A stretch of DNA of 64,000 nucleotides from Candidatus Nomurabacteria bacterium (GTDB lineage Bacteria > Patescibacteriota > Minisyncoccia > Phycocordibacterales > UBA9973): NCBI GenBank assembly GCA_016699085.1, contig CP064958.1, positions 475,181-539,180 on the forward strand, in the 5' to 3' direction. The first letter of the stretch is position 1. Each line of letters starts with the position of its first letter. The position numbers and the translations under genes were made by a program. The notes under the pieces are model-generated. The model was not told the DNA's origin. It saw nothing but the letters and a program-made list of their open reading frames with translations, and made no database searches. This document shows, one piece after another, positions 1 through 64,000 of the stretch.

Positions 1-555
1 GCAAAGATACAGCATCTTTCTCCGCCACTGATTCATGTGTGTAGTTCGCGATCAATTTTCTTATATCCAGAGTATCATTTCACGATGGTAAGACCAGGCA
101 TAGCACTCTATGGAATCGAACCTGATTATGATTCTGGTATACTGCCAAAATCAATTCATCCAGTGTTAGAGTTAAAAACAAAAGTCGTATATTTTAAAGT
201 TCGTGAACAAGGGGAATTTATTGGCTATGGGAGATCGTATACAATTACAAATATGTACGAACGTTTAGTGACTATTCCTATTGGGTATGCAGATGGATAT
301 CCGCGACGACTATCAAATAAAGGGAAAGTATTAATCCATGGCAAAAAATATCCTGTAGTTGGTCGTATATGTATGGATCAAACAATGGTCTCGCTTGGTG
401 ATGAAGGAGAGGCATATCTCGAAGATACAGTAACATTGATTGGTCACGAAGGAAATGAAACTATCAAAGTTGAAGATATTGCAAGAATAGTTGATACTAC
501 ACCTCATGAAATTACAACTTGTATTTCAAATCGCGTACCAAGGATTTATACTTAA
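1..555 (+). CDS. alr: Alanine racemase, C-terminal portion. The gene begins upstream of the window.
   Basis: Frame 1 is open from base 1. Motifs VRPGIALYGIEP and GRICMDQTMV are typical of the Alr C-terminal beta-domain. Confidence 0.7.
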   Translation, partial: AKIQHLSPPLIHVCSSRSIFLYPEYHFTMVRPGIALYGIEPDYDSGILPKSIHPVLELKTKVVYFKVREQGEFIGYGRSYTITNMYERLVTIPIGYADGYPRRLSNKGKVLIHGKKYPVVGRICMDQTMVSLGDEGEAYLEDTVTLIGHEGNETIKVEDIARIVDTTPHEITTCISNRVPRIYT

Positions 556-591
556 ATTGCAAGGTAGAACTGTATTAGTATATTTACATAT

Positions 592-1473
592 ATGAATGAA
601 CAGGAAATTGAGCAAAGAATAACTGAAATCGAAACTAGTATGACATCTGGGGATTTTTGGTCTGACAAATCAAAAGCGCAGTTGCTTGTTAGGGAACTTC
701 AGGATCTTAAGAACAAGAAAGATGGCGTAAATGGTTTCGATGCGGGTAATACCATTTTCTCTATAGTTTCAGGCGCAGGAGGTGCTGATGCAGAAGATTT
801 TGGCCGAATGCTATTTCTTATGTATATGAAATATTTCCAAAGAAACGGTTTTGCTGCCAAGGTAATTCATGAGAATGCCAATGATCATGGCGGTTATCGT
901 AACATAACTGTTGAAGTTGTTGGCAAGGGCGCCTATGGATTACTCAAGCATGAAAATGGTGTGCATCGGCTCGTACGACTCTCACCATTTAATTCGAAAG
1001 CTAAACGCAATACTAGCTTTGCGCTCGTTGAGTTCATTCCTCAAATTCCAAAAGCACTTATGCCGGAATTACATGAAGGCGATATAGTAATCGAATTTAC
1101 CAAAGCTGGTGGGCCGGGCGGTCAAAATGTGAACAAACGCGAAACGGCAGTCAGAGTTACTCATGCTCCAACGGGGATTACAGTTCATGTACGTGAAGAA
1201 CGTTCACAAGAACAAAATCGTGAACGAGCGTTGGAAATACTTCGCGGCAAACTATGGAAGAAAGCACAAGACGAACAAAAAACATTAGCAGAGAGTTTAC
1301 AGCTAACAAAGGGTACTGATATCGAGTGGGGGAACCAGATTCGTTCGTATGTATTGCATCCCTATAAAATGGTCAAAGATCACCGAACGGACGTGGAAAC
1401 AAGCAATGTTGACAGTGTCCTTAGTGATGGTGAACTTGATGCTTTCATCGAAGCAGAAAAAAAGTTATACTAG
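592..1473 (+). CDS. prfB: Peptide chain release factor 2. A single continuous ORF with no programmed +1 frameshift, and an N-terminally shortened domain 1.
   Basis: GGQ motif (GGPGGQNVNK). SPF tripeptide (RLSPFNS) specific for RF2. Overall collinearity with RF2. Confidence 0.85.
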   Translation: MNEQEIEQRITEIETSMTSGDFWSDKSKAQLLVRELQDLKNKKDGVNGFDAGNTIFSIVSGAGGADAEDFGRMLFLMYMKYFQRNGFAAKVIHENANDHGGYRNITVEVVGKGAYGLLKHENGVHRLVRLSPFNSKAKRNTSFALVEFIPQIPKALMPELHEGDIVIEFTKAGGPGGQNVNKRETAVRVTHAPTGITVHVREERSQEQNRERALEILRGKLWKKAQDEQKTLAESLQLTKGTDIEWGNQIRSYVLHPYKMVKDHRTDVETSNVDSVLSDGELDAFIEAEKKLY

Positions 1474-1482
1474 GGATATTGC

Positions 1483-2166
1483 ATGATTAACTTCAATAGT
1501 GTTACTAAGCTATATCCCGGTGCCAAAGAGCCATCACTTGCTAATATTGATTTGGCTATTGCTGAAGGTGAATTTGTCTCGATTGTAGGGCATTCGGGTG
1601 CTGGGAAAACGACCCTTACAAAGCTCATACTAGCTGAAGAGCGTCCGACTGAGGGGTCAGTTTTTTTTGAATCAAAAAATATTCACGAGCTTAAAAGTCG
1701 TGCGATTACGGGTTTGCGTCGCCAAATCGGCGTTGTGTTTCAGGATTTTCGCCTGTTGCCCAATAAGACTGCATATGAAAACATCGCTTTTGCCATGGAG
1801 GCAGCTGGTAAAACAGACGAAGATATAGCTTCAGATGTGCCACATGTGCTTGAGCTTGTTGATCTTGGAAATAAAATATTTAGTTTTCCACACCAACTCT
1901 CGGGTGGTGAGAAACAGCGACTTGCTATTGCTCGAGCTATTATTAATCAGCCAGATGTTATCATTGCAGATGAACCGACTGGAAATTTGGACCCGATTAA
2001 TACATACGAAGTGGTACAGATTTTAAAAAAGATTAACGATCTTGGCACCACAGTACTTTTGACGACTCACAATCGTGGTGTTATTGAATCAATCGGTAGA
2101 CGTGTAGTTACACTTGAGAAAGGCCGGATTGTTAGAGATGACAAAGATGGGAGATATAGCATGTAA
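1483..2166 (+). CDS. ftsE: Cell division ABC transporter ATP-binding protein FtsE
   Basis: Walker A GHSGAGKTT, signature LSGGEKQR, Walker B IIADEP. Size of 227 aa and position upstream of ftsX. Confidence 0.85.
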   Translation: MINFNSVTKLYPGAKEPSLANIDLAIAEGEFVSIVGHSGAGKTTLTKLILAEERPTEGSVFFESKNIHELKSRAITGLRRQIGVVFQDFRLLPNKTAYENIAFAMEAAGKTDEDIASDVPHVLELVDLGNKIFSFPHQLSGGEKQRLAIARAIINQPDVIIADEPTGNLDPINTYEVVQILKKINDLGTTVLLTTHNRGVIESIGRRVVTLEKGRIVRDDKDGRYSM

Positions 2167-2186
2167 TTTTTATTTTTTTAATATAT

Positions 2187-3107
2187 ATGACACTTCTAGA
2201 TATAAAACGTATTATCCGATCTGGCTTCATAAGCTTTTGGCGAAATGGCATTGTCTCTGTCGCATCGCTCCTGGTGACAACGATTACACTTTCAGTTATT
2301 GCAGGACTTATTCTACTCCAAGCCGTGCTACATATTTCGCTTGAGCAAATTGAGAATAAAGTTGATGTGACCATCTACATGACGACAGGTGCAGCTGAAA
2401 ATAAAATTACCGATATTAAGGCCTCACTTGAACAATTACCTGAAGTCAAAACTGTAACCTATGTTTCAGCAACAGAGGCGCTTGATAATTTTAAAAATCG
2501 TCACCAAGATGATTTCTTGACTTTGCAAGCACTCGAAGAATTGGGGCAAAATCCTCTTGGTGCAACACTCAATGTCAAAGCCAAAGACCCTTCGCAATAT
2601 GAAAGTATAGCCAAGTTTCTAGATACAGAACAAGCTAAGCCAGACGCAGGTGGTGTCATTGATAAAATTAATTATCATCAAAACAAGATTGTTATTGACA
2701 GACTCAATTCGATTATTGCAGGCGCTCGAGAATTGGGCTTACTGCTCACGATCGTTTTTGTAGCCATTTCAATTATCATTACCTTTACGACTATTCGGTT
2801 AACGATATACTTTACGCGTGAAGAAATTGGAGTTATGCGACTTGTCGGTGCAGAAAACAAGTATATTCGTGGTCCATTTATGGTTGAGGGTATTTTATAT
2901 GGCACCATTGCCTCAATTTTGACTATAGTAGCGTTTTTGCCACTGACGTATTGGTTGGGAAGGAATATGACTGAGTTTCTCGGTATGAACTTATTTGATT
3001 ATTTCATCCGTAACCTGCTTCAAGTTTTTGCCATTGTCTTAGTTTCTGGTATACTCTTGGGAGCAATTTCAAGTTTTCTAGCAGTTAGAAAGTATTTAAG
3101 AAAATAA
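2187..3107 (+). CDS. ftsX: Cell division permease FtsX
   Basis: Adjacent to ftsE. N-terminal TM, periplasmic domain, three C-terminal TM helices, 306 aa. Confidence 0.75.
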   Translation: MTLLDIKRIIRSGFISFWRNGIVSVASLLVTTITLSVIAGLILLQAVLHISLEQIENKVDVTIYMTTGAAENKITDIKASLEQLPEVKTVTYVSATEALDNFKNRHQDDFLTLQALEELGQNPLGATLNVKAKDPSQYESIAKFLDTEQAKPDAGGVIDKINYHQNKIVIDRLNSIIAGARELGLLLTIVFVAISIIITFTTIRLTIYFTREEIGVMRLVGAENKYIRGPFMVEGILYGTIASILTIVAFLPLTYWLGRNMTEFLGMNLFDYFIRNLLQVFAIVLVSGILLGAISSFLAVRKYLRK

Positions 3108-3119
3108 TCTATTTAGCCT

Positions 3120-4790
3120 ATGCGGAGCAAACAAGCAAAATATATTTTTGTGGTGGGGGGAGTTATATCCGGAGTTGGGAAAGGTGTCACTGCCTCCTCA
3201 ATTGGTAAGATTCTCCAAGACCGCGGGCTTACCGTTACAGCAATAAAGATTGATCCTTACGTTAATGTCGACGCTGGGACTATGAATCCCACCGAGCATG
3301 GTGAGGTTTTTGTTTTACATGATGGTGATGAGACTGATCAAGATATGGGCAACTATGAGCGATTTCTGAATACGACACTTTCGCGTGTTAATTACATGAC
3401 AACAGGGCGAGTATATCAAAGCGTTATTGCACGAGAGCGAAATCTTGAGTATGGAGGCAAATGTGTAGAAGTTGTGCCACATGTGCCAATGGAGATCATT
3501 GCTCGTATTACCGAAGCTTCAAAACAAGCGGATGCTGATGTCACAATCGTAGAAGTAGGCGGCACTGTTGGTGAATATCAAAATGTGCTTTTTCTAGAAG
3601 CAGCACGCATGATGAAAATCAAATACCCAAAAGATGTTGCATTTGTCATGGTCTCGTATTTACCTATACCGTCAAAAGTTGGTGAAATGAAGACAAAACC
3701 GACACAGTATGCGATTAGGACGTTGAATGCTTCTGGAATTTTGCCTGATGTTATTGTTGCGCGTGCAGAAAAACCACTTGATGCAAAACGCAAAGAGAAA
3801 TTGGCATTCTCATGCAATGTGCCTACCGATCATATTATTTCAGCACCTGATGTTGACTCAATATATGATGTGCCGATTAATTTTGAGAAAGAAGGTTTAA
3901 GTACACTCTTTTGCGATATGCTTGATATTGTTTGTCGTAAGCCTGCAATTGATACTGTTAAAAAGTGGAAGAAAATTGTCCAGACTATTCATCATACTAA
4001 AGACGAAGTACACATTGCTATGATTGGGAAATATTTTGATACAGGTGATTTTACACTTTCTGATTCGTATCTTTCCGTAATAGAAGCGATTAAATTTTCT
4101 GCATATGCGGTGGGTAAAAAACCAATTTTAAGCTGGATCAATGCGTTAGATTTTGAAGGTCCAGGTGGCAAAGCCAAGCTCAAGAATCTCAAACATTATG
4201 ATGGGATTATTGTGCCGGGCGGTTTTGGTGCGAGAGGAATCGAAGGGATACTGGCAGCTATTACATTTGCACGTCTAAATGCTATCCCATATTTTGGGCT
4301 TTGTTATGGCATGCAGCTTATGGTTATCGAATATGCACGTAACGTACTAAAGCTAAAAGATGCAACCTCACGGGAAATTAATCCATCAAGCAGACATTTA
4401 GTCATAGACATAATGCCTGAACAAATTGAGAAACTCGCTAAGAAACAGTTTGGCAATACTATGCGGCTTGGAGACTATGATGCTTTACTTGCAAAGGGAA
4501 CGATTGCGCACAAAGCGTATGGTACAGAAAAAATTACTGAACGTCATAGACATCGTTATGAAGTTAGTAGGGAATATATCAATGCTCTTGAAACTGCTGG
4601 TCTTGTATTTTCTGGCACATCACCTGACGGTAAGCTTATGGAGATTGCGGAGCTAAGTACGAAATCACATCCGTTTTTCTTAGGTACACAGTTCCACCCA
4701 GAGTTTCTTGCTCGTCCGCTCTATCCGCATAAACTATTTACTGCATTTATTAAGGCGGCGTATAGTCGTCGGCAGCAAAATAGAAAGTAG
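3120..4790 (+). CDS. pyrG: CTP synthase
   Basis: N-terminal synthetase domain (KYIFVVGGVISGVGKG). C-terminal class I glutamine amidotransferase (GLCYGMQL, HPEF). Confidence 0.95.
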   Translation: MRSKQAKYIFVVGGVISGVGKGVTASSIGKILQDRGLTVTAIKIDPYVNVDAGTMNPTEHGEVFVLHDGDETDQDMGNYERFLNTTLSRVNYMTTGRVYQSVIARERNLEYGGKCVEVVPHVPMEIIARITEASKQADADVTIVEVGGTVGEYQNVLFLEAARMMKIKYPKDVAFVMVSYLPIPSKVGEMKTKPTQYAIRTLNASGILPDVIVARAEKPLDAKRKEKLAFSCNVPTDHIISAPDVDSIYDVPINFEKEGLSTLFCDMLDIVCRKPAIDTVKKWKKIVQTIHHTKDEVHIAMIGKYFDTGDFTLSDSYLSVIEAIKFSAYAVGKKPILSWINALDFEGPGGKAKLKNLKHYDGIIVPGGFGARGIEGILAAITFARLNAIPYFGLCYGMQLMVIEYARNVLKLKDATSREINPSSRHLVIDIMPEQIEKLAKKQFGNTMRLGDYDALLAKGTIAHKAYGTEKITERHRHRYEVSREYINALETAGLVFSGTSPDGKLMEIAELSTKSHPFFLGTQFHPEFLARPLYPHKLFTAFIKAAYSRRQQNRK

Positions 4791-4817
4791 TAGAGTATCG
4801 TAATTTAAGTTTAATTC

Positions 4818-5381
4818 TTATCTAAGGATATAGTATTTTTCCTTGATCCATACAGCAATAAAAGTGCCAATCAATACACTGATCCAAACAAGGAGAATTT
4901 GCTGTAACGCTTCTGCCTCTCGATTCTCTGTTTCTGCTAATGATCGCCCCGCAAGTACATAGCCTGATACTTTCTCAGCAGTAAAAGGTAATACAATAAT
5001 CGCTTCGCGAATACCCACTGTTGGTTCCCAGGTGATACGGTTTTCTCCATGTGTCTTAGTGTATTCAAAGATATCAGAAGGGGGAATCGGCAGTACACCT
5101 TTAATATTCCCTGATCCAACAATTGGTTTGCCTTTGTCATCATAGACAATGACAAACGGTGCAATGCTTGTCTCAAGTGGTATGCTTGTTCCTGCCACAA
5201 ATACATCTGGTTTCGCTCCGTGTTCAAGTGCAAAGACTGTATCTTTTGCGATCTGTATTTGAGGGTCATTAGCACTTTGTCTTAATTGCTGTTGAATAAC
5301 GATATATATACCAGCTAGTATGAGGGTTATACATACAGCAAACGGTAGCCATGAAAGTAGTGTCCTTTTTATTGGTTTCAT
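4818..5381 (-). CDS. Hypothetical membrane-anchored protein
   Basis: 187-aa ORF with an N-terminal TM segment. No recognisable family. Confidence 0.45.
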   Translation of the reverse strand: MKPIKRTLLSWLPFAVCITLILAGIYIVIQQQLRQSANDPQIQIAKDTVFALEHGAKPDVFVAGTSIPLETSIAPFVIVYDDKGKPIVGSGNIKGVLPIPPSDIFEYTKTHGENRITWEPTVGIREAIIVLPFTAEKVSGYVLAGRSLAETENREAEALQQILLVWISVLIGTFIAVWIKEKYYILR

Positions 5382-5405
5382 AAGTACATACTAACGTACT
5401 ATATG

Positions 5406-5459
5406 CATATAGCAAACAAAAATACACCAGTTAACTGGCGTATTTTTGTTTGCTATATG
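5406..5459. repeat. Perfect-arm 27+27-nt palindrome with zero loop and a single A/C mismatch
   Basis: Sequence catatagcaaacaaaaatacaccagtt / aactggcgtatttttgtttgctatatg. It lies between the stop of the small lmo0937-like gene and the start of the 4818..5381 gene. Confidence 0.8.
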
Positions 5460-5469
5460 GAGGGAACAA

Positions 5470-5622
5470 TTATTTTATTGGATTCTCGCCTCGAATGACA
5501 CGAACTAAAAATATGATAACTGCAGCAATTAAAAGGATGTGAATATACCAACCAATGGTGTAGAGACCCACAATACCTAGTAGCCATAAGATTAAAAGAA
5601 TGACCCCGATTGTTATAAGCAT
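5470..5622 (-). CDS. Small membrane protein of the Lmo0937 family (50 aa). Not in the ORF track because it is below 60 aa.
   Basis: Translation MLITIGVILLILWLLGIVGLYTIGWYIHILLIAAVIIFLVRVIRGENPIK. Pattern matches Lmo0937-family peptides. Confidence 0.45.
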   Translation of the reverse strand: MLITIGVILLILWLLGIVGLYTIGWYIHILLIAAVIIFLVRVIRGENPIK

Positions 5623-5654
5623 AATATTATATTTAATTATTTTTTTTAATAAAG

Positions 5655-6047
5655 TTATTTCTTGCTTGATTTCTTTTTCGCCGAACTTGTTGCTTTTACA
5701 CTTTTCTTCACTTTCTTTGCTGATTTGGCAATATGCTGCCAGTCTTCTTTAAGATTTTTGACGTAGGCTGCAAGTTCGCTCTTATCAACAGACTGCGCAG
5801 TTGCGTATGCTTTTGCAGCACCGTCAATTATTTTTTGATAGATTGGTTCACTTACTTCCTGTAAATTTTCTAATTTTTCACCAATTTCGCCTTTCATTTT
5901 GACCATCCAGCTTTTTATCTTCTTTTGGTTTGTCTTGCCACTTGGCCCTAAGAGAAAATAACTTGCAACAGCTAAAGCTGCAACTCCTGCGCCCATAGCG
6001 ATCATCTTACCTCCATTCCCACTAGAAACTTTTGATACTTTTTTCAT
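5655..6047 (-). CDS. YtxH-like general stress protein with a Lys-rich C-terminus
   Basis: N-terminal TM and coiled-coil. Resembles the YtxH family. Adjacent to a DUF948-like gene, as in the ytxG/ytxH arrangement. Confidence 0.5.
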   Translation of the reverse strand: MKKVSKVSSGNGGKMIAMGAGVAALAVASYFLLGPSGKTNQKKIKSWMVKMKGEIGEKLENLQEVSEPIYQKIIDGAAKAYATAQSVDKSELAAYVKNLKEDWQHIAKSAKKVKKSVKATSSAKKKSSKK

Positions 6048-6092
6048 AATAAGCTGTGTTTGTTAAATTGATAATTCAATAAATACTAACGT

Positions 6093-6362
6093 TTAACTTT
6101 CTGTTCCGTGACGTTTCTGTGAAGCCTTCTTACTTCTGTGGAAAAATAATGTGAATACTTTACTCATTCGTATGTCAGTTAGCATGTCTTGTATGTAGGC
6201 ATTAGTTCCGGTTACTTCTTTGGTTAGCATATCGAGTAGCTTGTTTGCTTTCGATACAGTGGCCAATACGTATATGATGCCTATTAAAATAAAAATAGTC
6301 AGTAAAATAACCGAAATTGTGGTTATAAAGAAAAATATATCTGCTTTTACAATTGTTTCCAT
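6093..6362 (-). CDS. DUF948/YtxG-like small membrane protein
   Basis: 89 aa with an N-terminal TM and a helical C-terminus. Synteny with the YtxH-like gene. Confidence 0.4.
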   Translation of the reverse strand: METIVKADIFFFITTISVILLTIFILIGIIYVLATVSKANKLLDMLTKEVTGTNAYIQDMLTDIRMSKVFTLFFHRSKKASQKRHGTES

Positions 6363-6556
6363 GATAAGTATTTTACGGCGAATCTTTACTTCTGTGTCAT
6401 CTTGACTACTCTTTAGTGTACCATGTTTATCTATATGTATAGTTACCGAAAGACTATTTTATATTACGATTCAAAATCAATATTGTGAGTATGAAGACTA
6501 AAATACAATATTGACATATTAAAATATATAGCATAGTCTGAAAGAAAAAACTGAAT

Positions 6557-7438
6557 ATGAAAGCGATATTTTTGTTTGTAGCATCTGTACTCCCTAGGAT
6601 CATCTTTGGGCAAACAGTTGTAGACTTTACTGCTTACTATCCGAGCGCTCATGATGCGTATCGTGGTAATGATAAATTTGTCAAAGCCTCGCTAAGTTCT
6701 TTTATTGACGCAAAAGAATTGGATGAATTGGTAGCTAGAAGAAATACATTTAGTGAAAAAGATTTTTATATTGAATGTATTAAAGCGTATAGCAACCATA
6801 CATTTACCAATAACTTTAGAATTTTACACTATCAAACATTTAAAGATAGTGTACTAAAGTATGCTGCAGTATTAGGATATAGCGAGACAAGTATCAAGAA
6901 ATTATCTATCCATGATCTTGTACTATTATCCGGACTCATTACTTCATCGCGTCTATACTATGATGATCACTATGATCCATCTGTAAGCTTTGAATATTAT
7001 AATAAGTTTTACCCAGATGAACTATTACAGAAGAAGACTGTTGTATGTACTCAGTTTGCATTTTTGAACCTATCGATTTTCTATGTACTCAAAAATCACA
7101 ATGACAATGCAAATGGTACCTATATGTCTGCGTATAGTATTGATTCACATGTGTTTAATAAAGTGATTTCGCTTGATGGAGATGGATTCATTATTTCGTA
7201 TGTTGATCCAGCGCAGTTATATATGTATGAAGTTTCACTACAGACATATCTAAACCCGACTAAAGAAAAAGCGCTACTGGCTACTGCAGGAAATATAGGA
7301 ACAAAAGAAGAGCGAGAGTATGCAGAAAAAGTTAAAATTGAGCGTGAAAAAGCTTACTCAACGCGTACACAAATTGACCACAATCCAAATCTTATGCATA
7401 TGCTTAAAAGTCATACAGCAATAATATTTAAAAAATAA
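6557..7438 (+). CDS. Secreted hypothetical protein, possibly a transglutaminase-like cysteine hydrolase fold
   Basis: Signal peptide. Candidate Cys (VVCTQFAF), His and Asp (DSHVFNKVISLDGDGFIISYVDP) spaced as in the transglutaminase-like core. Confidence 0.4.
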   Translation: MKAIFLFVASVLPRIIFGQTVVDFTAYYPSAHDAYRGNDKFVKASLSSFIDAKELDELVARRNTFSEKDFYIECIKAYSNHTFTNNFRILHYQTFKDSVLKYAAVLGYSETSIKKLSIHDLVLLSGLITSSRLYYDDHYDPSVSFEYYNKFYPDELLQKKTVVCTQFAFLNLSIFYVLKNHNDNANGTYMSAYSIDSHVFNKVISLDGDGFIISYVDPAQLYMYEVSLQTYLNPTKEKALLATAGNIGTKEEREYAEKVKIEREKAYSTRTQIDHNPNLMHMLKSHTAIIFKK

Positions 7439-7560
7439 CAAAAACAAACCCAAGGAAGCTTGGGTTTTATTACTAAATACCAATACACACGGATACTTTG
7501 CACCGCTGCCTGTACAGCGCTCTAGTGTGGTATAATTCATTTGTAGATACTACAGCTATT

Positions 7561-8148
7561 ATGTACACACCTTTTGCTGAGAGAACTCATGAAGAAATGA
7601 AAGATGTGCTTATGTATCCTGAGGCAATAGGGCCTCAGGTTCATTACTATATGATTCGTGGTGGTACTGACAAGACAAATGTTACTATTTTGGAGAATGG
7701 TACCGTTGGTGGTGAATATATTAAAGCCTATGGTCACTACCATGCATATCCATTTATAGAGACCTATACCATAGTCAGCGGTGAGGGTATTTTACTCCTT
7801 CAAACGAGGAAAAAAGATGCACAGGGTAAATTCATCGATGATAGCATTGAATCAATTTCTGCGACATTCGTGGCGGCCGGCGATACGATTAAAATACCAG
7901 AGGACTGTGGGCACTTATTAGTAAATATCGGCTCACACTGGCTTGTTACTATCGATGATAGTCCAGTTAATCTTACAGAGACAAATGCCGTTAAAGCTCC
8001 GAGTCATGCTGATTATGAGCCAATGCGCAGGCTCCGTGGATTTGCTTATTACGTCATTGAAGAAAATGGCAAGCCAATTTTTGTTAAAAACCCAATGTAT
8101 ACAGAGGTACCGCCGATTACTATTTTTTCGAGAAAAGAAACTCATTAA
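7561..8148 (+). CDS. Cupin-type (archaeal-type) glucose-6-phosphate isomerase
   Basis: GHYHAYPFIETYTIVSGEGILLLQT and YVIEENGKPIFVKNPMY align closely with the Pyrococcus/Thermococcus cPGI signatures TKGHFHA..AEVY..GGMLLQT and IVIEENGEVKVVDNPRW. Confidence 0.75.
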   Translation: MYTPFAERTHEEMKDVLMYPEAIGPQVHYYMIRGGTDKTNVTILENGTVGGEYIKAYGHYHAYPFIETYTIVSGEGILLLQTRKKDAQGKFIDDSIESISATFVAAGDTIKIPEDCGHLLVNIGSHWLVTIDDSPVNLTETNAVKAPSHADYEPMRRLRGFAYYVIEENGKPIFVKNPMYTEVPPITIFSRKETH

Positions 8149-8151
8149 TCT

Positions 8152-9636
8152 ATGTTTACAACTACTAAAAAGAAAAAATTGAATATTCTCTTTGTTGGGT
8201 CAGAGGCTGTGCCATTCGTCAAAGTTGGTGGCTTAGCAGAAATATTATCGACATTACCGCTTGCACTTCGTGACTTGGATTATGATGTGCGAGTTATGAT
8301 ACCGAAATATGCAATCATTGATGAAAAAGAGTTTCCAATGGAAACGATTGTTAGTCAGCTAGAAGTACCGAACAAGACAGATGAAGCCATCATCTGCAAT
8401 ATCAAGGAATATGTCAGTGACAATGGCATGGTCAATTACTTTCTTGAGAATCAAGAATTTTTTGAAAAACGTGGCAGTGTGTATGGGTATGATGATGATC
8501 CTTCTAGGTGGGCATTGTTAGCTCGCGGCGCAATAGAATTTGTTCGTACCTATGAGAAGTGGCGCCCAAGCATTATTGTTGCCAATGATTGGCAAGGCGG
8601 ACTCATTCCTAATTATATGCAAGCCGAATATAAAGATGATCCGGTTATGCGAGAAATCGCATCAGTCTTTGTTATTCATAATATTTATTATCAAGGGATA
8701 CTCAACCACAAGCATATTAGCGAATTAGAATATGATGATGGGCAAACAATAATCCCAGCAATTTCTGATCCAGCAATTTGTAAACTTAATTTTATGCGAC
8801 GTGGGATTCGCTATGCGGATGTGATTAATACTGTCTCACCAACCTATGCTCGAGAAATTACAACACCAGAGTATGGGGAACTCCTAGACCCGTTACTCCA
8901 AGAGAGGCGTTCTCGATTGTTCGGTATTTTAAACGGGCTTAATTATGATATTTATAATCCAGAAACGAATCCCTATGTGGAATATCCTTACACTGAGAAA
9001 AATTTATCTGAACGTAAAAAGAATAAGAAAATATTACAACAAAAGTTTAATCTTGATGGTCGTCCTGATGTGTTTGTAGTCGCAATCGTCTCGCGATTGA
9101 CGAAGCAGAAGGGACTTGATCTTGTCCTTGAAACTATTGAGCCGCTTTTAGATAATTACGACTTTCAATTCATTGTGCTTGGTTCTGGTGATTCAAAGTA
9201 CATGTCATTCTTTGAAGAGCTCGATAAGAAATATCCACAAGTTGCAACACATCTCTCTTTTGATACTATTTTGCCCCACAGCATTTATGCAGGAGCAGAT
9301 GCAATTCTAATACCGTCCAAGTTTGAGCCATCTGGATTAACCCAAATGGAAGCGATGCGATATGGTGCAATACCGATTGCAAGAAAAATTGGTGGATTAG
9401 CTGATAGTATTGAAGACTATGATCCAGTAGCAAAATCTGGTACTGGATTCCTATTTGACAAGTATGATCCGTATGCATTTTTTGGTGCATTTATACGAGC
9501 CCACGAGACACACAAACACAAAAATCATTGGCAAGATATTCAGCATCATGCAATGCAAGCGAACTTTTCTTGGGAAAAGTCAGCTCAAGAATATGCCAAG
9601 CTTTTTGAGCGAGCGCGTAATCAATTTAATCAATAA
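8152..9636 (+). CDS. glgA: Glycogen synthase (GT5)
   Basis: N-terminal KVGGLAEI motif (K-x-GGL). 494 aa. Collinear with the GlgA family. Confidence 0.9.
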   Translation: MFTTTKKKKLNILFVGSEAVPFVKVGGLAEILSTLPLALRDLDYDVRVMIPKYAIIDEKEFPMETIVSQLEVPNKTDEAIICNIKEYVSDNGMVNYFLENQEFFEKRGSVYGYDDDPSRWALLARGAIEFVRTYEKWRPSIIVANDWQGGLIPNYMQAEYKDDPVMREIASVFVIHNIYYQGILNHKHISELEYDDGQTIIPAISDPAICKLNFMRRGIRYADVINTVSPTYAREITTPEYGELLDPLLQERRSRLFGILNGLNYDIYNPETNPYVEYPYTEKNLSERKKNKKILQQKFNLDGRPDVFVVAIVSRLTKQKGLDLVLETIEPLLDNYDFQFIVLGSGDSKYMSFFEELDKKYPQVATHLSFDTILPHSIYAGADAILIPSKFEPSGLTQMEAMRYGAIPIARKIGGLADSIEDYDPVAKSGTGFLFDKYDPYAFFGAFIRAHETHKHKNHWQDIQHHAMQANFSWEKSAQEYAKLFERARNQFNQ

Positions 9637-9641
9637 CTACG

Positions 9642-11108
9642 ATGCGCTGGGTAAATTTTCTCCACATTTATCAGCCTGCAAACCAAGCGGCTGATATAGT
9701 GACGCGGGTAGCAAATGAGAGTTATCGTCCTCTTTTAAAAACGCTCAAAGAAAATCCTAATACAAAAATTACGCTTAATATCAATGCTGCACTTTCTGAA
9801 CAGTTTGTCTCTTTGGGATTCCAAGATTTAATTAATGATATTATTTTTGTTGCCACGAGTGGTCAAATCGAATTCACCGGTAGTGCTAAATATCATGCAC
9901 TCTTACCATTTCTGTCAGAGGATGAAATAATTCGCCAAATTACTCTTAATTTTCAAACTAATCAGAAAATTTTCGGTGACGTATACAACCCTAAAGGCTT
10001 TTTTCCTCCAGAAATGGCGTATGCCCCCCTGATTGCTCCAATTGTTGAGAAATTAGGATATACATGGATTCTGATTGATGAGGTCGGCTTCAACGGGCGG
10101 GTTGCTGGAGTTGATACAAACGTTGTCTATACGATTGAGAATACTAAGCTTTCAGTTTTTTTCCGTGAAAGAACATACTCAAATTTAATTATGAGTGCAT
10201 TGGTCCGCCGAGAAGAAGATTTCAAAGACATGGAAGATTTCAAGTCAAAAAACTACTTAGTTACTGGTATGGATGGGGAAACGTTTGGCCATCATCGCCC
10301 AGGGTTACAAAAGCTTTTGACAGGACTTCTGACAACACCGGATTTTGAGCATGTTTTTATAGAAGATCTAATGAGAGACATACCAGCGAGAAAAGTTATC
10401 CAGCCTGTTATTTCCACTTGGGCATCCACTGAAAAAGATATTGAAGAAGGTAATCAATTTTTAACGTGGGATGATCCAAATAACACTATTCATCGAATGC
10501 AGTGGGAACTGCAGCAATTGGCAATTGAAACTGTCAAAAATGAAAATATTGAGGATTCTATGGCCCGTCATTTACTTGATGAAGCTTTAGCCTCGGATCA
10601 TTTTTTCTGGGCATCGGCGAGACCATGGTGGTCACTTGAAGTGATAGAATCAGGAGCCTGGCTATTGCTCGACACGATTAAAAAAACTCAAAATGTAGAA
10701 CGTACGATAAATGCTAAAGCGCTTGAGTTGTACTACGCGATCATAGCTTCGGCATTCAGTTGGCAACGCACAGGACATATTAAGGAAATTTATAAAGAGT
10801 ACCGCGAAATTCCACGAATCCCATTTAAAGATAAAACGGCAGGTGAACCCTGGGTATATGCTGCATTTATTGAGCTTATGAAAATAAAGATCAAAGAAGC
10901 AGTAGTAAAAGAAAATTTTGAGGAAGCAATACTGTGGCGTGATGCGATTTGGAAACTTGAGACAAAGAATGATTTATATGATTCACTGCATGCGGTTGAT
11001 TTACTGCGACAGAAAATTACTAATGGTGATGTGCTTGATATGATTGATAAATATAAACTCGAGTATCAGAGACTCGCGTCCGGGCAGCCTGAGCAGCGAG
11101 GGATTTAA
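9642..11108 (+). CDS. GH57-family glycoside hydrolase, possibly a GH57 glycogen branching enzyme or 4-alpha-glucanotransferase
   Basis: GH57 regions HIYQP (region I), PEMAYAP (region III nucleophile Glu), MDGETFGHH (region IV) and FFWASARPWW (region V). Confidence 0.75.
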   Translation: MRWVNFLHIYQPANQAADIVTRVANESYRPLLKTLKENPNTKITLNINAALSEQFVSLGFQDLINDIIFVATSGQIEFTGSAKYHALLPFLSEDEIIRQITLNFQTNQKIFGDVYNPKGFFPPEMAYAPLIAPIVEKLGYTWILIDEVGFNGRVAGVDTNVVYTIENTKLSVFFRERTYSNLIMSALVRREEDFKDMEDFKSKNYLVTGMDGETFGHHRPGLQKLLTGLLTTPDFEHVFIEDLMRDIPARKVIQPVISTWASTEKDIEEGNQFLTWDDPNNTIHRMQWELQQLAIETVKNENIEDSMARHLLDEALASDHFFWASARPWWSLEVIESGAWLLLDTIKKTQNVERTINAKALELYYAIIASAFSWQRTGHIKEIYKEYREIPRIPFKDKTAGEPWVYAAFIELMKIKIKEAVVKENFEEAILWRDAIWKLETKNDLYDSLHAVDLLRQKITNGDVLDMIDKYKLEYQRLASGQPEQRGI

Positions 11109-11118
11109 ATATATACAT

Positions 11119-12789
11119 ATGAATATCGAAGATTGGTTCGCAAATGTAAAAAATACTGAAGATTACAAAGCATTGGAGAGAAATCCAATTGCATATTTCT
11201 CTGCTGAGTATGCGCTTGATTCTGCGTTGCCCACGTATGCGGGTGGCTTAGGAGTTTTGGCAGGGGATTATATCCACGAAACTGTCTCTCATACTTTCCC
11301 ACTCATTGCCATCGGACTTCGTTACCATAATGCCCAGCATTCAGTTATATCTATGGGTGCTGAAATAGAAGAACATATTGCAGAAGCAAAACTTGTGCCG
11401 CTTATAGATGCCCAAGGAGTGCCAGTAGTTATATCGCTTCCAATTGGAGATCGAATTGTTCATGCAAAAGCTTTTATTTGGAATAACTTCCCACTATATT
11501 TTTTGGATACAAACATAGAAGCAAATCATCCAGATGACCGAAGTATTACACAGGTGCTCTATGTAGAAGATCGTACGCTTCGATTAAAGCAAGAAATTCT
11601 TTTGGGTATAGGTGGCTTTAGATTGTTAAAGCGACTTGGGCATCATCCGTCGGTATATCATCTCAATGAAGGTCACTCAGCGTTTCTTGGACTTGAGCTT
11701 GCCCATCACGAGATGGAGCATCGCCATGTTGATTTTAAAACTGCTTGTGACTATGCCAAAAAACATGTGCTTTTTACCAACCATACGCTTGTGCCTGCTG
11801 GTCAAGAGCAGTTTTCACTCGAGACGGTTACGAGTCTTATGAAAAACTATGCGGAAGAAATCGGCGTGGCGACATATGATATTGCGGAACTTGGTAAAAA
11901 TGGAGATGCGTTCTCAATGACGACTCTTGCGTTTCGACTTTCGAGTAAAGCCAATGCTGTTAGCGTACTCCATGGGCAAAAGGCAAAAATACTCTGGCCT
12001 GAGCACCCTATGGAGGCAATCACCAATGGTATTTATCTTCCACGCTGGGATAAGATAGGGGCAGTTAGTGCAGAAGATATTTTTAAGATTCACCAAACAA
12101 ATAAAACCAAGCTGTTAAAATATATTTTTGATATTACTGGTGAAACCTGGCATGAAGACGAGCTTTTGATTGGCTGGGCGAGACGAACAGTTGATTACAA
12201 ACAGCCACTCGCCTTTTTCTCGGATATCGCGAGACTACAAGAAATTATATCGAAATCTCACAGGTCAGTTAGAATTGTGTTTTCTGGCCCAACTGAAAAT
12301 GGCAATGAAAATGCAAATACATTAGTCGCTATGCTGCGTGCACTCTTTGCCGCTGACCTTAAAGGCATTGCAGTCTTTCTTCCAAATTATAATTTAGACA
12401 TAGCCTCACTGATGACCTCAGGTACGGATATATGGCTCAATACCCCTATGATCGGCTCTGAGGCTTGTGGTACGAGTGGTATGAAGGCACTTTTGAATGG
12501 ATCATTGCCATTATCTACTCGGGATGGCTGGATAGCAGAGGTAGCTATGGAAAATATTGGCTGGATTATAGATGAACCAAATATTGGCAGTAAATTGCTT
12601 GATGTTGTGGAGCAAGAAATTATACCTACCTATTACGCGCATATAAAAAATCAAAATGAGAGTGATTGGATCAAGAGAATGAAAGCCGGCCGAGAATTAA
12701 TACTTGAGAAATTTTCTGCATCCCGGATGCTTAGGGCATATATAGAAGAAGGATACATACCCCTCTTGCATCAGCATCATAAAGAATAA
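11119..12789 (+). CDS. glgP: Alpha-glucan (glycogen/maltodextrin) phosphorylase, GT35
   Basis: FSAEYALDSALPTYAGGLGVLAGDY N-terminal signature and conserved C-terminal PLP-domain layout. The start is placed at MNIEDWF, not at the upstream overlapping Met. Confidence 0.9.
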   Translation: MNIEDWFANVKNTEDYKALERNPIAYFSAEYALDSALPTYAGGLGVLAGDYIHETVSHTFPLIAIGLRYHNAQHSVISMGAEIEEHIAEAKLVPLIDAQGVPVVISLPIGDRIVHAKAFIWNNFPLYFLDTNIEANHPDDRSITQVLYVEDRTLRLKQEILLGIGGFRLLKRLGHHPSVYHLNEGHSAFLGLELAHHEMEHRHVDFKTACDYAKKHVLFTNHTLVPAGQEQFSLETVTSLMKNYAEEIGVATYDIAELGKNGDAFSMTTLAFRLSSKANAVSVLHGQKAKILWPEHPMEAITNGIYLPRWDKIGAVSAEDIFKIHQTNKTKLLKYIFDITGETWHEDELLIGWARRTVDYKQPLAFFSDIARLQEIISKSHRSVRIVFSGPTENGNENANTLVAMLRALFAADLKGIAVFLPNYNLDIASLMTSGTDIWLNTPMIGSEACGTSGMKALLNGSLPLSTRDGWIAEVAMENIGWIIDEPNIGSKLLDVVEQEIIPTYYAHIKNQNESDWIKRMKAGRELILEKFSASRMLRAYIEEGYIPLLHQHHKE

Positions 12790-12790
12790 T

Positions 12791-13540
12791 TTACCCTGTA
12801 AGTATGGACTCAATATAAGCTGCTGTTTCTTCTGGCCCACTGACGGTAACGATTGTTATGCCAAGAGGGATAACAACCGCATCATTACCACCTTCAAAAA
12901 GTGCATCCCCCACATACACAGCTTCTTTAAGGGGTATGTTGGTATATGCAAGAAGCTGCTTGATGCCGTAGGCTTTATCAATACCAGCTTTGGTGACATC
13001 AATCGACGTTGTGCCAGCAACGCTTATTGCATAGTTTGGCAGAAGCTTGGTTAATACTGTAATTATTTGTTTACGCTTGGTATGGTCGGGATCCCACGCT
13101 CTTTTTTGTTCCAGTGCTGCATCAATACCAAGTGCTGAGAAGGTAATTTGTGATCTGCGATCATCAAATAAATTACCTGCAGGGTTGTTTGATTTTCCAA
13201 TGCCGGTTTCTGCAAATGCTTGCTCAAATGCTGTAATAATTTTCTTTTTTTCTATCTCACTTAAAATTTCTTTGTATATTTCTTCCCAGGCCTCCTTATA
13301 GACATAGAAACTACCCCCATCGGTAGGAAGTAAATAAAGATTCGCTAGCTGTTCGTCTGTGCATGATACATGCGTGAGTAATTGTTTTTCAAACTGAACA
13401 AATGATGCACCAGAGGTAACAGCTACTTTCTTTTGTTGTAATAAGCTCGAGAGCAGATGGGCCATGGTTTGACTGATTGGAGTTTTGCTCTTAGAGAGTG
13501 TGTCGTCGAGGTCAAAAATAATAAGTTTTGGCAATGTCAT
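12791..13540 (-). CDS. HAD-superfamily hydrolase (sugar phosphatase-like)
   Basis: N-terminal IIFDLDDTL motif I, 249 aa. Confidence 0.6.
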   Translation of the reverse strand: MTLPKLIIFDLDDTLSKSKTPISQTMAHLLSSLLQQKKVAVTSGASFVQFEKQLLTHVSCTDEQLANLYLLPTDGGSFYVYKEAWEEIYKEILSEIEKKKIITAFEQAFAETGIGKSNNPAGNLFDDRRSQITFSALGIDAALEQKRAWDPDHTKRKQIITVLTKLLPNYAISVAGTTSIDVTKAGIDKAYGIKQLLAYTNIPLKEAVYVGDALFEGGNDAVVIPLGITIVTVSGPEETAAYIESILTG

Positions 13541-13662
13541 ACCACCTAGTATACACAGTTTTGTTGTTTTTTCATTGGCTATAGTAGTTTTCCACTAGTG
13601 TCAAAAGGCAATTAAGGATACAATAAAAGCAAGGAAAGTATTATTACTAATAGTTTTTTATT

Positions 13663-13911
13663 ATGAAATCATTGCATACGGTTACATTTATTCTCCTTAT
13701 TATTGGAGGTCTTAACTGGCTTCTTGTTGGTGTTATTGGTTGGGACGTTGGCCAAGTCTTTGGCGGTCAAGCAGCAATCATCTCACGCATAATTTATATT
13801 CTTGTTGGTCTCTCAGCTGTCTATGAGATCGTGAGTCACAAGAAAAATTGCAAAGAATGTATCGCAAAAGGTCCGGTGGCTCCTAGCGCAATGCCTCCAC
13901 AGAATATGTAA
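13663..13911 (+). CDS. DUF378 family small membrane protein
   Basis: GGLNWLLVGVIGWDVGQVFGG and IIYILVGLSAVYE are hallmarks of DUF378. Confidence 0.6.
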   Translation: MKSLHTVTFILLIIGGLNWLLVGVIGWDVGQVFGGQAAIISRIIYILVGLSAVYEIVSHKKNCKECIAKGPVAPSAMPPQNM

Positions 13912-13953
13912 AAGGTGTTCAATAAAAAATATCCCGCTTACTCGGGATATTTT

Positions 13954-15186
13954 TTATATTTGCTTACCAGCAACATACCCAGTTGTCCAGCATAATTGCA
14001 ACGAATAGCCGCCAGAGGGGCGGTTGATGTGGAGTAGGTCTCCGGTAACATATAGATTTTCAATAATGAGCGACTTCATATGTTTTGTGTCTATCTCAGT
14101 TAGGGGGACACCACCATCAGAGACAACGGCTCGGTCATATCCCATGAGTCCGCTTATAGAAAGTGGTAATGTTTTCAAAAGTTGCACGATATGTTTACGC
14201 ATTGGAACGGTAATACTGTGGACTTTTGTATTCGGATCAATCATCTCTGGTAGAAGCGATAGTATGGCTTCACTCATGCCCTCTGGTGCAATATTTTTGA
14301 AAATATTTTTAAACATTTTGTTTTTATTCGCATCGAACACGGCGATTATTCTAGAGTCAAGTGCGCCATGATCAGTATCGGGGAAGCAATCGATGGTCGC
14401 AGTGACCTTCCCGCCCTCGAGAAAGCCTGAAACTTCACTTGCAGCGTTTAGTATAAGTGGACCAGACAAGCCGAAGTGAGTAAAGAGCACTTTGCCTTTT
14501 TTTGTTAGGATACGCTTGTCGTCAACAAAAAAAGTAATTTTCATAAAATCAATTGACACTCCGGCAAGGGAATGAATCCATTTGTCAGGAACTTTAAGCG
14601 GTACAATAGTAGGTGTTGGTTTGATAATCGTATGGCCAAGTTTTTTCAGAAAACCAAATCCATCACCAGTGGAGCCTGTTTCAGGATGGGATATACCGCC
14701 CGTAGCCAAGATATACTTTGCTGCTTTATACTCTTTACTTTTGACAAAAACACTAGTGATTTGATTGTCCTTGTGTGAAATCCTTGTAATAGGAGAGTTA
14801 GTTAAAATAGTGATATTATTCTTCTTGAGTATTTTTTCGAGCGTGAGATACACATCGAGTGCCCGTTCAGTATGAGGGAATGCACGATTACGAGCTTGAA
14901 CAACAAGTGGCAAACCGTGAGATTCAAAAAATCTAAACGTATCTTTAACACCAAATTGCGAATATGGTGAATAGAGAAATGGCGCTGCTTTGCCATAGTG
15001 AGAGAGAAATTTGTGCACATCATACTCTGCATTAGTGATATTACATCTGCCACCGCCCGAGATTTTCAATTTCTCGCCGAGATTTTTATTCTTTTCAATC
15101 AAGAGTACTCGCTTACCAGATTCTCCAGCTACAGCTGCTGCCATCATGCCCGATGCTCCGCCGCCAACAATAATGACATCGTACAT
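13954..15186 (-). CDS. HI0933/BaiN-like NAD(P)/FAD-dependent flavoprotein
   Basis: MYDVIIVGGGASGMMAA dinucleotide-binding motif. 410 aa. Family-typical GGGRCNITN. Confidence 0.8.
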   Translation of the reverse strand: MYDVIIVGGGASGMMAAAVAGESGKRVLLIEKNKNLGEKLKISGGGRCNITNAEYDVHKFLSHYGKAAPFLYSPYSQFGVKDTFRFFESHGLPLVVQARNRAFPHTERALDVYLTLEKILKKNNITILTNSPITRISHKDNQITSVFVKSKEYKAAKYILATGGISHPETGSTGDGFGFLKKLGHTIIKPTPTIVPLKVPDKWIHSLAGVSIDFMKITFFVDDKRILTKKGKVLFTHFGLSGPLILNAASEVSGFLEGGKVTATIDCFPDTDHGALDSRIIAVFDANKNKMFKNIFKNIAPEGMSEAILSLLPEMIDPNTKVHSITVPMRKHIVQLLKTLPLSISGLMGYDRAVVSDGGVPLTEIDTKHMKSLIIENLYVTGDLLHINRPSGGYSLQLCWTTGYVAGKQI

Positions 15187-15187
15187 A

Positions 15188-15601
15188 TTATTGGATGAGA
15201 GTTAAATCACCATGCACAATAATTGGCTTCATCGCTTCAATTTCAGTTTTATAGAATGCAATATCAGGAATAGGGTTTAAGAGAAATATTTTCTGATTAA
15301 GCACATGGGCAAAGCCGATTTCCATAAGCGTATTGCCACCGATGTAGTTTGCAATGTTGTTTTTATCATAATTAGCTACAAGAACCGCATCCGCTCCTTG
15401 CATTTCACGCCAAAAAACTCTAATAGCATCTTTATTGTTTTTCTGGTCTATTTTGATAACCTCTATCTCTTGGTCAGTTTTACCAATAAAAGGTTGGTGT
15501 AGTTCAGTTATAAAGGCAGTATGGCCAAGTTTAATCAGCTTATCTCTAAGTTCAAGCATTTTCTCTGTATATTGCATGCTGCCAATAATGCCGATTTTCA
15601 T
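15188..15601 (-). CDS. Nucleoside 2-deoxyribosyltransferase-like protein
   Basis: MKIGIIGS N-terminus and GNTLMEIGFAHVLNQKIFLL, resembling the NDT catalytic Glu region. Confidence 0.45.
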   Translation of the reverse strand: MKIGIIGSMQYTEKMLELRDKLIKLGHTAFITELHQPFIGKTDQEIEVIKIDQKNNKDAIRVFWREMQGADAVLVANYDKNNIANYIGGNTLMEIGFAHVLNQKIFLLNPIPDIAFYKTEIEAMKPIIVHGDLTLIQ

Positions 15602-15694
15602 ATAATCTGGATTGTAGCAGAATATTTCGCTTCGCGCTTATATTTTGACAGAATAATTTTTTTGTAGTAAGGTGAAGTAAAATCTTACAAAAAA

Positions 15695-16318
15695 ATGGGA
15701 AAACCAGTTATATTTCTTGATTTTGATGGATTCAAATTCGATACATTAGATGCTCATGTTGAATATCAGAATTACCGGTACGGTATAAATTCTACACGAG
15801 CTGATTATGTCAAAAATCCTTCTCTTGACACAGTTATCAACAAATATTTGTCTCAGGAAAAGCAAGTGACTTCAAGAGATGTGTACGTTGATAGTGTTGA
15901 GAATTTCCTAACATCACTCGACTGGCACAAGAATGTCAAGCCTGTCGATGGAATGTGTGAAGTGATGTCAAAACTTACTCTGAAATACAAACTTGTTACG
16001 GTCACTGCTCGAGAGAAAAATGGGCTAGCAGTTATACAGCACTTTCTCGACACATATATTCCAAACTGTGTGAGTGAGATTCATTGTGTTTGGGAACACG
16101 CTGGAAATGGAATTTTTAATGCACATTCAAAAAGAGATTTTATTAAAAATTACTCTGGCAAGAAAGTCGCTTTCTTGGATGATTCTGATTATGAAATCTT
16201 AGAGTTACAAGATATTATTTTGTCGTACCTTTTTGATCCATTGGGTACACACGACGATAATAAAAAGATATTGCATCGAGTAAGAAGTTGGGAAGAGATC
16301 GGAAAATTGTTCCTTTGA
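15695..16318 (+). CDS. HAD-like 5'(3')-deoxyribonucleotidase (NT5C-like)
   Basis: VIFLDFDGFKFD (DxDGxxxD) at the N-terminus. Size 207 aa. Confidence 0.4.
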   Translation: MGKPVIFLDFDGFKFDTLDAHVEYQNYRYGINSTRADYVKNPSLDTVINKYLSQEKQVTSRDVYVDSVENFLTSLDWHKNVKPVDGMCEVMSKLTLKYKLVTVTAREKNGLAVIQHFLDTYIPNCVSEIHCVWEHAGNGIFNAHSKRDFIKNYSGKKVAFLDDSDYEILELQDIILSYLFDPLGTHDDNKKILHRVRSWEEIGKLFL

Positions 16319-16547
16319 TATAATAGACAGCACTATGTGCTGTTTTTTTATTTGTATTGCATGCAAATACACACTGTGGTATATATAAAGTATGCATTTA
16401 ACGTTTACACAATTTGTTTGGTATCGATGTCTACCCGGAACATGGCTCGGAGTGGATTGTTGTTAATTGTGTAATCTAAATCTATTTACACTAACCCCCT
16501 CCAAGTCATGGAGGGGGTTTTGTTTTGTGTCCCATACATACAACATC

Positions 16548-17597
16548 ATGTTCTTTAAAAAAATAGCTATGCAACAAACAACTAGCAGACCATCATTTCT
16601 TCCGGAAATTGTTAAAACATTCACCGTAGGCAATTGGAAGATACGAACTTTGCCAATAGAAGTACCTATTTATGCATCAGAAAAAAGCCAATTGGAGTCA
16701 CTTGCTAATCAGTGGCCAGCATGCTTTAACTCGAAGCATGCAAATTGGATGACTGACGTATTTGGGGTGCCAAGTGTCGTTATTCGGATTGATTATACGG
16801 TTAGCTTTGAGGGTAAGGTTAATGTATACGAAATCGAAGACAGACCGGCAGGATTTGAAATCGATGCACTAGCATCAGCTAAGGCCTTCCAAGCTTTTGT
16901 GGAAACACTAAAGAATATATGCGAATATACTAATAAGCCACTCGGTATCTGTGTTTCTCGAGGTCGTATGTTTAATTCTGATGATTTCTACTGGGCACAG
17001 AGACTCAAGGATTTTGGTGGTATACGAATGGTTTTTGGGGAAGTCCCAACAAATCCAGAAGATGCAATTTGGTTTGTACGGACACTTCGAGATGAAAAAG
17101 AGTACTATGCATTGTCTCCGTATTCACTTACAACTATCAAGTATGAGGGTGATAAATCATATGGTATTGCTTTAAAGTTATGGAAACCTCTAAAATATAT
17201 AGTTGGTGGCATGGATTCTTTTGAGGGGATATATGAATTCAAAAGAACTATAGAAATTCCTTGGAGTAAACCTTTTGTGGTTAAACCTGGATTTGGCTGC
17301 CGTTGTGAAAATGTACACCTGTATCATCCCAAGAGACCAAGTAACGGATTCTCGACGAAGACAAAAATTGAGAAGGCTATAGCAAACAATGAAGTTCATT
17401 ATATTCAGGAGTACTACGAACCAGAGTCGCCGGCATTTCTACCAACTGAATACGCTATGATTCGTAGATGTTACTTAGTGTTTGACATAGCGAGTAAAGC
17501 ATACAAAGTGATTGGTGGCCAATGGGAAGCAAGACCCAACTGCCATAAAATTCATGGTGCCTCTGATGCTGTTTGTGGGCCACTTGTTGTTACATAG
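16548..17597 (+). CDS. ATP-grasp-like ligase, uncharacterised
   Basis: VVKPGFGCRCENVHLY and HYIQEYYEPES resemble ATP-grasp nucleotide-binding motifs. The ORF-track start at 16467 would place a terminator hairpin (16493..16527) inside the coding region, so the start is moved to MFFKK. Confidence 0.4.
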   Translation: MFFKKIAMQQTTSRPSFLPEIVKTFTVGNWKIRTLPIEVPIYASEKSQLESLANQWPACFNSKHANWMTDVFGVPSVVIRIDYTVSFEGKVNVYEIEDRPAGFEIDALASAKAFQAFVETLKNICEYTNKPLGICVSRGRMFNSDDFYWAQRLKDFGGIRMVFGEVPTNPEDAIWFVRTLRDEKEYYALSPYSLTTIKYEGDKSYGIALKLWKPLKYIVGGMDSFEGIYEFKRTIEIPWSKPFVVKPGFGCRCENVHLYHPKRPSNGFSTKTKIEKAIANNEVHYIQEYYEPESPAFLPTEYAMIRRCYLVFDIASKAYKVIGGQWEARPNCHKIHGASDAVCGPLVVT

Positions 17598-17648
17598 AAT
17601 TTAAAAGCACGGATTTCATATCCGTGCTTTTTTGCTATACTCAAATCT

Positions 17649-18401
17649 ATGTGTAGATTATTTGCTTTTAGTGGAAATACTGGTAGCCCGGAGTACCGAG
17701 ATGCGCTCATGGCTTTTGCTGTATTGGCAGATAAAGGCTGTGTGCCGTGCGGTATTGAGCCTGGGCACCAAGACGGCTGGGGTATACATAGCTCAAACAA
17801 AGCACATGAAGTATATATCCGCTCAGTCGAACCTATTGATGGAGACAGTGTTATTTCATCAACTGAATCTGTTTCAGGTGATGGTCAGGTAATCGCTCAT
17901 TTGCGCAAGGCAACTGTTGGAACAAAAGCTATTTGTAATACCCATCCTTTTCTACGTTCAGGTATATGTTTTTGCCATAATGGCTCGATACATGCTTTTG
18001 AAAGCACGGTTTTTACTAACGATAGGCACTTGCGTGAAGGCCATACGGATTCTGAAACTTTCTTTTTACGCATTCTTGATCGCATAGACGGGCAATTAGG
18101 TGATGGTAGCCTCTCTATGTTTGAAAAGGCGATTAAGGACGAAGTTATAGAAATTCAAAAGATTAGTGAATGGACATCATTGACATGTCTACTCAAAACT
18201 AAAGAGGGGATTATACTTCACTATTTATGGAATGAAAAAGATCCCGAACGTGAGACGCTCAAATTAGATGAGTACTATACTTTTTACAAAGGCACAAAAG
18301 ATGGTATGACGATTCTATGTTCTGAGACGCTAGATATACAGGGTTTTACTTGGGAAAAACTAGACAATGGGACAATACTTACATTGCCAAATAATCATTA
18401 A
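17649..18401 (+). CDS. Class II (Ntn-type) glutamine amidotransferase, YafJ/EgtC-like
   Basis: MCRLFAFSG with the nucleophilic Cys2 directly after the Met. 250 aa. Confidence 0.7.
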   Translation: MCRLFAFSGNTGSPEYRDALMAFAVLADKGCVPCGIEPGHQDGWGIHSSNKAHEVYIRSVEPIDGDSVISSTESVSGDGQVIAHLRKATVGTKAICNTHPFLRSGICFCHNGSIHAFESTVFTNDRHLREGHTDSETFFLRILDRIDGQLGDGSLSMFEKAIKDEVIEIQKISEWTSLTCLLKTKEGIILHYLWNEKDPERETLKLDEYYTFYKGTKDGMTILCSETLDIQGFTWEKLDNGTILTLPNNH

Positions 18402-18789
18402 ATCTTGTTTTTAATGCAGGAATAACATCTTGTTTTGCGAAAAATGTTTCTTGATCGAAGAGATCCCATTTTTGACCCTCAGTTAATTTAATTTTATCTG
18501 TTTCTTCAGCAGAGATACTAGCTACCATGAAAACTGCTTTTTGGTTTGGATCTTTTTGAGCTGGGTATACTTTTTCCCAAAGAAAAGATTGAGGTGATAG
18601 GACTATGCCAAGTTCTTCCTCTACTTCACGTATAGCGCATTCTTGCGAACTCTCTGTACCTTCTCTCCCTCCACCTACAAAATCCCACATGTTGGCATTA
18701 AACAATCCGGGCTTGTTATCTCTGAGATGCATTAAAATTTTGTCACCAACGAGTAGTGCGATCTTTACCCCATGAAAATCGTTTTCCAT
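18379..18789 (-). CDS. NUDIX hydrolase
   Basis: Nudix box GGGREGTESSQECAIREVEEELGI. Confidence 0.75.
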   Translation of the reverse strand: MENDFHGVKIALLVGDKILMHLRDNKPGLFNANMWDFVGGGREGTESSQECAIREVEEELGIVLSPQSFLWEKVYPAQKDPNQKAVFMVASISAEETDKIKLTEGQKWDLFDQETFFAKQDVIPALKTRFNDYLAM

Positions 18790-18809
18790 ACAGTTTAAAA
18801 TTTGAGCTC

Positions 18810-19244
18810 TTATTTCTTGCGTTTAGCTGCAAGTTTGATAATTTTTTCAAGTTCTTTTGTATTAATATCAGAAAGTTTGTTGATGTAGAGACATGAGCCT
18901 CCTTCTTTGTACTTGCCTAATTTTAAAAGGAAATCGTTTTCACCTTTCTTTTCTTTTAAACCACCATGCGTCATCGTAAAAACCTTTAAACCATAGAGAG
19001 CAGTATTTTGTTTGCGTGGAGAAAAACCTATGAGCATCCATTCTGCTTCTTTGCCATTTGCATAGGTATACTTCCTGCGGCCAAAGCCAACGATCGATGC
19101 ACCCCACATTTCAGGCTTTGCTTTAGTTACTTTCTCCATCATCAAAGATATAGCGAAGCAATCCTTACGCTTCTCTTCGTCTTTGATTGTACTCAAAAAT
19201 TTCTTTACGCTCGCTTTATTAACTTTTGTTTTTATTTCTGGCAT
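18810..19244 (-). CDS. DUF1801 (YdhG-like) domain protein
   Basis: IVGFGRRKYTYANGKEAEWMLIGFSPRK pattern. Confidence 0.6.
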   Translation of the reverse strand: MPEIKTKVNKASVKKFLSTIKDEEKRKDCFAISLMMEKVTKAKPEMWGASIVGFGRRKYTYANGKEAEWMLIGFSPRKQNTALYGLKVFTMTHGGLKEKKGENDFLLKLGKYKEGGSCLYINKLSDINTKELEKIIKLAAKRKK

Positions 19245-19312
19245 AAATAATGTTTATTGTTGTAATGATTGGTCTACTATCACCACGGGCGAGGTATCAT
19301 AAGCTCAAAAGT

Positions 19313-19984
19313 CTACTTCCGAATTATTCGGTACATTCTCCATCTATAGCCCATATCCTCAATTTCTATGTATCTTTCTGGCTTAAAATTATAAAAAGAT
19401 AACATTTCTTCGAACTCTTTGAAGTCTTCGTTACCTTTAAAATCAATGTGGGTCATGATTATTGCGCCACTATTTTGAAGATAACTGGTAGCTTCTTTTA
19501 AAAAGCGTTTGTGGATTTTATATTCAGGATCATAAAGAGCCGACTCGACTAGTCCATTAAGCGGAAAATCAGTAATTGGTAGATTCGCAATTATAATGTC
19601 AAACTTATTTCCATTTTCAATCTTGATAAACAGATCACTTTCAAATGCAGTGATTTTATCTGAAACACCATTCAATTTAAAATTCTCTTCTGCACAAGAA
19701 ATGGCAGCTGGATTTATATCCACAACTACAACACTTTTTGCGCCATCCTTAATAGCTTGTATCGCCTGGATTCCTGTACCTGTGCCCATGTCAAGAATAT
19801 TTAGACCAGTTAAATCACCGAAAATGGTATGAAGCTTTTCTGAAGTATGTGAAAAATTGCTTCTCGGCGGGAATACGCCCCTGCAAGTTTTAATCTTTAC
19901 ACCCTCAATATCGATAATTTCAGGGATTTGATTTTTTATTTGCTCAAGAAATTTTTGGCTAATTTGGGGATTTATCTTATCCAT
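19313..19984 (-). CDS. HemK/PrmC-like class I SAM-dependent methyltransferase with variant motif IV (NLPI instead of NPPY)
   Basis: GVFPPRSNFSHTSEKL (compare PrmC VLIPRPETE). SAM motif LDMGTGTG. Motif IV IIANLPI. Confidence 0.65.
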   Translation of the reverse strand: MDKINPQISQKFLEQIKNQIPEIIDIEGVKIKTCRGVFPPRSNFSHTSEKLHTIFGDLTGLNILDMGTGTGIQAIQAIKDGAKSVVVVDINPAAISCAEENFKLNGVSDKITAFESDLFIKIENGNKFDIIIANLPITDFPLNGLVESALYDPEYKIHKRFLKEATSYLQNSGAIIMTHIDFKGNEDFKEFEEMLSFYNFKPERYIEIEDMGYRWRMYRIIRK

Positions 19985-20092
19985 ATATAAGTAGTATTTT
20001 AGTAATTTTTTTGTAGCTTAGCTTCCTTCTTTAGATTTGCCTAGTCGAGTTGCGCCCTTATTTTTAGATGAGCCAAATCAGAGACTTGTTGC

Positions 20093-20170
20093 TGCGGGAC
20101 TTGCACTCGAACCCCGCCCGAACGATTTCTATCATTCAGTCGGGCGGGCAAGATACACGGTTCCAGAAAC
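20093..20170 (-). other. Partial tRNA-Gln copy running from the anticodon stem to the acceptor 3' strand. It has a 36-nt hairpin inserted between the T-stem 5' strand and the T-loop.
   Basis: Shares 23 nt (GGTTTCTGGAACCGTGTATCTTG) with the complete tRNA, then carries the insert ccccgcccgaacgatttctatcattcagtcgggcgg (a 9-bp perfect stem), then GTTCGAGTGCAAGTCCCGCA. The T-stem is CTTGC/GCAAG versus CTTGG/CCAAG in the full gene, a compensatory change. No 5' acceptor strand or D-arm is present. Confidence 0.6.
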
Positions 20171-20193
20171 CTCTATTGCTTTTATATTCAGGG

Positions 20194-20264
20194 CTGCGGG
20201 ACTTGGACTCGAACCAAGATACACGGTTCCAGAAACCGTAGTCCTACCATTAGACGATCCCGCA
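20194..20264 (-). tRNA. tRNA-Gln (anticodon CUG)
   Basis: Manual fold. Acceptor UGCGGGA/UCCCGCA (U1-A72, G73 discriminator, as for Gln identity). D-loop AAUGGUA, anticodon stem ACGGU/ACCGU, anticodon loop UUCUGGA, T-loop UUCGAGU. 71 nt with no encoded CCA. Confidence 0.85.
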
Positions 20265-20356
20265 ATAGGTCAACCATACAGGAAAAGAGGCTTTTTTTCA
20301 AGAAAATAAAAAGCCCACATAATAATGGGCTGGTAAATTTGTCTCTACTTGTAATG

Positions 20357-20740
20357 TCATTTGCTTCTTACTTTACTAATAATCATATCGAATATTTTCT
20401 TGGTACGGTATTGTGGTGGGTTGCATTGATATGACAACTCATGTGTTGTATTCCAAAGCAATACAATTTTCTGTGAAGACGGGTATTCACTCAATAAGTT
20501 CGCGAATCTCTGATTTGCTTCGGTATCTTCAGGTAATGATAGTATGTGCCTGATCTCTTTTGTAAAATAATCATTTGCCTGAGTATCGTTTAAGAAAAAT
20601 GTTGCCATTATTTTTTCAGTCATTGTACTACTTGGTGCCATAAATTCAAAGTATGTCGTAAAAAACCGCCCCGGAATTTTTATCGGGACGGCCTCGGCAA
20701 GGTTGACAAATCCACCGCGATGGACGGTCGCACTAACCAA
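20357..20740 (-). CDS. Hypothetical protein
   Basis: 127-aa ORF followed by a hairpin terminator at 20311..20336. No confident family. Contains a CNPPQY segment. Confidence 0.35.
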   Translation of the reverse strand: MVSATVHRGGFVNLAEAVPIKIPGRFFTTYFEFMAPSSTMTEKIMATFFLNDTQANDYFTKEIRHILSLPEDTEANQRFANLLSEYPSSQKIVLLWNTTHELSYQCNPPQYRTKKIFDMIISKVRSK

Positions 20741-20848
20741 TGGCTGCCTACTTAATTTCGAACAGCAAGAAAAATTATATCAAAATATACATTAATTCCA
20801 AAATAAATTTTAGAAATTTTGCCTTATTTTTTATGCTACACTCCTCGT

Positions 20849-21655
20849 ATGAAGATGAAAATATTTCAGAAAACTATTTTAGATTATTACAGGACTCATG
20901 GACGGAAGTTTCCTTGGCGTCAAACACACAATCCATATAAAATCTTGGTATCTGAAGTCATGTTGCAACAAACACAAGCAGATCGTGTCGTCCCGAAATT
21001 CAATGCCTTTATCAAAAAGTTCCGAACTGTGGAAGCCTTAGCACATGCATCACAAAAAGATGTCCTCGTGCTTTGGAGTGGTCTCGGGTATAATCGCCGC
21101 GCACTCAATCTACACAGAGCAGCGAAAGCAATAGTCTTAGATCATGCTGGTAAAGTGCCCAAAGCAAAAGAAGCTCTGGTTGCACTTCCAGCTATTGGTC
21201 CCTATACCGCAGGTGCGATACGAGCATTTGCTTTTAATGAGCCTGATAACTTCATCGAGACAAATATCCGCTCAGTATATATTCACTTTTTCTTTGCTGA
21301 TCGCAAAACAAAAATAACTGACAAGGAACTTCTCGCTGTAGGGGAGAATGTTATGTATTTGGAAAATCCGTGCGAATGGTACCAGGCACTCATGGACTAT
21401 GGTGCAATGCTCAAACGAGAAGGGAAAGGATATCTCAATAAAACCAGAAACTATACTAAACAATCAAAATTCCAAGGGTCTGATAGGAAAATCCGCGGAG
21501 CCATACTTAAACTCCTGCTTCAGAAATCTGAAACATTAGAGGGTCTCGTTACTCAAATAAATGAAAATAAAGCACGGATTACAAAAATCATCACTGGTCT
21601 TAGCAGAGATGGCTTCATTAAAATCAAATCGAACCGTTTCTTCATGAAGTCTTAA
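20849..21655 (+). CDS. mutY: MutY-like HhH-GPD adenine DNA glycosylase lacking the [4Fe-4S] cysteine motif, with a winged-helix-like C-terminus
   Basis: Aligns with the E. coli MutY N-terminus (YRTHGRKFPWRQTHNPYKILVSEVMLQQTQADRVVPKF, LWSGLGYNRRALNLHRAAK, LPAIGPYTAGAI). No Cys-x6-Cys-x2-Cys-x5-Cys segment. Confidence 0.8.
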   Translation: MKMKIFQKTILDYYRTHGRKFPWRQTHNPYKILVSEVMLQQTQADRVVPKFNAFIKKFRTVEALAHASQKDVLVLWSGLGYNRRALNLHRAAKAIVLDHAGKVPKAKEALVALPAIGPYTAGAIRAFAFNEPDNFIETNIRSVYIHFFFADRKTKITDKELLAVGENVMYLENPCEWYQALMDYGAMLKREGKGYLNKTRNYTKQSKFQGSDRKIRGAILKLLLQKSETLEGLVTQINENKARITKIITGLSRDGFIKIKSNRFFMKS

Positions 21656-21708
21656 TTTTCTCTCATTAGAATTGACAGATTATAAGCCTCAATTAAAATA
21701 TAGAATAT

Positions 21709-23004
21709 ATGTCTACGAATCTACGAGAATTTAAAATAAAACCATTACAAAAAAAATACATCGAAATGGGACTTGTTGCTCTCGTGACGACACTTGTCGT
21801 GATGGTGATTGCCGGCAGTCTACTTTGGGGTAATCGCACAAAAATCATTAGTTTGCTCGCTGGGAGCTACATGGCTCAAACAAGTGAAAATCCTTTAGCT
21901 GGAAGCTCACCTGTGCCGTTTACTGAGGAATCATTCGTCGTCAATGCTGTTAAACGTGCCAATCCTGCCGTGGTATCTATTAGTATTACCAAAGACGTAC
22001 CAACCTACGAAACATACTACTCACCATCACCGACTAATCCTTTTGGTGATATGTTTGGAGGCAATGATTTCTTCAATCAATTCTTCCAACAGCAAGTCCC
22101 GCAGCAAAAGCAAAATGGTACCGAGAAGCAAGAAGTTGGCGGTGGATCAGGATTTATTATTACCGATGATGGGCTGATAGTGACCAATCGCCACGTTGTT
22201 GCAGATGAAGATGCGGACTATACCGTCTATACCAATGATGGCAAAAAATATACTGCTAAAGTTTTAGCTCGCGATCAGATACTCGATATTGCAGTTATTA
22301 AAATTGATGCGCCGATAGGTGGTTTGCCGTACCTTGAGCTTGGCGATTCTGATTCGCTCGAACTCGGGCAGTCAGTGGTCGCTATAGGAAATGCGTTGGC
22401 AGAATTTAAAAATTCTGTATCAGTTGGGGTGGTGTCAGGATTGTCGCGTTCGATTGTAGCAGGTGATGCATTCGCAGGAACGAGTGAACAACTCGATCGT
22501 GTAATACAGACTGATGCAGCTATTAATCCGGGTAACTCTGGTGGCCCCCTCCTTAATCTTCGCGGGCAAGTAATCGGCATTAATGTCGCTGTCGTACAAG
22601 GCTCATCTAACATCGGCTTTGCATTACCTATCAATAGCGTCAAATCAGTTATTAGTTCAGTCAAAGAAACTGGCAAAATCATAAGGCCCTACCTTGGTAT
22701 CCGTTATACAGAGATTACGCCTGAACTCAAAGATGCCAATAAACTTGCTGTTGACTACGGAGTACTCATCCAGCGCGGGGAAGATAAAAATGATTTGGCA
22801 GTGATACCCGGCTCGCCAGCGGATAAAGTAGGCATCGTCGAGAACGATATAATCCTTGAGCTCGATGGCGTTAAACTTGATGAAGATCATAGTCTGGCGC
22901 TCATGATACGTGATAAAAAAGTGGGGGATACAGTGACGCTCAAAGTCTTATCAAAAGGTGTAGAGAAGACTGTGCAGGTTAAACTCGAAGCTGCACCGGA
23001 ATAA
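21709..23004 (+). CDS. htrA: HtrA/DegP-family serine protease with a PDZ domain
   Basis: Trypsin-like catalytic motifs (TNRHVV, DIAVIKID, GNSGGPL), one C-terminal PDZ, N-terminal TM. Confidence 0.9.
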   Translation: MSTNLREFKIKPLQKKYIEMGLVALVTTLVVMVIAGSLLWGNRTKIISLLAGSYMAQTSENPLAGSSPVPFTEESFVVNAVKRANPAVVSISITKDVPTYETYYSPSPTNPFGDMFGGNDFFNQFFQQQVPQQKQNGTEKQEVGGGSGFIITDDGLIVTNRHVVADEDADYTVYTNDGKKYTAKVLARDQILDIAVIKIDAPIGGLPYLELGDSDSLELGQSVVAIGNALAEFKNSVSVGVVSGLSRSIVAGDAFAGTSEQLDRVIQTDAAINPGNSGGPLLNLRGQVIGINVAVVQGSSNIGFALPINSVKSVISSVKETGKIIRPYLGIRYTEITPELKDANKLAVDYGVLIQRGEDKNDLAVIPGSPADKVGIVENDIILELDGVKLDEDHSLALMIRDKKVGDTVTLKVLSKGVEKTVQVKLEAAPE

Positions 23005-23054
23005 AAAGAAAATCCCCTTTGTGTGGGGATTTCAAGAATTTATTATATATATAT

Positions 23055-23543
23055 TTATATATCCGTAGGGAATACCTGTGTACCCAATGGACTGCAACTA
23101 GGTGGGCCGCCACCTCTTCCTATAGATCCGACAATGGACACGATTGCAAAAAAATTTGCAAGTGTGAAGAATAAAAGATTCGATGTCATCATAAGCAAAA
23201 TTGTAGATGACTTAAAGATGTAGTACTTCGTAGCATCCTCGCCTGTAAAGTACAGATGCATTTCAATCTGACTCCAGGCATTCTTCTCGAATTTTATAGA
23301 CCAAGGATAGAGGTCAGATATACGATATTTTTTTTGTGCGTAGTTTTGAACAAAGTCCCGCATATTTTTTATAGGGATATTGTTTTTCAAAATTACACTT
23401 CTCAATTCCAATTGTGCTTTTCTTGCACCTATATACATTGGATAGTTTACTCCTATGTAAATGAAAAGAATTGTTATTACCATAAAGAACGTCTTCATTT
23501 TTTTAAATTGATTAGTGATCTTAAACGCCAGATCTAAGATCAC
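23055..23543 (-). CDS. Hypothetical membrane protein
   Basis: 162-aa ORF with hydrophobic segments. A 14-bp inverted repeat (23509..23550) overlaps the annotated N-terminus, so the true start may be MKTFFMV. Confidence 0.4.
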   Translation of the reverse strand: MILDLAFKITNQFKKMKTFFMVITILFIYIGVNYPMYIGARKAQLELRSVILKNNIPIKNMRDFVQNYAQKKYRISDLYPWSIKFEKNAWSQIEMHLYFTGEDATKYYIFKSSTILLMMTSNLLFFTLANFFAIVSIVGSIGRGGGPPSCSPLGTQVFPTDI

Positions 23544-23654
23544 TAATCAACCGTGCTTGATAGTATTATATCATTATATTTCAATAAAGTCAATAGTATA
23601 ATAACCTTGTGGATTAAGGTTATTTAGAGTGTTTTAACATGATATACTTTAGAT

Positions 23655-24290
23655 ATGTTAATCAAGAAATTAGGCCACTGCTGTCTCCACATTAAGCTTC
23701 CAAACCTTACTATTCTTACTGATCCTGGGAGTTATAGTACGCTGCAAAATGAAGTGAAGGGGATTGATCTTATACTCATTACTCATGAGCATGGGGATCA
23801 TTTTCATATTGAGTCGCTAAAGAAAGTGCTCATGAATAATCCTGATGCTAAAATTATTACTAACGTCTCAGTTGGTAAACTTCTCGATGTAGAAAATATA
23901 CCGTATAGCATTATTTCAGACGGGCAATCAACGACGATCGAAAATATTTTAATCGAAGGCTTTGGTACATTGCACGAAGAAATTTATGATGGCTGGGGTA
24001 GAGTAGAGAATACGGGCTACTTTATTGATAACAAACTCTTTTACCCAGGGGACGCGTTTACTGATCCTAAAAAACCAGTTGATATCCTAGCCTTGCCAGT
24101 TTCCGGACCATGGATGAAGATCCATGAAGCCATTGATTATGCACTACTACTAAAGCCACGAGTCGTATTTCCAGTCCATGACGCTATTTTGAAAAATCCT
24201 GGACTTGGGCATGCAGTTCCAAGTAAGTTTCTCCTAGAAAGTAATATCGAATTTGTTGTTATGAACGAAGACGACGAACACGAATTTTAA
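23655..24290 (+). CDS. MBL-fold metallo-hydrolase
   Basis: ILITHEHGDHF (HxHxDH) motif, 211 aa. Confidence 0.8.
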   Translation: MLIKKLGHCCLHIKLPNLTILTDPGSYSTLQNEVKGIDLILITHEHGDHFHIESLKKVLMNNPDAKIITNVSVGKLLDVENIPYSIISDGQSTTIENILIEGFGTLHEEIYDGWGRVENTGYFIDNKLFYPGDAFTDPKKPVDILALPVSGPWMKIHEAIDYALLLKPRVVFPVHDAILKNPGLGHAVPSKFLLESNIEFVVMNEDDEHEF

Positions 24291-24425
24291 AAAGAAAACA
24301 GCACCGAGAGGTGCTGTTTTTGTAAATACATTACTTATGCATGGATTCTAGTTGTTCCCGCAAAATTTTCCATACCGCCTTTGTCATTTAAGGATACCTG
24401 TGTAGTATAGGCGAAACCCTTCTTT

Positions 24426-25220
24426 ATGACGCAACATCTACATCCCGTGATTTCTGTTTTGAAAAACAGAGCAAATAAAGCATTTCCATTTGACGATGGG
24501 AGGAAGGTAATTCTTATTCTCCCTGGTGGACTTATGACGAGTATCAACGGCGCAGGTGCGCTTGTGGCACTTGAGATGCTTGGGTTGTACCGTGCATTTG
24601 ATTCTATATACACCGGCTCGGCTGGATTCTTGAATGCATGCTACTTTCTCACCAAGAAAACACAAAGAGGAGCAACGATTTACTGGGATGATCTTGTCGC
24701 CAATAAATTCATTCAGCTTACCCGTTTCTGGGATCCCATTAGACCGAGTGTAGTAGTGGAAGCAATCAAAAAGTCCAAGCCATTTCCATATCAGGAATTA
24801 TGGAATACTACCACAGAGCTCCATGTACAGATGCGAGATATGCGTGTAGGAAAATCGTGTGACCTTACCCTGAATGATTACACGCCACAAGAATTTTTTG
24901 AAATTGCCGAATCGTCTATCTCGTTTCCATATCTATGGAATGGTGTTCCGCATCATTTGAGGTACAGTGACGGACAGACGACAGGAGAGGCAACGAGGAA
25001 ACTTTTTTGTTCCGGAATACACTCAGATGCGACTGATGTTGTGATTATTTACAACAATTTGAATCAGGTATTCCTCAATCAACACCTCGGAAACGAACGA
25101 GTGTGTGAGATACTTCCGCCTCGCGATTCACACATTAGTCCAATCGAAATGAGACCAGATATACTGATAAAAGCATGCACTGCTATGTACAAAAAAGTCT
25201 TCTCGGAATTCAATGAATAG
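24426..25220 (+). CDS. Patatin-like phospholipase-related protein with a degenerate nucleophile motif
   Basis: ILPGGLMTSINGAGALVALE resembles the patatin Gly-rich oxyanion region. YTGSAGF lies where GTSTG would be. YSDGQTTG is a possible DGG Asp motif. Confidence 0.35.
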   Translation: MTQHLHPVISVLKNRANKAFPFDDGRKVILILPGGLMTSINGAGALVALEMLGLYRAFDSIYTGSAGFLNACYFLTKKTQRGATIYWDDLVANKFIQLTRFWDPIRPSVVVEAIKKSKPFPYQELWNTTTELHVQMRDMRVGKSCDLTLNDYTPQEFFEIAESSISFPYLWNGVPHHLRYSDGQTTGEATRKLFCSGIHSDATDVVIIYNNLNQVFLNQHLGNERVCEILPPRDSHISPIEMRPDILIKACTAMYKKVFSEFNE

Positions 25221-25304
25221 CACAGGCATAGCCGAATAGAAAAACCTTACATCAAAACGATGTAAGGTTTTTATTTTTACATATGACAACAAGCGGGTTT
25301 TTTG

Positions 25305-25574
25305 CTAGTACCGATTTTTATCGCGTACTTTGTCTTTCCCAATAGCTTTACTGAGAGCCTCGTCCATAGAAATATTGTTTTTATTGCAAAAGCATGCAAT
25401 AGCAAAAAGTAAATCACCCATTTCCATCTCCAGTTTTTCTACGTCACCTGAGATCACTTCAGCTTTCATCTCTCCTAATTCTTCATCAATTTTGGAAATT
25501 ATTTTTTCAGTGGAGAAATAACTCCAACCCATTTCCTTCATAAAATCACTTACTCTAGTCTGTAATGTGTTCAT
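25305..25574 (-). CDS. MazG-like nucleotide pyrophosphohydrolase (small, single domain)
   Basis: EELGEMKAEV and GDLLFAIACF helices match the MazG EExxE/D motifs. Confidence 0.65.
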   Translation of the reverse strand: MNTLQTRVSDFMKEMGWSYFSTEKIISKIDEELGEMKAEVISGDVEKLEMEMGDLLFAIACFCNKNNISMDEALSKAIGKDKVRDKNRY

Positions 25575-25619
25575 AAGAAAGTTTTTAGTATTCTATATCT
25601 TACAACTGGCATGTCAAAT

Positions 25620-26327
25620 TTATGCCGTAGGTATGCCGAGAGACTCTAGGAATCCTGTCAACTGTTTGCCCTCGAGTTTCTTCTGATCGCCTGGTTTCAT
25701 GTTGCCTAGTTTGATATCCATAATGCGGAATCGTAAGAGTGATTTGACTTCGAAACCAAGTGCCTTGCACATTCGTCTAATCTGGCGGTTCTTGCCTTCG
25801 GTTAGGATAATATCAAACGTTTCTTCGTCTACTTTGCGAGTTTTGGCAGGCCTGGTAAAATCACCGGCACCGATACGCATGCCTTCTTTGAGTCCTCGTA
25901 GGAGGGAGTTGGTGATTTTCCTATTGACGACCACACGATACTCTTTCTCATGTTTTTTCTTTGGATTTAGGAGTGCGTCAGTGATTCGTCCATCATCAGA
26001 GAGAATGATAAGTCCCTCTGAATCTTTATCGAGTCTGCCGACAGGGGAAACACCTTTGGGAAATTTACTGAGATCGATAACACGCTCACCCGGCTGAGGT
26101 GCGACAGTAACGAGCCCAAGTGGTTTGTAGTAGGCGATGTAGCTATAGTTTTGTTTGACTGCCTTGTCCCATGATACTTTGTCTTTTTCTTGTACCATTT
26201 GGCCAATCTTGGCGCGTTTGCCATTGATGAAAATTTTCCCTTCATCAATTAAAACATCGGCATTACGCCGTGTTGTGACTTGTTTTTCTGCCAGGTAATG
26301 GTTGATGCGAATAGGGTAGGTAATCAT
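25620..26327 (-). CDS. rRNA pseudouridine synthase of the RsuA/RluB family (S4 domain plus catalytic domain)
   Basis: S4-like N-terminus, catalytic GRLDKDSEGLIILSDDG with Asp, and KEYRVVV. The start is placed at MITYP, giving a 4-nt overlap with the upstream MFS gene. Confidence 0.8.
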   Translation of the reverse strand: MITYPIRINHYLAEKQVTTRRNADVLIDEGKIFINGKRAKIGQMVQEKDKVSWDKAVKQNYSYIAYYKPLGLVTVAPQPGERVIDLSKFPKGVSPVGRLDKDSEGLIILSDDGRITDALLNPKKKHEKEYRVVVNRKITNSLLRGLKEGMRIGAGDFTRPAKTRKVDEETFDIILTEGKNRQIRRMCKALGFEVKSLLRFRIMDIKLGNMKPGDQKKLEGKQLTGFLESLGIPTA

Positions 26328-27478
26328 ATGCTTGTATCTCGGAGCGAAAACCCATAGTAGAGTGATGACAGAACAATAATACCCAAGATAATATAAAGAG
26401 TTGAAAATGTACCGAATGAAAGTATGCATATGCCAGCAAGCGGCGCAATGATGTAGGCAAGCGGCGACATGTCTCGGAATATGCTGATATAGTTGCTCTC
26501 AGCATCATTTACTTTCTTGAAGAAATAGACCTCGGTCATAACTTCTGTTACCGCAGCGCCAACGCGTGTCATAAAGAGTACAATTGCCCATGTCCAAATG
26601 TTTGGTTCTATAAAAGCGAGAAGAAAGGTGCTTGCACCTAAGATAACTAAGCCTACCAATAAAAATGATCGTTCGCCAACTTTATCAGCATAGCGTCCGA
26701 GTGGATATTGGATAAACACAAACGGCAACAGCATGATCGTAAAAATAAAGCCGATCGTCGTCCAAGAAAAGCCTAAATAATTATGCATATACAGTGGTGT
26801 GTAGATAACCATTGTGGCGTAAAAGAATTGCAAGACAAAGTTGATAACGGTGATATTTCTCAAATCAGGATTCTTGCCAATATTGATAAGGGTTTGCAAA
26901 AATGAAAAGCGTTTATATGGCGCGTCGTGATAGTTGGTGAGCTTGGTAAGCGTCAAATAAAAGACTATGAAGATAAATGCCATACTGATGCTGTAGAGCA
27001 AATGGTACCCACCAGTAGTCAGTAGCATGCCGGCCAATAGTGGTGCAAATATCCACGCACAGTTGATAACAGTAAGATAAATGCCACGCATGACACCGGT
27101 ATTTTTATTTTTTGAGAAATGCTCAACAAAAATATCAAATGTAAAGACGATCAAATTGTTGCTGATAAGGTAAAACAAAATACCACCGACTTGTCCAGCT
27201 TGATTGCCGTGGGTCACCATGAATAGTGCAGTAAAGTTTACTATGAGCAATCCCAAGAGCAGTCGTCTATTGCCGAATGCTCGTAATAATGTAGGCATTT
27301 CTGACAGTGCGATCAGTGTCAGCATGGCACTGCCTGCGAAAACATAGCCTAGTATTTTTTCTGAAACAATTCCAGAGAGAAATGTTGAATTTATATATGA
27401 TGCGAGTGCAACCTGCAGGGCAAAGAAAAAGGTTGTCGTATAAATACTTCTGATCGTGAAGGAGTGTAAATGCTTCAT
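26324..27478 (-). CDS. MFS transporter
   Basis: 384 aa with about 12 predicted TM helices in a 6+6 layout. Confidence 0.7.
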   Translation of the reverse strand: MKHLHSFTIRSIYTTTFFFALQVALASYINSTFLSGIVSEKILGYVFAGSAMLTLIALSEMPTLLRAFGNRRLLLGLLIVNFTALFMVTHGNQAGQVGGILFYLISNNLIVFTFDIFVEHFSKNKNTGVMRGIYLTVINCAWIFAPLLAGMLLTTGGYHLLYSISMAFIFIVFYLTLTKLTNYHDAPYKRFSFLQTLINIGKNPDLRNITVINFVLQFFYATMVIYTPLYMHNYLGFSWTTIGFIFTIMLLPFVFIQYPLGRYADKVGERSFLLVGLVILGASTFLLAFIEPNIWTWAIVLFMTRVGAAVTEVMTEVYFFKKVNDAESNYISIFRDMSPLAYIIAPLAGICILSFGTFSTLYIILGIIVLSSLYYGFSLRDTSI

Positions 27479-27496
27479 GCAGTAAAGTATAACATT

Positions 27497-29467
27497 TTAA
27501 ATACCTAAAATAACAGGGATAACTAATGGACGCTTCGCAGTTTTCTGGTACAAGAACTTGGCAACAGTATCAGTAAGATTGTTTTTTACGAAATCAAAGT
27601 TAATCGGGTTCATGCCAGCTGTTTCGTCTTCGACAGTTTTACGTATCAAGTTTCTCGCTTCGTGTAGGAGTTCTTGATTTTCTTTAAGGTAGACGAATCC
27701 TCGTGATATGAGGTCAGGGGATTTTTTGAGTTTACCAGTCGCAGCGTTCACCATGACCATAACGATGAACATGCCATCTGCTGCTAGCATTCGTCTATCG
27801 CGTATAACAACATCTTGTTCGTCGCCAACTGAGAAACCATCAACCATCATGTTTCCAGATGGCGCTTTCTCTTTGCAGAGAACCATTTTGGTACCATTAT
27901 CAACTATCTCTATAATCGAGCCGTTATCTGGAACGATTATATGGTTATCTGGCATACCTAGTGATAGCGCCAGCTCTTTGTGTAGCTTAAGCATGTAGTG
28001 ATTTCCGTGGATAGGAATGAAAAACTTTGGATGAGTTTTAGTGTGAAGCCATTTGATTTCTGGAATATTACCGTGACCTGTTGAATGGATTGAAACTTCA
28101 CTCGTGCGATAGTGAATAATGCGTACACCTTGTCGAGCGAGGTTATCTTTTAATTTCTGCACTGCGAGCTCGTTGCCTGGAACGATTGAAGCTGATAAGA
28201 CGATTGTGTCTCCTTTGCCGAGCTTGAAGTTCTTGTGGGTCTTATTTGATGCACGCATGAGTGCTGAAAATTCCTCACCTTGGCCACCGGTTGATAGTAT
28301 GATAATTCGATCTGGTGGGTAGTTGTCGACTTGCTCGATCGTAATGATCGTGCCTTTTTTAGGGTTCAATAATCCAGCTTGGATTGAGACTTCCATATTT
28401 GTTTTCATACTGCGTCCTTCCAAGACAATGTGTTTATTGAGGACTTCTGCAATCTCGACAATTTTTATTAATCGTTCGATATGTGATGCAAAAGCGGCAA
28501 TAATGAGACGCCCTTTGACGCTCCGGATAATACTCTCGAGTCCTTTGTGAACTTCAGTTTCAGGGATTGCCCAGTCAGGATTTTCAATGTTCGTCGAGTC
28601 AGTCATCAAAAGTAGTACTTTAGCTTTATCAAAAATACTGTACTCTTTCTCTTCCCGATCTGATGGAATACCGTTTTGATGTTCAAGTTTGTAATCTCCA
28701 GGAGTTACTATCCAACCATGTGGAGTTTCGACAATGATTCCCATTGAATCTGGGACCGTATGAGTAACACCAAAGAAGCGAATTTTTATATTGCCAACAG
28801 TAATAACACTATCGTTTTCTACGATATGAGCATCAAGCGGTTTGAAATGTGGGAATTCTGACTGACGCTTTTTGATGAGAAGGATTGATAGATTTCGAGA
28901 ATATATTGGGGGGTTGCCAATACGATCCATAACAATCGGCACTCCGCCGATGTGATCTAGGTGGCCGTGCGTGATTATCATGGCTCTAATTTTATCTTTT
29001 CTCTCTTCGAGATAGGTCGTATTTGGAATAATATAGTCAATACCGGGAGTATCTTCAGTTTTAAATTGCATACCTGCATCAATAACGATAATATCGTTAC
29101 CAATTTCGATTGCTGTCATGTTCTTGCCGATTTCTTCCACACCTCCAAGTGGCACAATACGAATATTGCCAGGTGCAAGTGGAGGAACTTTTACGGCTGG
29201 ACGTTTAGAAACACTTGCCTTCGATGGTGGTGGTGTGCCACGTCGTTTTGGTGGGAATTTCGAATAGCGAAATTTCTGTCCACTCGCTGCAGGTCTCGCT
29301 GTTCGAAGTGGGTGCGGTGTACTTTTTGTTGGTGCAGTCCGTGCTGGTACTGGCGTATCATTTCTCACCACTTGTGTACGTGGATGATTGCGAAATGCTG
29401 GTCTGTCTGGTCGTTGTGGTTTGTCGTTCATAGTTTTTGTATTTATTAATGGGTGAATAGTTTCCAA
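27497..29467 (-). CDS. rnj: Ribonuclease J (MBL/beta-CASP), with a roughly 100-aa Pro/Arg/Thr-rich N-terminal extension
   Basis: ITHGHLDHIGG, beta-CASP region, and the C-terminal domain of the RNase J family. Confidence 0.9.
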   Translation of the reverse strand: METIHPLINTKTMNDKPQRPDRPAFRNHPRTQVVRNDTPVPARTAPTKSTPHPLRTARPAASGQKFRYSKFPPKRRGTPPPSKASVSKRPAVKVPPLAPGNIRIVPLGGVEEIGKNMTAIEIGNDIIVIDAGMQFKTEDTPGIDYIIPNTTYLEERKDKIRAMIITHGHLDHIGGVPIVMDRIGNPPIYSRNLSILLIKKRQSEFPHFKPLDAHIVENDSVITVGNIKIRFFGVTHTVPDSMGIIVETPHGWIVTPGDYKLEHQNGIPSDREEKEYSIFDKAKVLLLMTDSTNIENPDWAIPETEVHKGLESIIRSVKGRLIIAAFASHIERLIKIVEIAEVLNKHIVLEGRSMKTNMEVSIQAGLLNPKKGTIITIEQVDNYPPDRIIILSTGGQGEEFSALMRASNKTHKNFKLGKGDTIVLSASIVPGNELAVQKLKDNLARQGVRIIHYRTSEVSIHSTGHGNIPEIKWLHTKTHPKFFIPIHGNHYMLKLHKELALSLGMPDNHIIVPDNGSIIEIVDNGTKMVLCKEKAPSGNMMVDGFSVGDEQDVVIRDRRMLAADGMFIVMVMVNAATGKLKKSPDLISRGFVYLKENQELLHEARNLIRKTVEDETAGMNPINFDFVKNNLTDTVAKFLYQKTAKRPLVIPVILGI

Positions 29468-31176
29468 ACTGAATCAGTTGCGAGGTACCACTGGTATACA
29501 TCTCGAAACCGGTCGCTTGATTCAACTATATGTGCTAATGAGAATCCATTTATTTTTTTATCAACAATGTAAATATATTGTGGTGAATACAAGAAGATTG
29601 CGGGTTTATCATTTTTGATTTCAATCTTAAATTTTTCATATAGCTCCTCTCGGGCAGAAGCTTCCAGAGTGCCTTGGGCTTTTTCAAGTGCAGTATCGGT
29701 TTTTGTATTTGCATACATAGCAACATTGAGTCCTGGATCATTGCGCTGCGATGAGTGCCAAAATGCAAAAAGGTCACTTTCCGTACTAACAATTTGACCA
29801 AAGAGTAACACATCATACTTTCTTGGTCGGATAATTGTTTGATTAAGTGTTCCAATATCAAATATTTTTATTTCAGCACGTGCTCCGATCCGTTCGAAAT
29901 CTGCTTTAATCATGGCAGCAGTTGCTTTAAGTTCAGGTGCATCACCAGTTGCGATTGAGAAGGAAAGTGGTGTTGTGCCGGTAGTGCTTTTCTTTGATCG
30001 ATAGCCGTCGTCACCCAAGAGCCAGCCATCTTTTTGTAGAGAAGCAGCTATCGCTTCACTATCAACAGTATGCAGAGGTGGTATTTGCGATGAAAGGGTA
30101 ATTGGAATAGGACTGTCGATTGCTTGTCCAAATCCTGATAGCACAGTGTCAATTATTGCCTGTTTGTCGATACTATCGTTAAGTGCAGTTACGAGTGTCT
30201 TGTCGCTAAAAAGTGGAGCTTGTGCTTGATTAAAAAATAGTCCAAAAATGCGAGGTAAGATGCTTGTTTCGATTCTTCCGCCGTTTTGCATTATCGCTTG
30301 CGCTTCAGATGGAGATACAGCTCCAAGTGATGTAATCGTCTTTTCAGCATAGGCGTCTAAGAGCTCACCTTCATTTGGATAGAAATATATTTTTATAGTT
30401 GGAATGTAGGGCTTACCAAGTGCAAATTTTTCAAACGATTTGAGTGTTGTTGCTGTTAGGGTGCCATCAGAAGTTACTGATTTTTTTTGAAACATGTACG
30501 GACCTGAACCGATCGGAGCAGTATTGTATTTACTAAATATCCAATCAGTAGCCTCGATGCTTTGCCAAATATGCATTGGCAAAATACCTACAGTTGTATT
30601 TTCTAAGAAAGAAACAAACGGTTGTTTCAATGTAAATGAAATAGTAGCCTCATCAATCTTCTCGGGTGTTACGCCTTGCCATTCAATTGCATGCTGGCTT
30701 TTGATTGATGAGTCTTTTATTTTGTTGATTGTATAAAGTACATCATCGACAGTGACTGTAGTATTGTCGTGGAAAAAGATATCTTTTTTTAATATAAAGG
30801 TATACGTTAATCCGTCTGCAGATATGGTGTAGCTCTCAGCAAGGTCAGGGATAAAGGTGCCATCGGCTGATTTTCTCATGAGACCTGAATAGATGAGGGT
30901 CGTCATATCTTTATCAGCATCAGAAACTGCGAGTACTGGGTTGATAAATCTAGGCGCTCCAATAATGCCTTCATGTATTGTGCCACCGATTGTTGGTATC
31001 TGTACCATGAATTTTTGATTAATTCGGTAAAGAATTGCAATAGTTGCTGTTGCAAGAATAACAATGAGCACTGCAAAAATAGTCCACTCGCGACGGGTCA
31101 AATAATATGGTATTTTTTTTAATTCTTGGTTAGTTGGCAAACGAAGCTGTCGTAACGTAGAAAATAATGAAGACAT
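29446..31176 (-). CDS. ABC transporter substrate-binding protein, family 5 (Opp/Dpp-like), membrane-anchored
   Basis: N-terminal TM followed by SBP_bac_5-like architecture. 576 aa. Confidence 0.75.
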   Translation of the reverse strand: MSSLFSTLRQLRLPTNQELKKIPYYLTRREWTIFAVLIVILATATIAILYRINQKFMVQIPTIGGTIHEGIIGAPRFINPVLAVSDADKDMTTLIYSGLMRKSADGTFIPDLAESYTISADGLTYTFILKKDIFFHDNTTVTVDDVLYTINKIKDSSIKSQHAIEWQGVTPEKIDEATISFTLKQPFVSFLENTTVGILPMHIWQSIEATDWIFSKYNTAPIGSGPYMFQKKSVTSDGTLTATTLKSFEKFALGKPYIPTIKIYFYPNEGELLDAYAEKTITSLGAVSPSEAQAIMQNGGRIETSILPRIFGLFFNQAQAPLFSDKTLVTALNDSIDKQAIIDTVLSGFGQAIDSPIPITLSSQIPPLHTVDSEAIAASLQKDGWLLGDDGYRSKKSTTGTTPLSFSIATGDAPELKATAAMIKADFERIGARAEIKIFDIGTLNQTIIRPRKYDVLLFGQIVSTESDLFAFWHSSQRNDPGLNVAMYANTKTDTALEKAQGTLEASAREELYEKFKIEIKNDKPAIFLYSPQYIYIVDKKINGFSLAHIVESSDRFRDVYQWYLATDSVWKLFTH

Positions 31177-31230
31177 AAAATCAATACTAATAGTATAGTT
31201 TCGAGGTTAATATATTGGAAATTAATTCCG

Positions 31231-31458
31231 TTAGAGTATGATTGCAAGCAGTGACGCAAGTGCAAAAAGTATTGCAGAAACAATACTAGTTATGAAGAGC
31301 ACTTTTTCTGCGCCTCGTTTTGTATGAAACGTAGCAAAATTATCTGATCCTCCAAGAGCACCAATACCAGCACCTGATTGCTGGAGTAGTATTGAACCGA
31401 TAAGGATTATTGAGAGAATAATTTGTAGATACGGGAGAAACGTTAGTACCATACTCAT
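31231..31458 (-). CDS. secG: Preprotein translocase subunit SecG
   Basis: 75 aa with two TM helices. ILLQQSGAG motif typical of SecG. Confidence 0.7.
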   Translation of the reverse strand: MSMVLTFLPYLQIILSIILIGSILLQQSGAGIGALGGSDNFATFHTKRGAEKVLFITSIVSAILFALASLLAIIL

Positions 31459-31566
31459 GCAAAAGAGTATAGCATAGAATAAATAATAGGCAAGCTACAG
31501 TTGCATTAGTGTGATGCCTTGTATAAAATATGACCGCATTATCAGTAATTCACTTAAAGTACATTT

Positions 31567-31866
31567 ATGGCAAAAAAAATTATTCCTTTGGGTGACCGCG
31601 TACTCGTCAAGCCATTACGCGATAGTAAAACTAAAACCAAGTCAGGTATTTATCTACCAGAAGCAAATGAAAAAGAACGTCCGGAACAAGGAGAAGTAAT
31701 TGCTGTAGGGGAAGGAAAAATAAGTGATACTGGTACTCGTATCCCACTTGAGGTCAAAAAAGGTGATACAGTGTTCTTTTCTAAGTATGGTCCAGAAGAA
31801 ATCAAGGTCGACGACAACGAATATCTTCTCATCAAAGAAGATCAGATTTTAGCAATCATTAAATAA
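31567..31866 (+). CDS. groES: Co-chaperonin GroES
   Basis: IIPLGDRVLVK and 99 aa, immediately upstream of groEL. Confidence 0.95.
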   Translation: MAKKIIPLGDRVLVKPLRDSKTKTKSGIYLPEANEKERPEQGEVIAVGEGKISDTGTRIPLEVKKGDTVFFSKYGPEEIKVDDNEYLLIKEDQILAIIK

Positions 31867-31960
31867 ATTTTTAGAAACTATTTTTATCAAGGCCCTCGGA
31901 TTTCCTCGTAAAACTCGGCCAGACCTTTCAAAAAACAGTTTCTAAAGATTTCTCACAACT

Positions 31961-33616
31961 ATGTCCAAACAAATTTTATTTAGCGCAGATGCAAAGATCG
32001 CTTTAAAGCGAGGTATTGATATAGTCGCAGACGCAGTCAAAATAACACTAGGGCCAAGGGGTCGTAATGTTGTCTTCGACAAAGGCTATGGTGCGCCGAC
32101 AATCACGAATGATGGCGTCTCGATCGCCAAAGAAATCACCCTCGCAGATAAATTCGAAAACATGGGCGCGGAAATTATCAAAGAAGTAGCAAGCAAGACC
32201 AATGACATGGCAGGTGATGGCACGACAACATCGGTTATTTTAACTGCTGCGATTATCACGGCAGGGCTCAAACAGACAACTATGGGTGCCAATGGCATGC
32301 TGGTGCGTCGCGGTATTGAATCTGCGAGAGAAGAAGTAGTGAAAGCATTACGTCAAATGGCGCATCCCATTAAAAGCGATGCGGAAATTAGACAAGTAGC
32401 TACTATTTCAGCTGAATCAGAGGAGCTTGGCAATATTATCGCTGACACGATAAAAAAAGTTGGCAAAGATGGTGTTGTCACTGTTGAAGAATCACAATCC
32501 TTTACGGTTGAATCTGAAGTCGTCGAAGGACTCCAATTCGACAAAGGCTATGTGTCGCCGTATATGATCACTGATACTGAACGCATGGAATCAGTTTTCA
32601 AAGATGCACTCGTACTCGTCACTGACAAGAAAATTTCTTCAGTCAAAGAAATTTTGCCACTTCTTGAGAAAGTTGCTCAAACAGGCAAGAAAGAACTTGT
32701 TATCATTGCTGAAGATGTTGATGGGGAAGCACTCACGACGTTTGTCCTCAATAAACTCCGTGGTGGATTTAATGTCTTGGCTGTCAAAGCACCTGGCTAC
32801 AGTGATAAAAAGAAAGATATACTCGAAGATATTGCAATCATAACTGGTGCGAAAGTTATCTCTGATGATGTGGGACTTAAACTTGATACAATCGAACTTA
32901 ACGCACTTGGTCGTGCTAACAAAATTATTGCAACCAAAGATAAGACTATTATCGTCGGTGGTAAAGGTAAAAAGTCAGACCTACAGAAACGAATCGAATC
33001 ACTGAAAGGGCAAATAAATGCTCTCGATGGTAAATTTTCAAAATATGATCGTGAGAAATTAGAAGAGCGTGTTGCAAAACTTTCTGGTGGTGTGGCAGTG
33101 GTGCGTGTTGGAGCAGCCACAGAAACTGAAATGAAATATCTGAAATTAAAGATTGAGGATGCAGTGAACGCTACGAAGGCAGCAATCGAGGAAGGTATTG
33201 TGCCAGGTGGAGGTGTTGCACTCGTCAAAGCTTACGAGAAAGTGAATCGTGATCACATTGCATCAAAACAAAAATATACGAGTGAATTTGAAGTCGGTTT
33301 CCAAATCGTACTTGACGCATTGATGGCACCGCTCAAACAAATCGCTATTAATGCCGGCAAAGAAGATGGTTCGGTTATCGTTGAGAAAGTTAAAAACGGT
33401 AAAGGCAATATGGGATATGATGCCCTCCTCGATGTTATGATTCCCGATATGCTCGCTGCCGGTATCGTTGATCCTGTGAAAGTCACCCGTAGTGGCGTCG
33501 AGCATGCAACAAGCGCAGCTGCAATATTTCTCACGACTGATGTAGCAATTGCAGATCTGCCAGAAAAAGAAAAACCGCAGGCTGGCGGCATGCCGGGGAT
33601 GGGAATGGACTATTGA
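31961..33616 (+). CDS. groEL: Chaperonin GroEL
   Basis: Canonical GroEL sequence (AGDGTTTS, GGVAVVRVGAATETE, C-terminal GGM repeats). Confidence 0.97.
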   Translation: MSKQILFSADAKIALKRGIDIVADAVKITLGPRGRNVVFDKGYGAPTITNDGVSIAKEITLADKFENMGAEIIKEVASKTNDMAGDGTTTSVILTAAIITAGLKQTTMGANGMLVRRGIESAREEVVKALRQMAHPIKSDAEIRQVATISAESEELGNIIADTIKKVGKDGVVTVEESQSFTVESEVVEGLQFDKGYVSPYMITDTERMESVFKDALVLVTDKKISSVKEILPLLEKVAQTGKKELVIIAEDVDGEALTTFVLNKLRGGFNVLAVKAPGYSDKKKDILEDIAIITGAKVISDDVGLKLDTIELNALGRANKIIATKDKTIIVGGKGKKSDLQKRIESLKGQINALDGKFSKYDREKLEERVAKLSGGVAVVRVGAATETEMKYLKLKIEDAVNATKAAIEEGIVPGGGVALVKAYEKVNRDHIASKQKYTSEFEVGFQIVLDALMAPLKQIAINAGKEDGSVIVEKVKNGKGNMGYDALLDVMIPDMLAAGIVDPVKVTRSGVEHATSAAAIFLTTDVAIADLPEKEKPQAGGMPGMGMDY

Positions 33617-33677
33617 TTAAAAAACACGGGTTATTGACTAAAATCACTCATTTATAGATCAAAAAGTATTAACAAGA

Positions 33678-33716
33678 AACCGCCTTGGAATCCATAGATT
33701 TCAAGGCGGTTTCATA
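33678..33716 (+). terminator. Intrinsic terminator after groEL
   Basis: ccgccttg ... caaggcgg stem followed by tttcatat. Confidence 0.55.
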
Positions 33717-33719
33717 TGC

Positions 33720-33748
33720 TTGACATTGCATTTCGTCTCGTCTATACT
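33720..33748 (+). promoter_or_regulatory. Consensus sigma70-type promoter (TTGACA-17-TATACT), probably the rRNA promoter
   Basis: ttgaca at 33720..33725, 17-nt spacer, tatact at 33743..33748, about 215 nt upstream of the 16S 5' end. Confidence 0.7.
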
Positions 33749-33964
33749 ATCTCCACTCTTCAGTAAGAAGGGTATCTAACAGATTATGCCTATGAAAAAC
33801 TAAACTTTTTATTTTGTAAACAAGTAAAGTTCATATATGCGCCTGTTAGACGCTTTTTTCTTTGAAAATTTAAACATCAATGTAATGTGAATTAAAGTCA
33901 GTAAGTAAAGTAATCTGAGTCAAGAAAATGTATTTTTTCTTTTGTTTCGTTCTATTTTTTAAGT

Positions 33965-35608
33965 AGAGTTTGATCCTAGCTCAGGATGAACGCTGGCGGC
34001 GTGGATAAGGCATGCAAGTCGAACGAATTTTAATTGTTGAAGTTGAAATGAAGTAGCAATATGGAATTTTGATAGATATTTTTAAAATTAGTGGCGAACG
34101 AGGTAGTAACACGTGGGTACTTCCCCCTAAGTCGCGAATAATCCATCGAAAGGTGGACTAATACGCGATATACTTCAGAGTGAAAGATTTTTCGCTTAGG
34201 GAAAGGCCTGCGGGATATCAGCTAGTTGGTAGTGTAATAGACTACCAAGGCTATGACGTCTAGGGGAGCTGAGAGGCTGACCCCCACCGATGGGACTGAG
34301 ACACGGCCCATACACCTACGGGTGGCTGCAGTCAAGAACCTTCCACAATGGACGAAAGTCTGATGGAGCGACGCCGCGTGATTGATGAAGTCCTTCGGGA
34401 CGTAAAGATCTTTTATGAGGGAAGAAGTTTATTGACGGTACCTCATGAATAAGGGGCTCCTAATCTCGTGCCAGCAGGAGCGGTAATACGAGAGCCCCGA
34501 GCGTTATCCGGAATTATTGGGCGTAAAGGGTGCGTCGGTTGTTATATTAGCCTCACTTTAAATCTTCATGCTCAACATGAAGCATGGGCGGGGAACGGTA
34601 TGACTAGAGGTTGTGAGAGGTGTGCGGAACTCAAGGTGTAGGGGTGAAATCCGTTGATATCTTGGGGAACACCAAATGCGAAGGCAGCACACTGGCACAT
34701 ATCTGACACTCAAGCACGAAAGCGTGGGTAGCGAATGGGATTAGATACCCCAGTAGTCCACGCCCTAAACGATGATCTCTCGGTTTTCGGAGTATCGACC
34801 CTCTGAGAGCCTAAGCTAACGCGTTAAGAGATCCGCCTGGGAAATACGGCCGCAAGGCTAAAACTCAAAGGAATAGACGGGGACTCGCACAAGCAGTGGA
34901 TTATGTGGTTTAATTCGATGGTAAACGAAGAACCTCACCAGGGTTTGACACCTACGTGAAAGCTCTAAGAAACTAGAGCCCTCGCAAGACTAGTAGGCAG
35001 GTGTTGCATGGCCGTCGTCAGTTCGTGGTTTGAATTGTTCCCTTAAGTGGGGTAACGAACGCAACCCTCGTCGTGTGTTATATTTGTCACACGAGACCGC
35101 CCAGAACAAAGCGCGTGAATGCGCTTCTAGTAGAAAGTGTAAAGTTGAAAGTCAAAAGTGAATTCAGAAATGCATTTACTTTAAACTTTCTACATTCAAC
35201 TTTTGACTTGAAGTGTACATCGTACGTTTCGTTCTGGGAGGAAGGAGAGGATGACGCCAGGTCAGCATGACCCTTTGATATCCTGGGCTACACACATAAT
35301 ACAATGACGGCTACAACGCGTTGCGACGAGGTAACTCTGAGCTAATCGTTATAAAAGCCGCCTCAGTTCGGATTGAGGTCTGCAACTCGACCTCATGAAG
35401 TTGGAATTGCTAGTAATCGCAGGTCAGACATACTGCGGTGAATACGTTCTCGAGTCTTGTACTCACCGCCCGTCAAGTCAAGGGAGCTGGGAATACCCGA
35501 AATTTCTACATTAGTAGGACCTAAGGTAAGCTCAGTGACAGGGACTAAGTCGTAACAAGGCACGGGTAGCGGAAGCTGCTCGTGGAATAATTCAATTTGA
35601 AACCTTTC
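33965..35608 (+). rRNA. 16S ribosomal RNA with lineage-specific insertions (expanded V1 and a roughly 120-nt insert in the helix-40 loop). The 3' tail is atypical and lacks CCUCC.
   Basis: AGAGTTTGATCCTAGCTCAGGATGAACGCTGGCGGCGTG at the 5' end. Universal blocks GTGCCAGCAGGAGCGGTAATAC, GGATTAGATACCC, GCATGGCCGTCGTCAGTTCGTG, TACACACATAATACAATG, GTCGTAACAAGG. The 3' boundary is approximate. Confidence 0.9.
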
Positions 35609-35774
35609 ATTCGTAAGAATGAGATTAAGGTGTCGGTGTTCTGTGCCTCAATTGAGCACAGAATGGTCTATAAGCTTTATGACCTAAAAAAGTTTTGACA
35701 TAAGGGGAAAGACCCTAATAGGACGAAACAAAAGAGGACATACTAAGACTTTCACATACTAAGATGAATAAATA

Positions 35775-35812
35775 ACAGAAAAACCACAATAATTATTGTG
35801 GTTTTTCTGTGT
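35775..35812 (+). terminator. Strong hairpin terminator about 170 nt after the 16S 3' end
   Basis: acagaaaaaccacaataa / ttattgtggtttttctgt, an 18-bp perfect inverted repeat. No 23S gene follows. Confidence 0.6.
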
Positions 35813-35869
35813 CTGCATAAAATTGACATTATATTTATTTATGATATTATGAAGAAAAACTAAACGTAC

Positions 35870-36493
35870 ATGAAAAACAAACAAATAGTGCTTTCAATTT
35901 TTACTTTTGGCCTCATTTTATGTCTGTCAGCATGCGGTATCTTTAACAAAAAGGATGACCCACAGCCGAACATGCCAGTGGTAGAAACACCAGTTGATAT
36001 TTTTTCAAAATTTCATAGTACATGGAATTCCGAAGAAGAAAACTATCAAAGTACTTACCTGCAGCTTCCAGATGGTAACGACAGTTTGATACGGGTTATT
36101 GCTATTACAAATACCGACAATGGATTGGGTGAAAACTTGATTACTATCGATGATGATTTTTTGAATAAGATTGGTCAAGGTATATCAAAAGATTCGGCAT
36201 TTCCTAAGCCACTACCGGATCCGATCTTCGCCGATCTACAAAACCAATTTCAAAATGTGATGCAAACTTTTCTGGATGATTTTTCCAGCGAAAACATAAC
36301 TCGAGATAGTGCTCAGAAAAAGCAAATAGCTACGAGTATATCGCAGGCAAACCCAGCAATGGAGGCGCAGTTTGATGCCTGGATTGAGACAAATTTCAAG
36401 GTTGGTAATCCAAATCAGCCTCGGTATGAGCTCTATATAGGCAGCGATCCTGTTATTTTGCAGCAAATTGCCATATTGCAAAGAGGCAAATGA
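35870..36493 (+). CDS. Hypothetical lipoprotein
   Basis: Signal peptide with a lipobox-like LSACG. 207 aa. Confidence 0.5.
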   Translation: MKNKQIVLSIFTFGLILCLSACGIFNKKDDPQPNMPVVETPVDIFSKFHSTWNSEEENYQSTYLQLPDGNDSLIRVIAITNTDNGLGENLITIDDDFLNKIGQGISKDSAFPKPLPDPIFADLQNQFQNVMQTFLDDFSSENITRDSAQKKQIATSISQANPAMEAQFDAWIETNFKVGNPNQPRYELYIGSDPVILQQIAILQRGK

Positions 36494-36656
36494 GTAAGAA
36501 TAACGTCATTAAATCCCACCAGAGAAATTCTGGATGGGATTTTTATTTTTTATTATGAAATATTTTTTCCGACACTAAAAGGTGCATCACTGTAAGGCTT
36601 ATTCAGAACCCTGCTTTACAAAATATTTTTTCATTTTGAAGGGCTAAAATTGCAAG

Positions 36657-36665
36657 TTATCCACA
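36657..36665 (+). promoter_or_regulatory. Perfect DnaA box (TTATCCACA) about 70 nt upstream of nrdJ
   Basis: Exact 9-mer match to the consensus DnaA box. Confidence 0.4.
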
Positions 36666-36735
36666 CAGCGCCAAAAATTTTTTTTATGTACAATGAGTAT
36701 CCAAGGATACATTTTTAGCAGCTAATTTTATAAGT

Positions 36736-39057
36736 ATGGGCAATAAAAAACGACGCATTTCAATACCTTCTGCTGATTTCAAGAAAATCAAAGAGATCCG
36801 TAACCGTGAGCATGATGTTATACCATTTGATATAGCTAAAATCCAGGAAGCGCTCCTCAAAGCGTTTACAGTCACCGGTGAGGGAACTGCGTCTGATGCT
36901 GAGTATATTGCTAGACTTGTCTTCAAAGAACTTCTTGCTCTTCGAAAAGCTTCAAAAGATAAACATTTTGTCCCAACTGTTGAACTCATCCAAGACCTTG
37001 TTGAAGGAGAGCTTATCCGTGAGCAATTTGTTCATACTGCTAAAGCCTATATTCTCTACCGCAATAAACGTGCAGTTCTTCGTCGTGAAGTTGGTCCTGT
37101 CCCTGAGAAAGTAAAACAGCTAACCGAAGAATCTAAGAAATACTTTAGAAATCCGCTTGCCGAATTCGTCTATTATCGATCATATGCGAAGTGGATTGAG
37201 GCCGAAGGCCGTCGTGAGACTTGGATTGAGACCGTTGATCGCTATATGAATTTTATGCGCGAACACATAGGCACCAAGCTTAAAGAATCTGAATACAATG
37301 AAGTCCGAGAAGCAATTTTGAGCCATGATGCGATGCCATCAATGCGCCTCATGCAATTTGCTGATCATGCAGCGAGAAAGACTAATGTCTGCGCTTACAA
37401 CTGTTCATATATTGCGCCGACATGTTTCCAAGACTTTGGTGAAATTATTTATATATCTATGTGTGGCACTGGTGTTGGATTTTCTGTTGAAAGTAAAAAT
37501 ATTCAAGCGTTACCGCAAATCAAACCCCAATCTGGCAAAAAGCCAAGTAAGTATGTTGTTCCTGATAGTAAAGAAGGCTGGGCAGATGCATTTGTGCTTG
37601 GTATGAAGACGTGGTTTGGTGGGGAAGACGTTGAATTTGATTTCTCATTGCTTCGTGGTGCAGGTGCACGACTTCGCACGATGGGTGGCAAGAGTTCTGG
37701 TCCAAAGCCACTCCAAGACCTGTTGCAGTTTACTCGTGAACGTATTCTTCGTCGCCAAGGACGTCATCTGACGAACCTCGATGCTCACGATATTATTTGT
37801 AAGATTGGTGAGTGTGTCGTTGCTGGGGGCGTACGCCGAAGTGCGCTCATCTCGCTCTCTGATCTCGATGATGAAGCGATTCGTGATGCCAAGAAAGGCC
37901 AGTTCTATATCAATGAGCCACAACGCATGCTTGCGAACAATTCTGCCGTCTACGAATCAAAGCCTACAGCAGTCGAATTCATGGATGAATGGATTGCCCT
38001 TATGAAAAGTGGCTCTGGCGAGCGAGGATTGTTTAACCGCGGAGCATTACCAAAGCAGATACCTGAACGTCGCATTAAATTCTGGAAAAAGTCTGGCTAC
38101 ATCAATGCTGATGGACGTGTTGTTGGACTCGTGGGAACCAACCCATGTGGAGAAATTATTTTGAAATCAAAACAGTTTTGTAATCTATCAGAAGTTGTTT
38201 GCCGGGCGGAAGATACAGAAGAATCTCTCATGAGAAAAGTCCGTGTGGCAACAATTTTAGGTACCTACCAATCAACACTTACGTATTTCCCATACCTATC
38301 CAAAGAGTGGAAGAAAAATTGTGAAGATGAAAGACTCTTAGGGGTGTCACTCACAGGTCAATGGGATTCAAAATTTGCTCGTGATCCAAAAATACTTGAA
38401 AAGCTCAAAGCTGAAAGTGTGAAGATCAATAAATTATTTGCTAAACGTTTCGACGTCAATGAATCAACCTGCATTACCTGCGTGAAGCCTTCTGGTACGG
38501 TGTCCCAGGTCGTTGACTGCGCTTCAGGTATGCATCCACGTCATAGCCCATACTACATCCGCCGAGTTCGCATATCTGCAACCGATGCACTTTTCCAAAT
38601 GTTGAAAGACCAAGGTGTGCCATATTATCCAGAAGTGGGACAGAGTGTTGAAAATGCGACGACCTATGTTCTCGAATTCCCTGTAAAAGCTCCAGAAGGT
38701 GCAATTTGTAAAGACGATATCACCGCGCTCGATCAGCTCGCGCATTGGAAAGTTATCAAGGAGCACTTTACTGAGCACAATCCATCAGTGACGATCTCAG
38801 TCGGCGAAGACGAGTGGATCGCTGTTGCACATTGGCTCTATGGCAACTGGGATATGTTAGGAGGGCTTTCATTCTTGCCTCGCTCAAACCACGTTTACCA
38901 GCTCGCCCCTTATGAACCAATTAGCAAAGAGAAATACGAAGAACTTAAGCATACCGTTGAAAACATTGATTTCTCAAAAATTGTTACCTACGAACTCGAT
39001 GATGAGACTGAGGTGAAGAAAGAACTTGCTTGTGTCTCTGGGGTTTGTGAAGTGTAA
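36736..39057 (+). CDS. nrdJ: Class II (adenosylcobalamin-dependent) ribonucleotide reductase with an N-terminal ATP-cone
   Basis: ATP-cone in the first roughly 90 aa. Catalytic core collinear with NrdJ. C-terminal redox Cys pair CVSGVCEV. Confidence 0.9.
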   Translation: MGNKKRRISIPSADFKKIKEIRNREHDVIPFDIAKIQEALLKAFTVTGEGTASDAEYIARLVFKELLALRKASKDKHFVPTVELIQDLVEGELIREQFVHTAKAYILYRNKRAVLRREVGPVPEKVKQLTEESKKYFRNPLAEFVYYRSYAKWIEAEGRRETWIETVDRYMNFMREHIGTKLKESEYNEVREAILSHDAMPSMRLMQFADHAARKTNVCAYNCSYIAPTCFQDFGEIIYISMCGTGVGFSVESKNIQALPQIKPQSGKKPSKYVVPDSKEGWADAFVLGMKTWFGGEDVEFDFSLLRGAGARLRTMGGKSSGPKPLQDLLQFTRERILRRQGRHLTNLDAHDIICKIGECVVAGGVRRSALISLSDLDDEAIRDAKKGQFYINEPQRMLANNSAVYESKPTAVEFMDEWIALMKSGSGERGLFNRGALPKQIPERRIKFWKKSGYINADGRVVGLVGTNPCGEIILKSKQFCNLSEVVCRAEDTEESLMRKVRVATILGTYQSTLTYFPYLSKEWKKNCEDERLLGVSLTGQWDSKFARDPKILEKLKAESVKINKLFAKRFDVNESTCITCVKPSGTVSQVVDCASGMHPRHSPYYIRRVRISATDALFQMLKDQGVPYYPEVGQSVENATTYVLEFPVKAPEGAICKDDITALDQLAHWKVIKEHFTEHNPSVTISVGEDEWIAVAHWLYGNWDMLGGLSFLPRSNHVYQLAPYEPISKEKYEELKHTVENIDFSKIVTYELDDETEVKKELACVSGVCEV

Positions 39058-39134
39058 AGTAAGTAAATAGTAATTAGTAAACAGTAAATAGAAAAAACCG
39101 CTGCTCAGATTTGATCGGCGGTTTTTTAAATTTT

Positions 39135-39455
39135 CTACAATACCCAGGTACCGTTGCCAATTTTTTTTGTTTTCGCAATGTCGAGAATGATATCGTGATA
39201 TATTGTCTCTTCAGGGAAATATTCTTTGATGAAATTAAAAATCATTCTCCATGCATCACGATCCCCAGCTGCAACATCCTCAATAATTTTTTTTGTTTCC
39301 TCTATCCATTCTTCCTGTGCGTCTGGATTACCTCCTATTAGAAAGTTCTCAAGTGCGGTATGAAGGCGAACCTTGTTTATATCATTTGTTTCTGTCAGGT
39401 AGGCAATCCATGCATCGATGAATTCTTGCCACGACTTACTAAGTTTTTTCGCCAT
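39135..39455 (-). CDS. Hypothetical protein
   Basis: ORF with probable start MAKKLSKSWQEF. All-helical. No family recognised. Confidence 0.35.
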   Translation of the reverse strand: MAKKLSKSWQEFIDAWIAYLTETNDINKVRLHTALENFLIGGNPDAQEEWIEETKKIIEDVAAGDRDAWRMIFNFIKEYFPEETIYHDIILDIAKTKKIGNGTWVL

Positions 39456-39533
39456 ACATATTGAATTTTTACTCACTCTAATCTCAATTTGGATACTTGT
39501 CAAATAAAAAACCACCTCCAAATTAGAAGCGGT

Positions 39534-39791
39534 TTATAGTGAGTTTGCTTGAATACCTTTTTCCCTTAATTCGTTTAGTAATGCAGTCAAACCTGGCTTA
39601 TTCGTACCACCTAATTTTAGAAGGTCACTGAAGGATAAATCCAGAAACTCCTGTTTAGTTTTTACATGAGGAATCAAATTTCGGGCATAGTTATTTGCTC
39701 GAATTCCTAAGTTTAGACTATCAAGGAAAGTTGTAAAATCTTCTTGGCTGCTTTCTTGGTCGCTATGTATGTTCATTTTTTCTGTCATGGT
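39534..39791 (-). CDS. Hypothetical protein with a C-terminal helix-hairpin-helix-like segment
   Basis: LSFSDLLKLGGTNKPGLTALLNELREKGI. Probable start MTEKMNIH. Confidence 0.35.
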   Translation of the reverse strand, partial: TMTEKMNIHSDQESSQEDFTTFLDSLNLGIRANNYARNLIPHVKTKQEFLDLSFSDLLKLGGTNKPGLTALLNELREKGIQANSL

Positions 39792-39846
39792 TTTAGTATA
39801 GTATGAGCTTAATTGAAATACTATTGCAGGAGAGTTTTGACAAATG

Positions 39847-40092
39847 TTAAAGATAGACAGACCAAATGAAGAGAAAGGCAACATACATGAGAAACCAGAA
39901 TCCTACATGTATCGTTACTTTAATAACTTGTAAAAATCTATCATCATTTCTCGACAGGAATATCAACGTTACGATTCCAAAAATGAAGCATTTATTAGCA
40001 ATGAAATACATGAGACCGTAGATCAAAAGTTCTTGTGTAAGAGCCTCGGCCATAGCAGAAATAGTAAGGAATAAGTATGCAATTTTTGCCAT
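39847..40092 (-). CDS. Hypothetical small membrane protein
   Basis: 81 aa with two to three hydrophobic helices. Confidence 0.3.
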   Translation of the reverse strand: MAKIAYLFLTISAMAEALTQELLIYGLMYFIANKCFIFGIVTLIFLSRNDDRFLQVIKVTIHVGFWFLMYVAFLFIWSVYL

Positions 40093-40181
40093 TGGTAACT
40101 TTTCTGTTATTATCGTTTTTTAGTACATTTTGTCAAATAGAAAACCGTCACTTGGAAGTGAACGGCTTTGATTTTTTTTAT

Positions 40182-40532
40182 TTAACTATTATATAAGAGA
40201 AAGTCAGATAATTTAGAAGGAAAATATTGGTATCTAAGTCTCAAGGTGCCCTGTCTTTGTATGTTGGGTCTAAGGGATACGCCTTTGATGTCAAATAAAA
40301 ATCCATCATTTAGCGGATAATAATTCGTTTTCAATATCCCAGTTGCTCCCCTGTGAAATTCATCAACAACTGGTGCTAGAATAGTTATTTTTTGTCCAGC
40401 TTCTATTTCTACAGAGAAGTTTTCAGTAACATTACGATCACCCTCCTGTGAAATATCAATTATTATTATGTTGGCAATAATTGACTGTTTTAGTGTGATT
40501 TCTCTTCCGAAATACTTGTTATCTATCATGGT
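40182..40532 (-). CDS. Hypothetical protein
   Basis: ORF with probable start MIDNKYFG. Contains a DISQEG (DxSxxG-like) segment, but a PilZ assignment is not supportable. Confidence 0.3.
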   Translation of the reverse strand, partial: TMIDNKYFGREITLKQSIIANIIIIDISQEGDRNVTENFSVEIEAGQKITILAPVVDEFHRGATGILKTNYYPLNDGFLFDIKGVSLRPNIQRQGTLRLRYQYFPSKLSDFLLYNS

Positions 40533-40634
40533 TCGTGCTTTTATATAAAATATCATAATATATACGCTTGTCAAGTATTATAAAATCGTGTATACTGTTT
40601 CCGTTGTACTGGATAATCGCCACGTGAGATATAT

Positions 40635-40880
40635 ATGTATTATGTTTACATATTAAAAGGCCCCAAGCAGTTGTATATAGGATCAACCAATGATTTAAAG
40701 CGACGATTTACTGAGCATCAGAATAATGAATCGTTAGCTACAAGAAATCGAGGTCCTTGGACAATTGTGTATTACGAAGCTTCTCGATCTAAAACTGATG
40801 CTTTAATAAGAGAGAAGTATTTAAAAACTGCTTGGGGCCGAAGGTATGTTAAAGGTCGTTTAAAGAACGATAAAGTGTAG
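40635..40880 (+). CDS. GIY-YIG nuclease-domain protein (small, stand-alone)
   Basis: YYVYILKG...LYIGSTNDLKRRFTEHQ is the GIY-YIG signature with the Arg and Glu spacing. Confidence 0.75.
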   Translation: MYYVYILKGPKQLYIGSTNDLKRRFTEHQNNESLATRNRGPWTIVYYEASRSKTDALIREKYLKTAWGRRYVKGRLKNDKV

Positions 40881-41380
40881 TACCTATCTATCTCACGTGG
40901 AGGAAAGTCCGAACACAGCCCCGTGAGATAAGAGTATCTAAATAATTTCTATACTTTCTGAAGCATTAGATAAATAAAAATGGAAATAGTTTGGAGGTTG
41001 TTATCTCACGGGGAGCATAGTAGCGGGTAACGCCCGTCTGGAGTAATCCACGAGGTGCGAGCAGTGACGTCCAATCCGAAAGGAAAGGATATCCCGAGAG
41101 TAATCGAGGGATAAATCTTCGTATAAGTTTAGGGCTTGCCCTCTACGAAGTCGAAGGGTGAAACGGCTAAATCCTTACTTCTGTGCAAGGCCGTGCTATG
41201 GGTAGGTTACAGGTTGTAGGTTAGAGGGAATAGTAATTCGTGAAATGTATTTACTATAACCTATTCACTATCACCTATAACCTGCCCGTGGAGTGCCGCT
41301 TGAGATTGTTGGCAACAACAATCCTAGATAAATGATTATCGCCCCGCACTTGCGGGGTACAGAATTCGGCTTATAGGTAC
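40881..41380 (+). ncRNA. rnpB: RNase P RNA (bacterial type A) with expansion insertions, about 500 nt
   Basis: GGAGGAAAGTCCGAAC (P4 5' strand region), AAGGGTGAAACGGCT, ACAGAATTCGGCTTATAGGTA (P4 3' strand and P1 closing with TACCTAT at the 5' end). Starts at the base after the GIY-YIG stop codon. Confidence 0.85.
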
Positions 41381-41394
41381 AATACAAAATGAAA

Positions 41395-41420
41395 AAGCTT
41401 CCCGAAAGGGAAGTTTTTTC
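41395..41420 (+). terminator. Intrinsic terminator after rnpB
   Basis: cttccc gaaa gggaag followed by tttttt. Confidence 0.8.
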
Positions 41421-41501
41421 TGTTATACTTATACTATGTTTATCAACAATTCTCCCTGGCTCAAACAGCTCGCTCGAACTCGACCAGTTGCGAAAGGAAA
41501 A

Positions 41502-42806
41502 ATGACTGAACAAACTGATATTGCAATTATTGGAGGAGGAATTGCTGGAGTTACTACTGCTTACTTCACGCTGCTCTTTACAGATAAAAAGGTGACTCTT
41601 ATTGAAGCAGATAAAATTGCCCATGGGGCAACAGGGCATAATGCCGGCCAGGTAACTAGTTATTTCGAGGCGCCTTTCCAGGACTTTGTAAAAAAATACG
41701 GACTTGAATTAGCTGCTCATGCACAGCGTGCCATTGAGTTTGATGCTAGAATTTTGCTCAATGAGATTATCCGCGATGCACAATTACTTACACCAAAGTC
41801 AGAATTTGAAGGATATAACGGTCTCGAAACTAAAGAACAAATTCTCATCTCGCTCGAAGATCTTTTTCAAAGAGGTGAAGCAGTAATTGCAACTCGCGCT
41901 CTCTTGATTTCAAAAGAGTGGCACGAGCATATCCACTTACCAGAAAAATATAAACCGTACTACAGTATTGTCGATAAAGAAAATATACTCTCGTTACTTG
42001 AGACAATTGATGATCGTTATATTGCCTGTTTACCTTTTCTTTCAGGATGCATGAATAGTGCGCTTTTTACTGAAGAGTTGGTAGGTTTTCTCATGAGTAC
42101 ATACAAAGAACGTTTTACCTTACTTGAAGAAACTTTGGTAGAGGATTGCATACTCTCTCAAAACGAGGCGCGACTTAAAAGTGGAACCAATGAAATACAT
42201 GCTTCACGAGTAGTGCTATGTACTAATGGTTTTGAAAAAATTACGCTTAAAAATCAATCTGGTTCTGACATTGATACTAAATTTCATCATAGTGTCACTG
42301 GACTTATAGGTTACATGGCAGGATTCTTAGATGTTCCTGACCAGAAACCTGCTGCGAGTATTTATTCAAAGACTGATTCTGATACTGGGGAAGCATATTA
42401 TTATGCGACAAGACGTCCCTATGAGCATTTGGGTGGTAAGTATAATATTCTTTCGGTAGGCGGTCCTGAAGAAATGGTTGAAGATACACGAACCTATGAT
42501 CCAAAAATGCCATATCCAGAAAAGCATCTTGAGTTCATATTTAGTTTTATAAAAAAAACATTTAGTAGAACATACGAACGAAGTGCGTTTTATTTTGCAT
42601 GGCATGGCCTTATGGGATATACGCCCAACGGTGTACGACTTATTGGCAGTGAGCCATGTAACCCTATTTTAATGTACAACTTAGGTTGTAATGGTGTAGG
42701 AATACTCCCATCTATTTATGGGGGTCATAGAATTGCGCGGATTTTGCGTGGTGATACTATCGAACCATCTATTTTTGACCCCCAGGATCAACGATGTCCC
42801 ACCTAG
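41502..42806 (+). CDS. FAD-dependent oxidoreductase (DAO family)
   Basis: DIAIIGGGIAGVTTAYF dinucleotide-binding motif. About 435 aa. The start is placed at MTEQTD, clear of rnpB. Confidence 0.75.
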   Translation: MTEQTDIAIIGGGIAGVTTAYFTLLFTDKKVTLIEADKIAHGATGHNAGQVTSYFEAPFQDFVKKYGLELAAHAQRAIEFDARILLNEIIRDAQLLTPKSEFEGYNGLETKEQILISLEDLFQRGEAVIATRALLISKEWHEHIHLPEKYKPYYSIVDKENILSLLETIDDRYIACLPFLSGCMNSALFTEELVGFLMSTYKERFTLLEETLVEDCILSQNEARLKSGTNEIHASRVVLCTNGFEKITLKNQSGSDIDTKFHHSVTGLIGYMAGFLDVPDQKPAASIYSKTDSDTGEAYYYATRRPYEHLGGKYNILSVGGPEEMVEDTRTYDPKMPYPEKHLEFIFSFIKKTFSRTYERSAFYFAWHGLMGYTPNGVRLIGSEPCNPILMYNLGCNGVGILPSIYGGHRIARILRGDTIEPSIFDPQDQRCPT

Positions 42807-42915
42807 TTGACTTTTTTAACATAGTTTGCTATACTATCCCTGTGAGTGAATAGCTCCGTCTCAATTTTTAGAGACACAAGTGCATCACAAATCCGCCTTC
42901 GGGCGGATTTTGTGT
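42807..42915 (+). ncRNA. Candidate small RNA 1, comprising a consensus promoter, a roughly 75-nt transcript and an intrinsic terminator
   Basis: TTGACT at 42807..42812, 17-nt spacer, TATACT at 42830..42835. Internal hairpin gtctc/gagac. Terminator atccgcc-ttcg-ggcggat followed by a U-tract. No ORF. Confidence 0.4.
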
Positions 42916-42956
42916 TGCTAAACATGCATATTTTGTCATTTTACCTATGGCTAGTA

Positions 42957-43125
42957 TTTGCTATTACTTCAGAATACAGTATACTTTTTATGCAGTCGTT
43001 GTCTGTGTTTACAGCGAGCGGCTGCACTCACATATGCACTTGTGTTGGAGTTAGCACCCGCTCGCTCTAAGCACAGAAAATAAAACACCCCGCACGTGCG
43101 GGGTGTTTTATTTTCTGTTACGTAC
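42957..43125 (+). ncRNA. Candidate small RNA 2, comprising a promoter-like TTGCTA-16-TATACT, a roughly 135-nt structured transcript and a terminator
   Basis: Long imperfect hairpin acagcgagcgg...ccgctcgct. Terminator aaaacaccccgcacgtgcggggtgtttt. No ORF of plausible length. Confidence 0.35.
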
Positions 43126-43248
43126 AGATATTAATGTGCTACATTTTTTTTAAAATAAAGAAATTCTAAAAAAATAATTTTATTTTTTTAGATACATTTT
43201 ACTTTTTAAATTAAAACAATTATTTTTTTATTTTTATTTACAAAAAAG

Positions 43249-43257
43249 TTATCCACA
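43249..43257 (+). promoter_or_regulatory. Perfect DnaA box (TTATCCACA) within a more than 80 percent AT tract (43130..43345). A weaker TTATTTACA lies 6 nt upstream.
   Basis: Exact 9-mer. The surrounding 200 nt are extremely AT-rich. Confidence 0.35.
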
Positions 43258-43395
43258 TATTTGCATGAAAAAATATTGTCAGGAAATTTATTCTGTACGA
43301 TAATAGTAGTAGTAATGCATGGTTGATACAACAAATATTTTTTTGTTGTGGTCGCAATCATCGCAGAAAACTTTACAAGCTTAATTCCACAACTA

Positions 43396-43467
43396 TGGCA
43401 ACAAAAAAGAAAGCAAAGAAAGCAGCACCAAAGAAAAAGGCTGCAGCTAAAAAGAAGAAGAAATAGT
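43396..43467 (+). CDS. Micro-ORF encoding a 23-aa Lys/Ala-rich peptide (MATKKKAKKAAPKKKAAAKKKKK), followed by a terminator at 43488..43518
   Basis: ATG-initiated ORF ending in TAG. A hairpin cccct-atcc-agggg with a U-tract lies downstream. Confidence 0.25.
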
Positions 43468-43557
43468 TTTCTTCAAAGTTACAAAACAAAAATCCCCCTA
43501 TCCAGGGGTTTTTGTTTTGTAATGCTAAATTGCTACTTTTGTGCTATATTCTAAGCC

Positions 43558-46080
43558 ATGACATTCATAAAATCATTATTTGGTAACGCCGATAGCAGAT
43601 TTTCCAAAAGCGTTGCGCCGACACTCACAAAAATAAATGCTCTAGAAAAAGATATACAGAGCCTCTCTGATGCGGATTTCCCACGCAAGACCAATGAGTT
43701 CAAGGAACGTATTCAAAATGGCGAGACATTAGATCATGTGTTGCCTGAGGCGTTCGCCTTAGTACGTGAAGCTGCGAAGCGTTCGCTTGGTCAGCGACAC
43801 TACGATGTGCAGCTCGAAGGTGGCATTGCGCTTCACCAAGGCAAAATTGCCGAAATGAAAACTGGTGAAGGTAAAACACTTGTTGCAACACTTGCAACCT
43901 ATTTAAATGCCCTCGAAGGTCGCGGTGTGCACGTCGTCACTGTCAATGACTATCTCGCGCGCCGTGATGCACAGTGGATGGGGCAGATATATTCTTTTTT
44001 AGGCATGTCAGTTGGTATTATCAATAGCCAACAAGTATCATATCTCTACGACAGTACTCATACCGCAGATGACAAAGAGCATGATGAGACGAGCTCTTTT
44101 AAGGTCATGTATGAATTCCTAAAGCCAGCACCGCGCAAGGCTGCATACCTCGCTGATATTACGTATGGCACGAACAATGAGTTTGGATTTGATTATCTGC
44201 GCGACAATTTGGTTGTTTCTAAAGATCAGCTCACCCAGCGTGAACATTATTACGCAATAGTTGATGAAATCGATTCGATTTTGATTGATGAGGCACGAAC
44301 GCCGCTTATTATTTCTGCTCCTTCAGGAGATTCTGAAAAGCTCTATAGTACATTTGCCGATATTGCAACCAAGCTCTCCGTTGGAGAAGATTACACGGTT
44401 GATGAGAAGCACCATTCGATTGCACTAACTGATGCTGGTATTACGAAAGCAGAAAAATTGCTCGGCATAGATAATATTTATACAGAAAAAGGCATTAAAT
44501 ATGTCCATCACCTTGAGACTGCTGTTCGTGCGCGGGCATTGTATATCAAAGACAAGGAATATGTTGTCAAAGATGGTGAAGTTATTATCGTCGATCAATT
44601 TACTGGGCGATTGCAACCTGGGCGTAGGTATAGTGAAGGCATCCACCAAGCTGTGGAAGCTAAAGAGGGGGTTACGATCCAGCAAGAAACCAAAGCAGCT
44701 GCATCTATAACCTACCAAAATTACTTCCGTCTGTATAAAAAATTATCAGGCATGACTGGTACGGCTAAAACTTCAAGTGAAGAATTCTTCAAGGTGTACG
44801 GTCTTGAAGTCATGACTATTCCGACTCATCGGCCGAACAAGCGTATCGATACGCCGGACTTGGTGTATCAAAGTGAAATCGGTAAGTGGCAAGCAATTGC
44901 TAAAAAAGTTAAAGAGCTTAACAAAAAAGGGCAGCCAGTACTTATTGGTACGATTTCAATCGAGAAAAATGAAATGCTTTCAGCATATCTTGCCAAAGAA
45001 GGTGTGCCGCATACCATACTTAATGCCAAAAACCACGAACGTGAAGGTGAAATCATTTCTCAAGCAGGACGCAAAGGCTCTGTGGTGATCGCTACCAACA
45101 TGGCTGGTCGTGGGGTTGATATTGCACTCGGTGGTAAGCCTTCAACACCAGAAGAAAATGAAGAAGTAAAAAATCTCGGTGGACTTTTTGTCTTGGGTAC
45201 GGAACGTCATGAAGCTCGCCGTATTGATAATCAGCTGCGTGGCCGTTCAGGTCGTCAAGGTGACCCAGGTGAAACTGTTTTCTTTGTATCGCTCGAAGAT
45301 GATCTCATGCGAGTATTTGGCGCAGATAATATCAAGCGCATGATGGGCAAATTTGGTATTCCTGAAGACCAGCCAATACAAAATAAACTCATTTCTCGCG
45401 CACTTGAAAGCGCGCAGGCTAAGATCGAAGGATTTCACTTTGATGCCCGCAAGTATACGCTCGAATATGACAACGTTATGAACCATCAGCGTCATGTGAT
45501 TTATGATCGTCGCCGGGTATTACTGGTTGGTACTTTAGAAGAAATTAAAACCTATATTGATGGATTTATAGCTCAACACGTAGAGCTTGCGGCATTGGCC
45601 GAAGAGAAAAAAGTATTACTCTCTGAAGAGACGTATTATGAAACACTTCGCCGGATTATTCTCTATGTTACTGATGCGCTCTGGTCAGAGCATTTGGAAA
45701 CTATGGAATATACTCGCTCATCGGTAAATTTGCGTGCATATGGTCAGCGTGAACCGCTCATTGAGTATAAAAAAGAAGGCTTGAGGCTTTTCAAGGAACT
45801 CGAACAATCATTACTCGAGCAAGTTTATGAACTAACTAAAACGATTGATACTGGGACAACTGTTGCTCCAGAGAATCCTACACCAGCACCGCAATTTACT
45901 GTTACAAGCAATCCCGCACAAAATCTTGAGCCGCAAAATGTAGCGAGTAATGTTTCAGAAGGTGGATCAAAAATTGGCCGCAATGATTCTTGTCCATGCG
46001 GTAGTGGTAAAAAATGGAAAAAATGTGGCATGCTCAACACTACTGAGCATCAAAAATTACTGGCAGAAAAAAGTAAGTAA
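43558..46080 (+). CDS. secA: Preprotein translocase ATPase SecA with a C-terminal zinc-binding tail
   Basis: Canonical SecA motifs (MKTGEGKT, DEVDSILIDEARTPLIIS) and C-terminal CPCGSGKKWKKCG. Confidence 0.97.
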   Translation: MTFIKSLFGNADSRFSKSVAPTLTKINALEKDIQSLSDADFPRKTNEFKERIQNGETLDHVLPEAFALVREAAKRSLGQRHYDVQLEGGIALHQGKIAEMKTGEGKTLVATLATYLNALEGRGVHVVTVNDYLARRDAQWMGQIYSFLGMSVGIINSQQVSYLYDSTHTADDKEHDETSSFKVMYEFLKPAPRKAAYLADITYGTNNEFGFDYLRDNLVVSKDQLTQREHYYAIVDEIDSILIDEARTPLIISAPSGDSEKLYSTFADIATKLSVGEDYTVDEKHHSIALTDAGITKAEKLLGIDNIYTEKGIKYVHHLETAVRARALYIKDKEYVVKDGEVIIVDQFTGRLQPGRRYSEGIHQAVEAKEGVTIQQETKAAASITYQNYFRLYKKLSGMTGTAKTSSEEFFKVYGLEVMTIPTHRPNKRIDTPDLVYQSEIGKWQAIAKKVKELNKKGQPVLIGTISIEKNEMLSAYLAKEGVPHTILNAKNHEREGEIISQAGRKGSVVIATNMAGRGVDIALGGKPSTPEENEEVKNLGGLFVLGTERHEARRIDNQLRGRSGRQGDPGETVFFVSLEDDLMRVFGADNIKRMMGKFGIPEDQPIQNKLISRALESAQAKIEGFHFDARKYTLEYDNVMNHQRHVIYDRRRVLLVGTLEEIKTYIDGFIAQHVELAALAEEKKVLLSEETYYETLRRIILYVTDALWSEHLETMEYTRSSVNLRAYGQREPLIEYKKEGLRLFKELEQSLLEQVYELTKTIDTGTTVAPENPTPAPQFTVTSNPAQNLEPQNVASNVSEGGSKIGRNDSCPCGSGKKWKKCGMLNTTEHQKLLAEKSK

Positions 46081-46138
46081 TAGTATTTCGTACATAAAAA
46101 ACCGCCCCTGGTATTTGGGGCGGTTTTTGCAAGATATC

Positions 46139-48322
46139 TTATTGTTTTTCAATCTTGCATTCTTTCGTTTTTGTTTTAATTATATACAGCCCGTTTGGCT
46201 GATTTGATAAATCGATATCTCCAGCATAAATTCCTTTCATTAGGAGTTTATTATTGGCTGAGTAGACTCGTATTTCCTCCTCTGCATTTCCTGTCACATT
46301 AATTCTCCCGGTGGTTGGATTTGGATACGCATGCAGTTGATTGTCTCCTTCTTCCAGATCAATAGTCCCGACTCTTGGTGTATTTACCACCAAAGAACAA
46401 GGCAATATCGTCTCAACAGCTAGATCATTGGCAGCAATTTTTGCAGCCGACAAACGATCTCTGTAAGACTGAATGGTTGAACTGAACGCAGGATTATTTA
46501 TCTGATTGGTCAGTTCTAACGGATCATTGACCAAATCGAAAAATTCTTCTGTCGTACTACTACAGCCCGAATACAAGTATTTATACTGCAAATCCCATAG
46601 TCCATGAATGTAAGGTAGATCCTGGTACTGATTCTCCGTTGTGTAGAACGAATGGTAATAAATTTCATTCACCGTAGCAGTATGATTTGCTAGATTTCTC
46701 AGTGAATATCCATCCATACCAAACGTATTCGGTATACCAACAGCATCGAGAATTGTTGTTGGGATATCGATATTTCTTACCAAATCTGTAACGATTGTCC
46801 CAGGTGCAAACCAAGCAGGGTAGCGTACAAACAATGGCAGTTTTACCGATGGCTCATAAGCGATACGCTTCATATTGTAGTGATGCTCACCATACATGTA
46901 GCCATTATCTGAGCTGAAAATGATTATAGTATTGTCGAGTTTGCCTGTAGCGGTAAGCTCATCTAGTATCCTGCCAATATTGTAATCAAGTTCGGCGATC
47001 ACAGCATAGGTATCGTAGTACTGCTCCTGTAGTTCACTTCCCACAGCATAGTTTTTGCCTGGTGGCAAAAGGTATGACCAAGACGCGTAATTTTGCGTAT
47101 ACTTTGCCGTGTCCGGCTTTAATTGCAATGGGAAACTGCGGTATATATCGTATATCGATGTATAGGCAAAAGGGGTATGGGGTGCCTTGTAGGGAAGGTA
47201 TAGATAGAATTGACTGTTCACGTTATGGATGCGATCAATCGCGGCGTCGGTTATGAAATTACTGCTCAGTCCTGTCACTTTTATGCTTGGTCCATCTGAA
47301 TTAATATTCACATTCTTCTTTGTGGCTTCGTCGTTCGACAACACTTCATACCAATAGTCCCAATCTCCGTCTGCATACGCCTGAATTTCGTGGTTTTTCC
47401 CGATCAATCCTGTGTAAATTCCACTTTCACGAAGGATTTTGGGCACTCTTGGTAGGGTTTTATCAAACTGAGCTTGTTTTGAGTTATCAGTGACATGATG
47501 AACGTTCGCACGCCGTCCTGTTAACAAGGTTGCTCGCGTGGGAGCACATAGCGAATATTGGCTATAGCAGTTAGTAAATTTCGCTCCCTCATTTGCTATT
47601 CGATCAATATTGGGAGTTTGAAAGAAGGATGCAGCACCATTACAACTGAACCAATCATACCTGGAATCATCCAAAAGGATAAATATAACGTTTGGATGGG
47701 GAATGCCACCAGTGGTGGTAAATGTAGTAATCGATGTCCAATTAGCTTCAATAGCTGTATCACAGCTATTTATTCTGACCTGGTACATCGTGCCTACTAC
47801 TAATCCTGTTAGGTTTATGCTTGTGCCTCCAGATAGTATGGTCCATGGAGTTGTTCCAATTGGTCTATATTCCACAAATGCATTTGGGTTACATGCAGCT
47901 GACCATGCAACTGTTGCAGACGTGTTGGTAATATTACTTACCTGCACATTTGAAGGCAGACTGCAGGCAAGCGTTGTGGTATTCTTGCCGTTTTGTGTAG
48001 CCCCAGGGGTACTGTCGGCGCAAAATCCTTGCAATTTGAACGCATACTGGGTGTCTCCGATAAGTCCTGTCACTATATACGTGGTTACATTACCTACGTT
48101 TACAATTGTCCAATTTCCATTGGGATTAATTTTTCGATAACTTAATTCATAATAAGTGGCATTTGCCACCGTGTTCCAGTTAACCGTAACTGAACATTCA
48201 GTTACATTGGTCAGTGTTTTAACTGCAACGGGTCCTGGCGGTGTGCATACTGCCATTGAAAAGTTAAAGGGGATAGTGACTGAAATCACTATCGCCAAGA
48301 AGAAGGTGAGGATCTTTTTCAT
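46139..48322 (-). CDS. Secreted sulfatase (formylglycine-dependent) with two N-terminal FN3-like domains and a C-terminal T9SS type-A (Por) sorting domain
   Basis: Signal peptide. Sulfatase signature CAPTRATLLTGRR (C-x-P-x-R) after FILLDDSRYDWF. C-terminus AYPNPTTGRINV...NGLYIIKTKTKECKIEKQ matches the T9SS CTD pattern. Confidence 0.8.
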   Translation of the reverse strand: MKKILTFFLAIVISVTIPFNFSMAVCTPPGPVAVKTLTNVTECSVTVNWNTVANATYYELSYRKINPNGNWTIVNVGNVTTYIVTGLIGDTQYAFKLQGFCADSTPGATQNGKNTTTLACSLPSNVQVSNITNTSATVAWSAACNPNAFVEYRPIGTTPWTILSGGTSINLTGLVVGTMYQVRINSCDTAIEANWTSITTFTTTGGIPHPNVIFILLDDSRYDWFSCNGAASFFQTPNIDRIANEGAKFTNCYSQYSLCAPTRATLLTGRRANVHHVTDNSKQAQFDKTLPRVPKILRESGIYTGLIGKNHEIQAYADGDWDYWYEVLSNDEATKKNVNINSDGPSIKVTGLSSNFITDAAIDRIHNVNSQFYLYLPYKAPHTPFAYTSIYDIYRSFPLQLKPDTAKYTQNYASWSYLLPPGKNYAVGSELQEQYYDTYAVIAELDYNIGRILDELTATGKLDNTIIIFSSDNGYMYGEHHYNMKRIAYEPSVKLPLFVRYPAWFAPGTIVTDLVRNIDIPTTILDAVGIPNTFGMDGYSLRNLANHTATVNEIYYHSFYTTENQYQDLPYIHGLWDLQYKYLYSGCSSTTEEFFDLVNDPLELTNQINNPAFSSTIQSYRDRLSAAKIAANDLAVETILPCSLVVNTPRVGTIDLEEGDNQLHAYPNPTTGRINVTGNAEEEIRVYSANNKLLMKGIYAGDIDLSNQPNGLYIIKTKTKECKIEKQ

Positions 48323-48709
48323 AGGTGTAGGTTTTTGGTTTTTTATTCGTTTTTTAAAAAATGCCTTGGATCTATTTAAGCATTTATTGTATTTTTTTAC
48401 AATTATGGATTTCTATTGTTTAGTTTTTTAGGTAAAAATTGATATGTTTTACTCGTTTTGTATCTATTTTTCGATTAAAGTAAAGAATTTTATAAAGTCT
48501 GCTAAAACTACACATATTTACTGTATATTTGTCAATGTTTAATCTCTAAAATATCCTTATAAAATAAGGATATTTTTCATTTGACACACTACAAAAATGT
48601 TGTCTAACTATTGACTTCTTGTGTCAAACATGCTAGTATATGGGCATCTCCAAAAGTCTATTGTCTTATGGAGTTTTTTAATTAGAGGCCGAAGTTCGGC
48701 TATACCGAT

Positions 48710-49330
48710 ATGACGTTTGATGGAGCAAAACCATCAGTTATGGGTAAAAACATACTTATACGCTCTCTACAGTCATTTGTCGTTATTCCTATTTTGGCGA
48801 CAAACTTTGCCACTTTCCCACTAGTTAGTACAAAGCTTCCTACTGTAGCAGTATCAATGTCCGAAGAAATTAGGCTCCTTGATGAAAAGTCCACTGATAA
48901 CAAACAGGAGGAACGTATCATTAAGGCCAAACAGATTGACAATTATTTTCTCGATAACGGCATGAAGCCACTAGTTGGCTATGGTATGAAGATGGTTCTT
49001 GCTGCTGAAGCAAACGACATTGATTCATATCTATTGCCTGCGATTGCAGTTCGTGAATCTACGGGCGGTATACATGCTTGTAAAAGCGTGCCGAACAATG
49101 CCTGGGGATGGCATTCCTGTAAGCGTGGTTTCAAATCTTATAATGAAGCAATCGATACGATTGCCAAGCATTTGGGTGGAAACATGACGACAACAGCAAA
49201 GTACTACGAAAATAAAACAACTATTCAAATTCTCGAAAGTTATAATCCTCGTTCAATCGTACCTCGGTACCCTGAACAAGTGATGAATATTATGAAGAAT
49301 ATTGAAACACATACAACTCAAGAAGCCTAA
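48710..49330 (+). CDS. Hypothetical membrane-anchored protein, possibly with a lysozyme-like or transglycosylase-like domain
   Basis: The LLPAIAVRESTGG segment weakly resembles the SLT E-S motif. Otherwise unassigned. Confidence 0.35.
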   Translation: MTFDGAKPSVMGKNILIRSLQSFVVIPILATNFATFPLVSTKLPTVAVSMSEEIRLLDEKSTDNKQEERIIKAKQIDNYFLDNGMKPLVGYGMKMVLAAEANDIDSYLLPAIAVRESTGGIHACKSVPNNAWGWHSCKRGFKSYNEAIDTIAKHLGGNMTTTAKYYENKTTIQILESYNPRSIVPRYPEQVMNIMKNIETHTTQEA

Positions 49331-49376
49331 TAAAAGGGAAAAGCGCAATCAGTGATTGCGCTTTTTTCTTTTGTTG

Positions 49377-49964
49377 CTATCGCCATTGGCCACTAGCATG
49401 ACTCGGTGTGAAGAGTTCGCCTTGGTTGACTCGTTCAATACCTCCGGAAGTCTTGATGAGCTCTTTTTCATGGAGGCAGCCCCCAATAAATTTCTCAAGC
49501 ATGTCCCTATTTTCTGTAGGATGGTCGTTTAAGAATTGCTCCTGCAAATGCTTGTATTCAGGGATCGCATTAAATACAACCTCTACTTCCTTTGCCCAGG
49601 ATAGATGAATAATTGTATTAGTTTGCTTCTTCCTTCTGCTGATGAGGCTCATGAAGTCTCGAACCGTATAAGATGAGCGAGCTTCACTATTCCAGACCAA
49701 GAATGCTGCAAGGGGGTAAAAAATACGCATAGGATTTGTCAAATCTTTTATGTATCTTGCAAAATTCAATTGGAACTGTCCAATGCTTTCATTTGCAGAA
49801 GAAATCTGCAAATGGTTTCTGCTTTCGCTTTTGCATATTGCCGTTATTATCTTTTTTACGGCTTCATCAGGGGGAACCCCCTTAACTTTTTCAGCAAACT
49901 CGGACTTTAGTACAAAGTACAAGGTGCCGACAATGCTATGCCAAGAACTTAACGTTTGTTTCAT
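49377..49964 (-). CDS. Hypothetical protein
   Basis: 195-aa ORF. No family recognised. Confidence 0.4.
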   Translation of the reverse strand: MKQTLSSWHSIVGTLYFVLKSEFAEKVKGVPPDEAVKKIITAICKSESRNHLQISSANESIGQFQLNFARYIKDLTNPMRIFYPLAAFLVWNSEARSSYTVRDFMSLISRRKKQTNTIIHLSWAKEVEVVFNAIPEYKHLQEQFLNDHPTENRDMLEKFIGGCLHEKELIKTSGGIERVNQGELFTPSHASGQWR

Positions 49965-50136
49965 AACAAAGTGCTTTAGTTTGTCTAATTATACAAAGTT
50001 TATACCCTTTGTCAAAAAAGCTTATACTGTAAGGTTATTTTCTATGCTTACTCTATTGACTTATTGATATGTATTTGGTATAATGATACCAAATATAAAA
50101 CTCTTTTTAAATTCATAAAAACAAAAACATAACAGA

Positions 50137-51126
50137 ATGAAAACAAGAATTCTCTTTATTTTTGCTATCGCTAGTATCCTTTTCAGTTCATGTGGGCTTT
50201 TCAAAAAAGCTGACAAAACTCCTGAAGAAAAAAAACAGGATACACTGACCGTTAAGATGGTCAGCAATGAACCAGGGGGGCTGAATTTAATCCCTCAAAG
50301 AATCAAAGATTCAACTCAGTTTTATTTAAGCTCTAGCATTGAATTATTTGCAGTTGACACCGGTTATGATGTAAAGGTTGAGGGAGTTATCAATGTCTAT
50401 GCTCGTCCAGAAATGTATCGGAATTTTAAAGCCGGTAAACCAGGGCTGGCAAAAGACCTGAGTGGAACACAGCCTGATTATATTTTGGATGTTTTATTTG
50501 ATACTCTAAAATCTGATCATGATAAGTTTTTAAACTTTGAAAGTGATGATAAGGGGTATCGATTTATTGATGACTATGGAGATGCTTCTGATAGTATTAT
50601 CTATTATGATGGTCGTGAGTTTCGTTACAGATTCGATACACTACCATATTTGATAGTTAAGCCAAACTTTCATTCCGCACCGGTAGACAGAAAGGAAGCA
50701 TCTGGTGTTTTGTTTGGACAATCTACAGAACCTTCAGCATCCGCACCGTTAGCATCTCCTAATACTACTGTGAAAAAAGATTCAGTTACAAAAACGAATC
50801 CAACAGTTTCTGGAAAAGGAGGATTGCCAAGTAGAAATGGAAGCGTTTCCACAGATACAGTCGCATTAAATATCACTTTCACCCCAGGTAAATTAAATGC
50901 TCAAGGAGGAAGGGAGGGGATTGTAAGCTGGGATAAAAAATTGATTGGTGCAACATATAAACTTATAGTTTATTATGAGCAAGAAAATTTGTCACAAGCT
51001 GATAATATTACCGGCTCCGCATCGCCAATTATATTAACTCCAGGGTTTACTTATACTCTGAAAGTTATAGGAAAAGATGCAACGGGCAAAATTATTGCAC
51101 AAGGTAAAAAAATTATAACCTTGTGA
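50137..51126 (+). CDS. Hypothetical lipoprotein
   Basis: Signal peptide plus lipobox FSSCG. 329 aa. Ser/Thr/Pro-rich linker. Confidence 0.45.
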   Translation: MKTRILFIFAIASILFSSCGLFKKADKTPEEKKQDTLTVKMVSNEPGGLNLIPQRIKDSTQFYLSSSIELFAVDTGYDVKVEGVINVYARPEMYRNFKAGKPGLAKDLSGTQPDYILDVLFDTLKSDHDKFLNFESDDKGYRFIDDYGDASDSIIYYDGREFRYRFDTLPYLIVKPNFHSAPVDRKEASGVLFGQSTEPSASAPLASPNTTVKKDSVTKTNPTVSGKGGLPSRNGSVSTDTVALNITFTPGKLNAQGGREGIVSWDKKLIGATYKLIVYYEQENLSQADNITGSASPIILTPGFTYTLKVIGKDATGKIIAQGKKIITL

Positions 51127-51176
51127 TTAATTGAAGTGTTCAAAACCGCGACATATGTTGCGGTTTTTTTTATTTT

Positions 51177-51938
51177 CTATACGAGAAAAAGTAGTATAAG
51201 AATACCTACAATAATTCGATAGATCCCGAAACCTATGAACGTGTGATTTTTGATGAAGTTCAAGAATACTTTGATGGCGATAAGTGCTGTGACAAATGAC
51301 GTTATAAAGCCTACAGAGAGTAGTAGGTATTCATTGGTTGTAAAAGCAAACCCAGTCTTCATCAGGTCAAACCCTGTCGCTGCGGCCATAGTAGGTATGG
51401 CGAGTAGGAATGAAAATTCTACTATCGTTTCTCGTGGAATGCCGAGAATAAGTCCACCAATAATTGTTGCGCCTGACCGTGATACGCCAGGAATGACAGC
51501 GAGGGTTTGGAAAATTCCTACGAGTCCAGCGCGCTTATACGTAATAGCATTTTCGAGTCTCATGCTGTTTCGCCAATATAGCTCGAGAGCTATCATGATG
51601 ATGCCGCCGACAAGGAGTGCAGTAGCGACAATCATGATGTTTCCAAGAAGAAAACTTTTGATAAAAGGGTAGAGGACAAAGCCGATGATTGCAGTAGGGA
51701 TAAATGCAAATGCGACTTTTTTGAATGTTGGCACATTTGCCAATATTTTCTTGAGATAAAGTACAACAACAGCCAGAATTGCGCCGAGCTGAATAATAAT
51801 ATCGAAACTTTTGACGAACTCGGTTTCAGGAATGTTCAGAATATGATTGGCAATAATGAGATGACCAGTGGATGATATTGGGAGAAATTCTGTTATTCCT
51901 TCGATGATGCCTAGAATAAATGCTTGAAATACGTGCAT
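51177..51938 (-). CDS. uppP: Undecaprenyl-diphosphatase (BacA/UppP)
   Basis: ILGIIEGITEFLPISSTGHL N-terminal signature, with GVSRSGATI, 253 aa. Confidence 0.9.
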   Translation of the reverse strand: MHVFQAFILGIIEGITEFLPISSTGHLIIANHILNIPETEFVKSFDIIIQLGAILAVVVLYLKKILANVPTFKKVAFAFIPTAIIGFVLYPFIKSFLLGNIMIVATALLVGGIIMIALELYWRNSMRLENAITYKRAGLVGIFQTLAVIPGVSRSGATIIGGLILGIPRETIVEFSFLLAIPTMAAATGFDLMKTGFAFTTNEYLLLSVGFITSFVTALIAIKVFLNFIKNHTFIGFGIYRIIVGILILLFLV

Positions 51939-51943
51939 GTGAG

Positions 51944-52468
51944 TTAATTCGCGAACATGCTATAGATAAATTTTACGACTGGATCAATATCAGGTCCGTA
52001 GACAATAGCGGCGCCTAATGAGCCAGTGATCGTGATAAGTGCAAGGCCTATAATAGCAAGTGGTACAAGAAAAAATCTTTTCCAGAAATAATTTTTGATT
52101 TTTAGCACTCTATTCCAAATAGAAATGAGTCGAGGAGATTTGTCACCTAGTGGTGCATATCGTTCTATGAGGGTTATGAGGTACAGGAGTGCGATGAAGC
52201 CGTAGATATAGGATGCAGCATTAGCAAAGGTCGAATGTGTCTCGACGAGATTGTGAATACTTGAACTATTGCCAAGTGCTTCTTCTGCCATTTCGCCGGT
52301 TTTAAGTGTCACCAGTGAGGAGAGGCTACCAATGATGATAAATGTTGCTTTAATCGCAAATGCAGGCCGTGACCGCTGAAATCGTCTCCATGGCAGAATT
52401 TCGAGTAGGGTAAAGATGGTAAATAAGGCTATAGGGAAGTGCACAAAAAGGGGGTGTATGTTTGACAT
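51944..52468 (-). CDS. Hypothetical integral membrane protein
   Basis: 174 aa with four to five TM helices. Confidence 0.45.
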   Translation of the reverse strand: MSNIHPLFVHFPIALFTIFTLLEILPWRRFQRSRPAFAIKATFIIIGSLSSLVTLKTGEMAEEALGNSSSIHNLVETHSTFANAASYIYGFIALLYLITLIERYAPLGDKSPRLISIWNRVLKIKNYFWKRFFLVPLAIIGLALITITGSLGAAIVYGPDIDPVVKFIYSMFAN

Positions 52469-52592
52469 AGGTCAATTATACCATGTAAAGTAAAGGTTTT
52501 TAAGTTATATATGGCACTCTAAACAGTTGACTTTTTCATATATATGTGATATGATACAAGTCTAAGTTCTTCTCACAAAAAAATAATCTACT

Positions 52593-53321
52593 ATGAAAAA
52601 ATACTTCAGTCAGTTTCTCACCTTATCTTTTTTCGGATTTTTACTGCTTACTACTGCATGTCACAAACCAGTGCCTTCGAGCATATCAAATCCACTTAAT
52701 TGGCAATTTCGCATTTTTGATGCCAGGCCTGTACAATTTATTAACTCCACAGATCAGGGAGTAAATATGTACATGAGCTTTTTCCAAGCTCAGCCACCAT
52801 TAAATATGAATTTTGAGTTCATTAATTCAGGCGGGGGGATTGCAGCAAATGAGCAACCTTATCTTGGAAATGAATTGATCCCAGGATCATATGGATATCA
52901 CCGTAAAGTTACCACATTGCAATTTGCAAACAGTGATACACTTCGTATCACCGAGCAACGCAAGTTTGCTCTTGATGTGTACAATGGCGACTATGATCTT
53001 CTTGATGGAAGAACATATATGCCATCCTGGGAAAAAAGAGCTGCTTTTGTTTTACAGAGTGCATTTGATAATGGGATTTATTTTGTAATCGTCAAAGAAG
53101 AAAAAACGGCATTTTTCCGTACAACAAGCGGTGACTTAATTCATCCAGTTGTATATGATTTACAAAATCCTCCTGATATCGCTGTAGATTCAAATGGTAA
53201 TGCAGAGGAGCTTGATTCACTTGGTAATCCAGTGATCCTTTATCATGAAAGAATTACTGTTGAAATGATTGATAGCATCGCTGCCATTCAGGAGAAGCAG
53301 CAAAATATTGTCTTAGACTAA
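52593..53321 (+). CDS. Hypothetical secreted or lipoprotein
   Basis: Signal peptide plus LLTTACH. 242 aa. Confidence 0.45.
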   Translation: MKKYFSQFLTLSFFGFLLLTTACHKPVPSSISNPLNWQFRIFDARPVQFINSTDQGVNMYMSFFQAQPPLNMNFEFINSGGGIAANEQPYLGNELIPGSYGYHRKVTTLQFANSDTLRITEQRKFALDVYNGDYDLLDGRTYMPSWEKRAAFVLQSAFDNGIYFVIVKEEKTAFFRTTSGDLIHPVVYDLQNPPDIAVDSNGNAEELDSLGNPVILYHERITVEMIDSIAAIQEKQQNIVLD

Positions 53322-53370
53322 GCCATAGTTAAAAGACAAATATCGCACCCAATTTATTAGGGTGCGATTT

Positions 53371-53973
53371 TTATTTTCTCCATTCTGTTATAGCACTTGC
53401 TTGTTGTTCAAATTGAGTTGCTTTTGCAAATTGTTGGATTTGGGAATTGGTAAAAAGTGTAGTGTGTGGTGATTCATCGAGTGCTGTACCGATATCCCAC
53501 AGGTCTTCGTCGCTTGTGACCCACGATGGATCAAGTTTTGATACATCAAAAGGTTTCGAGTAACTCCGCAGTGTTTTACTACCTGTTGCGTCTGTGTACT
53601 CGTGAAAGTACGACATGACGAGTTCACGGATAGTTGTGTACACCGCTTCGCGAAATCTGAGTACAGGATAGTTGGTTTTACTAATTGCTCCCCAGCATGT
53701 CCCAGCTTTAAAGAGTGCAACAACATGATCTACATCTTTGCGGCTAGCTTTAAGATCAAGTATGAGTGGTTTATGTCCATGGTAAGCAAGTGCAAGTGCG
53801 GCAAATAGTGCACCTTCAATACAGTGGGCTTTTTTATTTTTCATTACTAAACGAGGGGAATATAGTGTCTCATCAAAATTTTGTGGAATAGTATTGAGCC
53901 AGTTTTGAATTTTCTTGGGTGTATTGAGCTCTTTAAGAAGGGCAAGCTCAGTCTTGGTGAGGTCTTTAAACAT
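53371..53973 (-). CDS. Hypothetical protein, possibly a transglutaminase-like (Cys-His-Asp) fold
   Basis: KKAHCIEGALFAALAL (Cys), DHVVALF (His) and a downstream Asp spaced as in transglutaminase-like cores. Confidence 0.35.
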   Translation of the reverse strand: MFKDLTKTELALLKELNTPKKIQNWLNTIPQNFDETLYSPRLVMKNKKAHCIEGALFAALALAYHGHKPLILDLKASRKDVDHVVALFKAGTCWGAISKTNYPVLRFREAVYTTIRELVMSYFHEYTDATGSKTLRSYSKPFDVSKLDPSWVTSDEDLWDIGTALDESPHTTLFTNSQIQQFAKATQFEQQASAITEWRK

Positions 53974-53984
53974 AGTGCCAGTAT

Positions 53985-54428
53985 ATGCTAGTATGGTTTT
54001 TTATGGAATATATAAAAACTAAGTATCCGAATGTTAAAGTAAAACGATCCGGTCACGGCGGGCTCGGGCTTTTTGCCGAGGAGTTGATTGAGAAAAATAG
54101 GGACATCATAGAATACGTAGGGGAGATTATTACCGCCAAAGAAGCTGATGAAAGTAAGGGTAAATACTTGTTTGAACTCAATAGTAAGTTTACACTCGAT
54201 GGCAAATCACGCACTAATATTGCTCGCTACATTAATCATTCATGTCTGCCGAATGCCGAAGCTGATGTCATAAAGATGAAGATTATAATTTCAGCCAAGC
54301 GAACAATACTTTCTAGTGAAGAAATCACCTATGATTATGGCAAGGAATATTTTGATGAATTTATTAAGCCACATGGATGTAAGTGTGGTTTCTGCGATGG
54401 TCAGGGCAAGATACGTAGTAAAAAGTAG
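53985..54428 (+). CDS. SET-domain protein (lysine methyltransferase fold) with a post-SET Cys cluster
   Basis: RYINHSCLPNAEAD (NHSCxPN), EEITYDYG (ELxFDY) and CKCGFCDG. Confidence 0.8.
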   Translation: MLVWFFMEYIKTKYPNVKVKRSGHGGLGLFAEELIEKNRDIIEYVGEIITAKEADESKGKYLFELNSKFTLDGKSRTNIARYINHSCLPNAEADVIKMKIIISAKRTILSSEEITYDYGKEYFDEFIKPHGCKCGFCDGQGKIRSKK

Positions 54429-54489
54429 AAAGATATAGCAGGTGCTATATCTTTCTCTGGTTTTTTTCATGACCTCTGTATGACAGTTT

Positions 54490-54654
54490 TTACTTCGCGT
54501 CCCTGGTTGCTTCAGCAAGCTTTTTGGCCGCATTAGCTTCTTCTTGTTTTTGCTTGGCTAATAGCTCTTGAGCTTTAATTTCAGCCTGACGAGCGTCTTC
54601 TGTTTTTTCACGTGCTTGGTCAACGTCTTTTTGTGCTTGTGTTGTATCTGTCAT
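54490..54654 (-). CDS. Possible small coiled-coil protein (54 aa), below the ORF-track cutoff
   Basis: ATG..TAA ORF translating to MTDTTQAQKDVDQAREKTEDARQAEIKAQELLAKQKQEEANAAKKLAEATRDAK. Confidence 0.2.
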   Translation of the reverse strand: MTDTTQAQKDVDQAREKTEDARQAEIKAQELLAKQKQEEANAAKKLAEATRDAK

Positions 54655-54726
54655 AAATGTATATATTACGCTAATAAATCGCCCTGTGACATATACAATT
54701 GACGAATATTAGTCTCATTCGTGACA

Positions 54727-55611
54727 CTAGCGAGTAGTCATGTATTTATCGAGTACATACGTACATGAAGCGCCAATGAAAAATATTTGAGCAGAATAAA
54801 ATAACCAAAGGAGCAGTGCAATAAACGATCCAACGACGCCATACAGAGAAATATTGGCAAAGTGAGCAATAAAAAAACTAATCAATAATTCGCCAAAAAT
54901 AAAAAGTATGGCTGTGACTACAGAGCCACGTAGTATGGCTCCCCATGAGAATTTTTCTTTTGGCACAATGCGATAAATAGCTGCAAAGAAACATGCTAAT
55001 AATAATATTGATAGGATATAGCCAGCGACTTGGTAAGCGGTTAGTGAAATAGCCCCCACAACGACAATTTTACCAAGTATTGAAAAGAAAATGTTTGCTA
55101 GTATTGCTGCAGTAACAAATAAGCCAAGCAGTGGCAATAGTGCAAGTACGAGAAAATGATTTTTTAATTCTTTGAATATGTTTCTTTTGTTATGAGTTTT
55201 TGTAATGACGGTTTTGGTATCCCAAAGTATATCAAGCGACGTATAAAGCGAATTTAAAAGTGCTGTGACACCAAGGATGATAGATACAAAACTAATTGCT
55301 ATACCAACAAATGTTGTATTTGAAGTTGCGGCTGTCATTACACTCGAAATGAATGTGGCTGTTTTTTCTCCAACTGCATGCGTGAGATAGCTAAGGAGAC
55401 TGGCTTCAACGATGGCTTGGTTAAAAAAGAAGCTTGCAAATGAAAGTATGACGATAAAAAGCGGCACTATAGAAAATGCGGCATAGTAGGAAAGTGCTGC
55501 AGACATCCGTCCAGGTTTGTGGCTTGACCAGTGTACGAGAGTTTTTTTTACCAGTTGTTTGTAGTTAAACACTTTTTTATTTGGCGGAGTAATAGTGGTT
55601 ATTGGTTCCAT
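54727..55611 (-). CDS. YihY/BrkB-family membrane protein
   Basis: MSAALSYYAAFSIVPLFIVIL motif region, six TM helices, 294 aa. Confidence 0.75.
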   Translation of the reverse strand: MEPITTITPPNKKVFNYKQLVKKTLVHWSSHKPGRMSAALSYYAAFSIVPLFIVILSFASFFFNQAIVEASLLSYLTHAVGEKTATFISSVMTAATSNTTFVGIAISFVSIILGVTALLNSLYTSLDILWDTKTVITKTHNKRNIFKELKNHFLVLALLPLLGLFVTAAILANIFFSILGKIVVVGAISLTAYQVAGYILSILLLACFFAAIYRIVPKEKFSWGAILRGSVVTAILFIFGELLISFFIAHFANISLYGVVGSFIALLLWLFYSAQIFFIGASCTYVLDKYMTTR

Positions 55612-55655
55612 GTACCAAGGATACGCTATATTATCTTTGTAGACAATATGATTTC

Positions 55656-56402
55656 ATGAGTGCTACACTAAACCCTATGGTTATATTTATTGGCTTTCTG
55701 GCATTTTTGGCGACATACCTTGGCGGGGTATTTGCACTAAAGTTCAAGGATAAATTACATCTTATTTTAGGATTTAGTGCTGGGGCAGTAATAGCGGTTG
55801 CTTTTTTTGATCTGATACCTGAGGCTGTAGAACTGGGGGAGGCATTCTATAGTATCCCAACAATGCTATCGATAACTGCGGTTGGATTTTTTGGGTTTAT
55901 GATTCTTGACCGATTCGTTATATTTCACAGTCATGATGAACATGTACACGAACATGCTGGTTCAACAAAACGTGGACTCTTGGGCGCGGGTAGTCTTTCC
56001 ATTCACAGTTTTCTTGATGGACTTCTTGTCGGTCTCGCTTTTCAAGTTTCAAGTGCGGTGGGGCTCGTTGTTACGAGTGCTGTCTTGGTGCATGATTTCT
56101 CAGATGGTATTAATACAGTTAATCTTATTTTAAAAAACAATGGCAATGTCCAAGAAGCAAAAAAATGGCTCATGATAGATGCACTCGCACCTATTGCTGG
56201 AGTTGTAGCGACACTTTTCTTTACACTTCCGCAAAATATTTTAGGGATTATCTTGGCAGTATTCTCGGGTTTCTTTCTCTATATCGGAGCAAGTGATTTA
56301 TTGCCAGAAAGTCATCACAATCATCCAACAATCTGGACAACGATTGCAACACTTGTTGGTGCTGGGGTACTTTTCAGTGCAATACAAGTGGCAGGCATCT
56401 AA
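55656..56402 (+). CDS. ZIP-family metal (zinc) transporter, ZupT-like
   Basis: His-rich loop HSHDEHVHEHAGS. Conserved HSFLDGL and HDFSDG motifs in the TM helices. Confidence 0.8.
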   Translation: MSATLNPMVIFIGFLAFLATYLGGVFALKFKDKLHLILGFSAGAVIAVAFFDLIPEAVELGEAFYSIPTMLSITAVGFFGFMILDRFVIFHSHDEHVHEHAGSTKRGLLGAGSLSIHSFLDGLLVGLAFQVSSAVGLVVTSAVLVHDFSDGINTVNLILKNNGNVQEAKKWLMIDALAPIAGVVATLFFTLPQNILGIILAVFSGFFLYIGASDLLPESHHNHPTIWTTIATLVGAGVLFSAIQVAGI

Positions 56403-56454
56403 GTGTGAATTTAATAGCTAGAAAATCCTTAGGTAGCTATGCTATGCTCTTTGT

Positions 56455-57408
56455 ATGCAGGAATCAATTATTACAATTAAAAACCTTACGAAATCATTCA
56501 AAGATGTCAATGTACTAACAGGAATTGATCTAGAAGTCGCTTCTGGAACGATGCTGGCCCTTCTTGGGCCTAACGGTGCTGGTAAAACAACCATAGTACG
56601 GATTTTAAGTACGCTTCTCACCCCAGATTCAGGACAAGTACGTATTGCAGGATTTGATGTAGTTGCCGAACCTGACCAGGTTCGCTCCTCAATTGGTCTT
56701 ACGGGTCAGTATGCAGCTGTTGATGAATTTCTAAGTGGGGAAGAGAATTTGATTATGATGGGACGTCTCTACCATCTCTCAAAAGTAGATGCCAAGAAAC
56801 GCGCAGCAGAGTTACTGGCTGAATTTGATCTCGTTGAGGCCAAAGATCGCAGTGCCAAGACATATTCAGGCGGCATGCGACGACGACTTGACCTCGCATT
56901 GTCACTCATCGCGACACCTCCTATCCTTTTTCTTGATGAACCAACGACTGGACTTGATCCACGTAGTCGAATTAAAATTTGGGAAATTATCAAAAAGCTT
57001 TTAGCACAGGGGACAACGATACTTTTGACGACGCAATACCTAGAGGAAGCAGACAAACTGGCGGACAAGATTGCTGTGCTTGATCATGGCAAAATCATAG
57101 CCTACGGCACAGCAGATGAACTCAAGCAGAAGGCTGGCAAAGAGAGACTAGAGATAGTTATAGAAAAAGAAAGTAATTTCAAAGAAGCACTACGGACAGT
57201 TGAAGGTAGTGGTAAGCAGACTAATGAAGATGAACGTCGCATTAGTATTGAAACTGACGGAACAGTTGCGAGTGTTAAAAAAGTACTCGACATACTCGAG
57301 CAATCACATATAGAAGTTGAAACACTGTCATTACACAAACCAACGCTTGATGATGTGTTTTTGAAATTAACTGGTCATGCTGCCGATGTACCTCAAGCAG
57401 AAAAATAA
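56455..57408 (+). CDS. ABC transporter ATP-binding protein (ABC-2/DrrA-like exporter)
   Basis: Walker A GPNGAGKTT, signature YSGGMRRRL, Walker B LFLDEPTTGLD. Confidence 0.85.
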   Translation: MQESIITIKNLTKSFKDVNVLTGIDLEVASGTMLALLGPNGAGKTTIVRILSTLLTPDSGQVRIAGFDVVAEPDQVRSSIGLTGQYAAVDEFLSGEENLIMMGRLYHLSKVDAKKRAAELLAEFDLVEAKDRSAKTYSGGMRRRLDLALSLIATPPILFLDEPTTGLDPRSRIKIWEIIKKLLAQGTTILLTTQYLEEADKLADKIAVLDHGKIIAYGTADELKQKAGKERLEIVIEKESNFKEALRTVEGSGKQTNEDERRISIETDGTVASVKKVLDILEQSHIEVETLSLHKPTLDDVFLKLTGHAADVPQAEK

Positions 57409-57409
57409 T

Positions 57410-58222
57410 ATGTCTACTACAATGATACAAACAAATAAAAAATCTGGTTCTAAGCTATATTTCGCTTTCTCTGATACGAGAGTTTTGGTTGGACGAAGTC
57501 TCAAACATATTTTCAAAAATCTTGATCAATTGCTCTCGATTATTATTTCGCCGATTATGTTCATGCTCTTGTTCCGGTATGTTTTCGGTGGAGCTATTGC
57601 CACAGGGGAGACTACGTACGTAAACTATTTAGTTGCGGGTATTTTAGTGCAGACTGCAGCATTCGGTGCGCTCACGACATCGCTCTCTGTCGCCAATGAT
57701 TTAAAGCAAGGCATCATCGAGCGATTGAAAACATTACCGATCGTGAGCTCGGGTGTTCTGATGGGACACGTTATTGCTGACTTGGTGAGGAATATATTGT
57801 CATCGATCGTTATGATAGGGATTGCGCTTGTTGTTGGTTTTCGGCCAAATGCATCATTTGTTGAATGGCTACAGATTCTCGGTATTCTCCTACTCTTTAC
57901 ATTTGCCATCTCATGGCTCTCAGCTATCATGGGGCTTCTTGCAAAGACAGTTGAGGCAGTGCAATGGCTTGGCTTCGTAGCTATATTCCCGCTAACTTTT
58001 GCATCGAGCGCATTTGTACCGACGACTGGCATGCCCAAAGGGCTTAAATTCTTTGCTGAAAATCAACCAATCACCCATGTCATAGAAGCTATACGCTCAC
58101 TCATGATCGGCACGCCGATAGGCAATCATGGCAAACTCGCAATTGCCTGGTGCGTTGGGTTTATCGTCATTGCAGTTCCACTCGCTTCATATCTCTTTAG
58201 AAAGCATAAAGGAAATAGATAG
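57410..58222 (+). CDS. ABC-2 type transporter permease
   Basis: Six TM helices. Immediately follows the ABC ATPase. Confidence 0.7.
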   Translation: MSTTMIQTNKKSGSKLYFAFSDTRVLVGRSLKHIFKNLDQLLSIIISPIMFMLLFRYVFGGAIATGETTYVNYLVAGILVQTAAFGALTTSLSVANDLKQGIIERLKTLPIVSSGVLMGHVIADLVRNILSSIVMIGIALVVGFRPNASFVEWLQILGILLLFTFAISWLSAIMGLLAKTVEAVQWLGFVAIFPLTFASSAFVPTTGMPKGLKFFAENQPITHVIEAIRSLMIGTPIGNHGKLAIAWCVGFIVIAVPLASYLFRKHKGNR

Positions 58223-58226
58223 TTTT

Positions 58227-59084
58227 TTATATAGCTTCAAATGTATTGCAATCCGATAGACTGCCATTGGTAAAGCCTTTGGTAAACCAAGCAACACGAT
58301 CGAGAGAAGATCCATGTGTCCACGTTTCTGGCCTCACTGCACCAGATTTGCTTTGGATGTTGTCATCTCCAACAGCTGCTGCTGCATCCAAAGCTTCTGT
58401 TATTTCTCCAGGTAAAAATACTCCAGCATCTTTGATTGAATATGCCCATAGGCCTGCAAAACAATCTGCCTGCAGTTCCAATTTAATTGATTGCATGTTA
58501 GCTTCGTCAGGGTTTATTTGCATTTCTTTGTCCATACTCTCTAGAATGCCTAATTCATTTTGGACGTGATGACCTACTTCATGTGCTATGACGTACGCTT
58601 GGGCTACATCACCCGTGTTAGCTCCATAACGCTTTTGGAGTTCATCAAAAAAAGTTTCATCGAGGTAGATAGTTTCATCGAGATTGCAGTAATGCGGTCC
58701 AATCGCAGTATCTGCACCGCCGCAATCTGAGGTGGTGTAATTTCGAAAGAGGACAAGACGTGGGGGAACGTAGGCTACGTTATTTTTAGCAAGTGTACTA
58801 GTCCACATATCATTAGTAGAACCGAGGACAGTTGAAGTAAAGATTTCATACGAATCCGCGCCTTCAAATTTTGAAGTATCAAGCGCACTCGGATTGACCT
58901 GGACGTTTTGCAATACTGACATGACATCAGATACGTTTATGTCACCACCGCTTAAAAGTTTTATAACAATTAGTGCTCCTATGCCGACAATACCGAGGCC
59001 ACCTCCTCCAAATCGAAGCAGCGATCCACTGCCGCGGCGATCGTCTACGTTTCCTCGCGATAGAATTTTATTCCAGTTTGCCAT
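58227..59084 (-). CDS. YpfJ-family putative neutral zinc metallopeptidase
   Basis: HEVGHHVQ (HExxH) and family-typical N-terminus KILSRGNVDDRRG. Confidence 0.75.
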   Translation of the reverse strand: MANWNKILSRGNVDDRRGSGSLLRFGGGGLGIVGIGALIVIKLLSGGDINVSDVMSVLQNVQVNPSALDTSKFEGADSYEIFTSTVLGSTNDMWTSTLAKNNVAYVPPRLVLFRNYTTSDCGGADTAIGPHYCNLDETIYLDETFFDELQKRYGANTGDVAQAYVIAHEVGHHVQNELGILESMDKEMQINPDEANMQSIKLELQADCFAGLWAYSIKDAGVFLPGEITEALDAAAAVGDDNIQSKSGAVRPETWTHGSSLDRVAWFTKGFTNGSLSDCNTFEAI

Positions 59085-59089
59085 AGATA

Positions 59090-59710
59090 TTATTGATTAA
59101 TAATAAGAGTTCGACGAATCTGATCAAATTCTTGGATTAGTGCATCTTTGTCAAATTCTGTGATCGTGCCTGGTTCATAATTTTCAAATGCACCGTAATG
59201 GATAAAGTATTTAACACCTATGCATGGATTTGTCCCTGGAAGAGCATAAACGGTTAGTTCGTAACGGTTGCCTGCAGCTGCGTCACTTATCGTACCAATA
59301 GAATATGTTATACCACTCTCTGTAGCTGTATATATAGTTGCGCCTTCGTACAGAAATAGTTTTGCAGTGCATTCGTTTGTTTGTGGAATTTGTTCAATGA
59401 TAATGGATGAATCTTGACTTAGGTTCGTACCACTTACGATACTTGTTGGGATCTTGAATTCAGTGCCAAAAATTTTATCACCTGTATCGATCGAATCACT
59501 AGAGTACGAAGCATTAACAGTGTACCCCTCAGGATATCGAATTGAGAATCCTTGTTCGCTGTTCTTGTATATTTGCGAAAGATTGCTATCCGTGATTTCT
59601 GTTAATTCATTATTATTTGCATAAGGCTTAGTAGGGACTTGAGTGGCAATCAAGACTGCAACGATACCAAGGCTTATAAGAATACCCAAAAGCATAATAT
59701 ATTTTTTCAT
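59090..59710 (-). CDS. Hypothetical secreted or membrane-anchored protein
   Basis: 206 aa with an N-terminal TM or signal. Confidence 0.45.
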   Translation of the reverse strand: MKKYIMLLGILISLGIVAVLIATQVPTKPYANNNELTEITDSNLSQIYKNSEQGFSIRYPEGYTVNASYSSDSIDTGDKIFGTEFKIPTSIVSGTNLSQDSSIIIEQIPQTNECTAKLFLYEGATIYTATESGITYSIGTISDAAAGNRYELTVYALPGTNPCIGVKYFIHYGAFENYEPGTITEFDKDALIQEFDQIRRTLIINQ

Positions 59711-59740
59711 ATACGTAGTATAAACAACTTCATCTATAAA

Positions 59741-59770
59741 TAAAATCCCGCATCTAGTGCGGGATTTTAT
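59741..59770. terminator. Bidirectional hairpin terminator
   Basis: aaaatcccgcatctagtgcgggatttta. Confidence 0.6.
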
Positions 59771-59895
59771 TATTTCTTCTTTCGTTTTGCTGCTTTCTTG
59801 GCGAGCATGACTTTCTTGACCGCCAATCGCTTCTTGGTCTTATGAGATCGTCGTGATTTTTTCTTTGGACTTAGTGTTGTTCCTCGTTTTGCCAT
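59770..59895 (-). CDS. rpmF: 50S ribosomal protein bL32 (41 aa), absent from the ORF track
   Basis: MAKRGTTLSPKKKSRRSHKTKKRLAVKKVMLAKKAAKRKKK. The K-x-SRRSH-x-x-x-KRL core matches the bL32 signature (SKxRxRRSHxxL). Confidence 0.5.
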   Translation of the reverse strand: MAKRGTTLSPKKKSRRSHKTKKRLAVKKVMLAKKAAKRKKK

Positions 59896-59955
59896 ATATG
59901 ATGTTTATTTAATAAAAGTACCTACAGTATACTCTAAAACATACTAGGTATCAAT

Positions 59956-60462
59956 TTATTTATTATCGAAAGCTTCTTGGAGTTTTGCTATGTCGATTTT
60001 CTTCATAGCAAGCATTGCCTGCATGGCCCTCCTATTAGCTTCACTGTCAGGACTCGTGAAAAATTGTTCCATTGAAGGGCAGACTTGCCAAGAGAACCCC
60101 CATTTGTCCTTGCACCAGCCACATTGACTCTCTTGTCCTTCTTTGGTAAACGCATTCCAATAGTGATCGATCTCTTCTTGAGTTTTACACTCAATCAAAA
60201 ATGACATTGATTCATTGGGTTTGAAAAGTGATCCACCATCGAGACACATAAATGTCTGTCCCTCGAGCGTAAATACTCCGGTGAGGACTTTGCCATCCAT
60301 GCCTGCCATCGGGCCTTCGGTAATGCCAGGAGGATAGTATTTAATCTTCACAACTTCGGACTCAGATTTTTTGCCAGGTGAAGTATTAAAGGTGGCAACG
60401 TAAAAGTCCATTGCTTCTTTTGCATCTTTGTCGAACCATAAAAACGGTGTGATTTTTTGCAT
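59956..60462 (-). CDS. VOC-superfamily protein of the PhnB / 3-demethylubiquinone-9 3-methyltransferase-domain type
   Basis: MQKITPFLWFDKDAKEAMDFYVATF N-terminus is typical of PF06983. Confidence 0.6.
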   Translation of the reverse strand: MQKITPFLWFDKDAKEAMDFYVATFNTSPGKKSESEVVKIKYYPPGITEGPMAGMDGKVLTGVFTLEGQTFMCLDGGSLFKPNESMSFLIECKTQEEIDHYWNAFTKEGQESQCGWCKDKWGFSWQVCPSMEQFFTSPDSEANRRAMQAMLAMKKIDIAKLQEAFDNK

Positions 60463-60548
60463 ATGCTCAGTATACCAAAAACTTGTACGACAATCGTAAA
60501 GTTGACTATAAAAAAATATAGTGTATAATTTTCTCAAATGTTTTTCAT

Positions 60549-61634
60549 ATGTACATAGAAATTTTTCCGACTAAAGACGCATGTCCAGCTGGATGTGTAC
60601 GATGCCCTCTTTCTCGCCGAGTTGGCGCAGAACGGAGTGATCCAGTTGACTCCAATATCCTCACGTCATTTAAAGCCTTGGAAGAAATTCTTTTAAAAAT
60701 CAATCATCCGTATGCGTTTATCTACGCAGGTCCAAGTGCGTCATTGAGTGAACACATCATTAGTCTGGTTCATGAACCACAATTGATAAAGACGCTACGC
60801 TATGCGTTTGATCCAAAAGATACAACCCCATTCGCGAAATTGCTGCAGGAAATAAAGAGTCAAGATACTCATATTCATGGCGCATTGCCTAACCTCGCAC
60901 TTGAGGAACTCGCAGCGACGATTTATCCGAAAGATCCGTACAAGCTTTCTCTCCATGAAAGACGATTTACAACAAATCTATTTCAAATCATGAAAGAGTT
61001 TCACATCCTAGGGAAGAAACCGACCCTTAAAGTCGAGCTCCATGCCAATATGATTAAATTTCAAGAATTTGTAGATCGAATGCAATACTTTGAACGCAAT
61101 GACTACAAAACATTTGATTCCATCGCTAATACTATAATTGAAAAACGAGGAAGTTTTCCTGATCTGATTCAAAAAAATTATTTAGTTACTTCCTGGCTTG
61201 GTCTTGCGTATGAAAGCTCGTTTGTTATAGCTTCCTTTATAAAAGATTACATGAAGTGGTATGTTGAAAATAGAATTATTGCACCGCAAACATATGGTGA
61301 AGAATGGACAAAGCTTATGATTGCAATTCATCAAGGTCAGCAGATCTTGATGGGGGATACTATCGTAAAGAAACCCGGCATCTCTTTTGCACCAGAAGGA
61401 GTAATGATTCAACATTCATCAATCTATGTCACTAATCCAGTCATCTGGATTTCGCATGAGGAATTTAGAGAACTCCTTTGTAAATATGGAACCAGTATTA
61501 AAGGAATCGGTGAAATGTCGAAGTTCATAATTGAAACTAATCTTGAATTTCTTAAAACCCAGCTCAGTTTGCCAGCATTCAAAACTTCAATACACATGTT
61601 CAGAGCTATGCGGCAAGAAAAGAAAGTCGAGTAA
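60549..61634 (+). CDS. Hypothetical protein with an N-terminal CxxxCxxC motif (radical-SAM-like?)
   Basis: DACPAGCVRCPL near the N-terminus. No other radical SAM features can be confirmed by eye. Confidence 0.3.
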   Translation: MYIEIFPTKDACPAGCVRCPLSRRVGAERSDPVDSNILTSFKALEEILLKINHPYAFIYAGPSASLSEHIISLVHEPQLIKTLRYAFDPKDTTPFAKLLQEIKSQDTHIHGALPNLALEELAATIYPKDPYKLSLHERRFTTNLFQIMKEFHILGKKPTLKVELHANMIKFQEFVDRMQYFERNDYKTFDSIANTIIEKRGSFPDLIQKNYLVTSWLGLAYESSFVIASFIKDYMKWYVENRIIAPQTYGEEWTKLMIAIHQGQQILMGDTIVKKPGISFAPEGVMIQHSSIYVTNPVIWISHEEFRELLCKYGTSIKGIGEMSKFIIETNLEFLKTQLSLPAFKTSIHMFRAMRQEKKVE

Positions 61635-61704
61635 ATGTAAAACCCTCCCCCAAAAAGAGGGTTTTTATTTTGTCGAGAAAAATAAATATAGTAGGTATTA
61701 ATAC

Positions 61705-62124
61705 CTACTTATTCACTTTAAACGACTTTCCACTTGCTTTTAGTGCTGTACGGAGTTTCGGAAGAGAACTTGGGCCCATACCATGCAATGTAAGTAATTT
61801 TTCTTCACTCCATTTTGCCAGTTCTGCAATGGTAGTAATGTGAGCATTTGCAAGTGCACGTTGGGCAGGTGCACTTAACATCTTAAAATCAGTTTTCTTT
61901 TTATCAAATAGATTAATTTTATAACATTTGCCTTTCTTGTCGTAGGTAATCCATTCTCCAACTTGTTTACCCATAACAAAATTTCCGGATCGCATTCTCG
62001 TACCATCCTTACGGAACCATTCCCAATACCCGTCGCTTATACCATCAACCATTTTTCCTTTGGCCCGGATACTGCCATCCCGGTGGTAAATCTTATTTTC
62101 TTTTAGATTTTTCTTTCTCCTCAT
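61705..62124 (-). CDS. MORN-repeat protein with a C-terminal helix-hairpin-helix-like tail
   Basis: YHRDGSIRAKGKMVDGISDGYWEWFRKDGTRMRSGNFVMGKQVGEW repeats. C-terminal LHGMGPSSLPKLRTAL. Confidence 0.45.
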   Translation of the reverse strand: MRRKKNLKENKIYHRDGSIRAKGKMVDGISDGYWEWFRKDGTRMRSGNFVMGKQVGEWITYDKKGKCYKINLFDKKKTDFKMLSAPAQRALANAHITTIAELAKWSEEKLLTLHGMGPSSLPKLRTALKASGKSFKVNK

Positions 62125-62461
62125 TATATTTCATCCGCGCCTTAATTAATTTTTTAATAAGGGTGACGGGCAGTTTTTTATCTAATGGGAATTGAACAGT
62201 AGCTTTTGCTGTCTTGTAATCCTTCAATTCTTTTTTGTTCTCTGCAATGATTGGTGGGGGGATATACAACCCAATATGCTTTTTCGCGAATGCAAAATAG
62301 ACTAACTGCTTTTTATAACTATAGTAGGGCATTCCATAGCTAAGACGTTCTTCAGCGGCGGGTGCTACTGTTGTAATGATTTTTCGCAGTTCTTTTAATT
62401 TTTCTCGCGTTTCTTTCGGGGCTAGCCTTACATAAGAATCAACATTTTTTGCTTGAATCAT
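62093..62461 (-). CDS. DUF1801 (YdhG-like) domain protein
   Basis: LSYGMPYYSYKKQLVYFAFAKKHIGLY pattern. Confidence 0.6.
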   Translation of the reverse strand: MIQAKNVDSYVRLAPKETREKLKELRKIITTVAPAAEERLSYGMPYYSYKKQLVYFAFAKKHIGLYIPPPIIAENKKELKDYKTAKATVQFPLDKKLPVTLIKKLIKARMKYNEEKEKSKRK

Positions 62462-62889
62462 ATCTTTTCGACATACGTTTTAAAATTCCCAAGTATTGCT
62501 TGCCAACCACTACGTTGCATGTCGAGTGGATTTTCATTTTCTGGATCAAATGTTTCAATAATTTTTACCCCGGCTGGAGTTTCAATAAATTCAATTTTCA
62601 CATGTCGAGGTATTTCTTCATTTGGGGCTTTGTCCATATCGTACTCAATAAGTTCGTTAGGCACGACATTGGTGTAAGTGCCCATAAAGTCAAAACTAGC
62701 ACTTCCGTCTTTGGCAGCCATTGTTGTTTTAAATGTGCCGCCAATGTGTAGATTATTTTCTGCGCTTGGTGCTTCCCAGTCCTCTGAAGCAAATGCCCAC
62801 TTCGTGATGTGTTCTGGTACAGTCCAATACTCCCAAACTTTTTCTATAGATGCATTGATAGTTATTTCAACGGTAATTTTATCTGACAT
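62458..62889 (-). CDS. SRPBCC-family (AHSA1-like) protein
   Basis: ITINASIEKVWEYWTVPEHITKW is typical of the Aha1/SRPBCC family. Confidence 0.65.
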   Translation of the reverse strand: MSDKITVEITINASIEKVWEYWTVPEHITKWAFASEDWEAPSAENNLHIGGTFKTTMAAKDGSASFDFMGTYTNVVPNELIEYDMDKAPNEEIPRHVKIEFIETPAGVKIIETFDPENENPLDMQRSGWQAILGNFKTYVEKI

Positions 62890-62894
62890 GTTAG

Positions 62895-63287
62895 TTATGA
62901 AATTTTAGGTAGATCACTTACAAATACTGGGTGAAGTTTGTGGTATGAGATGTACGAGAGTACAAGGACAACAAGTGCAATAACAGGTAAAGCAAGTGCG
63001 CTGGAAAAGCCGCCAACGATCCAAATGCTTATAAATGCACAGAGGAAGTCAATACCAAACCCAGCATATGCCCATTCTTTCACACGAGGAGGGACTTGAG
63101 GAATAATAAGGGCAAGTGAACCGAGGACTTTGAATACAACAATGACTGTCACGAAATATATCGGATAACCCAAACTAGCGATACCCGTGATAGACATTTC
63201 ACTATGTCCGGTAAATGCTGACATGACACCTTCTAATAAAAAGATAAGCCCTGTGGTCACCCAAAAAATGATTTTATATTTTTTCAT
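62895..63287 (-). CDS. DoxX-family membrane protein
   Basis: 130 aa, four TM helices, DoxX-like N-terminus. Confidence 0.5.
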   Translation of the reverse strand: MKKYKIIFWVTTGLIFLLEGVMSAFTGHSEMSITGIASLGYPIYFVTVIVVFKVLGSLALIIPQVPPRVKEWAYAGFGIDFLCAFISIWIVGGFSSALALPVIALVVLVLSYISYHKLHPVFVSDLPKIS

Positions 63288-63387
63288 TTCTCTATAGTAC
63301 CCCAGAATAATCTTTTGACAAACAAATATGAAGTAAGTGGACTCTCAACACTGCACAAGAAAGATTTAGGGAGTATACTTAGAATAT

Positions 63388-63831
63388 ATGAAATTACAAA
63401 AACCAGCATTTTTAATATTGCGATTGGGGATGGCTTTTATTTTTCTCTGGGCCTTTGCTGATAAATTATTTGGTCTTGGATTCGCCACGACCGCTGACCG
63501 GGCATGGCTTCATGGCGGTTCACCAACGACAGGATTTCTCATGAATGCCACCAAAGGTCCTTTTGCCGAGTTATTTCAATCCTTGGCAGGAGTTGGGATT
63601 GTCGACTGGCTGTTCATGCTTGGACTCCTGTTTGTCGGACTGACACTTGCATTAAACAAATTTGTGAAGTGGGGAAGTGTTGTCGGTTCAGTAATGCTCA
63701 TTTTGATGTACCTTTCAGTATTGCCTCCAGAGAACAATCCGCTCATTGACGATCATATTATCTATATTATTATCCTATATCTTCTTGCTACACGAGCGTC
63801 TTTAGAACAAAATGAAAAAAGCTTATCTTGA
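63388..63831 (+). CDS. DoxX-family membrane protein
   Basis: ILRLGMAFIFLWAFADKL N-terminus, four TM helices. Confidence 0.55.
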   Translation: MKLQKPAFLILRLGMAFIFLWAFADKLFGLGFATTADRAWLHGGSPTTGFLMNATKGPFAELFQSLAGVGIVDWLFMLGLLFVGLTLALNKFVKWGSVVGSVMLILMYLSVLPPENNPLIDDHIIYIIILYLLATRASLEQNEKSLS

Positions 63832-64000
63832 AATACTCAGTGCTACTCTTTTTGTCACTGGGACTACTTTCTTTCTCTATACTTAACTTGCAGATGTCAC
63901 ATTATTTTGGGACAGGCAATTTGTCTTGAGTATTGCACTCGTCATTTGTTTGATAGTCGTCTCTGCAGGATATTTTCACCAAGGTTTGATTGTCCGAGCA

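Follow-up and report, generated by a model that had tools for sequence, protein, structure and literature searches.

Heptad-periodic hairpin rods at helix 40 of 16S rRNA and in other stable RNAs of Paceibacteria

The 16S rRNA gene described here carries a long extra segment at the tip of helix 40 (h40), and the question that it raises is what this segment is, how it came to lie there and what becomes of it in the RNA. Intervening sequences (IVSs) of bacterial rRNA are known at helices 9, 25 and 45 of the 23S rRNA in Salmonella, Yersinia, Campylobacter, Leptospira and Coxiella, and in the 16S rRNA of Helicobacter canis, Campylobacter helveticus and Clostridium paradoxum. For CPR bacteria, short, ORF-less, non-intron rRNA insertions are recognised, uncharacterised and suspected of being RNase III-type IVSs (PMC11270868), and insertions in CPR rRNA in general are reported to be missing from the transcripts (Brown et al. 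2015, as relayed in PMC9297842 and PMC9698310). Earlier work on CPR rRNA insertions focused on large introns and homing endonucleases, leaving the short ORF-less class aside. Such elements bear on the old open question of the origin and mobility of rRNA intervening sequences and expansion segments, which is testable with existing metagenomes and metatranscriptomes.

The helix 40 insertion and its fold

The 16S rRNA gene occupies positions 33958-35597 (1640 nt) on the forward (+) strand of the window, by which we mean the whole 64-kb stretch of DNA that was analysed; all other features named below lie on the same strand. It matches the full Rfam model RF00177 (model positions 1-1533, 1334.6 bits), carries no kilobase intron and lacks CCUCC at its 3' end. 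Covariance-model alignment of the 3' domain places 126 nt (35108-35233) at the h40 apex, where the model loop holds 2 unaligned nt. The flanking segments GACCGCCCAGAAC (35095-35107) and CUGGGAGGAAGG (from 35234) align with the two sides of the model hairpin at ~1149-1168, which corresponds to GACUGCCAGUGAUAAACUGGAGGAAGG of E. coli, i.e. helix 40. An earlier note on this DNA had placed an insert of about 120 nt in this loop between preserved flanks, and had named a mistaken assignment of those flanks as what would overturn it. Because 126 nt fill a 2-nt model loop, and helix 39 (h39) just upstream is a normal short hairpin of 27 nt (35068-35094, of the same length in all 110 relatives considered below), a mistaken assignment of the flanks does not account for the insertion. 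The insertion of ~126 bases is confirmed, and it makes a long hairpin rod, set at the exact apex of helix 40 with the host stem intact. The note's attribution of the DNA to a CPR-type lineage is likewise borne out by the Parcubacteria/Paceibacteria setting.

The segment 35095-35245 folds with -57.2 kcal/mol, compared with -30.5 +/- 3.6 kcal/mol for 200 dinucleotide shuffles (z = -7.39; none of the 200 equals it), in agreement with the structured insert of the note, and the MFE structure is a single rod of 54 pairs. At its foot is P0, the base stem of helix 40, in which the 5' strand CCCAGAAC (35100-35107) pairs with the 3' strand GUUCUGGG (35231-35238) both in the covariance-model alignment and in the MFE structure. 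Three further parts can be told apart: P1, a 5' local hairpin AAGCGCG-UGAA-UGCGCUU (35109-35126) with compensatory variants (AAACGCG/CGCGUUU) in the relative L012; P2, the central rod (35129-35208 by its MFE pairs, with a 65.8-bit match to the family model R1 at 35126-35212); and P3, a 3' local hairpin GAAGUGUAC-AUC-GUACGUUUC (35210-35230), which has homologous hairpins with compensatory changes in L012 and L025. P2 is made up of a 5' arm of (NNAAAGU)x4 (35129-35159), the apex GAAUUCAGAAAUGCAUUUAC and a 3' arm of ACUUU-type repeats (35178-35209). Both arms are periodic at 7 nt (p = 0.003 and 0.007), with TRF reporting 2.2 copies of period 14 over the 5' arm (35129-35159), and they are degenerate 7-nt tandem repeats mirrored across both strands.

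Two substructures singled out in the earlier note are present in the sequence and absent from the predicted fold. The GC hairpin gcgcgtgaatgcgc lies at 35111-35124, inside P1, but is unused in the MFE structure (pair probability ~0.001); P1 is an alternative to the basal pairing of the rod, and the hairpin belongs to a fold with a four-way junction, whose computed stability is 4.8 kcal/mol below that of the single rod. The 11-bp core is indeed a perfect 11-nt inverted repeat (35149-35159 / 35199-35209), but it is also outside the MFE structure, and its pair probability of ~0 rules it out as the structural centre; it is a slipped register permitted by the repeat units of the arms. The transcript of the insert can fold on itself, either as one rod of ~54 bp or as the P0 stem with P1, P2 and P3, and the single rod is the MFE structure in eight of nine family members.

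CPR 16S genes often bear group I/II introns and LAGLIDADG genes (PMC11270868), and relatives in our data set have insertions of ~1 kb at other 16S sites, with one group I intron match, so that a self-splicing intron or homing-endonuclease insertion is a reading with precedent in this group. At h40 it is effectively refuted. The insert has 126 nt, compared with at least ~200 nt for group I/II introns, its fold is a simple hairpin, and no catalytic intron covariance model matches it: searched alone, it hits no Rfam family, intron families included, even at E <= 1, and the Rfam scan at the gathering score returned no intron family. The sole ORF over the insert is a spurious, GTG-initiated one of 65 aa (35073-35270), with no record and no homologue in protein collections, so that it led to no further rRNA contig, RNA-derived assemblies included; no LAGLIDADG or GIY-YIG ORF lies in the insert, in agreement with the note.

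Helix 40 across Paceibacteria

The comparison set consists of 110 related Paceibacteria 16S genes, from a DNA sample centred on 16S genes. Across these 110 genes the length of h39 does not vary, and every difference in length falls in h40, which has from 0 to ~280 extra nt; some extension is present in 90 genes and none in 20. Among the full-length 16S genes, 36 of 48 have an insertion at h40, the site where insertions are most frequent in the clade as a whole. The lengths of the h39-h40 segment form classes of 56, 83-107, 122-144, 156-212 and 235-334 nt, with a conserved basal motif. Presence and length of the rod differ between sister taxa (92/157, 157/97, 185/100 and 166/100 nt in four sister pairs), and the sequence differs as well. 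The long inserts follow a common plan of base stem, 5' hairpin, long rod with 7-nt-periodic arms and 3' hairpin. At least one significantly periodic arm is found in 21 of 33 long inserts, and the period is 7 in 24 of the 31 significant arms, with differing unit sequences.

The pairing is maintained in the sense RNA and the rod is not merely a palindrome in the DNA, because G.U pairs far outnumber A.C mismatches (347 vs 58) and the sense strand folds better than the antisense strand (81 of 89 cases; mean difference -8.5 kcal/mol, p = 1.2e-14). These data also speak to the suspicion that the insert is a palindromic chimera in the assembly of the 16S contig. Other assemblies of the same organism end at the 16S borders, which leaves the insert without independent confirmation for the strain, but the same architecture recurs at the same nucleotide position in ~90 assemblies made independently in many studies, the stem of the host helix is preserved exactly, and G.U-rich pairing is not expected from an inverted-duplication artefact. 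We regard an assembly artefact as very improbable.

The graded length series and conserved basal motif also fit in-situ growth of a retained helix. On such a reading, the insert would be a retained expansion segment in which a free, solvent-exposed helix grew by stepwise accretion and by compensatory slippage of short repeats on both arms, as in the expansion segments of eukaryotes, with the rod kept as a protrusion of the 30S head and the rods at other sites produced by the same mutational process. The h40 length series is continuous and apical accretion is seen among the close relatives L029, L028 and L060; the arms are tandem repeats, with a one-armed AAAGT tandem array in L023; and the pairing of the helix is preserved in the RNA. 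Other features sit poorly with it, and we consider it rather unlikely overall. Long near-perfect duplexes are generic substrates of RNase III in bacteria, and in the long inserts the basal arms are each self-complementary (-7.5 and -5.8 kcal/mol, vs -1.0 and -1.8 kcal/mol in controls, p = 1.4e-8), a property that has no role in a plain retained rod and that end-capping hairpins would need.

Closer relatives were sought through exact and homologous matches to the products of the flanking genes (GroEL upstream, a 207-aa protein and RNR downstream), and all contigs of the same or near organisms found in this way end at the 16S borders. The organism is present in SRR11674009, SRR11674012, SRR26424591 and SRR26425196. 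No relative with more than 92% 16S core identity and the same insert was retrieved, so that no recent insertion event is documented, and a metagenome scan with an h39-based lineage pattern gave ten matches, none with the same insert.

Related rods at other sites and in RNase P RNA

Insertions of this kind had been taken in the earlier note to be specific to each lineage. This is not supported: the rod belongs to a sequence family that is found in h40 of distant species, and whose other sites are helix 6 (h6) of 16S rRNA, the leader and the trailer of 16S, and RNase P RNA. Similarity scores of the h40 insert against L081, L012, L025, L072, L008, L099 and L020 are 37-82, where the null maximum is 32, and homologues of the NNAAAGU-repeat rod are present in h40 of eight species. 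Copies outside h40 lie in h6 of L081 and L072, in the 16S leader of L072 and L110, in the 16S trailer of L064 and, twice, in the RNase P RNA of L066. Individual genomes have three copies (L072), two (L081 and L066) or two to three (L110), and the window has the h40 rod and rod B of RNase P RNA, described below; multiple related copies at unrelated loci of one genome are a feature of MITEs and palindromic mobile repeats. Rod identity is 0.78 within genomes and 0.70 between genomes (p = 0.003), on low-complexity sequences that raise the baseline. Rods are more alike when they share a genome than when they share a site, and the site-specific vertical growth of expansion segments is not the pattern observed. 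The h6 and h40 rods of L081 share their apex sequence.

Consensus folding of a 14-copy family alignment gave 11 consensus pairs, mostly invariant, and covariation in P2 is uninformative because the variable number of repeat units prevents clean alignment. The whole element is palindromic, with the flanking P1 and P3 hairpins made of target sequence. Hallmarks of mobility, such as a transposase or a target-site duplication, were not found; this includes inspection by eye of five filled sites for target-site duplications and a Pfam scan of 14 of the ~65 ORFs of the window, which showed neither a transposase nor an RNase III gene.

The RNase P RNA gene of the window, of class A, lies at 40880-41384 (RF00010, 71.5 bits, E = 1.2e-21; P4 signature GAGGAAAGUCCGAACAC), and two rod insertions push it below the Rfam gathering score. 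Rod A, a 95-nt extended hairpin directly after the 5' strand of P4 (40919-41013; -38.8 kcal/mol, z = -7.45), is unrelated in sequence to the h40 rod (similarity p = 0.49), and its site is empty in L023, which has a 6-bp GNRA hairpin there, and filled in L066, which has an AAAGT rod. Rod B (94 nt, 41197-41290; -39.0 kcal/mol, z = -5.74) has arms with a 7-nt period (NNNAGGU / CCUAUNN), and its apex is homologous to that of the h40 rod (local alignment score 36 vs null 15 +/- 2.5, p ~ 0.0005), being the best non-self match of the h40 apex in the whole 64 kb; the family model R1 did not detect rod B at E < 0.05. Homologues of the rod extend beyond h40 and beyond 16S rRNA, to RNase P RNA in this genome among others. 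A census of 100-nt folds supports a confinement of AT-rich repeat-armed rods, though not of strong folds in general, to the 16S and RNase P genes within the window, since coding DNA rich in G+C and a hairpin of sRNA type were picked up too.

The presence of rods on RNase P RNA adds to the case for retention, since we know of no precedent for a fragmented bacterial RNase P RNA, and this disfavours cleavage of the rods in general. As to growth in place, slippage alone is insufficient, because non-repetitive apex sequences recur at different sites and genes (h40 and rod B; h6 and h40 of L081), and that similarity tracks the genome and not the site also counts against it.

A different proposal would be that the heptad rod is a functional add-on, serving on several stable RNAs as a binding platform or tether for a dsRNA-binding or repeat protein, for localisation or for protection. 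The recurrence of the 7-nt period in many lineages despite different units, the occurrence of the module on ribosomal and RNase P RNAs and the RNA-level selection for pairing would suit such a role. We nevertheless judge it improbable: 20 of the 110 relatives do without an h40 extension, sister taxa differ in presence and sequence, a patchiness typical of dispensable elements, some copies sit in the leader and trailer, which are lost at maturation, and no candidate partner protein was identified.

Origin, fate in the RNA and consequences

Our best explanation, to which we give an even chance, sees in the insert a member of a family of small, palindromic, AT-rich rod modules of Paceibacteria (Parcubacteria, CPR). 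These would resemble IVSs and be copied from one hairpin tip to another in stable RNA genes, and into rRNA spacers. The module would spread at the DNA level from hairpin tip to hairpin tip, perhaps by template switching, fold-back synthesis or some transposition or gene-conversion process, would then lengthen by heptad slippage on both arms, and would persist only where a self-folding helix is harmless, i.e. at solvent-exposed hairpin tips and in discarded spacers. In the RNA it may act like a classical bacterial intervening sequence. We lean slightly towards P2 being cut by a double-strand-specific RNase of the RNase III type, after which P0 would hold the nicked helix 40 together, and P1 and P3 would shield the new ends as terminal hairpins. 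The main alternative to cleavage of P2 is that the rod is retained as a protruding expansion segment; at the level of DNA the two are indistinguishable, and the earlier note was right to allow for either. The computed preference for the single rod over the four-way junction weighs against our explanation. Retention and copying are compatible, and growth in place of a retained segment partly overlaps the copying of modules favoured here. More tentatively, we propose that Paceibacteria harbour previously undescribed heptad-periodic palindromic rods that copy between the hairpin tips of stable RNAs, with P1-P2-P3 as an "excision cassette" from which the central rod is removed while the side hairpins cap the resulting RNA ends.

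Several known systems resemble the rods in part. Like bacterial IVSs, which are suspected of horizontal movement, the h40 insert is in the range of ~100-200 nt, replaces the apical loop of a conserved, surface-exposed rRNA hairpin with its base intact, has a long duplex stem, and is sporadic among close relatives, and IVSs too usually have no ORF. It differs in that h40 is not a classical IVS site, that the rod family also extends to RNase P RNA and to the rRNA leader and trailer, that the rod arms are 7-nt tandem repeats flanked by P1 and P3, and that RNase III removes IVSs from the precursor without re-ligation, leaving a fragmented mature rRNA, which for the rod is a proposal.

Apical growth of a peripheral helix with an undisturbed core, extreme length variation and co-varying simple-sequence arms are shared with rRNA expansion segments (ES), such as eukaryotic ES with their "cryptic simplicity" and compensatory slippage, Mycobacterium 23S H54a and Asgard archaeal ES. 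Expansion segments are, however, site-specific and retained, whereas the rods are a sequence family at several sites and in a different RNA. To our knowledge, no expansion segment has been described at h40.

Rickettsia palindromic elements, yeast mitochondrial GC clusters (PMC4478555), the double-hairpin elements of Allomyces mtDNA and REP/BIME are, like the rods, multicopy hairpin-forming repeats of ~100 nt that are tolerated in variable loops of structural RNA genes and patchily distributed. The rods are AT-rich heptad arrays instead of GC clusters, have a low copy number (two related copies in 64 kb), are accompanied by no identified RAYT or IS200-like transposase, and have so far been seen only in stable-RNA transcription units, a statement that is biased because the DNA sample was centred on 16S genes.

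A close match in CPR bacteria is the short insertion class of Tsurumaki et al. (2024, PMC11270868), which is described as <200 bp, ORF-less, without group I/II match and situated at the top of stem-loops, and is left uncharacterised there, unlike the structured, repeat-built, multi-site family found here. Our data show that at least part of the short ORF-less class is a coherent family with a recognisable architecture, conserved 7-nt periodicity, RNA-level selection and a presence on several stable RNAs. If the copying of modules is true, the rods would be the equivalent, in bacteria, of the hairpin elements of organelles, and would offer a concrete case in which to trace how an IVS or expansion segment originates and spreads.

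There are practical consequences as well. The rods drop RNase P RNA under the Rfam gathering score and leave it unannotated in such genomes, and, if they are cleaved, measures of rRNA integrity would be misleading for these organisms. With up to ~280 nt added to V7, they also matter for the design of amplicons and probes. At the other end of the gene, V1 (helix 6; 34026-34090), in which the earlier note had seen a second, smaller expansion, is longer than usual, with 65 nt between conserved anchors and 48 nt compared with 8 in the model loop of RF00177, but it is different in kind from the h40 insert. Its fold is no better than that of shuffles (z = -0.40), and with its GUAGCAAUAU apex it belongs to the class of V1 regions of 65-80 nt that have a GTAGCAATAC apex in common (GUAGCAAUAC, a GCAA tetraloop), which together rule out a second insertion of the h40-rod type; V1 is an ordinary, clade-conserved long h6.

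Position and fold of the helix 40 insert

The 16S rRNA gene (33958-35597, + strand) matches the bacterial SSU rRNA covariance model over its full length at 1334.6 bits. In the alignment of its 3' domain, the sequences GACCGCCCAGAAC (35095-35107) and CUGGGAGGAAGG (from 35234) are placed, with posterior probability of about 1, on both strands of the hairpin that reads GACUGCCAGUGAUAAACUGGAGGAAGG in E. coli, i.e. helix 40 (h40), and the loop between them is filled by 126 nt (35108-35233). The net insertion with preserved flanks described in an earlier note is thus confirmed, and since helix 39 (h39) directly upstream is short and normal, the scenario by which the note could have been refuted, divergence of helices 39-41 with no net insertion, does not apply. 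The segment 35095-35245 has a folding energy of -57.2 kcal/mol; dinucleotide shuffles give -30.5 ± 3.6 kcal/mol (z = -7.39). An Rfam search of the insert returned no family, even at E ≤ 1, and there is no verbatim second copy within the 64-kb window. The sole ORF across the insert encodes 65 aa from a GTG start, and neither a record nor a homologue was found for it, in agreement with the note's statement that no homing endonuclease is present. Identity as an intron or homing-endonuclease element was considered and rejected; we give a small probability to an intron, as we do to an artefact or a functional platform.

The minimum free energy (MFE) structure of the insert region is one rod (a long hairpin with repeat-built arms, carried on the tip of a stable-RNA hairpin) of 54 pairs, which continues h40 coaxially. 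In an alternative fold at -52.4 kcal/mol, a base stem P0 (35100-07/35231-38) bears three hairpins, P1 on the 5' side (35109-35126), the long central P2 (35129-35208) and P3 on the 3' side (35210-35230), all on the + strand. The GC hairpin and 11-nt inverted repeat of the earlier note are present as sequence, but neither belongs to the MFE structure: the hairpin (35111-35124) is part of the alternative fold, and the perfect repeat (35149-59/35199-209) lies in a slipped register with pair probability of about 0. Both arms of P2 consist of degenerate heptads: the 5' arm is (NNAAAGU)x4 and the 3' arm is made of ACUUU-type units, with 7-nt autocorrelation at p = 0.003 and 0.007; TRF reports a tandem repeat of period 14 x 2.2 in the insert.

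The V1 expansion that was also claimed is real in length (65 nt), but it is not a rod. Its fold is no better than shuffles. V1 lengths in the clade form three discrete classes (11-32, 54-56 and 65-80 nt), and the window V1 has the conserved apex of the longest class, GUAGCAAUAC. The V1 of the window is an ordinary inherited long helix 6 (h6) and not a rod insertion in this genome, in contrast to the h6 rods of the related contigs L081 and L072.

Helix 40 in related genomes

Relatives were retrieved by a 16S signature just 3' of h40, giving 120 species-representative contigs (L-numbers), nearly all labelled Parcubacteria/Paceibacteria or other CPR (Nomura-, Kaiser-, Zambryski-, Taylor-, Yonathbacteria and similar), with other taxa named in a few titles. 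Across the 110 contigs with both anchors, h39 is constant at 27 nt and h40 accounts for all length variation. The h39-h40 segment measures 56 nt, a minimal hairpin, in 20 taxa, 83-107 nt in about 45, 122-144 nt in 8, 156-212 nt in about 33 (181 nt in the window) and 235-334 nt in 4, and ten additional metagenome contigs have the same spread. Relative to a minimal reference, 36 of 48 full-length 16S genes have an insertion in h40, the commonest site, ahead of V1 and the kilobase-intron sites. The distribution is patchy: the nearest relatives have a 16S core identity of only 90-92% and their h40 is already wholly different, and sister taxa on the core tree are unlike in h40 (92 vs 157, 157 vs 97, 185 vs 100 and 166 vs 100).

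The extension helix is maintained at the RNA level. Neutral decay of a DNA palindrome would be expected to give equal numbers of G.U pairs and A.C single mismatches, whereas 347 and 58, respectively, are found, and in 81 of 89 cases the sense strand has a more stable fold than its reverse complement (mean -8.5 kcal/mol, Wilcoxon p = 1.2e-14). Periodic autocorrelation is significant in at least one arm of 21 of the 33 long inserts, with period 7 in 24 of 31 significant arms and repeat units that vary by lineage (NNAAAGT, GTTNNTA, CAACNAC, GAATNNT, NNNTAGA, AATTTNN). Each arm can pair with itself within its basal 28 nt (-7.5 and -5.8 kcal/mol; central-arm controls, -1.0 and -1.8; p = 1.4e-8), a property that a plain rod does not need, and the P0-P1-P2-P3 layout is therefore widely recurrent. 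L141 has a P0 identical to that of the window, with an unrelated, CA-rich/UG-rich P2.

At the base of the extension many relatives carry a conserved motif, 5' RGCGCAYGAAG ... CUUCGYGAAU 3' (e.g. L039, L063, L073, L081, L088 and L139), which is common to the short and long h40 classes and forms a small internal loop just above the canonical stem. The graded length series with a conserved basal motif speaks for a retained expansion segment that has grown in place, an alternative that we regard as possible on balance but rather doubtful. A second, unrelated insert type is a hairpin module of about 55 nt, CUGUGG...GUAUUUAUAU...CCACAG, present in one clade of related species in one (L080), two (L066, L098), three (L022) or four (L011) tandem copies; here h40 grows via module duplication, not rod elongation.

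A multi-site family of rods

The window insert resembles the h40 inserts of L081, L012, L025, L072, L008, L099 and L020 (scores 37-82, null maximum 32), which are scattered on the core tree among short-h40 taxa. Further copies were sought by pattern, BLAST and covariance-model searches of 0.98 Mb of DNA centred on rRNA genes. The rods found beyond h40 have AAAGT units and the apex type GUGAAUNC...GNAUUUAC in common, and occur in the V1/h6 loop of the same 16S (L081 and L072), the 16S leader (one in L072, two in L110), the 16S 3' trailer (L064) and RNase P RNA (two in L066). None was detected in protein-coding DNA, a weak statement given this rRNA-gene-centred sample. Mean identity is 0.78 between sites within a genome versus 0.70 between genomes (p = 0.003), the latter also being the mean for same-site h40 rods between genomes. 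About 1 kb downstream of its 16S, L023 has a one-armed tandem array (1939-2035, +): five TTCATAAAGT-type units lacking a complementary arm, with a terminator hairpin directly after. The array may be a rod remnant or precursor.

In the window, a long hairpin flagged at about 40965 led to a class A RNase P RNA (about 40880-41384, +), which at 71.5 bits (E = 1.2e-21) falls under the Rfam gathering cut-off of 100 because of two rod insertions of about 95 nt. Rod A (40919-41013, +; z = -7.45) comes directly after the P4 strand, at a site occupied by a 6-bp GNRA hairpin in L023 and an AAAGT rod in L066. In rod B (41197-41290, +; z = -5.74) the arms have a 7-nt period, and alignment of the apex AAUAGUAAUUCGUGAAAUGUAUUUACUAUAACCU with that of h40, AAAAGUGAAUUCAGAAAUGCAUUUACUUUAAACU, scores 36 (shuffles 15 ± 2.5, p ~ 0.0005); apart from itself, the h40 apex has no better match than rod B on either strand of the 64 kb. 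As slippage cannot give two unrelated loci a non-repetitive apex in common, copying of some form between hairpin tips is required. The location of rods in RNase P RNA also counts towards retention, as we know of no precedent for a fragmented RNase P RNA. The L066 RNase P RNA shows the same effect on score (63 bits), and rod insertions probably cause under-annotation of RNase P RNA in genomes of this kind.

P1 and P3 are built of target sequence (h6-specific in h6, h40-specific in h40), which is better explained by fold-back or template-switch synthesis at a hairpin than by cut-and-paste transposition that leaves a short target duplication. We infer that the rod module spreads at the DNA level from hairpin tip to hairpin tip; it would then lengthen through heptad slippage in both arms, and would survive where an autonomous helix is harmless. 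The insert looks like an expansion segment and would work like a bacterial IVS or palindromic gene-invading repeat: it is not site-specific as an expansion segment is, and it has the structure and distribution of an IVS, a class defined by excision with fragmentation. We hold this IVS-like family reading with roughly even confidence. In favour of excision, RNase III generically cleaves long near-perfect duplexes, and P1 and P3 could plausibly cap the new RNA ends; an RNase J gene, identified through the Pfam annotation of its identical L121 counterpart, lies inside the window. Some rod copies are located in the leader and trailer, which are discarded anyway. Also counted for excision, transcripts are reported to lack CPR rRNA insertions (Brown et al. 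2015, as relayed in PMC9297842 and PMC9698310), and it has been suggested that their short non-intron class may be RNase III-type IVSs (PMC11270868). In the part of the literature covered, we found no description of repeat-armed rods common to 16S and RNase P RNA in CPR.

The 16S locus and neighbouring features

No 23S or 5S gene is linked to the 16S gene (window 31500-36500), which is flanked on one side by groES-groEL (GroEL at 31961-33616), an arrangement common to the nearest relatives (GroEL identity 97% and 79%), and on the other by a 207-aa protein with no Pfam match and then a class II ribonucleotide reductase (36736-39057). Kilobase-size 16S insertions occur in L110, L010, L072, L099 and L043 at sites ~720 and ~1320 of the minimal reference, the latter being the published position-1400 intron site; a group I intron match lies in L110, and in L072 and L020 there are group II D1-D4 matches shortly after the 3' end of the 16S. 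The window 16S has none of these.

The 16S 3' end (35560-35597), GGAAUAAUUCAAUUU, is devoid of the CCUCC anti-Shine-Dalgarno, also absent from 103 of 109 related 3' ends; about half of Parcubacteria have previously been reported to have lost it (PMC9297842). GGAG, GAGG or AGGA is found at -20..-4 in only 1 of 45 window genes (background 8.4%). The top 5-mers in the 20 nt before ATG-start ORFs are TATAC, ATACT and TACTA (11 of 45 genes), and TATACT may be the -10 element of very short-leader or leaderless transcripts. It likewise precedes a small hairpin RNA at about 42985, a candidate gene (42985-43115, +; no Rfam match at gathering score) in which TATACT is followed by a G+C-richer hairpin of about 85 nt (-43.4 kcal/mol in a 100-nt window) and a clean intrinsic terminator, AAAACACCCCGCACGUGCGGGGUGUUUU. 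Within a 750-nt intergenic gap, a tiny ORF (43395-43466, +) encodes the Lys/Ala-rich 22-aa peptide MATKKKAKKAAPKKKAAAKKKK and is followed by a terminator.

Follow-up and report, generated by a model that had tools for sequence, protein, structure and literature searches.

The 16S rRNA gene analyzed here, from an uncultured bacterium, ends in a 3' tail without the CCUCC anti-Shine-Dalgarno (anti-SD) core, and the genes around it display no Shine-Dalgarno (SD) signal. It is very likely that CCUCC was lost in an ancestor within Parcubacteria (GTDB Paceibacteria/Minisyncoccia, near 'Nomurabacteria'), and that the lineage combines SD-free initiation, leaderless first genes and a non-random replacement tail. 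The window, which is the whole stretch of DNA that was analyzed, covers 64,000 nucleotides (64 kb). The coordinates of all features are collected in Table 1.

The 16S rRNA gene and its 3' tail

The window contains a single 16S rRNA gene. It matched the Rfam model with 1334.6 bits over model positions 1-1533 and displayed 48 nt near helix 6 at a place where the model has 8. The best 16S matches were those of Nomurabacteria MAGs. The promoter of the gene lies downstream of a terminator-like groEL hairpin (~33679-33710). At the other end, the terminator hairpin is followed by the promoter of the next gene at 35823-35850, so that a displaced tail exon has no space. No LSU (23S) match was obtained in the 64-kb window, and no 23S follows the 16S unit. 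Among the matches listed, 23S similarity was present in only 4 of 120 8-kb 16S loci of relatives. The 16S spans of relatives reach 3.4 kb.

The helix 45 that had been assigned earlier was recovered at the same place by the Rfam alignment. The tail behind it was aligned against the consensus tail GAUcACCUCCUUu, its bounds being set by homology to the Rfam model alone. The claim of the earlier note that the 16S 3' tail has no CCUCC was confirmed. A recognizable helix 45 is followed by the 13-nt tail GAAUAAUUCAAUU without CCUCC(U), and no CCTCC occurs on the + strand between 33900 and 36200. Within 35400-36000, CCTC was found only at 35646 and 35911. A displaced anti-SD was searched for from helix 45 to the next gene, and none was found. 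The weak CCUUUC at 35603-35608 was rejected as an anti-SD; it falls within the trailer hairpin, which is variable, and relatives do not conserve it.

Table 1. Features located in the 64-kb window, with the evidence for each.
Feature	Position	Strand	Basis
prfB: short RF2, 293 aa, single ORF, no programmed frameshift	592..1473	+	PCRF and RF-1 domains
TATACT, 7 nt, ATG; HAD hydrolase, leaderless-type	13538..13553	-	-10 spacing
tgcTATACT, 7 nt, ATG; GATase gene, leaderless-type	17636..17651	+	-10 spacing
tgcTACACT, 6 nt, ATG at 20849, leaderless-type; replaces naive TTG start 20819	20837..20851	+	-10 spacing
tgaTATACT, 6 nt, ATG; metallo-beta-lactamase-fold gene (Pfam), leaderless-type	23643..23657	+	-10 spacing
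tgtTATACT, 7 nt, ATG; MFS transporter, leaderless-type	27476..27491	-	-10 spacing
Promoter of stand-alone 16S unit: TTGACA, 17 nt spacer, TATACT	33720..33748	+	11/12 consensus matches
16S leader, complementary to trailer along its length	33755..33957	+	leader 33756-33971 vs trailer 35588-35765 duplex, -56 kcal/mol
16S rRNA gene, Parcubacteria/Paceibacteria type	33958..35597	+	RF00177; ~86% identity to Nomurabacteria MAG 16S genes (L092, L111)
Helix 45: CACGGGUAGC-GGAA-GCUGCUCGUG, 10 bp closing conserved GGAA loop	35561..35584	+	Rfam alignment
13-nt 3' tail GAAUAAUUCAAUU at place of consensus GAUCACCUCCUUU; AUUCA instead of CCUCC core	35585..35597	+	Rfam alignment
Possible mini-hairpin UUCA-AUU-UGAA, tail and first trailer bases, thermodynamically marginal	35591..35601	+	variant arms in relatives
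Trailer stem-loop UUUCAUUC-GUAA-GAAUGAGA	35605..35624	+	variable-sequence hairpin at same place in relatives
Conserved trailer motif GUCGGU	35632..35637	+	most relatives have GUCGAU; 50-75 nt past helix 45
16-bp hairpin flanked by T-runs, ends 16S unit	35775..35810	.	terminator scan
TATACT, 6 nt, ATG at 39788, leaderless-type; replaces naive start	39786..39800	-	-10 spacing
TATACT, 6 nt, ATG; FAD oxidoreductase, leaderless-type	41424..41438	+	-10 spacing
secA start: extended -10 tgcTATATT, 7 nt, ATG at 43558	43545..43560	+	SecA_DEAD profile from residue 5 supports start
tggTATAAT, 6 nt, ATG, leaderless-type	52466..52480	-	-10 spacing
TATACT, 6 nt, ATG, leaderless-type	53971..53985	-	-10 spacing
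tgcTACACT, 7 nt, ATG at 55677, leaderless-type; replaces naive TTG start 55602	55664..55679	+	-10 spacing
tgcTATGCT, 6 nt, ATG, leaderless-type	56443..56457	+	-10 spacing
TATACT, 6 nt, ATG, leaderless-type	59708..59722	-	-10 spacing
tggTATACT, 6 nt, ATG at 60462, leaderless-type; replaces naive TTG start	60460..60474	-	-10 spacing
TATACT, 8 nt, ATG, near-leaderless start	63374..63390	+	-10 spacing

Tails and helix 45 in related genomes

A helix-45 pattern scan over one genome per GTDB species returned at least 120 loci, and the identical helix-45 sequence was present in at least 120 GTDB species representatives. Among the matches listed, all carriers belonged to Patescibacteria/Parcubacteria, including the cultured Minisyncoccus archaeiphilus, which places the window 16S in Parcubacteria/Paceibacteria. 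Besides Minisyncoccus, the pattern retrieved Nomura-, Zambryski-, Taylor-, Kaiser-, Jorgensen-, Adler- and Colwellbacteria.

The tails of 120 relatives (among the matches listed) were compared together with that of the window. In none of these 121 16S genes, all of which have this helix 45, did CCUCC stand at the tail position. CCTCC was absent within 45 nt of helix 45 in 119 of them, and in the remaining two it lay ~27 nt downstream, within the trailer hairpin. The genome L082 is a congener with flanking genes 91-97% identical, and its tail is identical to that of the window. The tail type is common to more than 80 other species, with the consensus GGA-WYAW-UUCAA in relatives. From the 119 tails and L082, the variant is common to related species and is not a sequencing error. 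Across the 16S genes compared, the loss of CCUCC is lineage-wide.

SD signals upstream of genes

The SD motif was defined as GGAG, GAGG or AGGA at -18 to -4 and was counted for 62 naively called window genes and in two control windows. The gene starts were called naively as the longest ORF, so that any signal is diluted, but the same pipeline still detected SD in E. coli K-12, at 37% of genes compared to 5% and 2% in the controls. In the window, 5% of the 62 genes carried the motif, compared to 6% in each control window, and no 5-mer SD core was found among them. These counts agree with the earlier claim that genes in the window have no SD motifs, and the genes named there (groES, groEL, secA, pyrG, and ftsE) indeed start without a GGAGG-like element.

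The dG of anti-SD pairing, a check that had also been proposed for the whole genome, was calculated for the same 62 genes and showed no enrichment. The mean duplex dG with ACCUCCUUA was -0.77 kcal/mol upstream and -0.87 inside CDS, versus -4.47 and -2.07 (control) in E. coli K-12. Pairing of the upstream regions with the real tail of the window gave -0.80 versus -0.92 in the CDS control. In 592 genes of relatives, the SD motif was present in 13.5% versus 9.8% and 9.3% in the controls, with dG of -2.20 versus -2.03 and -2.12. In the independent prfB loci (257 genes), the values were 8.9% versus 10.5%. An unbiased k-mer enrichment assay at -20 to -1 of 654 genes returned only TGCTATAAT/TATACT-type words and nothing like UUGAAUUAUU. 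Neither SD enrichment nor tail complementarity was found upstream of the ORFs.

A mild A enrichment was observed at -14 to -3 upstream of the relatives' genes. Separately, a small, correctly spaced GGAGG/AGGAG peak was present in ~2-4% of genes of CCUCC-less relatives and absent from the window. Pfam analysis of 20 genes of relatives with SD-like motifs revealed no common theme.

The prfB gene

The prfB product gave RF2 as its best PDB matches and contains the SPF and GGQ motifs. The gene is one uninterrupted ORF, as the earlier note had read it, and starts 36 nt past the alr stop (553-555), with a -10-like TATATT (579-584) located 7 nt ahead of its ATG. No ORF0 was found for this gene, the frame needed having a TAG at 576-578, and CTTTGA (CUUUGA) is absent at the window prfB. 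For the programmed +1 frameshift (CUU UGA C), a short ORF0 has to end in CUU UGA, with an SD-like element located 3 nt upstream of this site and with ORF1 lying in the +1 frame. The window shares RF2 with that system and has neither the ORF0, nor the slippery/stop site, nor the SD-like stimulator. Its RF2 is a shortened form without the N-terminal segment normally encoded by ORF0, and begins roughly where residue 24-29 of canonical RF2 would align.

The short prfB form was found in 76 relatives, with a median ORF of 296 aa. Inspection of prfB in these relatives, which had been suggested earlier, revealed a credible CUU UGA frameshift site in none of the 76. In-frame CTTTGA in the prfB of two relatives (L153 and L163) was judged a chance occurrence; the ORF0 translations were not RF2-like and there was no SD-like stimulator. 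The SD-dependent +1 frameshift cassette has evidently been deleted together with the N-terminal segment it encodes. As an argument for SD-free initiation, the uninterrupted prfB is weak if taken alone, but the missing frameshift fits the loss of SD, given that the relatives (76/76) have lost the entire ORF0 segment. Roughly 30% of bacteria are reported to have no prfB frameshift.

Leaderless-type starts

The positive upstream signal was a TATAAT-like -10 box, often TGn-extended, 6-7 nt before ATG. At this gap, TATA[ACT]T was observed 10 times in the window versus 0.77 expected (p = 1e-8), 44 versus 6.4 in relatives (p = 2e-22), and 22 versus 2.7 in the prfB loci (p = 2e-13). E. coli displayed 1 versus 0.3 expected. 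Across the window, TAYRHT-N6-ATG matched 13 times, and 10 of these matches open an ORF of 80 codons or more, compared to 0-5 matches at most other gaps (6 at gap 11). TGn stands ahead of 56% of these boxes versus 7% of other TAYRHT hexamers. The box was present at 15 of 44 candidate first genes and at 1 of 17 operon-internal genes (Fisher p = 0.027); about two thirds of the candidate first genes are without the motif. The AUG preference of leaderless mRNAs was also found, ATG starting 48 of 55 motif-bearing genes of relatives versus 360 of 592 overall, and 13 of 13 in the window.

From these promoter-like DNA motifs, many first genes would give rise to leaderless mRNAs. With the -10 box at 6-7 nt, the mRNAs would begin at the start codon or within one base. 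In the literature searched, we found no description of leaderless translation in Patescibacteria/CPR, which is not proof of absence.

Leader, trailer and a possible terminal hairpin

The leader motif GUUUCG (33944-33949) recurs as GUUYCG in relatives, and its complement GAAAC/CGGAAC is found in tails. Tail-leader covariation across 35 loci was not significant (cognate -5.67 versus non-cognate -5.40; 991 of 5000 permutations), probably due to the conservation of both partners. Tail-leader pairing is therefore put forward as a suggestion only.

The pairing of the possible mini-hairpin was kept in relatives with variant arms (UUCC/GGAA, AUCC/GGA, and CUCA/UGAG). Its arms formed 3.18 of 4 pairs versus 2.54 +/- 0.14 in 2000 swaps, none reaching the observed value. 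Despite these compensatory-looking changes, we do not claim a stable helix because the folding energy is ~0 kcal/mol. MAFFT and RNAalifold on 77 trailers recovered helix 45 alone because the variable hairpin does not align.

Proposed mechanism and alternatives

Initiation without SD:anti-SD pairing, the conclusion of the earlier note, is the best reading of its three observations (a tail without CCUCC, genes without SD motifs, and an uninterrupted prfB), and is supported by the CCUCC-less tails, the SD counts and the lack of upstream complementarity to the tail. The ancestor of the lineage would have lost the CCUCC core of the 16S 3' tail, so that ribosomes would be unable to select start codons by SD:anti-SD pairing. 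Many first genes may be transcribed from extended -10 promoters 6-7 nt before ATG. Leaderless mRNAs are bound directly by 70S or 30S-IF2-fMet-tRNA via the 5'-terminal AUG. Operon-internal genes, at a distance of -65 to +20 nt from the stop ahead of them, would presumably be started by ribosomes that have just terminated. For the leadered genes that remain, groES/groEL among them, initiation presumably relies on A/U-rich start regions with weak structure. The replacement tail GGA-WYAW-UUCAA-n-UGAA would not be random, its consensus being kept across the clade. Since a marginal mini-hairpin or pairing to the 16S leader is possible, it may act in the processing of pre-rRNA or in assembly, and not in mRNA binding.

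It is very unlikely that the true anti-SD lies elsewhere, in an intervening sequence past helix 45, a second rRNA operon or a separate 3' fragment. CPR rRNA genes often contain insertions, and the enlarged helix 6 region, the long 16S spans of relatives and the view of one 64-kb window speak for such an artefact. However, no CCTCC occurs on the + strand of the region, the terminator is followed by another gene's promoter, and the CCUCC-less tail abuts helix 45 in 119 of 121 sequences from independent assemblies (among the matches listed). The mRNAs also have no SD for a hidden anti-SD to pair with, and the passages of the published surveys drawn on here give the same absence (PMC9297842, PMC10783764). 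A degenerate, non-functional or chimeric 16S copy, with a tail uninformative on the working ribosome, has a negligible probability. Metagenome assembly of rRNA regions is difficult, and a Logan contig with the same groEL breaks at the 16S, but the gene gave a full-length, high-scoring Rfam match in which both helix 45 and the decoding region are intact. It also has its own strong promoter and terminator and, like a processed precursor, a leader and trailer with complementarity over their length; the tail and flanks are common to the congeneric MAG L082, and the tail type to more than 80 other species.

The conservation of the replacement tail across the clade indicates that it is under some constraint, and this would suit a co-evolved pair in which AAUAAUUCAAUU serves as a different anti-SD for a new upstream mRNA motif. 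In some Flavobacteriia, an altered anti-SD matches the rpsU leader. Such a pair is highly improbable here. The real tail paired no better upstream than in CDS, the k-mers enriched at -20 to -1 were -10-promoter words with none like UUGAAUUAUU, and no upstream motif complementary to the variant tail was found. A variant SD matching a variant anti-SD was likewise found in none of 128 CCUCCU-less organisms (Amin et al., PMC6107228). The TATAAT-like element might instead be an A/U-rich ribosome-binding signal (e.g., an S1 site) on leadered mRNAs and no promoter. AT-rich non-SD upstream signals are known in Bacteroidetes and some other SD-poor bacteria. An A-rich pattern is also mentioned in PMC3457768. 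Nevertheless, we regard this reading as distinctly unlikely, since the motif fits the sigma-70 -10 consensus beyond mere AT-richness, carries the TGn extension far above background, keeps a sharp 6-7 nt spacing equal to the -10-to-start distance, and marks candidate first genes over operon-internal ones. TATACT is also used by the 16S promoter.

Relation to known systems

The loss of anti-SD, which the earlier note had treated as possibly new, is already published for Parcubacteria subgroups. According to the passages considered here, only 48% of Parcubacteria had a detected anti-SD motif, its absence overlapping the uL1-lacking group (Tsurumaki 2022, RNA 28:1041, PMC9297842), and Ca. Campbellbacteria and Ca. 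Wolfebacteria are SD-scarce and without CCUCC (PLoS One 2024, PMC10783764). Organisms without anti-SD are generally without SD motifs (Amin et al. 2018, PMC6107228; Lim et al. 2012, PMC3457768). The window lineage shares with the anti-SD-lacking Parcubacteria subgroup the phylogenetic neighbourhood, the CCUCC(U)-less tail and the scarce SD, with no difference in kind. Those passages of PMC9297842 and PMC10783764 describe neither the replacement tail with its conservation, nor the leaderless-type spacing of promoters, nor the shortened RF2. Pfam analysis of the 40 largest window ORFs identified no ribosomal-protein gene, rplA (uL1) included.

Anti-SD has also been lost in the insect endosymbionts Carsonella, Sulcia, Blattabacterium and Hodgkinia, in hemotropic mycoplasmas and the Chryseobacterium/Riemerella group (PMC3457768, PMC6107228), and mammalian mitochondrial SSU rRNA is without it (PMC10582724). 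Like those bacterial groups, the window lineage displays A/U-rich sequence in place of the CCUCC core, no SD enrichment, and a clade-shared rather than sporadic loss. In most such groups, the tails degenerate differently between close relatives, as in TCTCT versus TTTCT within Ca. Sulcia (PMC3457768), whereas the window lineage keeps one consensus, GGAWYAWUUCAA, across dozens of species-level lineages. Unlike the insect endosymbionts, its members are environmental CPR bacteria.

Bacteroidetes keep CCUCC in a sequestered state, have A-rich start contexts, and use the motif for rpsU regulation and prfB frameshifting. The window lineage resembles them in its SD-less genes and in the A enrichment of its relatives, but both CCUCC and the prfB frameshift are gone. 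The -10 box at a fixed short distance and the strong AUG preference, here read from sequence only, are shared with prokaryotes rich in leaderless mRNAs (Actinobacteria, Deinococcus-Thermus and haloarchaea), alongside which mammalian mitochondria were compared. Actinobacteria and Deinococcus retain anti-SD and use SD on leadered genes.

Implications

Since anti-SD loss is already in the literature, the value of this analysis is confirmatory, together with the leads on leaderless starts and on tail conservation. Both the leaderless signature and the replacement tail with its conserved consensus add modestly to the known loss. A bolder idea, which we consider rather unlikely, is that the replacement tail, instead of being decayed filler, is under selection as a structured element. 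GGA-WYAW-UUCA-loop-UGAA would act as a small terminal 'helix 46' hairpin on the mature 16S or would toggle between this hairpin and pairing with the leader GUUYCG, the 3' end being repurposed from mRNA docking to ribosome assembly or to the handling of 5'-terminal AUG in leaderless mRNAs. If true, a remodelled 30S platform would be common to a class-sized bacterial lineage. As a more speculative corollary, the few correctly spaced AGGAGG motifs in relatives might be read by something besides the 16S tail.

The window offers a clean sequence-level case of a free-standing lineage, not an insect endosymbiont, that would have dropped SD:anti-SD pairing altogether. It displays the expected knock-on effects side by side: SD motifs are absent, the prfB frameshift cassette appears deleted, and putative promoters abut start codons. 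Gene callers with RBS models will mis-place starts in such genomes, and four naive starts in the window were better fitted by the -10 spacing. For the heterologous expression of CPR genes, or for expression in CPR hosts such as the cultured Minisyncoccus, SD-based initiation should not be assumed.

16S rRNA gene and its 3' tail

The window contains a single bacterial SSU rRNA gene covering the whole Rfam model. In the 3' alignment, obtained from a focused search of 35200-36000, helix 45 was CACGGGUAGC-GGAA-GCUGCUCGUG, and the next 13 nt were GAAUAAUUCAAUU against the aligned consensus GAUcACCUCCUUu. No CCTCC, the anti-Shine-Dalgarno (anti-SD) core, was detected on the + strand at 33900-36200. 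The earlier note had assigned helix 45 and described a tail lacking CCTCC, and both statements were correct.

Bounded by a promoter and a terminator of its own, the 16S gene forms a stand-alone transcription unit, and a displaced tail has no possible coding place within it. No 23S or 5S gene was present within the 64-kb window, no 23S followed the 16S unit (33720-35810), and the sole tRNA was tRNA-Gln. Because 23S similarity of any kind occurred in only 4 of the 120 relatives' 8-kb loci around 16S (L004-L123), the rRNA genes appear unlinked in the clade. The helix-6 region was expanded, as is typical of CPR rRNAs. Standard 515F primers are expected to mismatch this organism.

Features of the window
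Feature	Position (strand)	Description
prfB	592-1473 (+)	293 aa; PCRF and RF-1 domains; SPF and GGQ motifs
Glycogen-metabolism cluster	7498-12789	cupin-type glucose-6-phosphate isomerase, starch/glycogen synthase, GH57 enzyme, glycogen phosphorylase-like gene
16S promoter	33720-33748	TTGACA-17-TATACT
Leader	33756-33971	
Leader motif	33944-33949	GUUUCG
16S rRNA gene	33958-35597 (+)	1334.6 bits
Helix-6 region	34034-34081	48 nt vs 8 in Rfam model
515-primer region	34457-34489	GTGCCAGCAGGAGCGGTAATAC; GA replaces CC, compensating CTCC upstream
Helix 45	35561-35584	
Replacement tail	35585-35597	
Trailer	35588-35765	
Tail arms	35591-94, 35598-601	TTCA, TGAA, separated by ATT
Variable-sequence hairpin	35605-35624	
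Conserved motif	35632-35637	GUCGAU/GUCGGU
16S terminator	35775-35810	16-bp hairpin, then promoter of next protein gene
Sulfatase protein	46139-48322 (-)	727 aa; sulfatase, fibronectin-III and Por_Secre_tail (type IX secretion sorting) domains

The helix-45 string CAAGGCACGGGTAGCGGAAGCTGC was searched in one genome per GTDB species, yielding at least 120 loci; relatives picked by an identical helix 45 represent the clade that lacks the anti-SD, with its SD-using sister lineages outside the sample. Among the matches listed, all informative titles were Patescibacteria, Parcubacteria or Paceibacterota, including Nomura-, Zambryski-, Taylor-, Lloyd-, Kaiser-, Jorgensen-, Staskawicz-, Colwell- and Adlerbacteria, Ca. 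Microsyncoccus and the cultured Minisyncoccus archaeiphilus PMX.108. The 16S identity of the window to Nomurabacteria MAGs was about 86%. One MAG contig (CAZLWF010000009.1) was syntenic downstream of 16S at 91-97% identity and therefore represents a congener.

CCTCC was absent within 45 nt of helix 45 in 119 of 121 tails (the 120 listed relatives and the window); the other two carried it about 27 nt downstream, within a trailer hairpin. As read from these tails, anti-SD loss is thus inherited and shared across a large clade, and neither sequencing error nor pseudogene decay accounts for it. A Paceibacteria-type helix 45 and tail on a 2.6-kb contig binned as Gastranaerophilales (JAQUYY010000304.1) suggests mis-binning. 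Many MAGs with a Paceibacteria-type 16S (CAY*/CAZ* records) were titled 'uncultured Candidatus Saccharibacteria', a label that looks generic.

The replacement tail was conserved across the 121 sequences and not random. About three quarters, the window's included, followed GGA-WYAW-UUCAA-n-UGAA, and the remaining tails, Minisyncoccus included, followed GGAUCAWUUAUUUUU. The window's tail arms form a potential 4-bp hairpin, and relatives with other arms stay complementary (UUCC/GGAA, AUCC/GGA, CUCA/UGAG). Arm pairing was 3.18 of 4 compared to 2.54 +/- 0.14 with arms swapped between sequences, and the observed value was reached in 0 of 2000 swaps; the predicted stability of this mini-hairpin was nil. 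A variable-sequence hairpin and then the conserved GUCGAU/GUCGGU lie 3' of the tail.

The leader and trailer were complementary along their whole length (~200 nt, -56 kcal/mol). The leader motif, GUUCCG in many relatives, recurs there as GUUYCG 10-25 nt ahead of the 16S 5' end, and is complementary to GAAAC/CGGAAC in the tail; tail-leader pairing did not differ significantly between cognate and non-cognate pairs in a permutation test. Given the leader-trailer-tail complementarity and the conserved tail, a role in pre-rRNA processing or assembly would be the most economical explanation of the constraint on the tail. Era is reported to be missing from most Paceibacteria (PMC12641178) and to recognise GAUCACCUCC adjoining helix 45 (PMC10582724); its loss may have lifted one constraint on the tail.

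SD usage and -10 boxes before start codons

The same naive procedure, which keeps the longest non-overlapping ORFs (90 aa or more) in greedy order, called the genes of all sets. Gene starts are therefore naive throughout, and for this genome they cover 64 kb. SD usage was measured as the percentage of genes with GGAG, GAGG or AGGA at -18..-4, and as mean duplex dG with ACCUCCUUA.

SD motifs and -10 boxes by gene set
Set	Genes	SD 4-mer vs controls	dG vs controls	-10 box at 6-7 nt gap, observed vs expected
The window	62	5% vs 6%/6%	-0.77 vs -0.87	TATA[ACT]T, 10 vs 0.77 (p 1e-8)
E. coli K-12, 50 kb	41	37% vs 5%/2%	-4.47 vs -2.07	TAYRHT, 1 vs 0.3 (p 0.28)
Relatives' 16S loci	592	13.5% vs 9.8%/9.3%	-2.20 vs -2.03/-2.12	TAYRHT, 44 vs 6.4 (p 2e-22)
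Relatives' prfB loci	257	8.9% vs 10.5%/10.5%		TAYRHT, 22 vs 2.7 (p 2e-13)

The earlier claim that window genes have no SD motifs was borne out at the level of the controls, and the same pipeline detected SD in E. coli. Upstream of the 62 window genes, no 5-mer SD core and no complementarity to the actual tail (dG -0.80 vs -0.92 in the control) were found.

In the relatives, an SD motif of classic form (AGGAGG/GGAGG) lay 4-9 nt ahead of the start codon in about 2-4% of genes. GGAGG at 4-8 nt occurred 15 times in the 592 genes of the 16S loci (background ~0.45 per position) and, in the independent prfB set (L126-L205), 6 times where 1.3 would be expected (p = 0.002). This peak was small, sharply placed and significant in both samples; among the window's genes, no GGAGG occupied the SD position. 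Examples included aaaaaggaggatattATG upstream of Minisyncoccus purC, two adjacent L087 genes, and L042:6906-7844, L087:1081-2715, L109:6215-6694 and L114:1306-1584. Most such genes lacked Pfam families. As a candidate cause, horizontal transfer in the recent past would be the simplest.

The only motif enriched at -20..-1 was the -10 promoter word (TATAAT, TATACT, TGCTATA), set at a constant spacing from the start codon. When the hexamer ends 6-7 nt ahead of ATG, the transcription start falls at the A or beside it, the usual genomic hallmark of leaderless mRNAs. Transcription starts, like mature rRNA ends, were inferred from DNA only. In a whole-window scan, ORFs of 80 codons or more followed 10 of the 13 matches to TAYRHT-N6-ATG and 8 of the 25 with N7 spacing; at other gaps, mostly 0 to 5 matches had such an ORF, with 6 at gap 11. 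The TGn extension was present at 56% of -10 boxes at start codons compared to 7% of all other TAYRHT hexamers. Boxes preceded 15 of the 44 genes classed as candidate first genes, compared to 1 of the 17 whose upstream neighbour on the same strand lies no more than 25 nt away (Fisher p = 0.027), and 48 of the 55 relatives' genes with a box started with ATG. These results support the boxes 6-7 nt before ATG as putative promoters. Four longest-ORF starts (20819, 39884, 55602 and 60537; three are TTG) are probably wrong, with alternative ATGs (20849, 39788, 55677 and 60462) 6-7 nt past a -10 box and 30-96 nt downstream.

prfB and other genes

The best PDB matches of the prfB product were RF2. As the earlier note had claimed, prfB is one uninterrupted ORF without a frameshift: it starts 36 nt past the stop codon of alr, the frame needed for ORF0 has a TAG at 576-578, and CTTTGA is absent. 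Residues 6-48 and 47-288 aligned with 29-68 and 120-359 of a 366-aa RF2; on this alignment, the window's RF2 lacks some 50 residues of domain 1 as well as about 23 N-terminal residues that are normally ORF0-encoded.

A metagenome scan gave 80 homologous prfB loci at 50-62% identity, 76 of them with complete 5' ends. In these 76 the longest prfB ORF had a median of 296 aa, and they have the shortened RF2 in common with the window. The proposed check for frameshift sites found no credible one in these 76, as only two CTTTGA lay in the right frame, without an RF2-like ORF0 or SD-like stimulator. Judging by these loci, the frameshift cassette is deleted in the lineage, the expected outcome after loss of the shift-stimulating anti-SD. 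prfB without a frameshift is common among bacteria generally, and lack of the frameshift alone does not prove SD-independent initiation.

The window also contains a glycogen-metabolism cluster and a sulfatase protein whose Por_Secre_tail domain, being typical of Bacteroidota, was unexpected in a CPR genome.

Probable initiation without SD

Tsurumaki et al. 2022 (PMC9297842) report that just 48% of Parcubacteria have the CCTCCT motif, its absence overlapping the group lacking uL1, and a 2024 survey (PMC10783764) lists Ca. Campbellbacteria and Ca. Wolfebacteria among 'SD-scarce organisms lacking CCUCC'. The anti-SD-less category, whose members also lack SD motifs, was set up in endosymbionts, hemoplasmas and some Flavobacteriia (Lim 2012, PMC3457768; Amin 2018, PMC6107228). 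Therefore, the anti-SD loss seen here correctly rediscovers a known trait, in a genome new to it. For this clade, the incomplete literature covered gave no account of a shortened RF2, of promoters with leaderless-type spacing or of the conserved tail that replaces the anti-SD, and no priority is claimed.

We infer three initiation routes. Many transcription units would be leaderless, operon-downstream genes (spacings -65 to +20 nt) would be started by terminating ribosomes, and leadered genes outside these two classes, groES and groEL among them, may use unstructured A/U-rich start regions.

Follow-up and report, generated by a model that had tools for sequence, protein, structure and literature searches.

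Two conserved predicted small-RNA genes with co-evolving complementarity upstream of secA in Patescibacteria

Small (4.5S-type) SRP RNA is marked by a GNAR tetraloop and conserved loop motifs in domain IV, and in the U4/U6 snRNA pair a functional hairpin is kept unwound by a partner RNA, with which its strands form two helices on either side of a stem-loop in that partner. At roughly 200 nt, the raiA motif RNA is much larger than the RNAs described here. It is independently transcribed and of unknown function, typically lies upstream of raiA/hpf with secA as a common neighbour, has a more elaborate secondary structure than the hairpin described below and occurs in Bacillota and Actinomycetota (PMC10861870). 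In sponge or anti-sRNA pairs such as AgvB-GcvB and SroC-GcvB, one RNA base-pairs with another and sequesters its active region (bioRxiv 10.1101/2021.04.25.441314; PMC4474525). The sponges known so far rely on Hfq and in most cases bind a seed that is single-stranded; many originate from mRNAs, tRNA spacers or prophages. Our literature searches found no described sRNA from Patescibacteria (Candidate Phyla Radiation, CPR), a group that makes up a large part of bacterial diversity and is marked by tiny genomes and a symbiotic way of life, and nothing relevant on the sequences reported here.

The window, the whole stretch of 64,000 nucleotides analysed, comes from a Patescibacteria genome and holds two tandem small transcription units, candidates 1 and 2, upstream of secA (Table 1). 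As in the sponge pairs, one RNA is predicted to base-pair with the other and would sequester its active region. Unlike known sponges, candidate 1 comes from a dedicated gene that has co-evolved with the putative target, and three of its segments could take up the loop and the two strands of a conserved hairpin. The layout may be likened to that of U4/U6 snRNA, since segments B' and L' of candidate 1 flank an internal hairpin in the clade of the window, but there is no homology, the snRNAs belong to another domain of life, and a third helix (A':A) would use the 5' end of candidate 1. Like small SRP RNA, candidate 2 is a hairpin of about 100 nt in which the tip is conserved in sequence and the stem covaries, and its gene clusters with housekeeping RNA genes and lies near secA; its tip, however, lacks the GNAR tetraloop and the domain IV loop motifs, and SRP models match neither candidate at gathering score or at E <= 10. 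With raiA RNA candidate 2, a single hairpin of ~95 nt, shares only the genomic niche upstream of hpf/secA, and the raiA model has no match at E <= 10 in the scan of 42500-43800. The Rfam 15 scan of the whole window at gathering scores returned only 16S rRNA and one tRNA, that of 11 related loci only 16S, RNase P and tRNA, and the top match of a permissive scan of 42500-43800 was Leu_leader (33.2 bits, with the threshold at 50), which owes its score to the terminator.

Table 1. Positions of features in the window upstream of and including secA
Feature	Position	Strand	Remarks
Candidate 1 promoter	42807..42835	+	-35 TTGACT 42807-42812, 17-nt spacer, extended -10 TGcTATACT 42827-42835
Candidate 1 RNA, ~75 nt, predicted	42841..42916	+	terminator 42891-42908 and U-tract at end
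Site A'	42841..42848	+	predicted 5' end of candidate 1; UGUGAGUG, complementary to CACUCACA of candidate 2
Site B'	42851..42857	+	UAGCUCC of candidate 1; complementary to GGAGUUA, 3' strand of candidate 2 tip
Site L'	42874..42885	+	ACACAAGUGCAU of candidate 1; complementary over all 12 nt to the candidate 2 loop, AUGCACUUGUGU
Candidate 2 promoter	42958..42985	+	TTGCTA-16-TATACT; homologs have the -10 box ~7-17 nt before the hairpin base
Candidate 2 RNA, ~125 nt, predicted	42992..43118	+	5' tail, hairpin 43002-43077, terminator 43078-43113
Candidate 2 tip	43024..43053	+	A = GCACUCACAUA 43024-43034; L = AUGCACUUGUGU 43034-43045; B = GGAGUUA 43047-43053
DnaA-box consensus, perfect	43249..43257	+	TTATCCACA, upstream of small-ORF promoter; AT-rich stretch 43130-43248 before it
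Small-ORF promoter	43276..43304	+	TTGTCA-17-GATAAT; GATAAT kept in L001, L002, L003
Small-ORF structured 5' leader	43316..43365	+	fold; GGUCG 43350-43354, 45 nt before ATG
Conserved tiny ORF	43395..43466	+	MATKKKAKKAAPKKKAAAKKKKK, 23 aa, lysine-rich
Small-ORF intrinsic terminator	43478..43523	+	MFE -30.2, z -6.5; just before secA
secA	43558-46080		directly after small-ORF terminator

The original prediction, made by eye, had described a 750-nt non-coding region with two promoter-plus-terminator units. The candidate 1 promoter lies where it had been placed; it has the joint top promoter-like score (10/12) in the 5.5 kb scanned and is the sole top-scoring site there with a TG extension. The gtctc/gagac hairpin ascribed to its transcript is present (42858-42862 with 42871-42875), as is the terminator ATCCGCC-TTCG-GGCGGAT, followed by the U-tract TTTTGTGTT; the 74-nt fold has an MFE of -27.3 kcal/mol (z = -4.0). 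For candidate 2 the promoter sequence was correct and its span, given as 42957..42984, has to be moved right by one base. The predicted long, imperfect hairpin is present with the terminator, a perfect palindrome, after it, and the transcript would measure ~125 nt instead of ~135 nt. Neither unit contains a conserved ORF, in agreement with the claim that no plausible ORF is present; 'non-coding' holds within the two units, but the last third of the region carries a conserved 23-codon ORF. The impression that neither RNA resembles SRP RNA, 6S or tmRNA was confirmed by the Rfam scans, one of the proposed checks, in which no family reached its gathering score on either candidate.

Promoter-like hexamers are no commoner here than chance (19 found, 14.7 +/- 4.0 expected). 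The real support for both units comes from their conservation in other genomes. Homologs of candidate 1 with a matching layout were found at 37 loci. They have a near-consensus TTGACA-17-TGnTATAcT promoter, which ends 3-10 nt 5' of the conserved 5' motif, and a terminator; 29 of 36 loci have the promoter at this distance from A', where chance would give ~0.05 per locus. In both candidates a sigma-70-type promoter, whose distance to the RNA 5' end is conserved, is combined with an intrinsic terminator (GC-rich hairpin and U-tract) on the transcribed strand. In homologs the 3' end is either a terminator hairpin distinct from the main one or the main hairpin itself with a U-run behind it. The presence of both candidates in related genomes supports the view that each behaves as a conserved small-RNA gene in its own right. 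No variation in the region was seen in contigs identical to the window (JGI 3300056831; SRR11674009, SRR11674012), which therefore carry no further information.

Candidate 2 is a ~95-nt hairpin RNA. The fold of the predicted ~125-nt unit has an MFE of -68.2 kcal/mol (z = -9.8), and none of 200 shuffles folds as well. The covariance model R1 scores it at 85.5 bits on the plus strand, compared with 27.1 bits on the minus strand. Its stem covaries strongly: 93.4% of the alignment cells are paired (71.3% in shuffles), and the covariation score is 0.637 as against 0.209 +/- 0.012 in shuffles (0/500 reach 0.637) and 0.09-0.19 in slid controls. Compensatory changes, above controls as in a structured non-coding RNA, affect both sides of all 20 long-stem pairs, and the tip pairs are without variation. 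The invariance of the tip among metagenome matches is imposed by the search pattern; the independent test is confined to nine genomes found without using the motif, and CUCAC and UGGAG are unchanged in 9/9. Across the compared loci the long stem is kept only as structure and the tip (5'-GCACUCAC...loop...UGGAG-3') as sequence. Because it is kept as sequence, the tip is probably the working part, a putative binding site for a protein or another RNA.

Homologs of candidate 2 were found at 8 of 80 reference-genome loci fetched through SecA, only ~20 of which are Patescibacteria-like: L001 (79.5% over 132 nt, E = 6e-23), L002, L003, L005, L007, L015, L021 and L026. At least 120 metagenome contigs match the candidate 2 pattern, an exact pattern with 20 specified bases, and nearly all of these matches show the same hairpin. 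The commonest form is nearly base-for-base identical across many environmental lineages, and genomes carrying the element have SecA only 53-67% identical. Candidate 1 lies beside candidate 2 in 37 genomes and adjoins it in 31/34 genuine loci not of the L002 type, and also in L005, L007, L015, L021, L026 and L120. At L002-type loci, the commonest, candidate 1 was absent within the few kb searched in 87/88 (the exception is L120), so it may be clade-specific or encoded elsewhere; likewise it was not found near candidate 2 in L116, L147 and L166.

At most loci the two genes are in tandem on the same strand, 135-216 nt apart, with a spacing of 470-1,140 nt in L165, L203 and L209. They are convergent on opposite strands in L007 and L021, and L001 has the tandem block inverted with respect to secA. 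The flanking genes and the orientation differ among loci. Candidate 2 lies upstream of hpf-secA in L005 and elsewhere upstream of a small ORF and secA, and in many genomes the pair is part of a stable-RNA gene cluster, divergent from RNase P RNA and a few kb from 16S rRNA.

In candidate 1 only three short, single-stranded segments are conserved: the 5'-terminal GUGAGU(G), (U)UCCAAC/AGCUCC and a 9-12 nt segment just 5' of the terminator (L'). Outside them there is almost no conserved sequence and no conserved shape, the middle hairpin is optional and beyond the terminator the structure varies. Each segment is complementary to one part of the candidate 2 tip: the first to the 5' strand, the second to the 3' strand and the third to the loop. 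In the window the predicted helices measure 8 bp (A':A), 7 bp (B':B) and 12 bp (L':L). The A' core GUGAGU is present in most homologs, B' of homologs reads UUCCAAC against GUUGGA(G), and in many homologs the top duplex of the 5' part is formed by (A)GUUCCAACG with UGUUGGAGUU. A nested cofold of the window pair gains 11.9 kcal/mol over both monomers; the three intermolecular helices cannot be drawn as one nested structure.

The L' segment covaries with the candidate 2 loop across 13 loop classes. The summed energy of the cognate loop duplexes is -147 kcal/mol, against -76 +/- 9 when partners are permuted (0/100,000 permutations), and the cognate partner ranks first in 10/13 classes and second in the other three. 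Pairs were counted in the same-register subset, as MAFFT shifted registers across all loop classes; in this subset 4/12 intermolecular loop pairs are changed on both sides and the intermolecular covariation score is 0.256 vs 0.091 +/- 0.019 (0/500). Among the nine motif-independent genomes CUCAC...UGGAG of candidate 2 is fixed, A' of candidate 1 varies (GUGAGU, GUGGAU, GUGGGU) and L' follows the loop. The A' change in L007 is compensatory (AGUGAGUGCU against AGCACUCACU). The convergent genes of L007 and L021 keep an RNA-level A':A complementarity of 10 bp and 9 bp, respectively, which argues for pairing between RNAs and against a DNA repeat. The two candidates show the conserved, covarying intermolecular complementarity of an interacting sRNA pair; they have co-evolved, and one RNA could base-pair with the hairpin that is most conserved in the other and open it. 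Such clean natural covariation between molecules is rarely so clear for bacterial sRNA-sRNA interactions. The original prediction, whose two tandem small units are borne out by conservation and covariation, had missed this mutual complementarity and co-evolution, a third transcription unit and the patescibacterial origin of the DNA.

We put a probability of about 0.55 on the reading that candidates 1 and 2 are separately transcribed Patescibacteria sRNAs that act as a base-pairing pair, with candidate 1 gating candidate 2. Since its three segments match both strands and the loop of the tip, binding of candidate 1 would unzip the candidate 2 hairpin and hold all three parts in intermolecular helices; candidate 1 would then be a dedicated antagonist or gate (anti-sRNA) that masks a functional hairpin. 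From the sequence comparisons we infer that the RNAs pair in cells and that candidate 1 regulates candidate 2, not the reverse; candidate 2 is the more widespread and the more constrained of the two. The pairing offers a testable handle, as the predicted helices can be mutated and then restored.

The two RNAs could instead form an obligate two-piece RNA, a heterodimer whose multi-helix junction is the functional form, for example as a ribonucleoprotein scaffold. This would suit the extensive, covarying complementarity, two strong promoters that both look constitutive and the tight, conserved adjacency of the genes, often in a stable-RNA cluster (RNase P RNA, 16S rRNA). We think it unlikely, as candidate 2 by itself folds into a highly stable hairpin that covaries, candidate 1 lacks a conserved sequence or shape beyond its pairing segments, and it is unseen near candidate 2 at nearly all L002-type loci and at L116, L147 and L166. 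The direction of control could also be reversed, with candidate 1 a seed-type sRNA that acts on mRNAs via its 5' UGUGAGUG and candidate 2 a decoy or sponge that titrates it. Trans-acting sRNAs classically have a seed at the 5' end and then a terminator, and sponges that sequester sRNAs are well documented (bioRxiv 10.1101/2021.04.25.441314; PMC4474525), but it is the motif of candidate 2 that is invariant and the seed of candidate 1 that drifts (GUGAGU, GUGAAU, GUGGAU, GUGGGU). Moreover, candidate 2 has by far the wider distribution and shows conservation from end to end, and no mRNA 5' region in the window has CACUCACA, the other two copies of which lie inside the RNR and secA coding sequences. 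We regard this reversal as quite improbable.

It is far less probable that the tandem genes are read through into one precursor in which the complementarity provides alternative intramolecular folds, a switch within one transcript. The usual tandem order and close spacing would allow it, but each gene has its own conserved promoter and strong terminator, the spacing is as wide as 470-1,140 nt at three loci, and the convergent genes of L007 and L021 are still complementary at the RNA level. Finally, the units might not be functional RNAs at all but strong bidirectional terminators of flanking genes accompanied by chance hexamers, or DNA-level repeats. In favour are the lack of hexamer enrichment relative to shuffles, the DNA being AT-rich, and the perfect palindrome of the candidate 2 terminator; this reading is nevertheless strongly disfavoured, because the candidate 2 stem covaries with a preference for the RNA strand, the element is kept across genomes with divergent SecA while flanking genes and orientation vary, and the intermolecular covariation in convergent loci has no DNA-level explanation.

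A bolder form of the gating model, which we hold only tentatively, is that candidate 2 is an unrecognised housekeeping-class RNA of Patescibacteria whose invariant hairpin binds a core component of the cell and is gated by an 'unzipping' candidate 1, a bacterial counterpart of U4/U6. If so, candidate 2 would be comparable in standing to 6S, SRP and raiA RNA, and the pair would be the first RNA-RNA regulatory module described in the CPR. Conserved and situated among rRNA, tRNA and RNase P genes, candidate 2 may have a CPR-specific core function. The search for a target or protein partner of the candidate 2 tip found none. The loop is complementary to the RAYG codons of the VNLRAYGQREP motif of secA in the window and some relatives, but over 56 loci the synonymous positions vary freely and the loop is constant, so the match is due to chance. 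The small-ORF mRNA was rejected as well: the leader start of the L001 clade, UGUGAGUGUGAU, is part of the leader's own hairpin, and the stretch varies (AUGAGUAUGAU, ACGAGUGUGAU) and is missing in the window. The other copy of TGTGAGTG in the window (16069) lies within a 207-aa ORF and not at a transcript 5' end. A type I toxin-antitoxin system was discarded, as the product of the sole small conserved ORF (MATKKKAKK...) is not hydrophobic but highly basic and hydrophilic, and the leader of this ORF has no robust complementarity to candidate 2. As to a phage or mobile origin, the phage collection gave no match and a looser motif scan of viral contigs only chance matches in coding sequences.

The third transcription unit, between candidate 2 and secA, encodes a lysine-rich protein. 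Its homologs comprise 82 ORFs of 16-64 aa (MAAKKKAKK...KKRA), 72 of them directly upstream of secA; a public gene caller reports the ORF as a 47-aa gene, and it has no match in Pfam or NCBIfam. The GGTCG of the leader recurs 33-89 nt upstream of the ORF in 81/83 homologs. The perfect DnaA box before the promoter is one of only two such copies in the 64 kb, the other being at 36657, and as it is the single one in the region and cumulative GC skew rises steadily without a turning point, an oriC was rejected. Of 83 homologous small ORFs, 71 are preceded by a similar box at a distance of 126-233 nt; the box is conserved as a promoter-upstream element, and the small-ORF promoter is likely DnaA-controlled. 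A ubiquitous gene for a lysine-rich protein of 16-64 aa upstream of secA is thus a by-product of the analysis.

Comparative evidence carries the case for candidates 1 and 2, the two predicted tandem small RNA genes on the + strand upstream of secA, since in DNA this AT-rich promoter-like hexamers per se occur no more often than in shuffles. The elements of the original prediction are nonetheless there: for candidate 1 the TTGACT-17-TATACT promoter (with an additional TG extended -10), the gtctc/gagac hairpin and the terminator ATCCGCC-TTCG-GGCGGAT with its U-tract, and for candidate 2 the long imperfect hairpin and the terminator. The candidate 2 promoter TTGCTA-16-TATACT is present one base away from where it had been placed, and the region is non-coding, as described, over two-thirds of its length; the last third is a separate, third transcription unit with a 23-codon ORF. 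Rfam scans place no family on either candidate, at gathering scores or at E <= 10, in keeping with the predicted lack of similarity to SRP RNA, 6S RNA or tmRNA. With its perfect 36-nt palindrome, AAAAUAAAACACCCCGCACGUGCGGGGUGUUUUAUUUU, bordered by runs of A and U, the candidate 2 terminator could act on transcription from either direction. The closest relatives of the window's SecA are in Patescibacteria/Paceibacterota genomes (62-67% identity), which places the genome in the Candidate Phyla Radiation; the identical sequence also occurs in JGI metagenome 3300056831 and two SRA runs.

Features of the locus, its relatives and the rest of the window (positions without a locus prefix refer to the window)
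Feature	Position	Details
Intergenic region	42807-43557	between DAO-family FAD oxidoreductase gene (41436-42806) and secA (43558-46080)
Candidate 1 promoter	42807-42835	
A'	42841-42848	candidate 1 UGUGAGUG, reverse complement of candidate 2 CACUCACA (43025-43032)
B'		candidate 1 UAGCUCC in window, UUCCAAC in most relatives; complements tip 3' strand (GU)UGGAG(UUA)
L'	42874-42885	candidate 1 ACACAAGUGCAU, perfect 12-nt complement of candidate 2 loop AUGCACUUGUGU (43034-43045)
Loop / L', by lineage		UAGGCAAUUG / CAAUUGCCUA
Loop / L', by lineage		AUGCAAUUG / CAAUUGCAU
Loop / L', by lineage		AGGCAUUUG / CAAAUGCCU
Loop / L', by lineage		AGUCAUUUG / CAAAUGACU
Loop / L', by lineage		UGACAUUUG / CAAAUGUCA
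Loop / L', by lineage		UUGUUUUGUUGGA / UCCAACAAAACAA
Candidate 2 promoter	42958-42985	
Candidate 2 hairpin	43002-43077	
Candidate 2 terminator	43078-43113	
DnaA box	43249-43257	perfect consensus, small-ORF unit
DnaA box	36657-36665	perfect consensus
Small-ORF promoter	43276-43304	TTGTCA-17-GATAAT
Small-ORF leader	from about 43311	structured, conserved GGUCG
Small ORF	43395-43466	23 codons, MATKKKAKKAAPKKKAAAKKKKK
Small-ORF terminator	43478-43523	strong
A'-like 8-mer in small-ORF leaders	L001:1773	also L115, L167, L205, L217
RNase P RNA beside candidate 1	L001:1064-1438, L115:5803-6188, L131:7770-8131, L205:7868-8183	
tRNA-Pro(CGG) beside commonest form of candidate 2	L002:5310-5381	equivalents in L107, L110, L121, L123, L141, L143, L185
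16S rRNA gene	33958-35597	1,640 nt, with insertions
GIY-YIG nuclease-domain ORF	40635-40880	81 aa, between ribonucleotide reductase and oxidoreductase genes
Sulfatase-family protein	46139-48322	- strand, 727 aa

Candidate 2 has the hallmarks of a conserved structured RNA. Its fold energy of -68.2 kcal/mol lies 9.8 standard deviations below shuffles, and BLAST finds a homolog in the reference locus L001 (79.5% over 132 nt, E = 6e-23) that is on the opposite strand relative to secA yet keeps the -10 box at the same position. Motif and covariance-model searches identify it in 8 of the 80 loci fetched via SecA (L001, L002, L003, L005, L007, L015, L021 and L026), which belong to Paceibacterota, Sungiibacteriota and unclassified Patescibacteria with SecA sharing 53-67% identity with that of the window. 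In metagenome contigs, scanning for the exact pattern GCACTCACATA-N4-9-TNTGTTGGAG finds at least 120 loci, with the same hairpin in all matches listed but two (L114 and L129), which have no such hairpin and were treated as chance matches and left out. RNAalifold predicts 26 pairs on an alignment of 45 sequences, with 93.4% of cells paired (71.3% in shuffles) and a covariation score of 0.637, compared with 0.209 +/- 0.012 for shuffled alignments (0/500) and 0.09-0.19 for slid partners. Both-sided changes occur in all 20 long-stem pairs and the tip pairs do not vary at all; among the metagenome matches this tip invariance is imposed by the search pattern, and the nine genomes identified without that pattern all share CUCAC and UGGAG, with GCACUCAC in eight. 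The model scores 85.5 bits on the + strand and 27.1 bits on the - strand. The commonest form, that of L002, hardly varies along its entire 90 nt beside heavily diverged secA synonymous sites. The tRNA gene listed with this form, often the last of a tRNA cluster, lies within about 120 nt before it in six of eight loci checked and about 0.4-1.3 kb away in L121 and L141. Among the matches listed only L181, a metagenome contig, has more than one copy (2537-2563 and 4961-4987, same strand, 2.4 kb apart).

Candidate 1 is likewise conserved, as a predicted gene beside candidate 2. A unit of its layout is present in 31 of the 34 genuine loci not of L002 type, and also in L005, L007, L015, L021, L026 and L120. 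The homologs share a near-consensus promoter (TTGACa-17-TGnTATAcT), a 5' motif around GUGAGU with the start 3-10 nt past the -10 box, followed by a variable central part and an intrinsic terminator; they usually lie 135-216 nt upstream of candidate 2 on the same strand, and are convergent with it in L007 and L021. Candidate 1 has the RNase P RNA gene as its divergent neighbour in many relatives, with the 16S rRNA gene no more than a few kb away, forming a cluster of stable-RNA genes; the 64-kb window contains no RNase P RNA.

The conserved parts of candidate 1 are three short segments, A', B' and L', matching respectively the 5' strand, 3' strand and loop of the candidate 2 tip, and the complementarity between the two RNAs co-evolves. 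The loop varies by lineage and L' changes with it. Over 13 classes the cognate loop:L' duplexes sum to -147 kcal/mol, as against -76 +/- 9 when permuted (0/100,000 permutations); the cognate L' ranks best of 13 in ten loop classes and second in three. In a same-register subset, both-sided changes affect 4 of 12 intermolecular pairs and the covariation score is 0.256 (0.091 +/- 0.019 in shuffles, 0/500); the segments of this subset were picked by best fit, and it is the permutation test that serves as the unbiased control. A' compensates in L007 (AGCACUCACU in candidate 2, AGUGAGUGCU in candidate 1) and pairs through two G-U wobbles in L005. Complementarity is retained where the genes are convergent (L007, L021), and therefore neither a DNA-level inverted repeat nor a single read-through transcript explains it.

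The candidate 2 tip folds as 5'-ACUC/ACAUA-loop-UGUGU/(UG)/GAGU-3'. With distinct complements in candidate 1 for both strands and the loop, full binding would need this hairpin opened, and three predicted intermolecular helices would replace it. When the window's two RNAs are cofolded as a nested structure, the predicted energy improves by 11.9 kcal/mol relative to the separate monomers; an internal hairpin separates B' and L' of candidate 1 in the window's clade, and the two are contiguous in other clades. Candidate 2 has an invariant tip and a far wider distribution than candidate 1, which conserves little beyond the segments that pair with it, and for these reasons we favour the reading in which candidate 1 serves as candidate 2's dedicated antagonist or gate (probability about 0.55, from comparative sequence data). 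The same pairing could instead join both into an obligate two-piece RNA, an unlikely arrangement that ranks next; less likely again is a seed-type candidate 1 with candidate 2 as its decoy, the invariance residing in the candidate 2 tip. Neither secA codons nor the small-ORF leader held up as an mRNA target of candidate 2.

A candidate 1 acting as antagonist or gate would resemble bacterial sponge/anti-sRNA pairs in mechanism and U4/U6 in geometry, where a functional hairpin is held open. The position of candidate 2 resembles that of the raiA motif RNA, itself upstream of raiA/hpf with secA nearby (the order in L005 is candidate 1, candidate 2, hpf, secA), but it has no similarity to the raiA model. 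The literature searched makes no mention of the two sequences or of any Patescibacteria sRNA, and we class the candidates as two new RNA families akin to known sponge/anti-sRNA-type systems.

Homologs of the small ORF (16-64 aa, lysine-rich, MAAKKKAKK...KKRA) occur in 82 other loci and match no Pfam or NCBIfam family; the peptide may bind nucleic acid or associate with the ribosome. Among the 83 ORFs listed by the scan, 72 are directly upstream of secA, 81 have an almost invariant GGTCG motif 33-89 nt before the ATG and 71 a DnaA-like box upstream; one (minus strand, window 4106) is unrelated to the locus and lacks all three features. The perfect DnaA-box consensus TTATCCACA is found at only two sites in 64 kb, both in promoter regions, one ahead of the small ORF and secA, the other about 70 nt before the ribonucleotide reductase gene (36736-39057). 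L026 has a box at 4575, upstream of the candidate 1 promoter. This placement and recurrence of the boxes suggests that DnaA exerts transcriptional control. Small-ORF mRNAs of the L001 clade have the predicted start UGUGAGUGUGAU, which includes the 8-mer of A'; a link to candidate 2 is doubtful because the segment belongs to a hairpin of the leader itself and is variable in relatives.

No 23S or 5S gene follows the 16S rRNA gene anywhere in the window. The 16S rRNA ends in GGAAUAAUUCAAUU instead of the expected GGAUCACCUCCUU, apparently without the canonical CCUCC anti-Shine-Dalgarno; recognisable SD sequences are likewise lacking at secA and the small ORF. The sulfatase-family protein carries fibronectin type III domains and, at its C terminus, a Por_Secre_tail domain for type IX secretion sorting; the latter is usually linked to Bacteroidota and seems unexpected in a Patescibacterium. 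The GIY-YIG ORF, isolated among several small ORFs without a family match, may be a homing endonuclease remnant.
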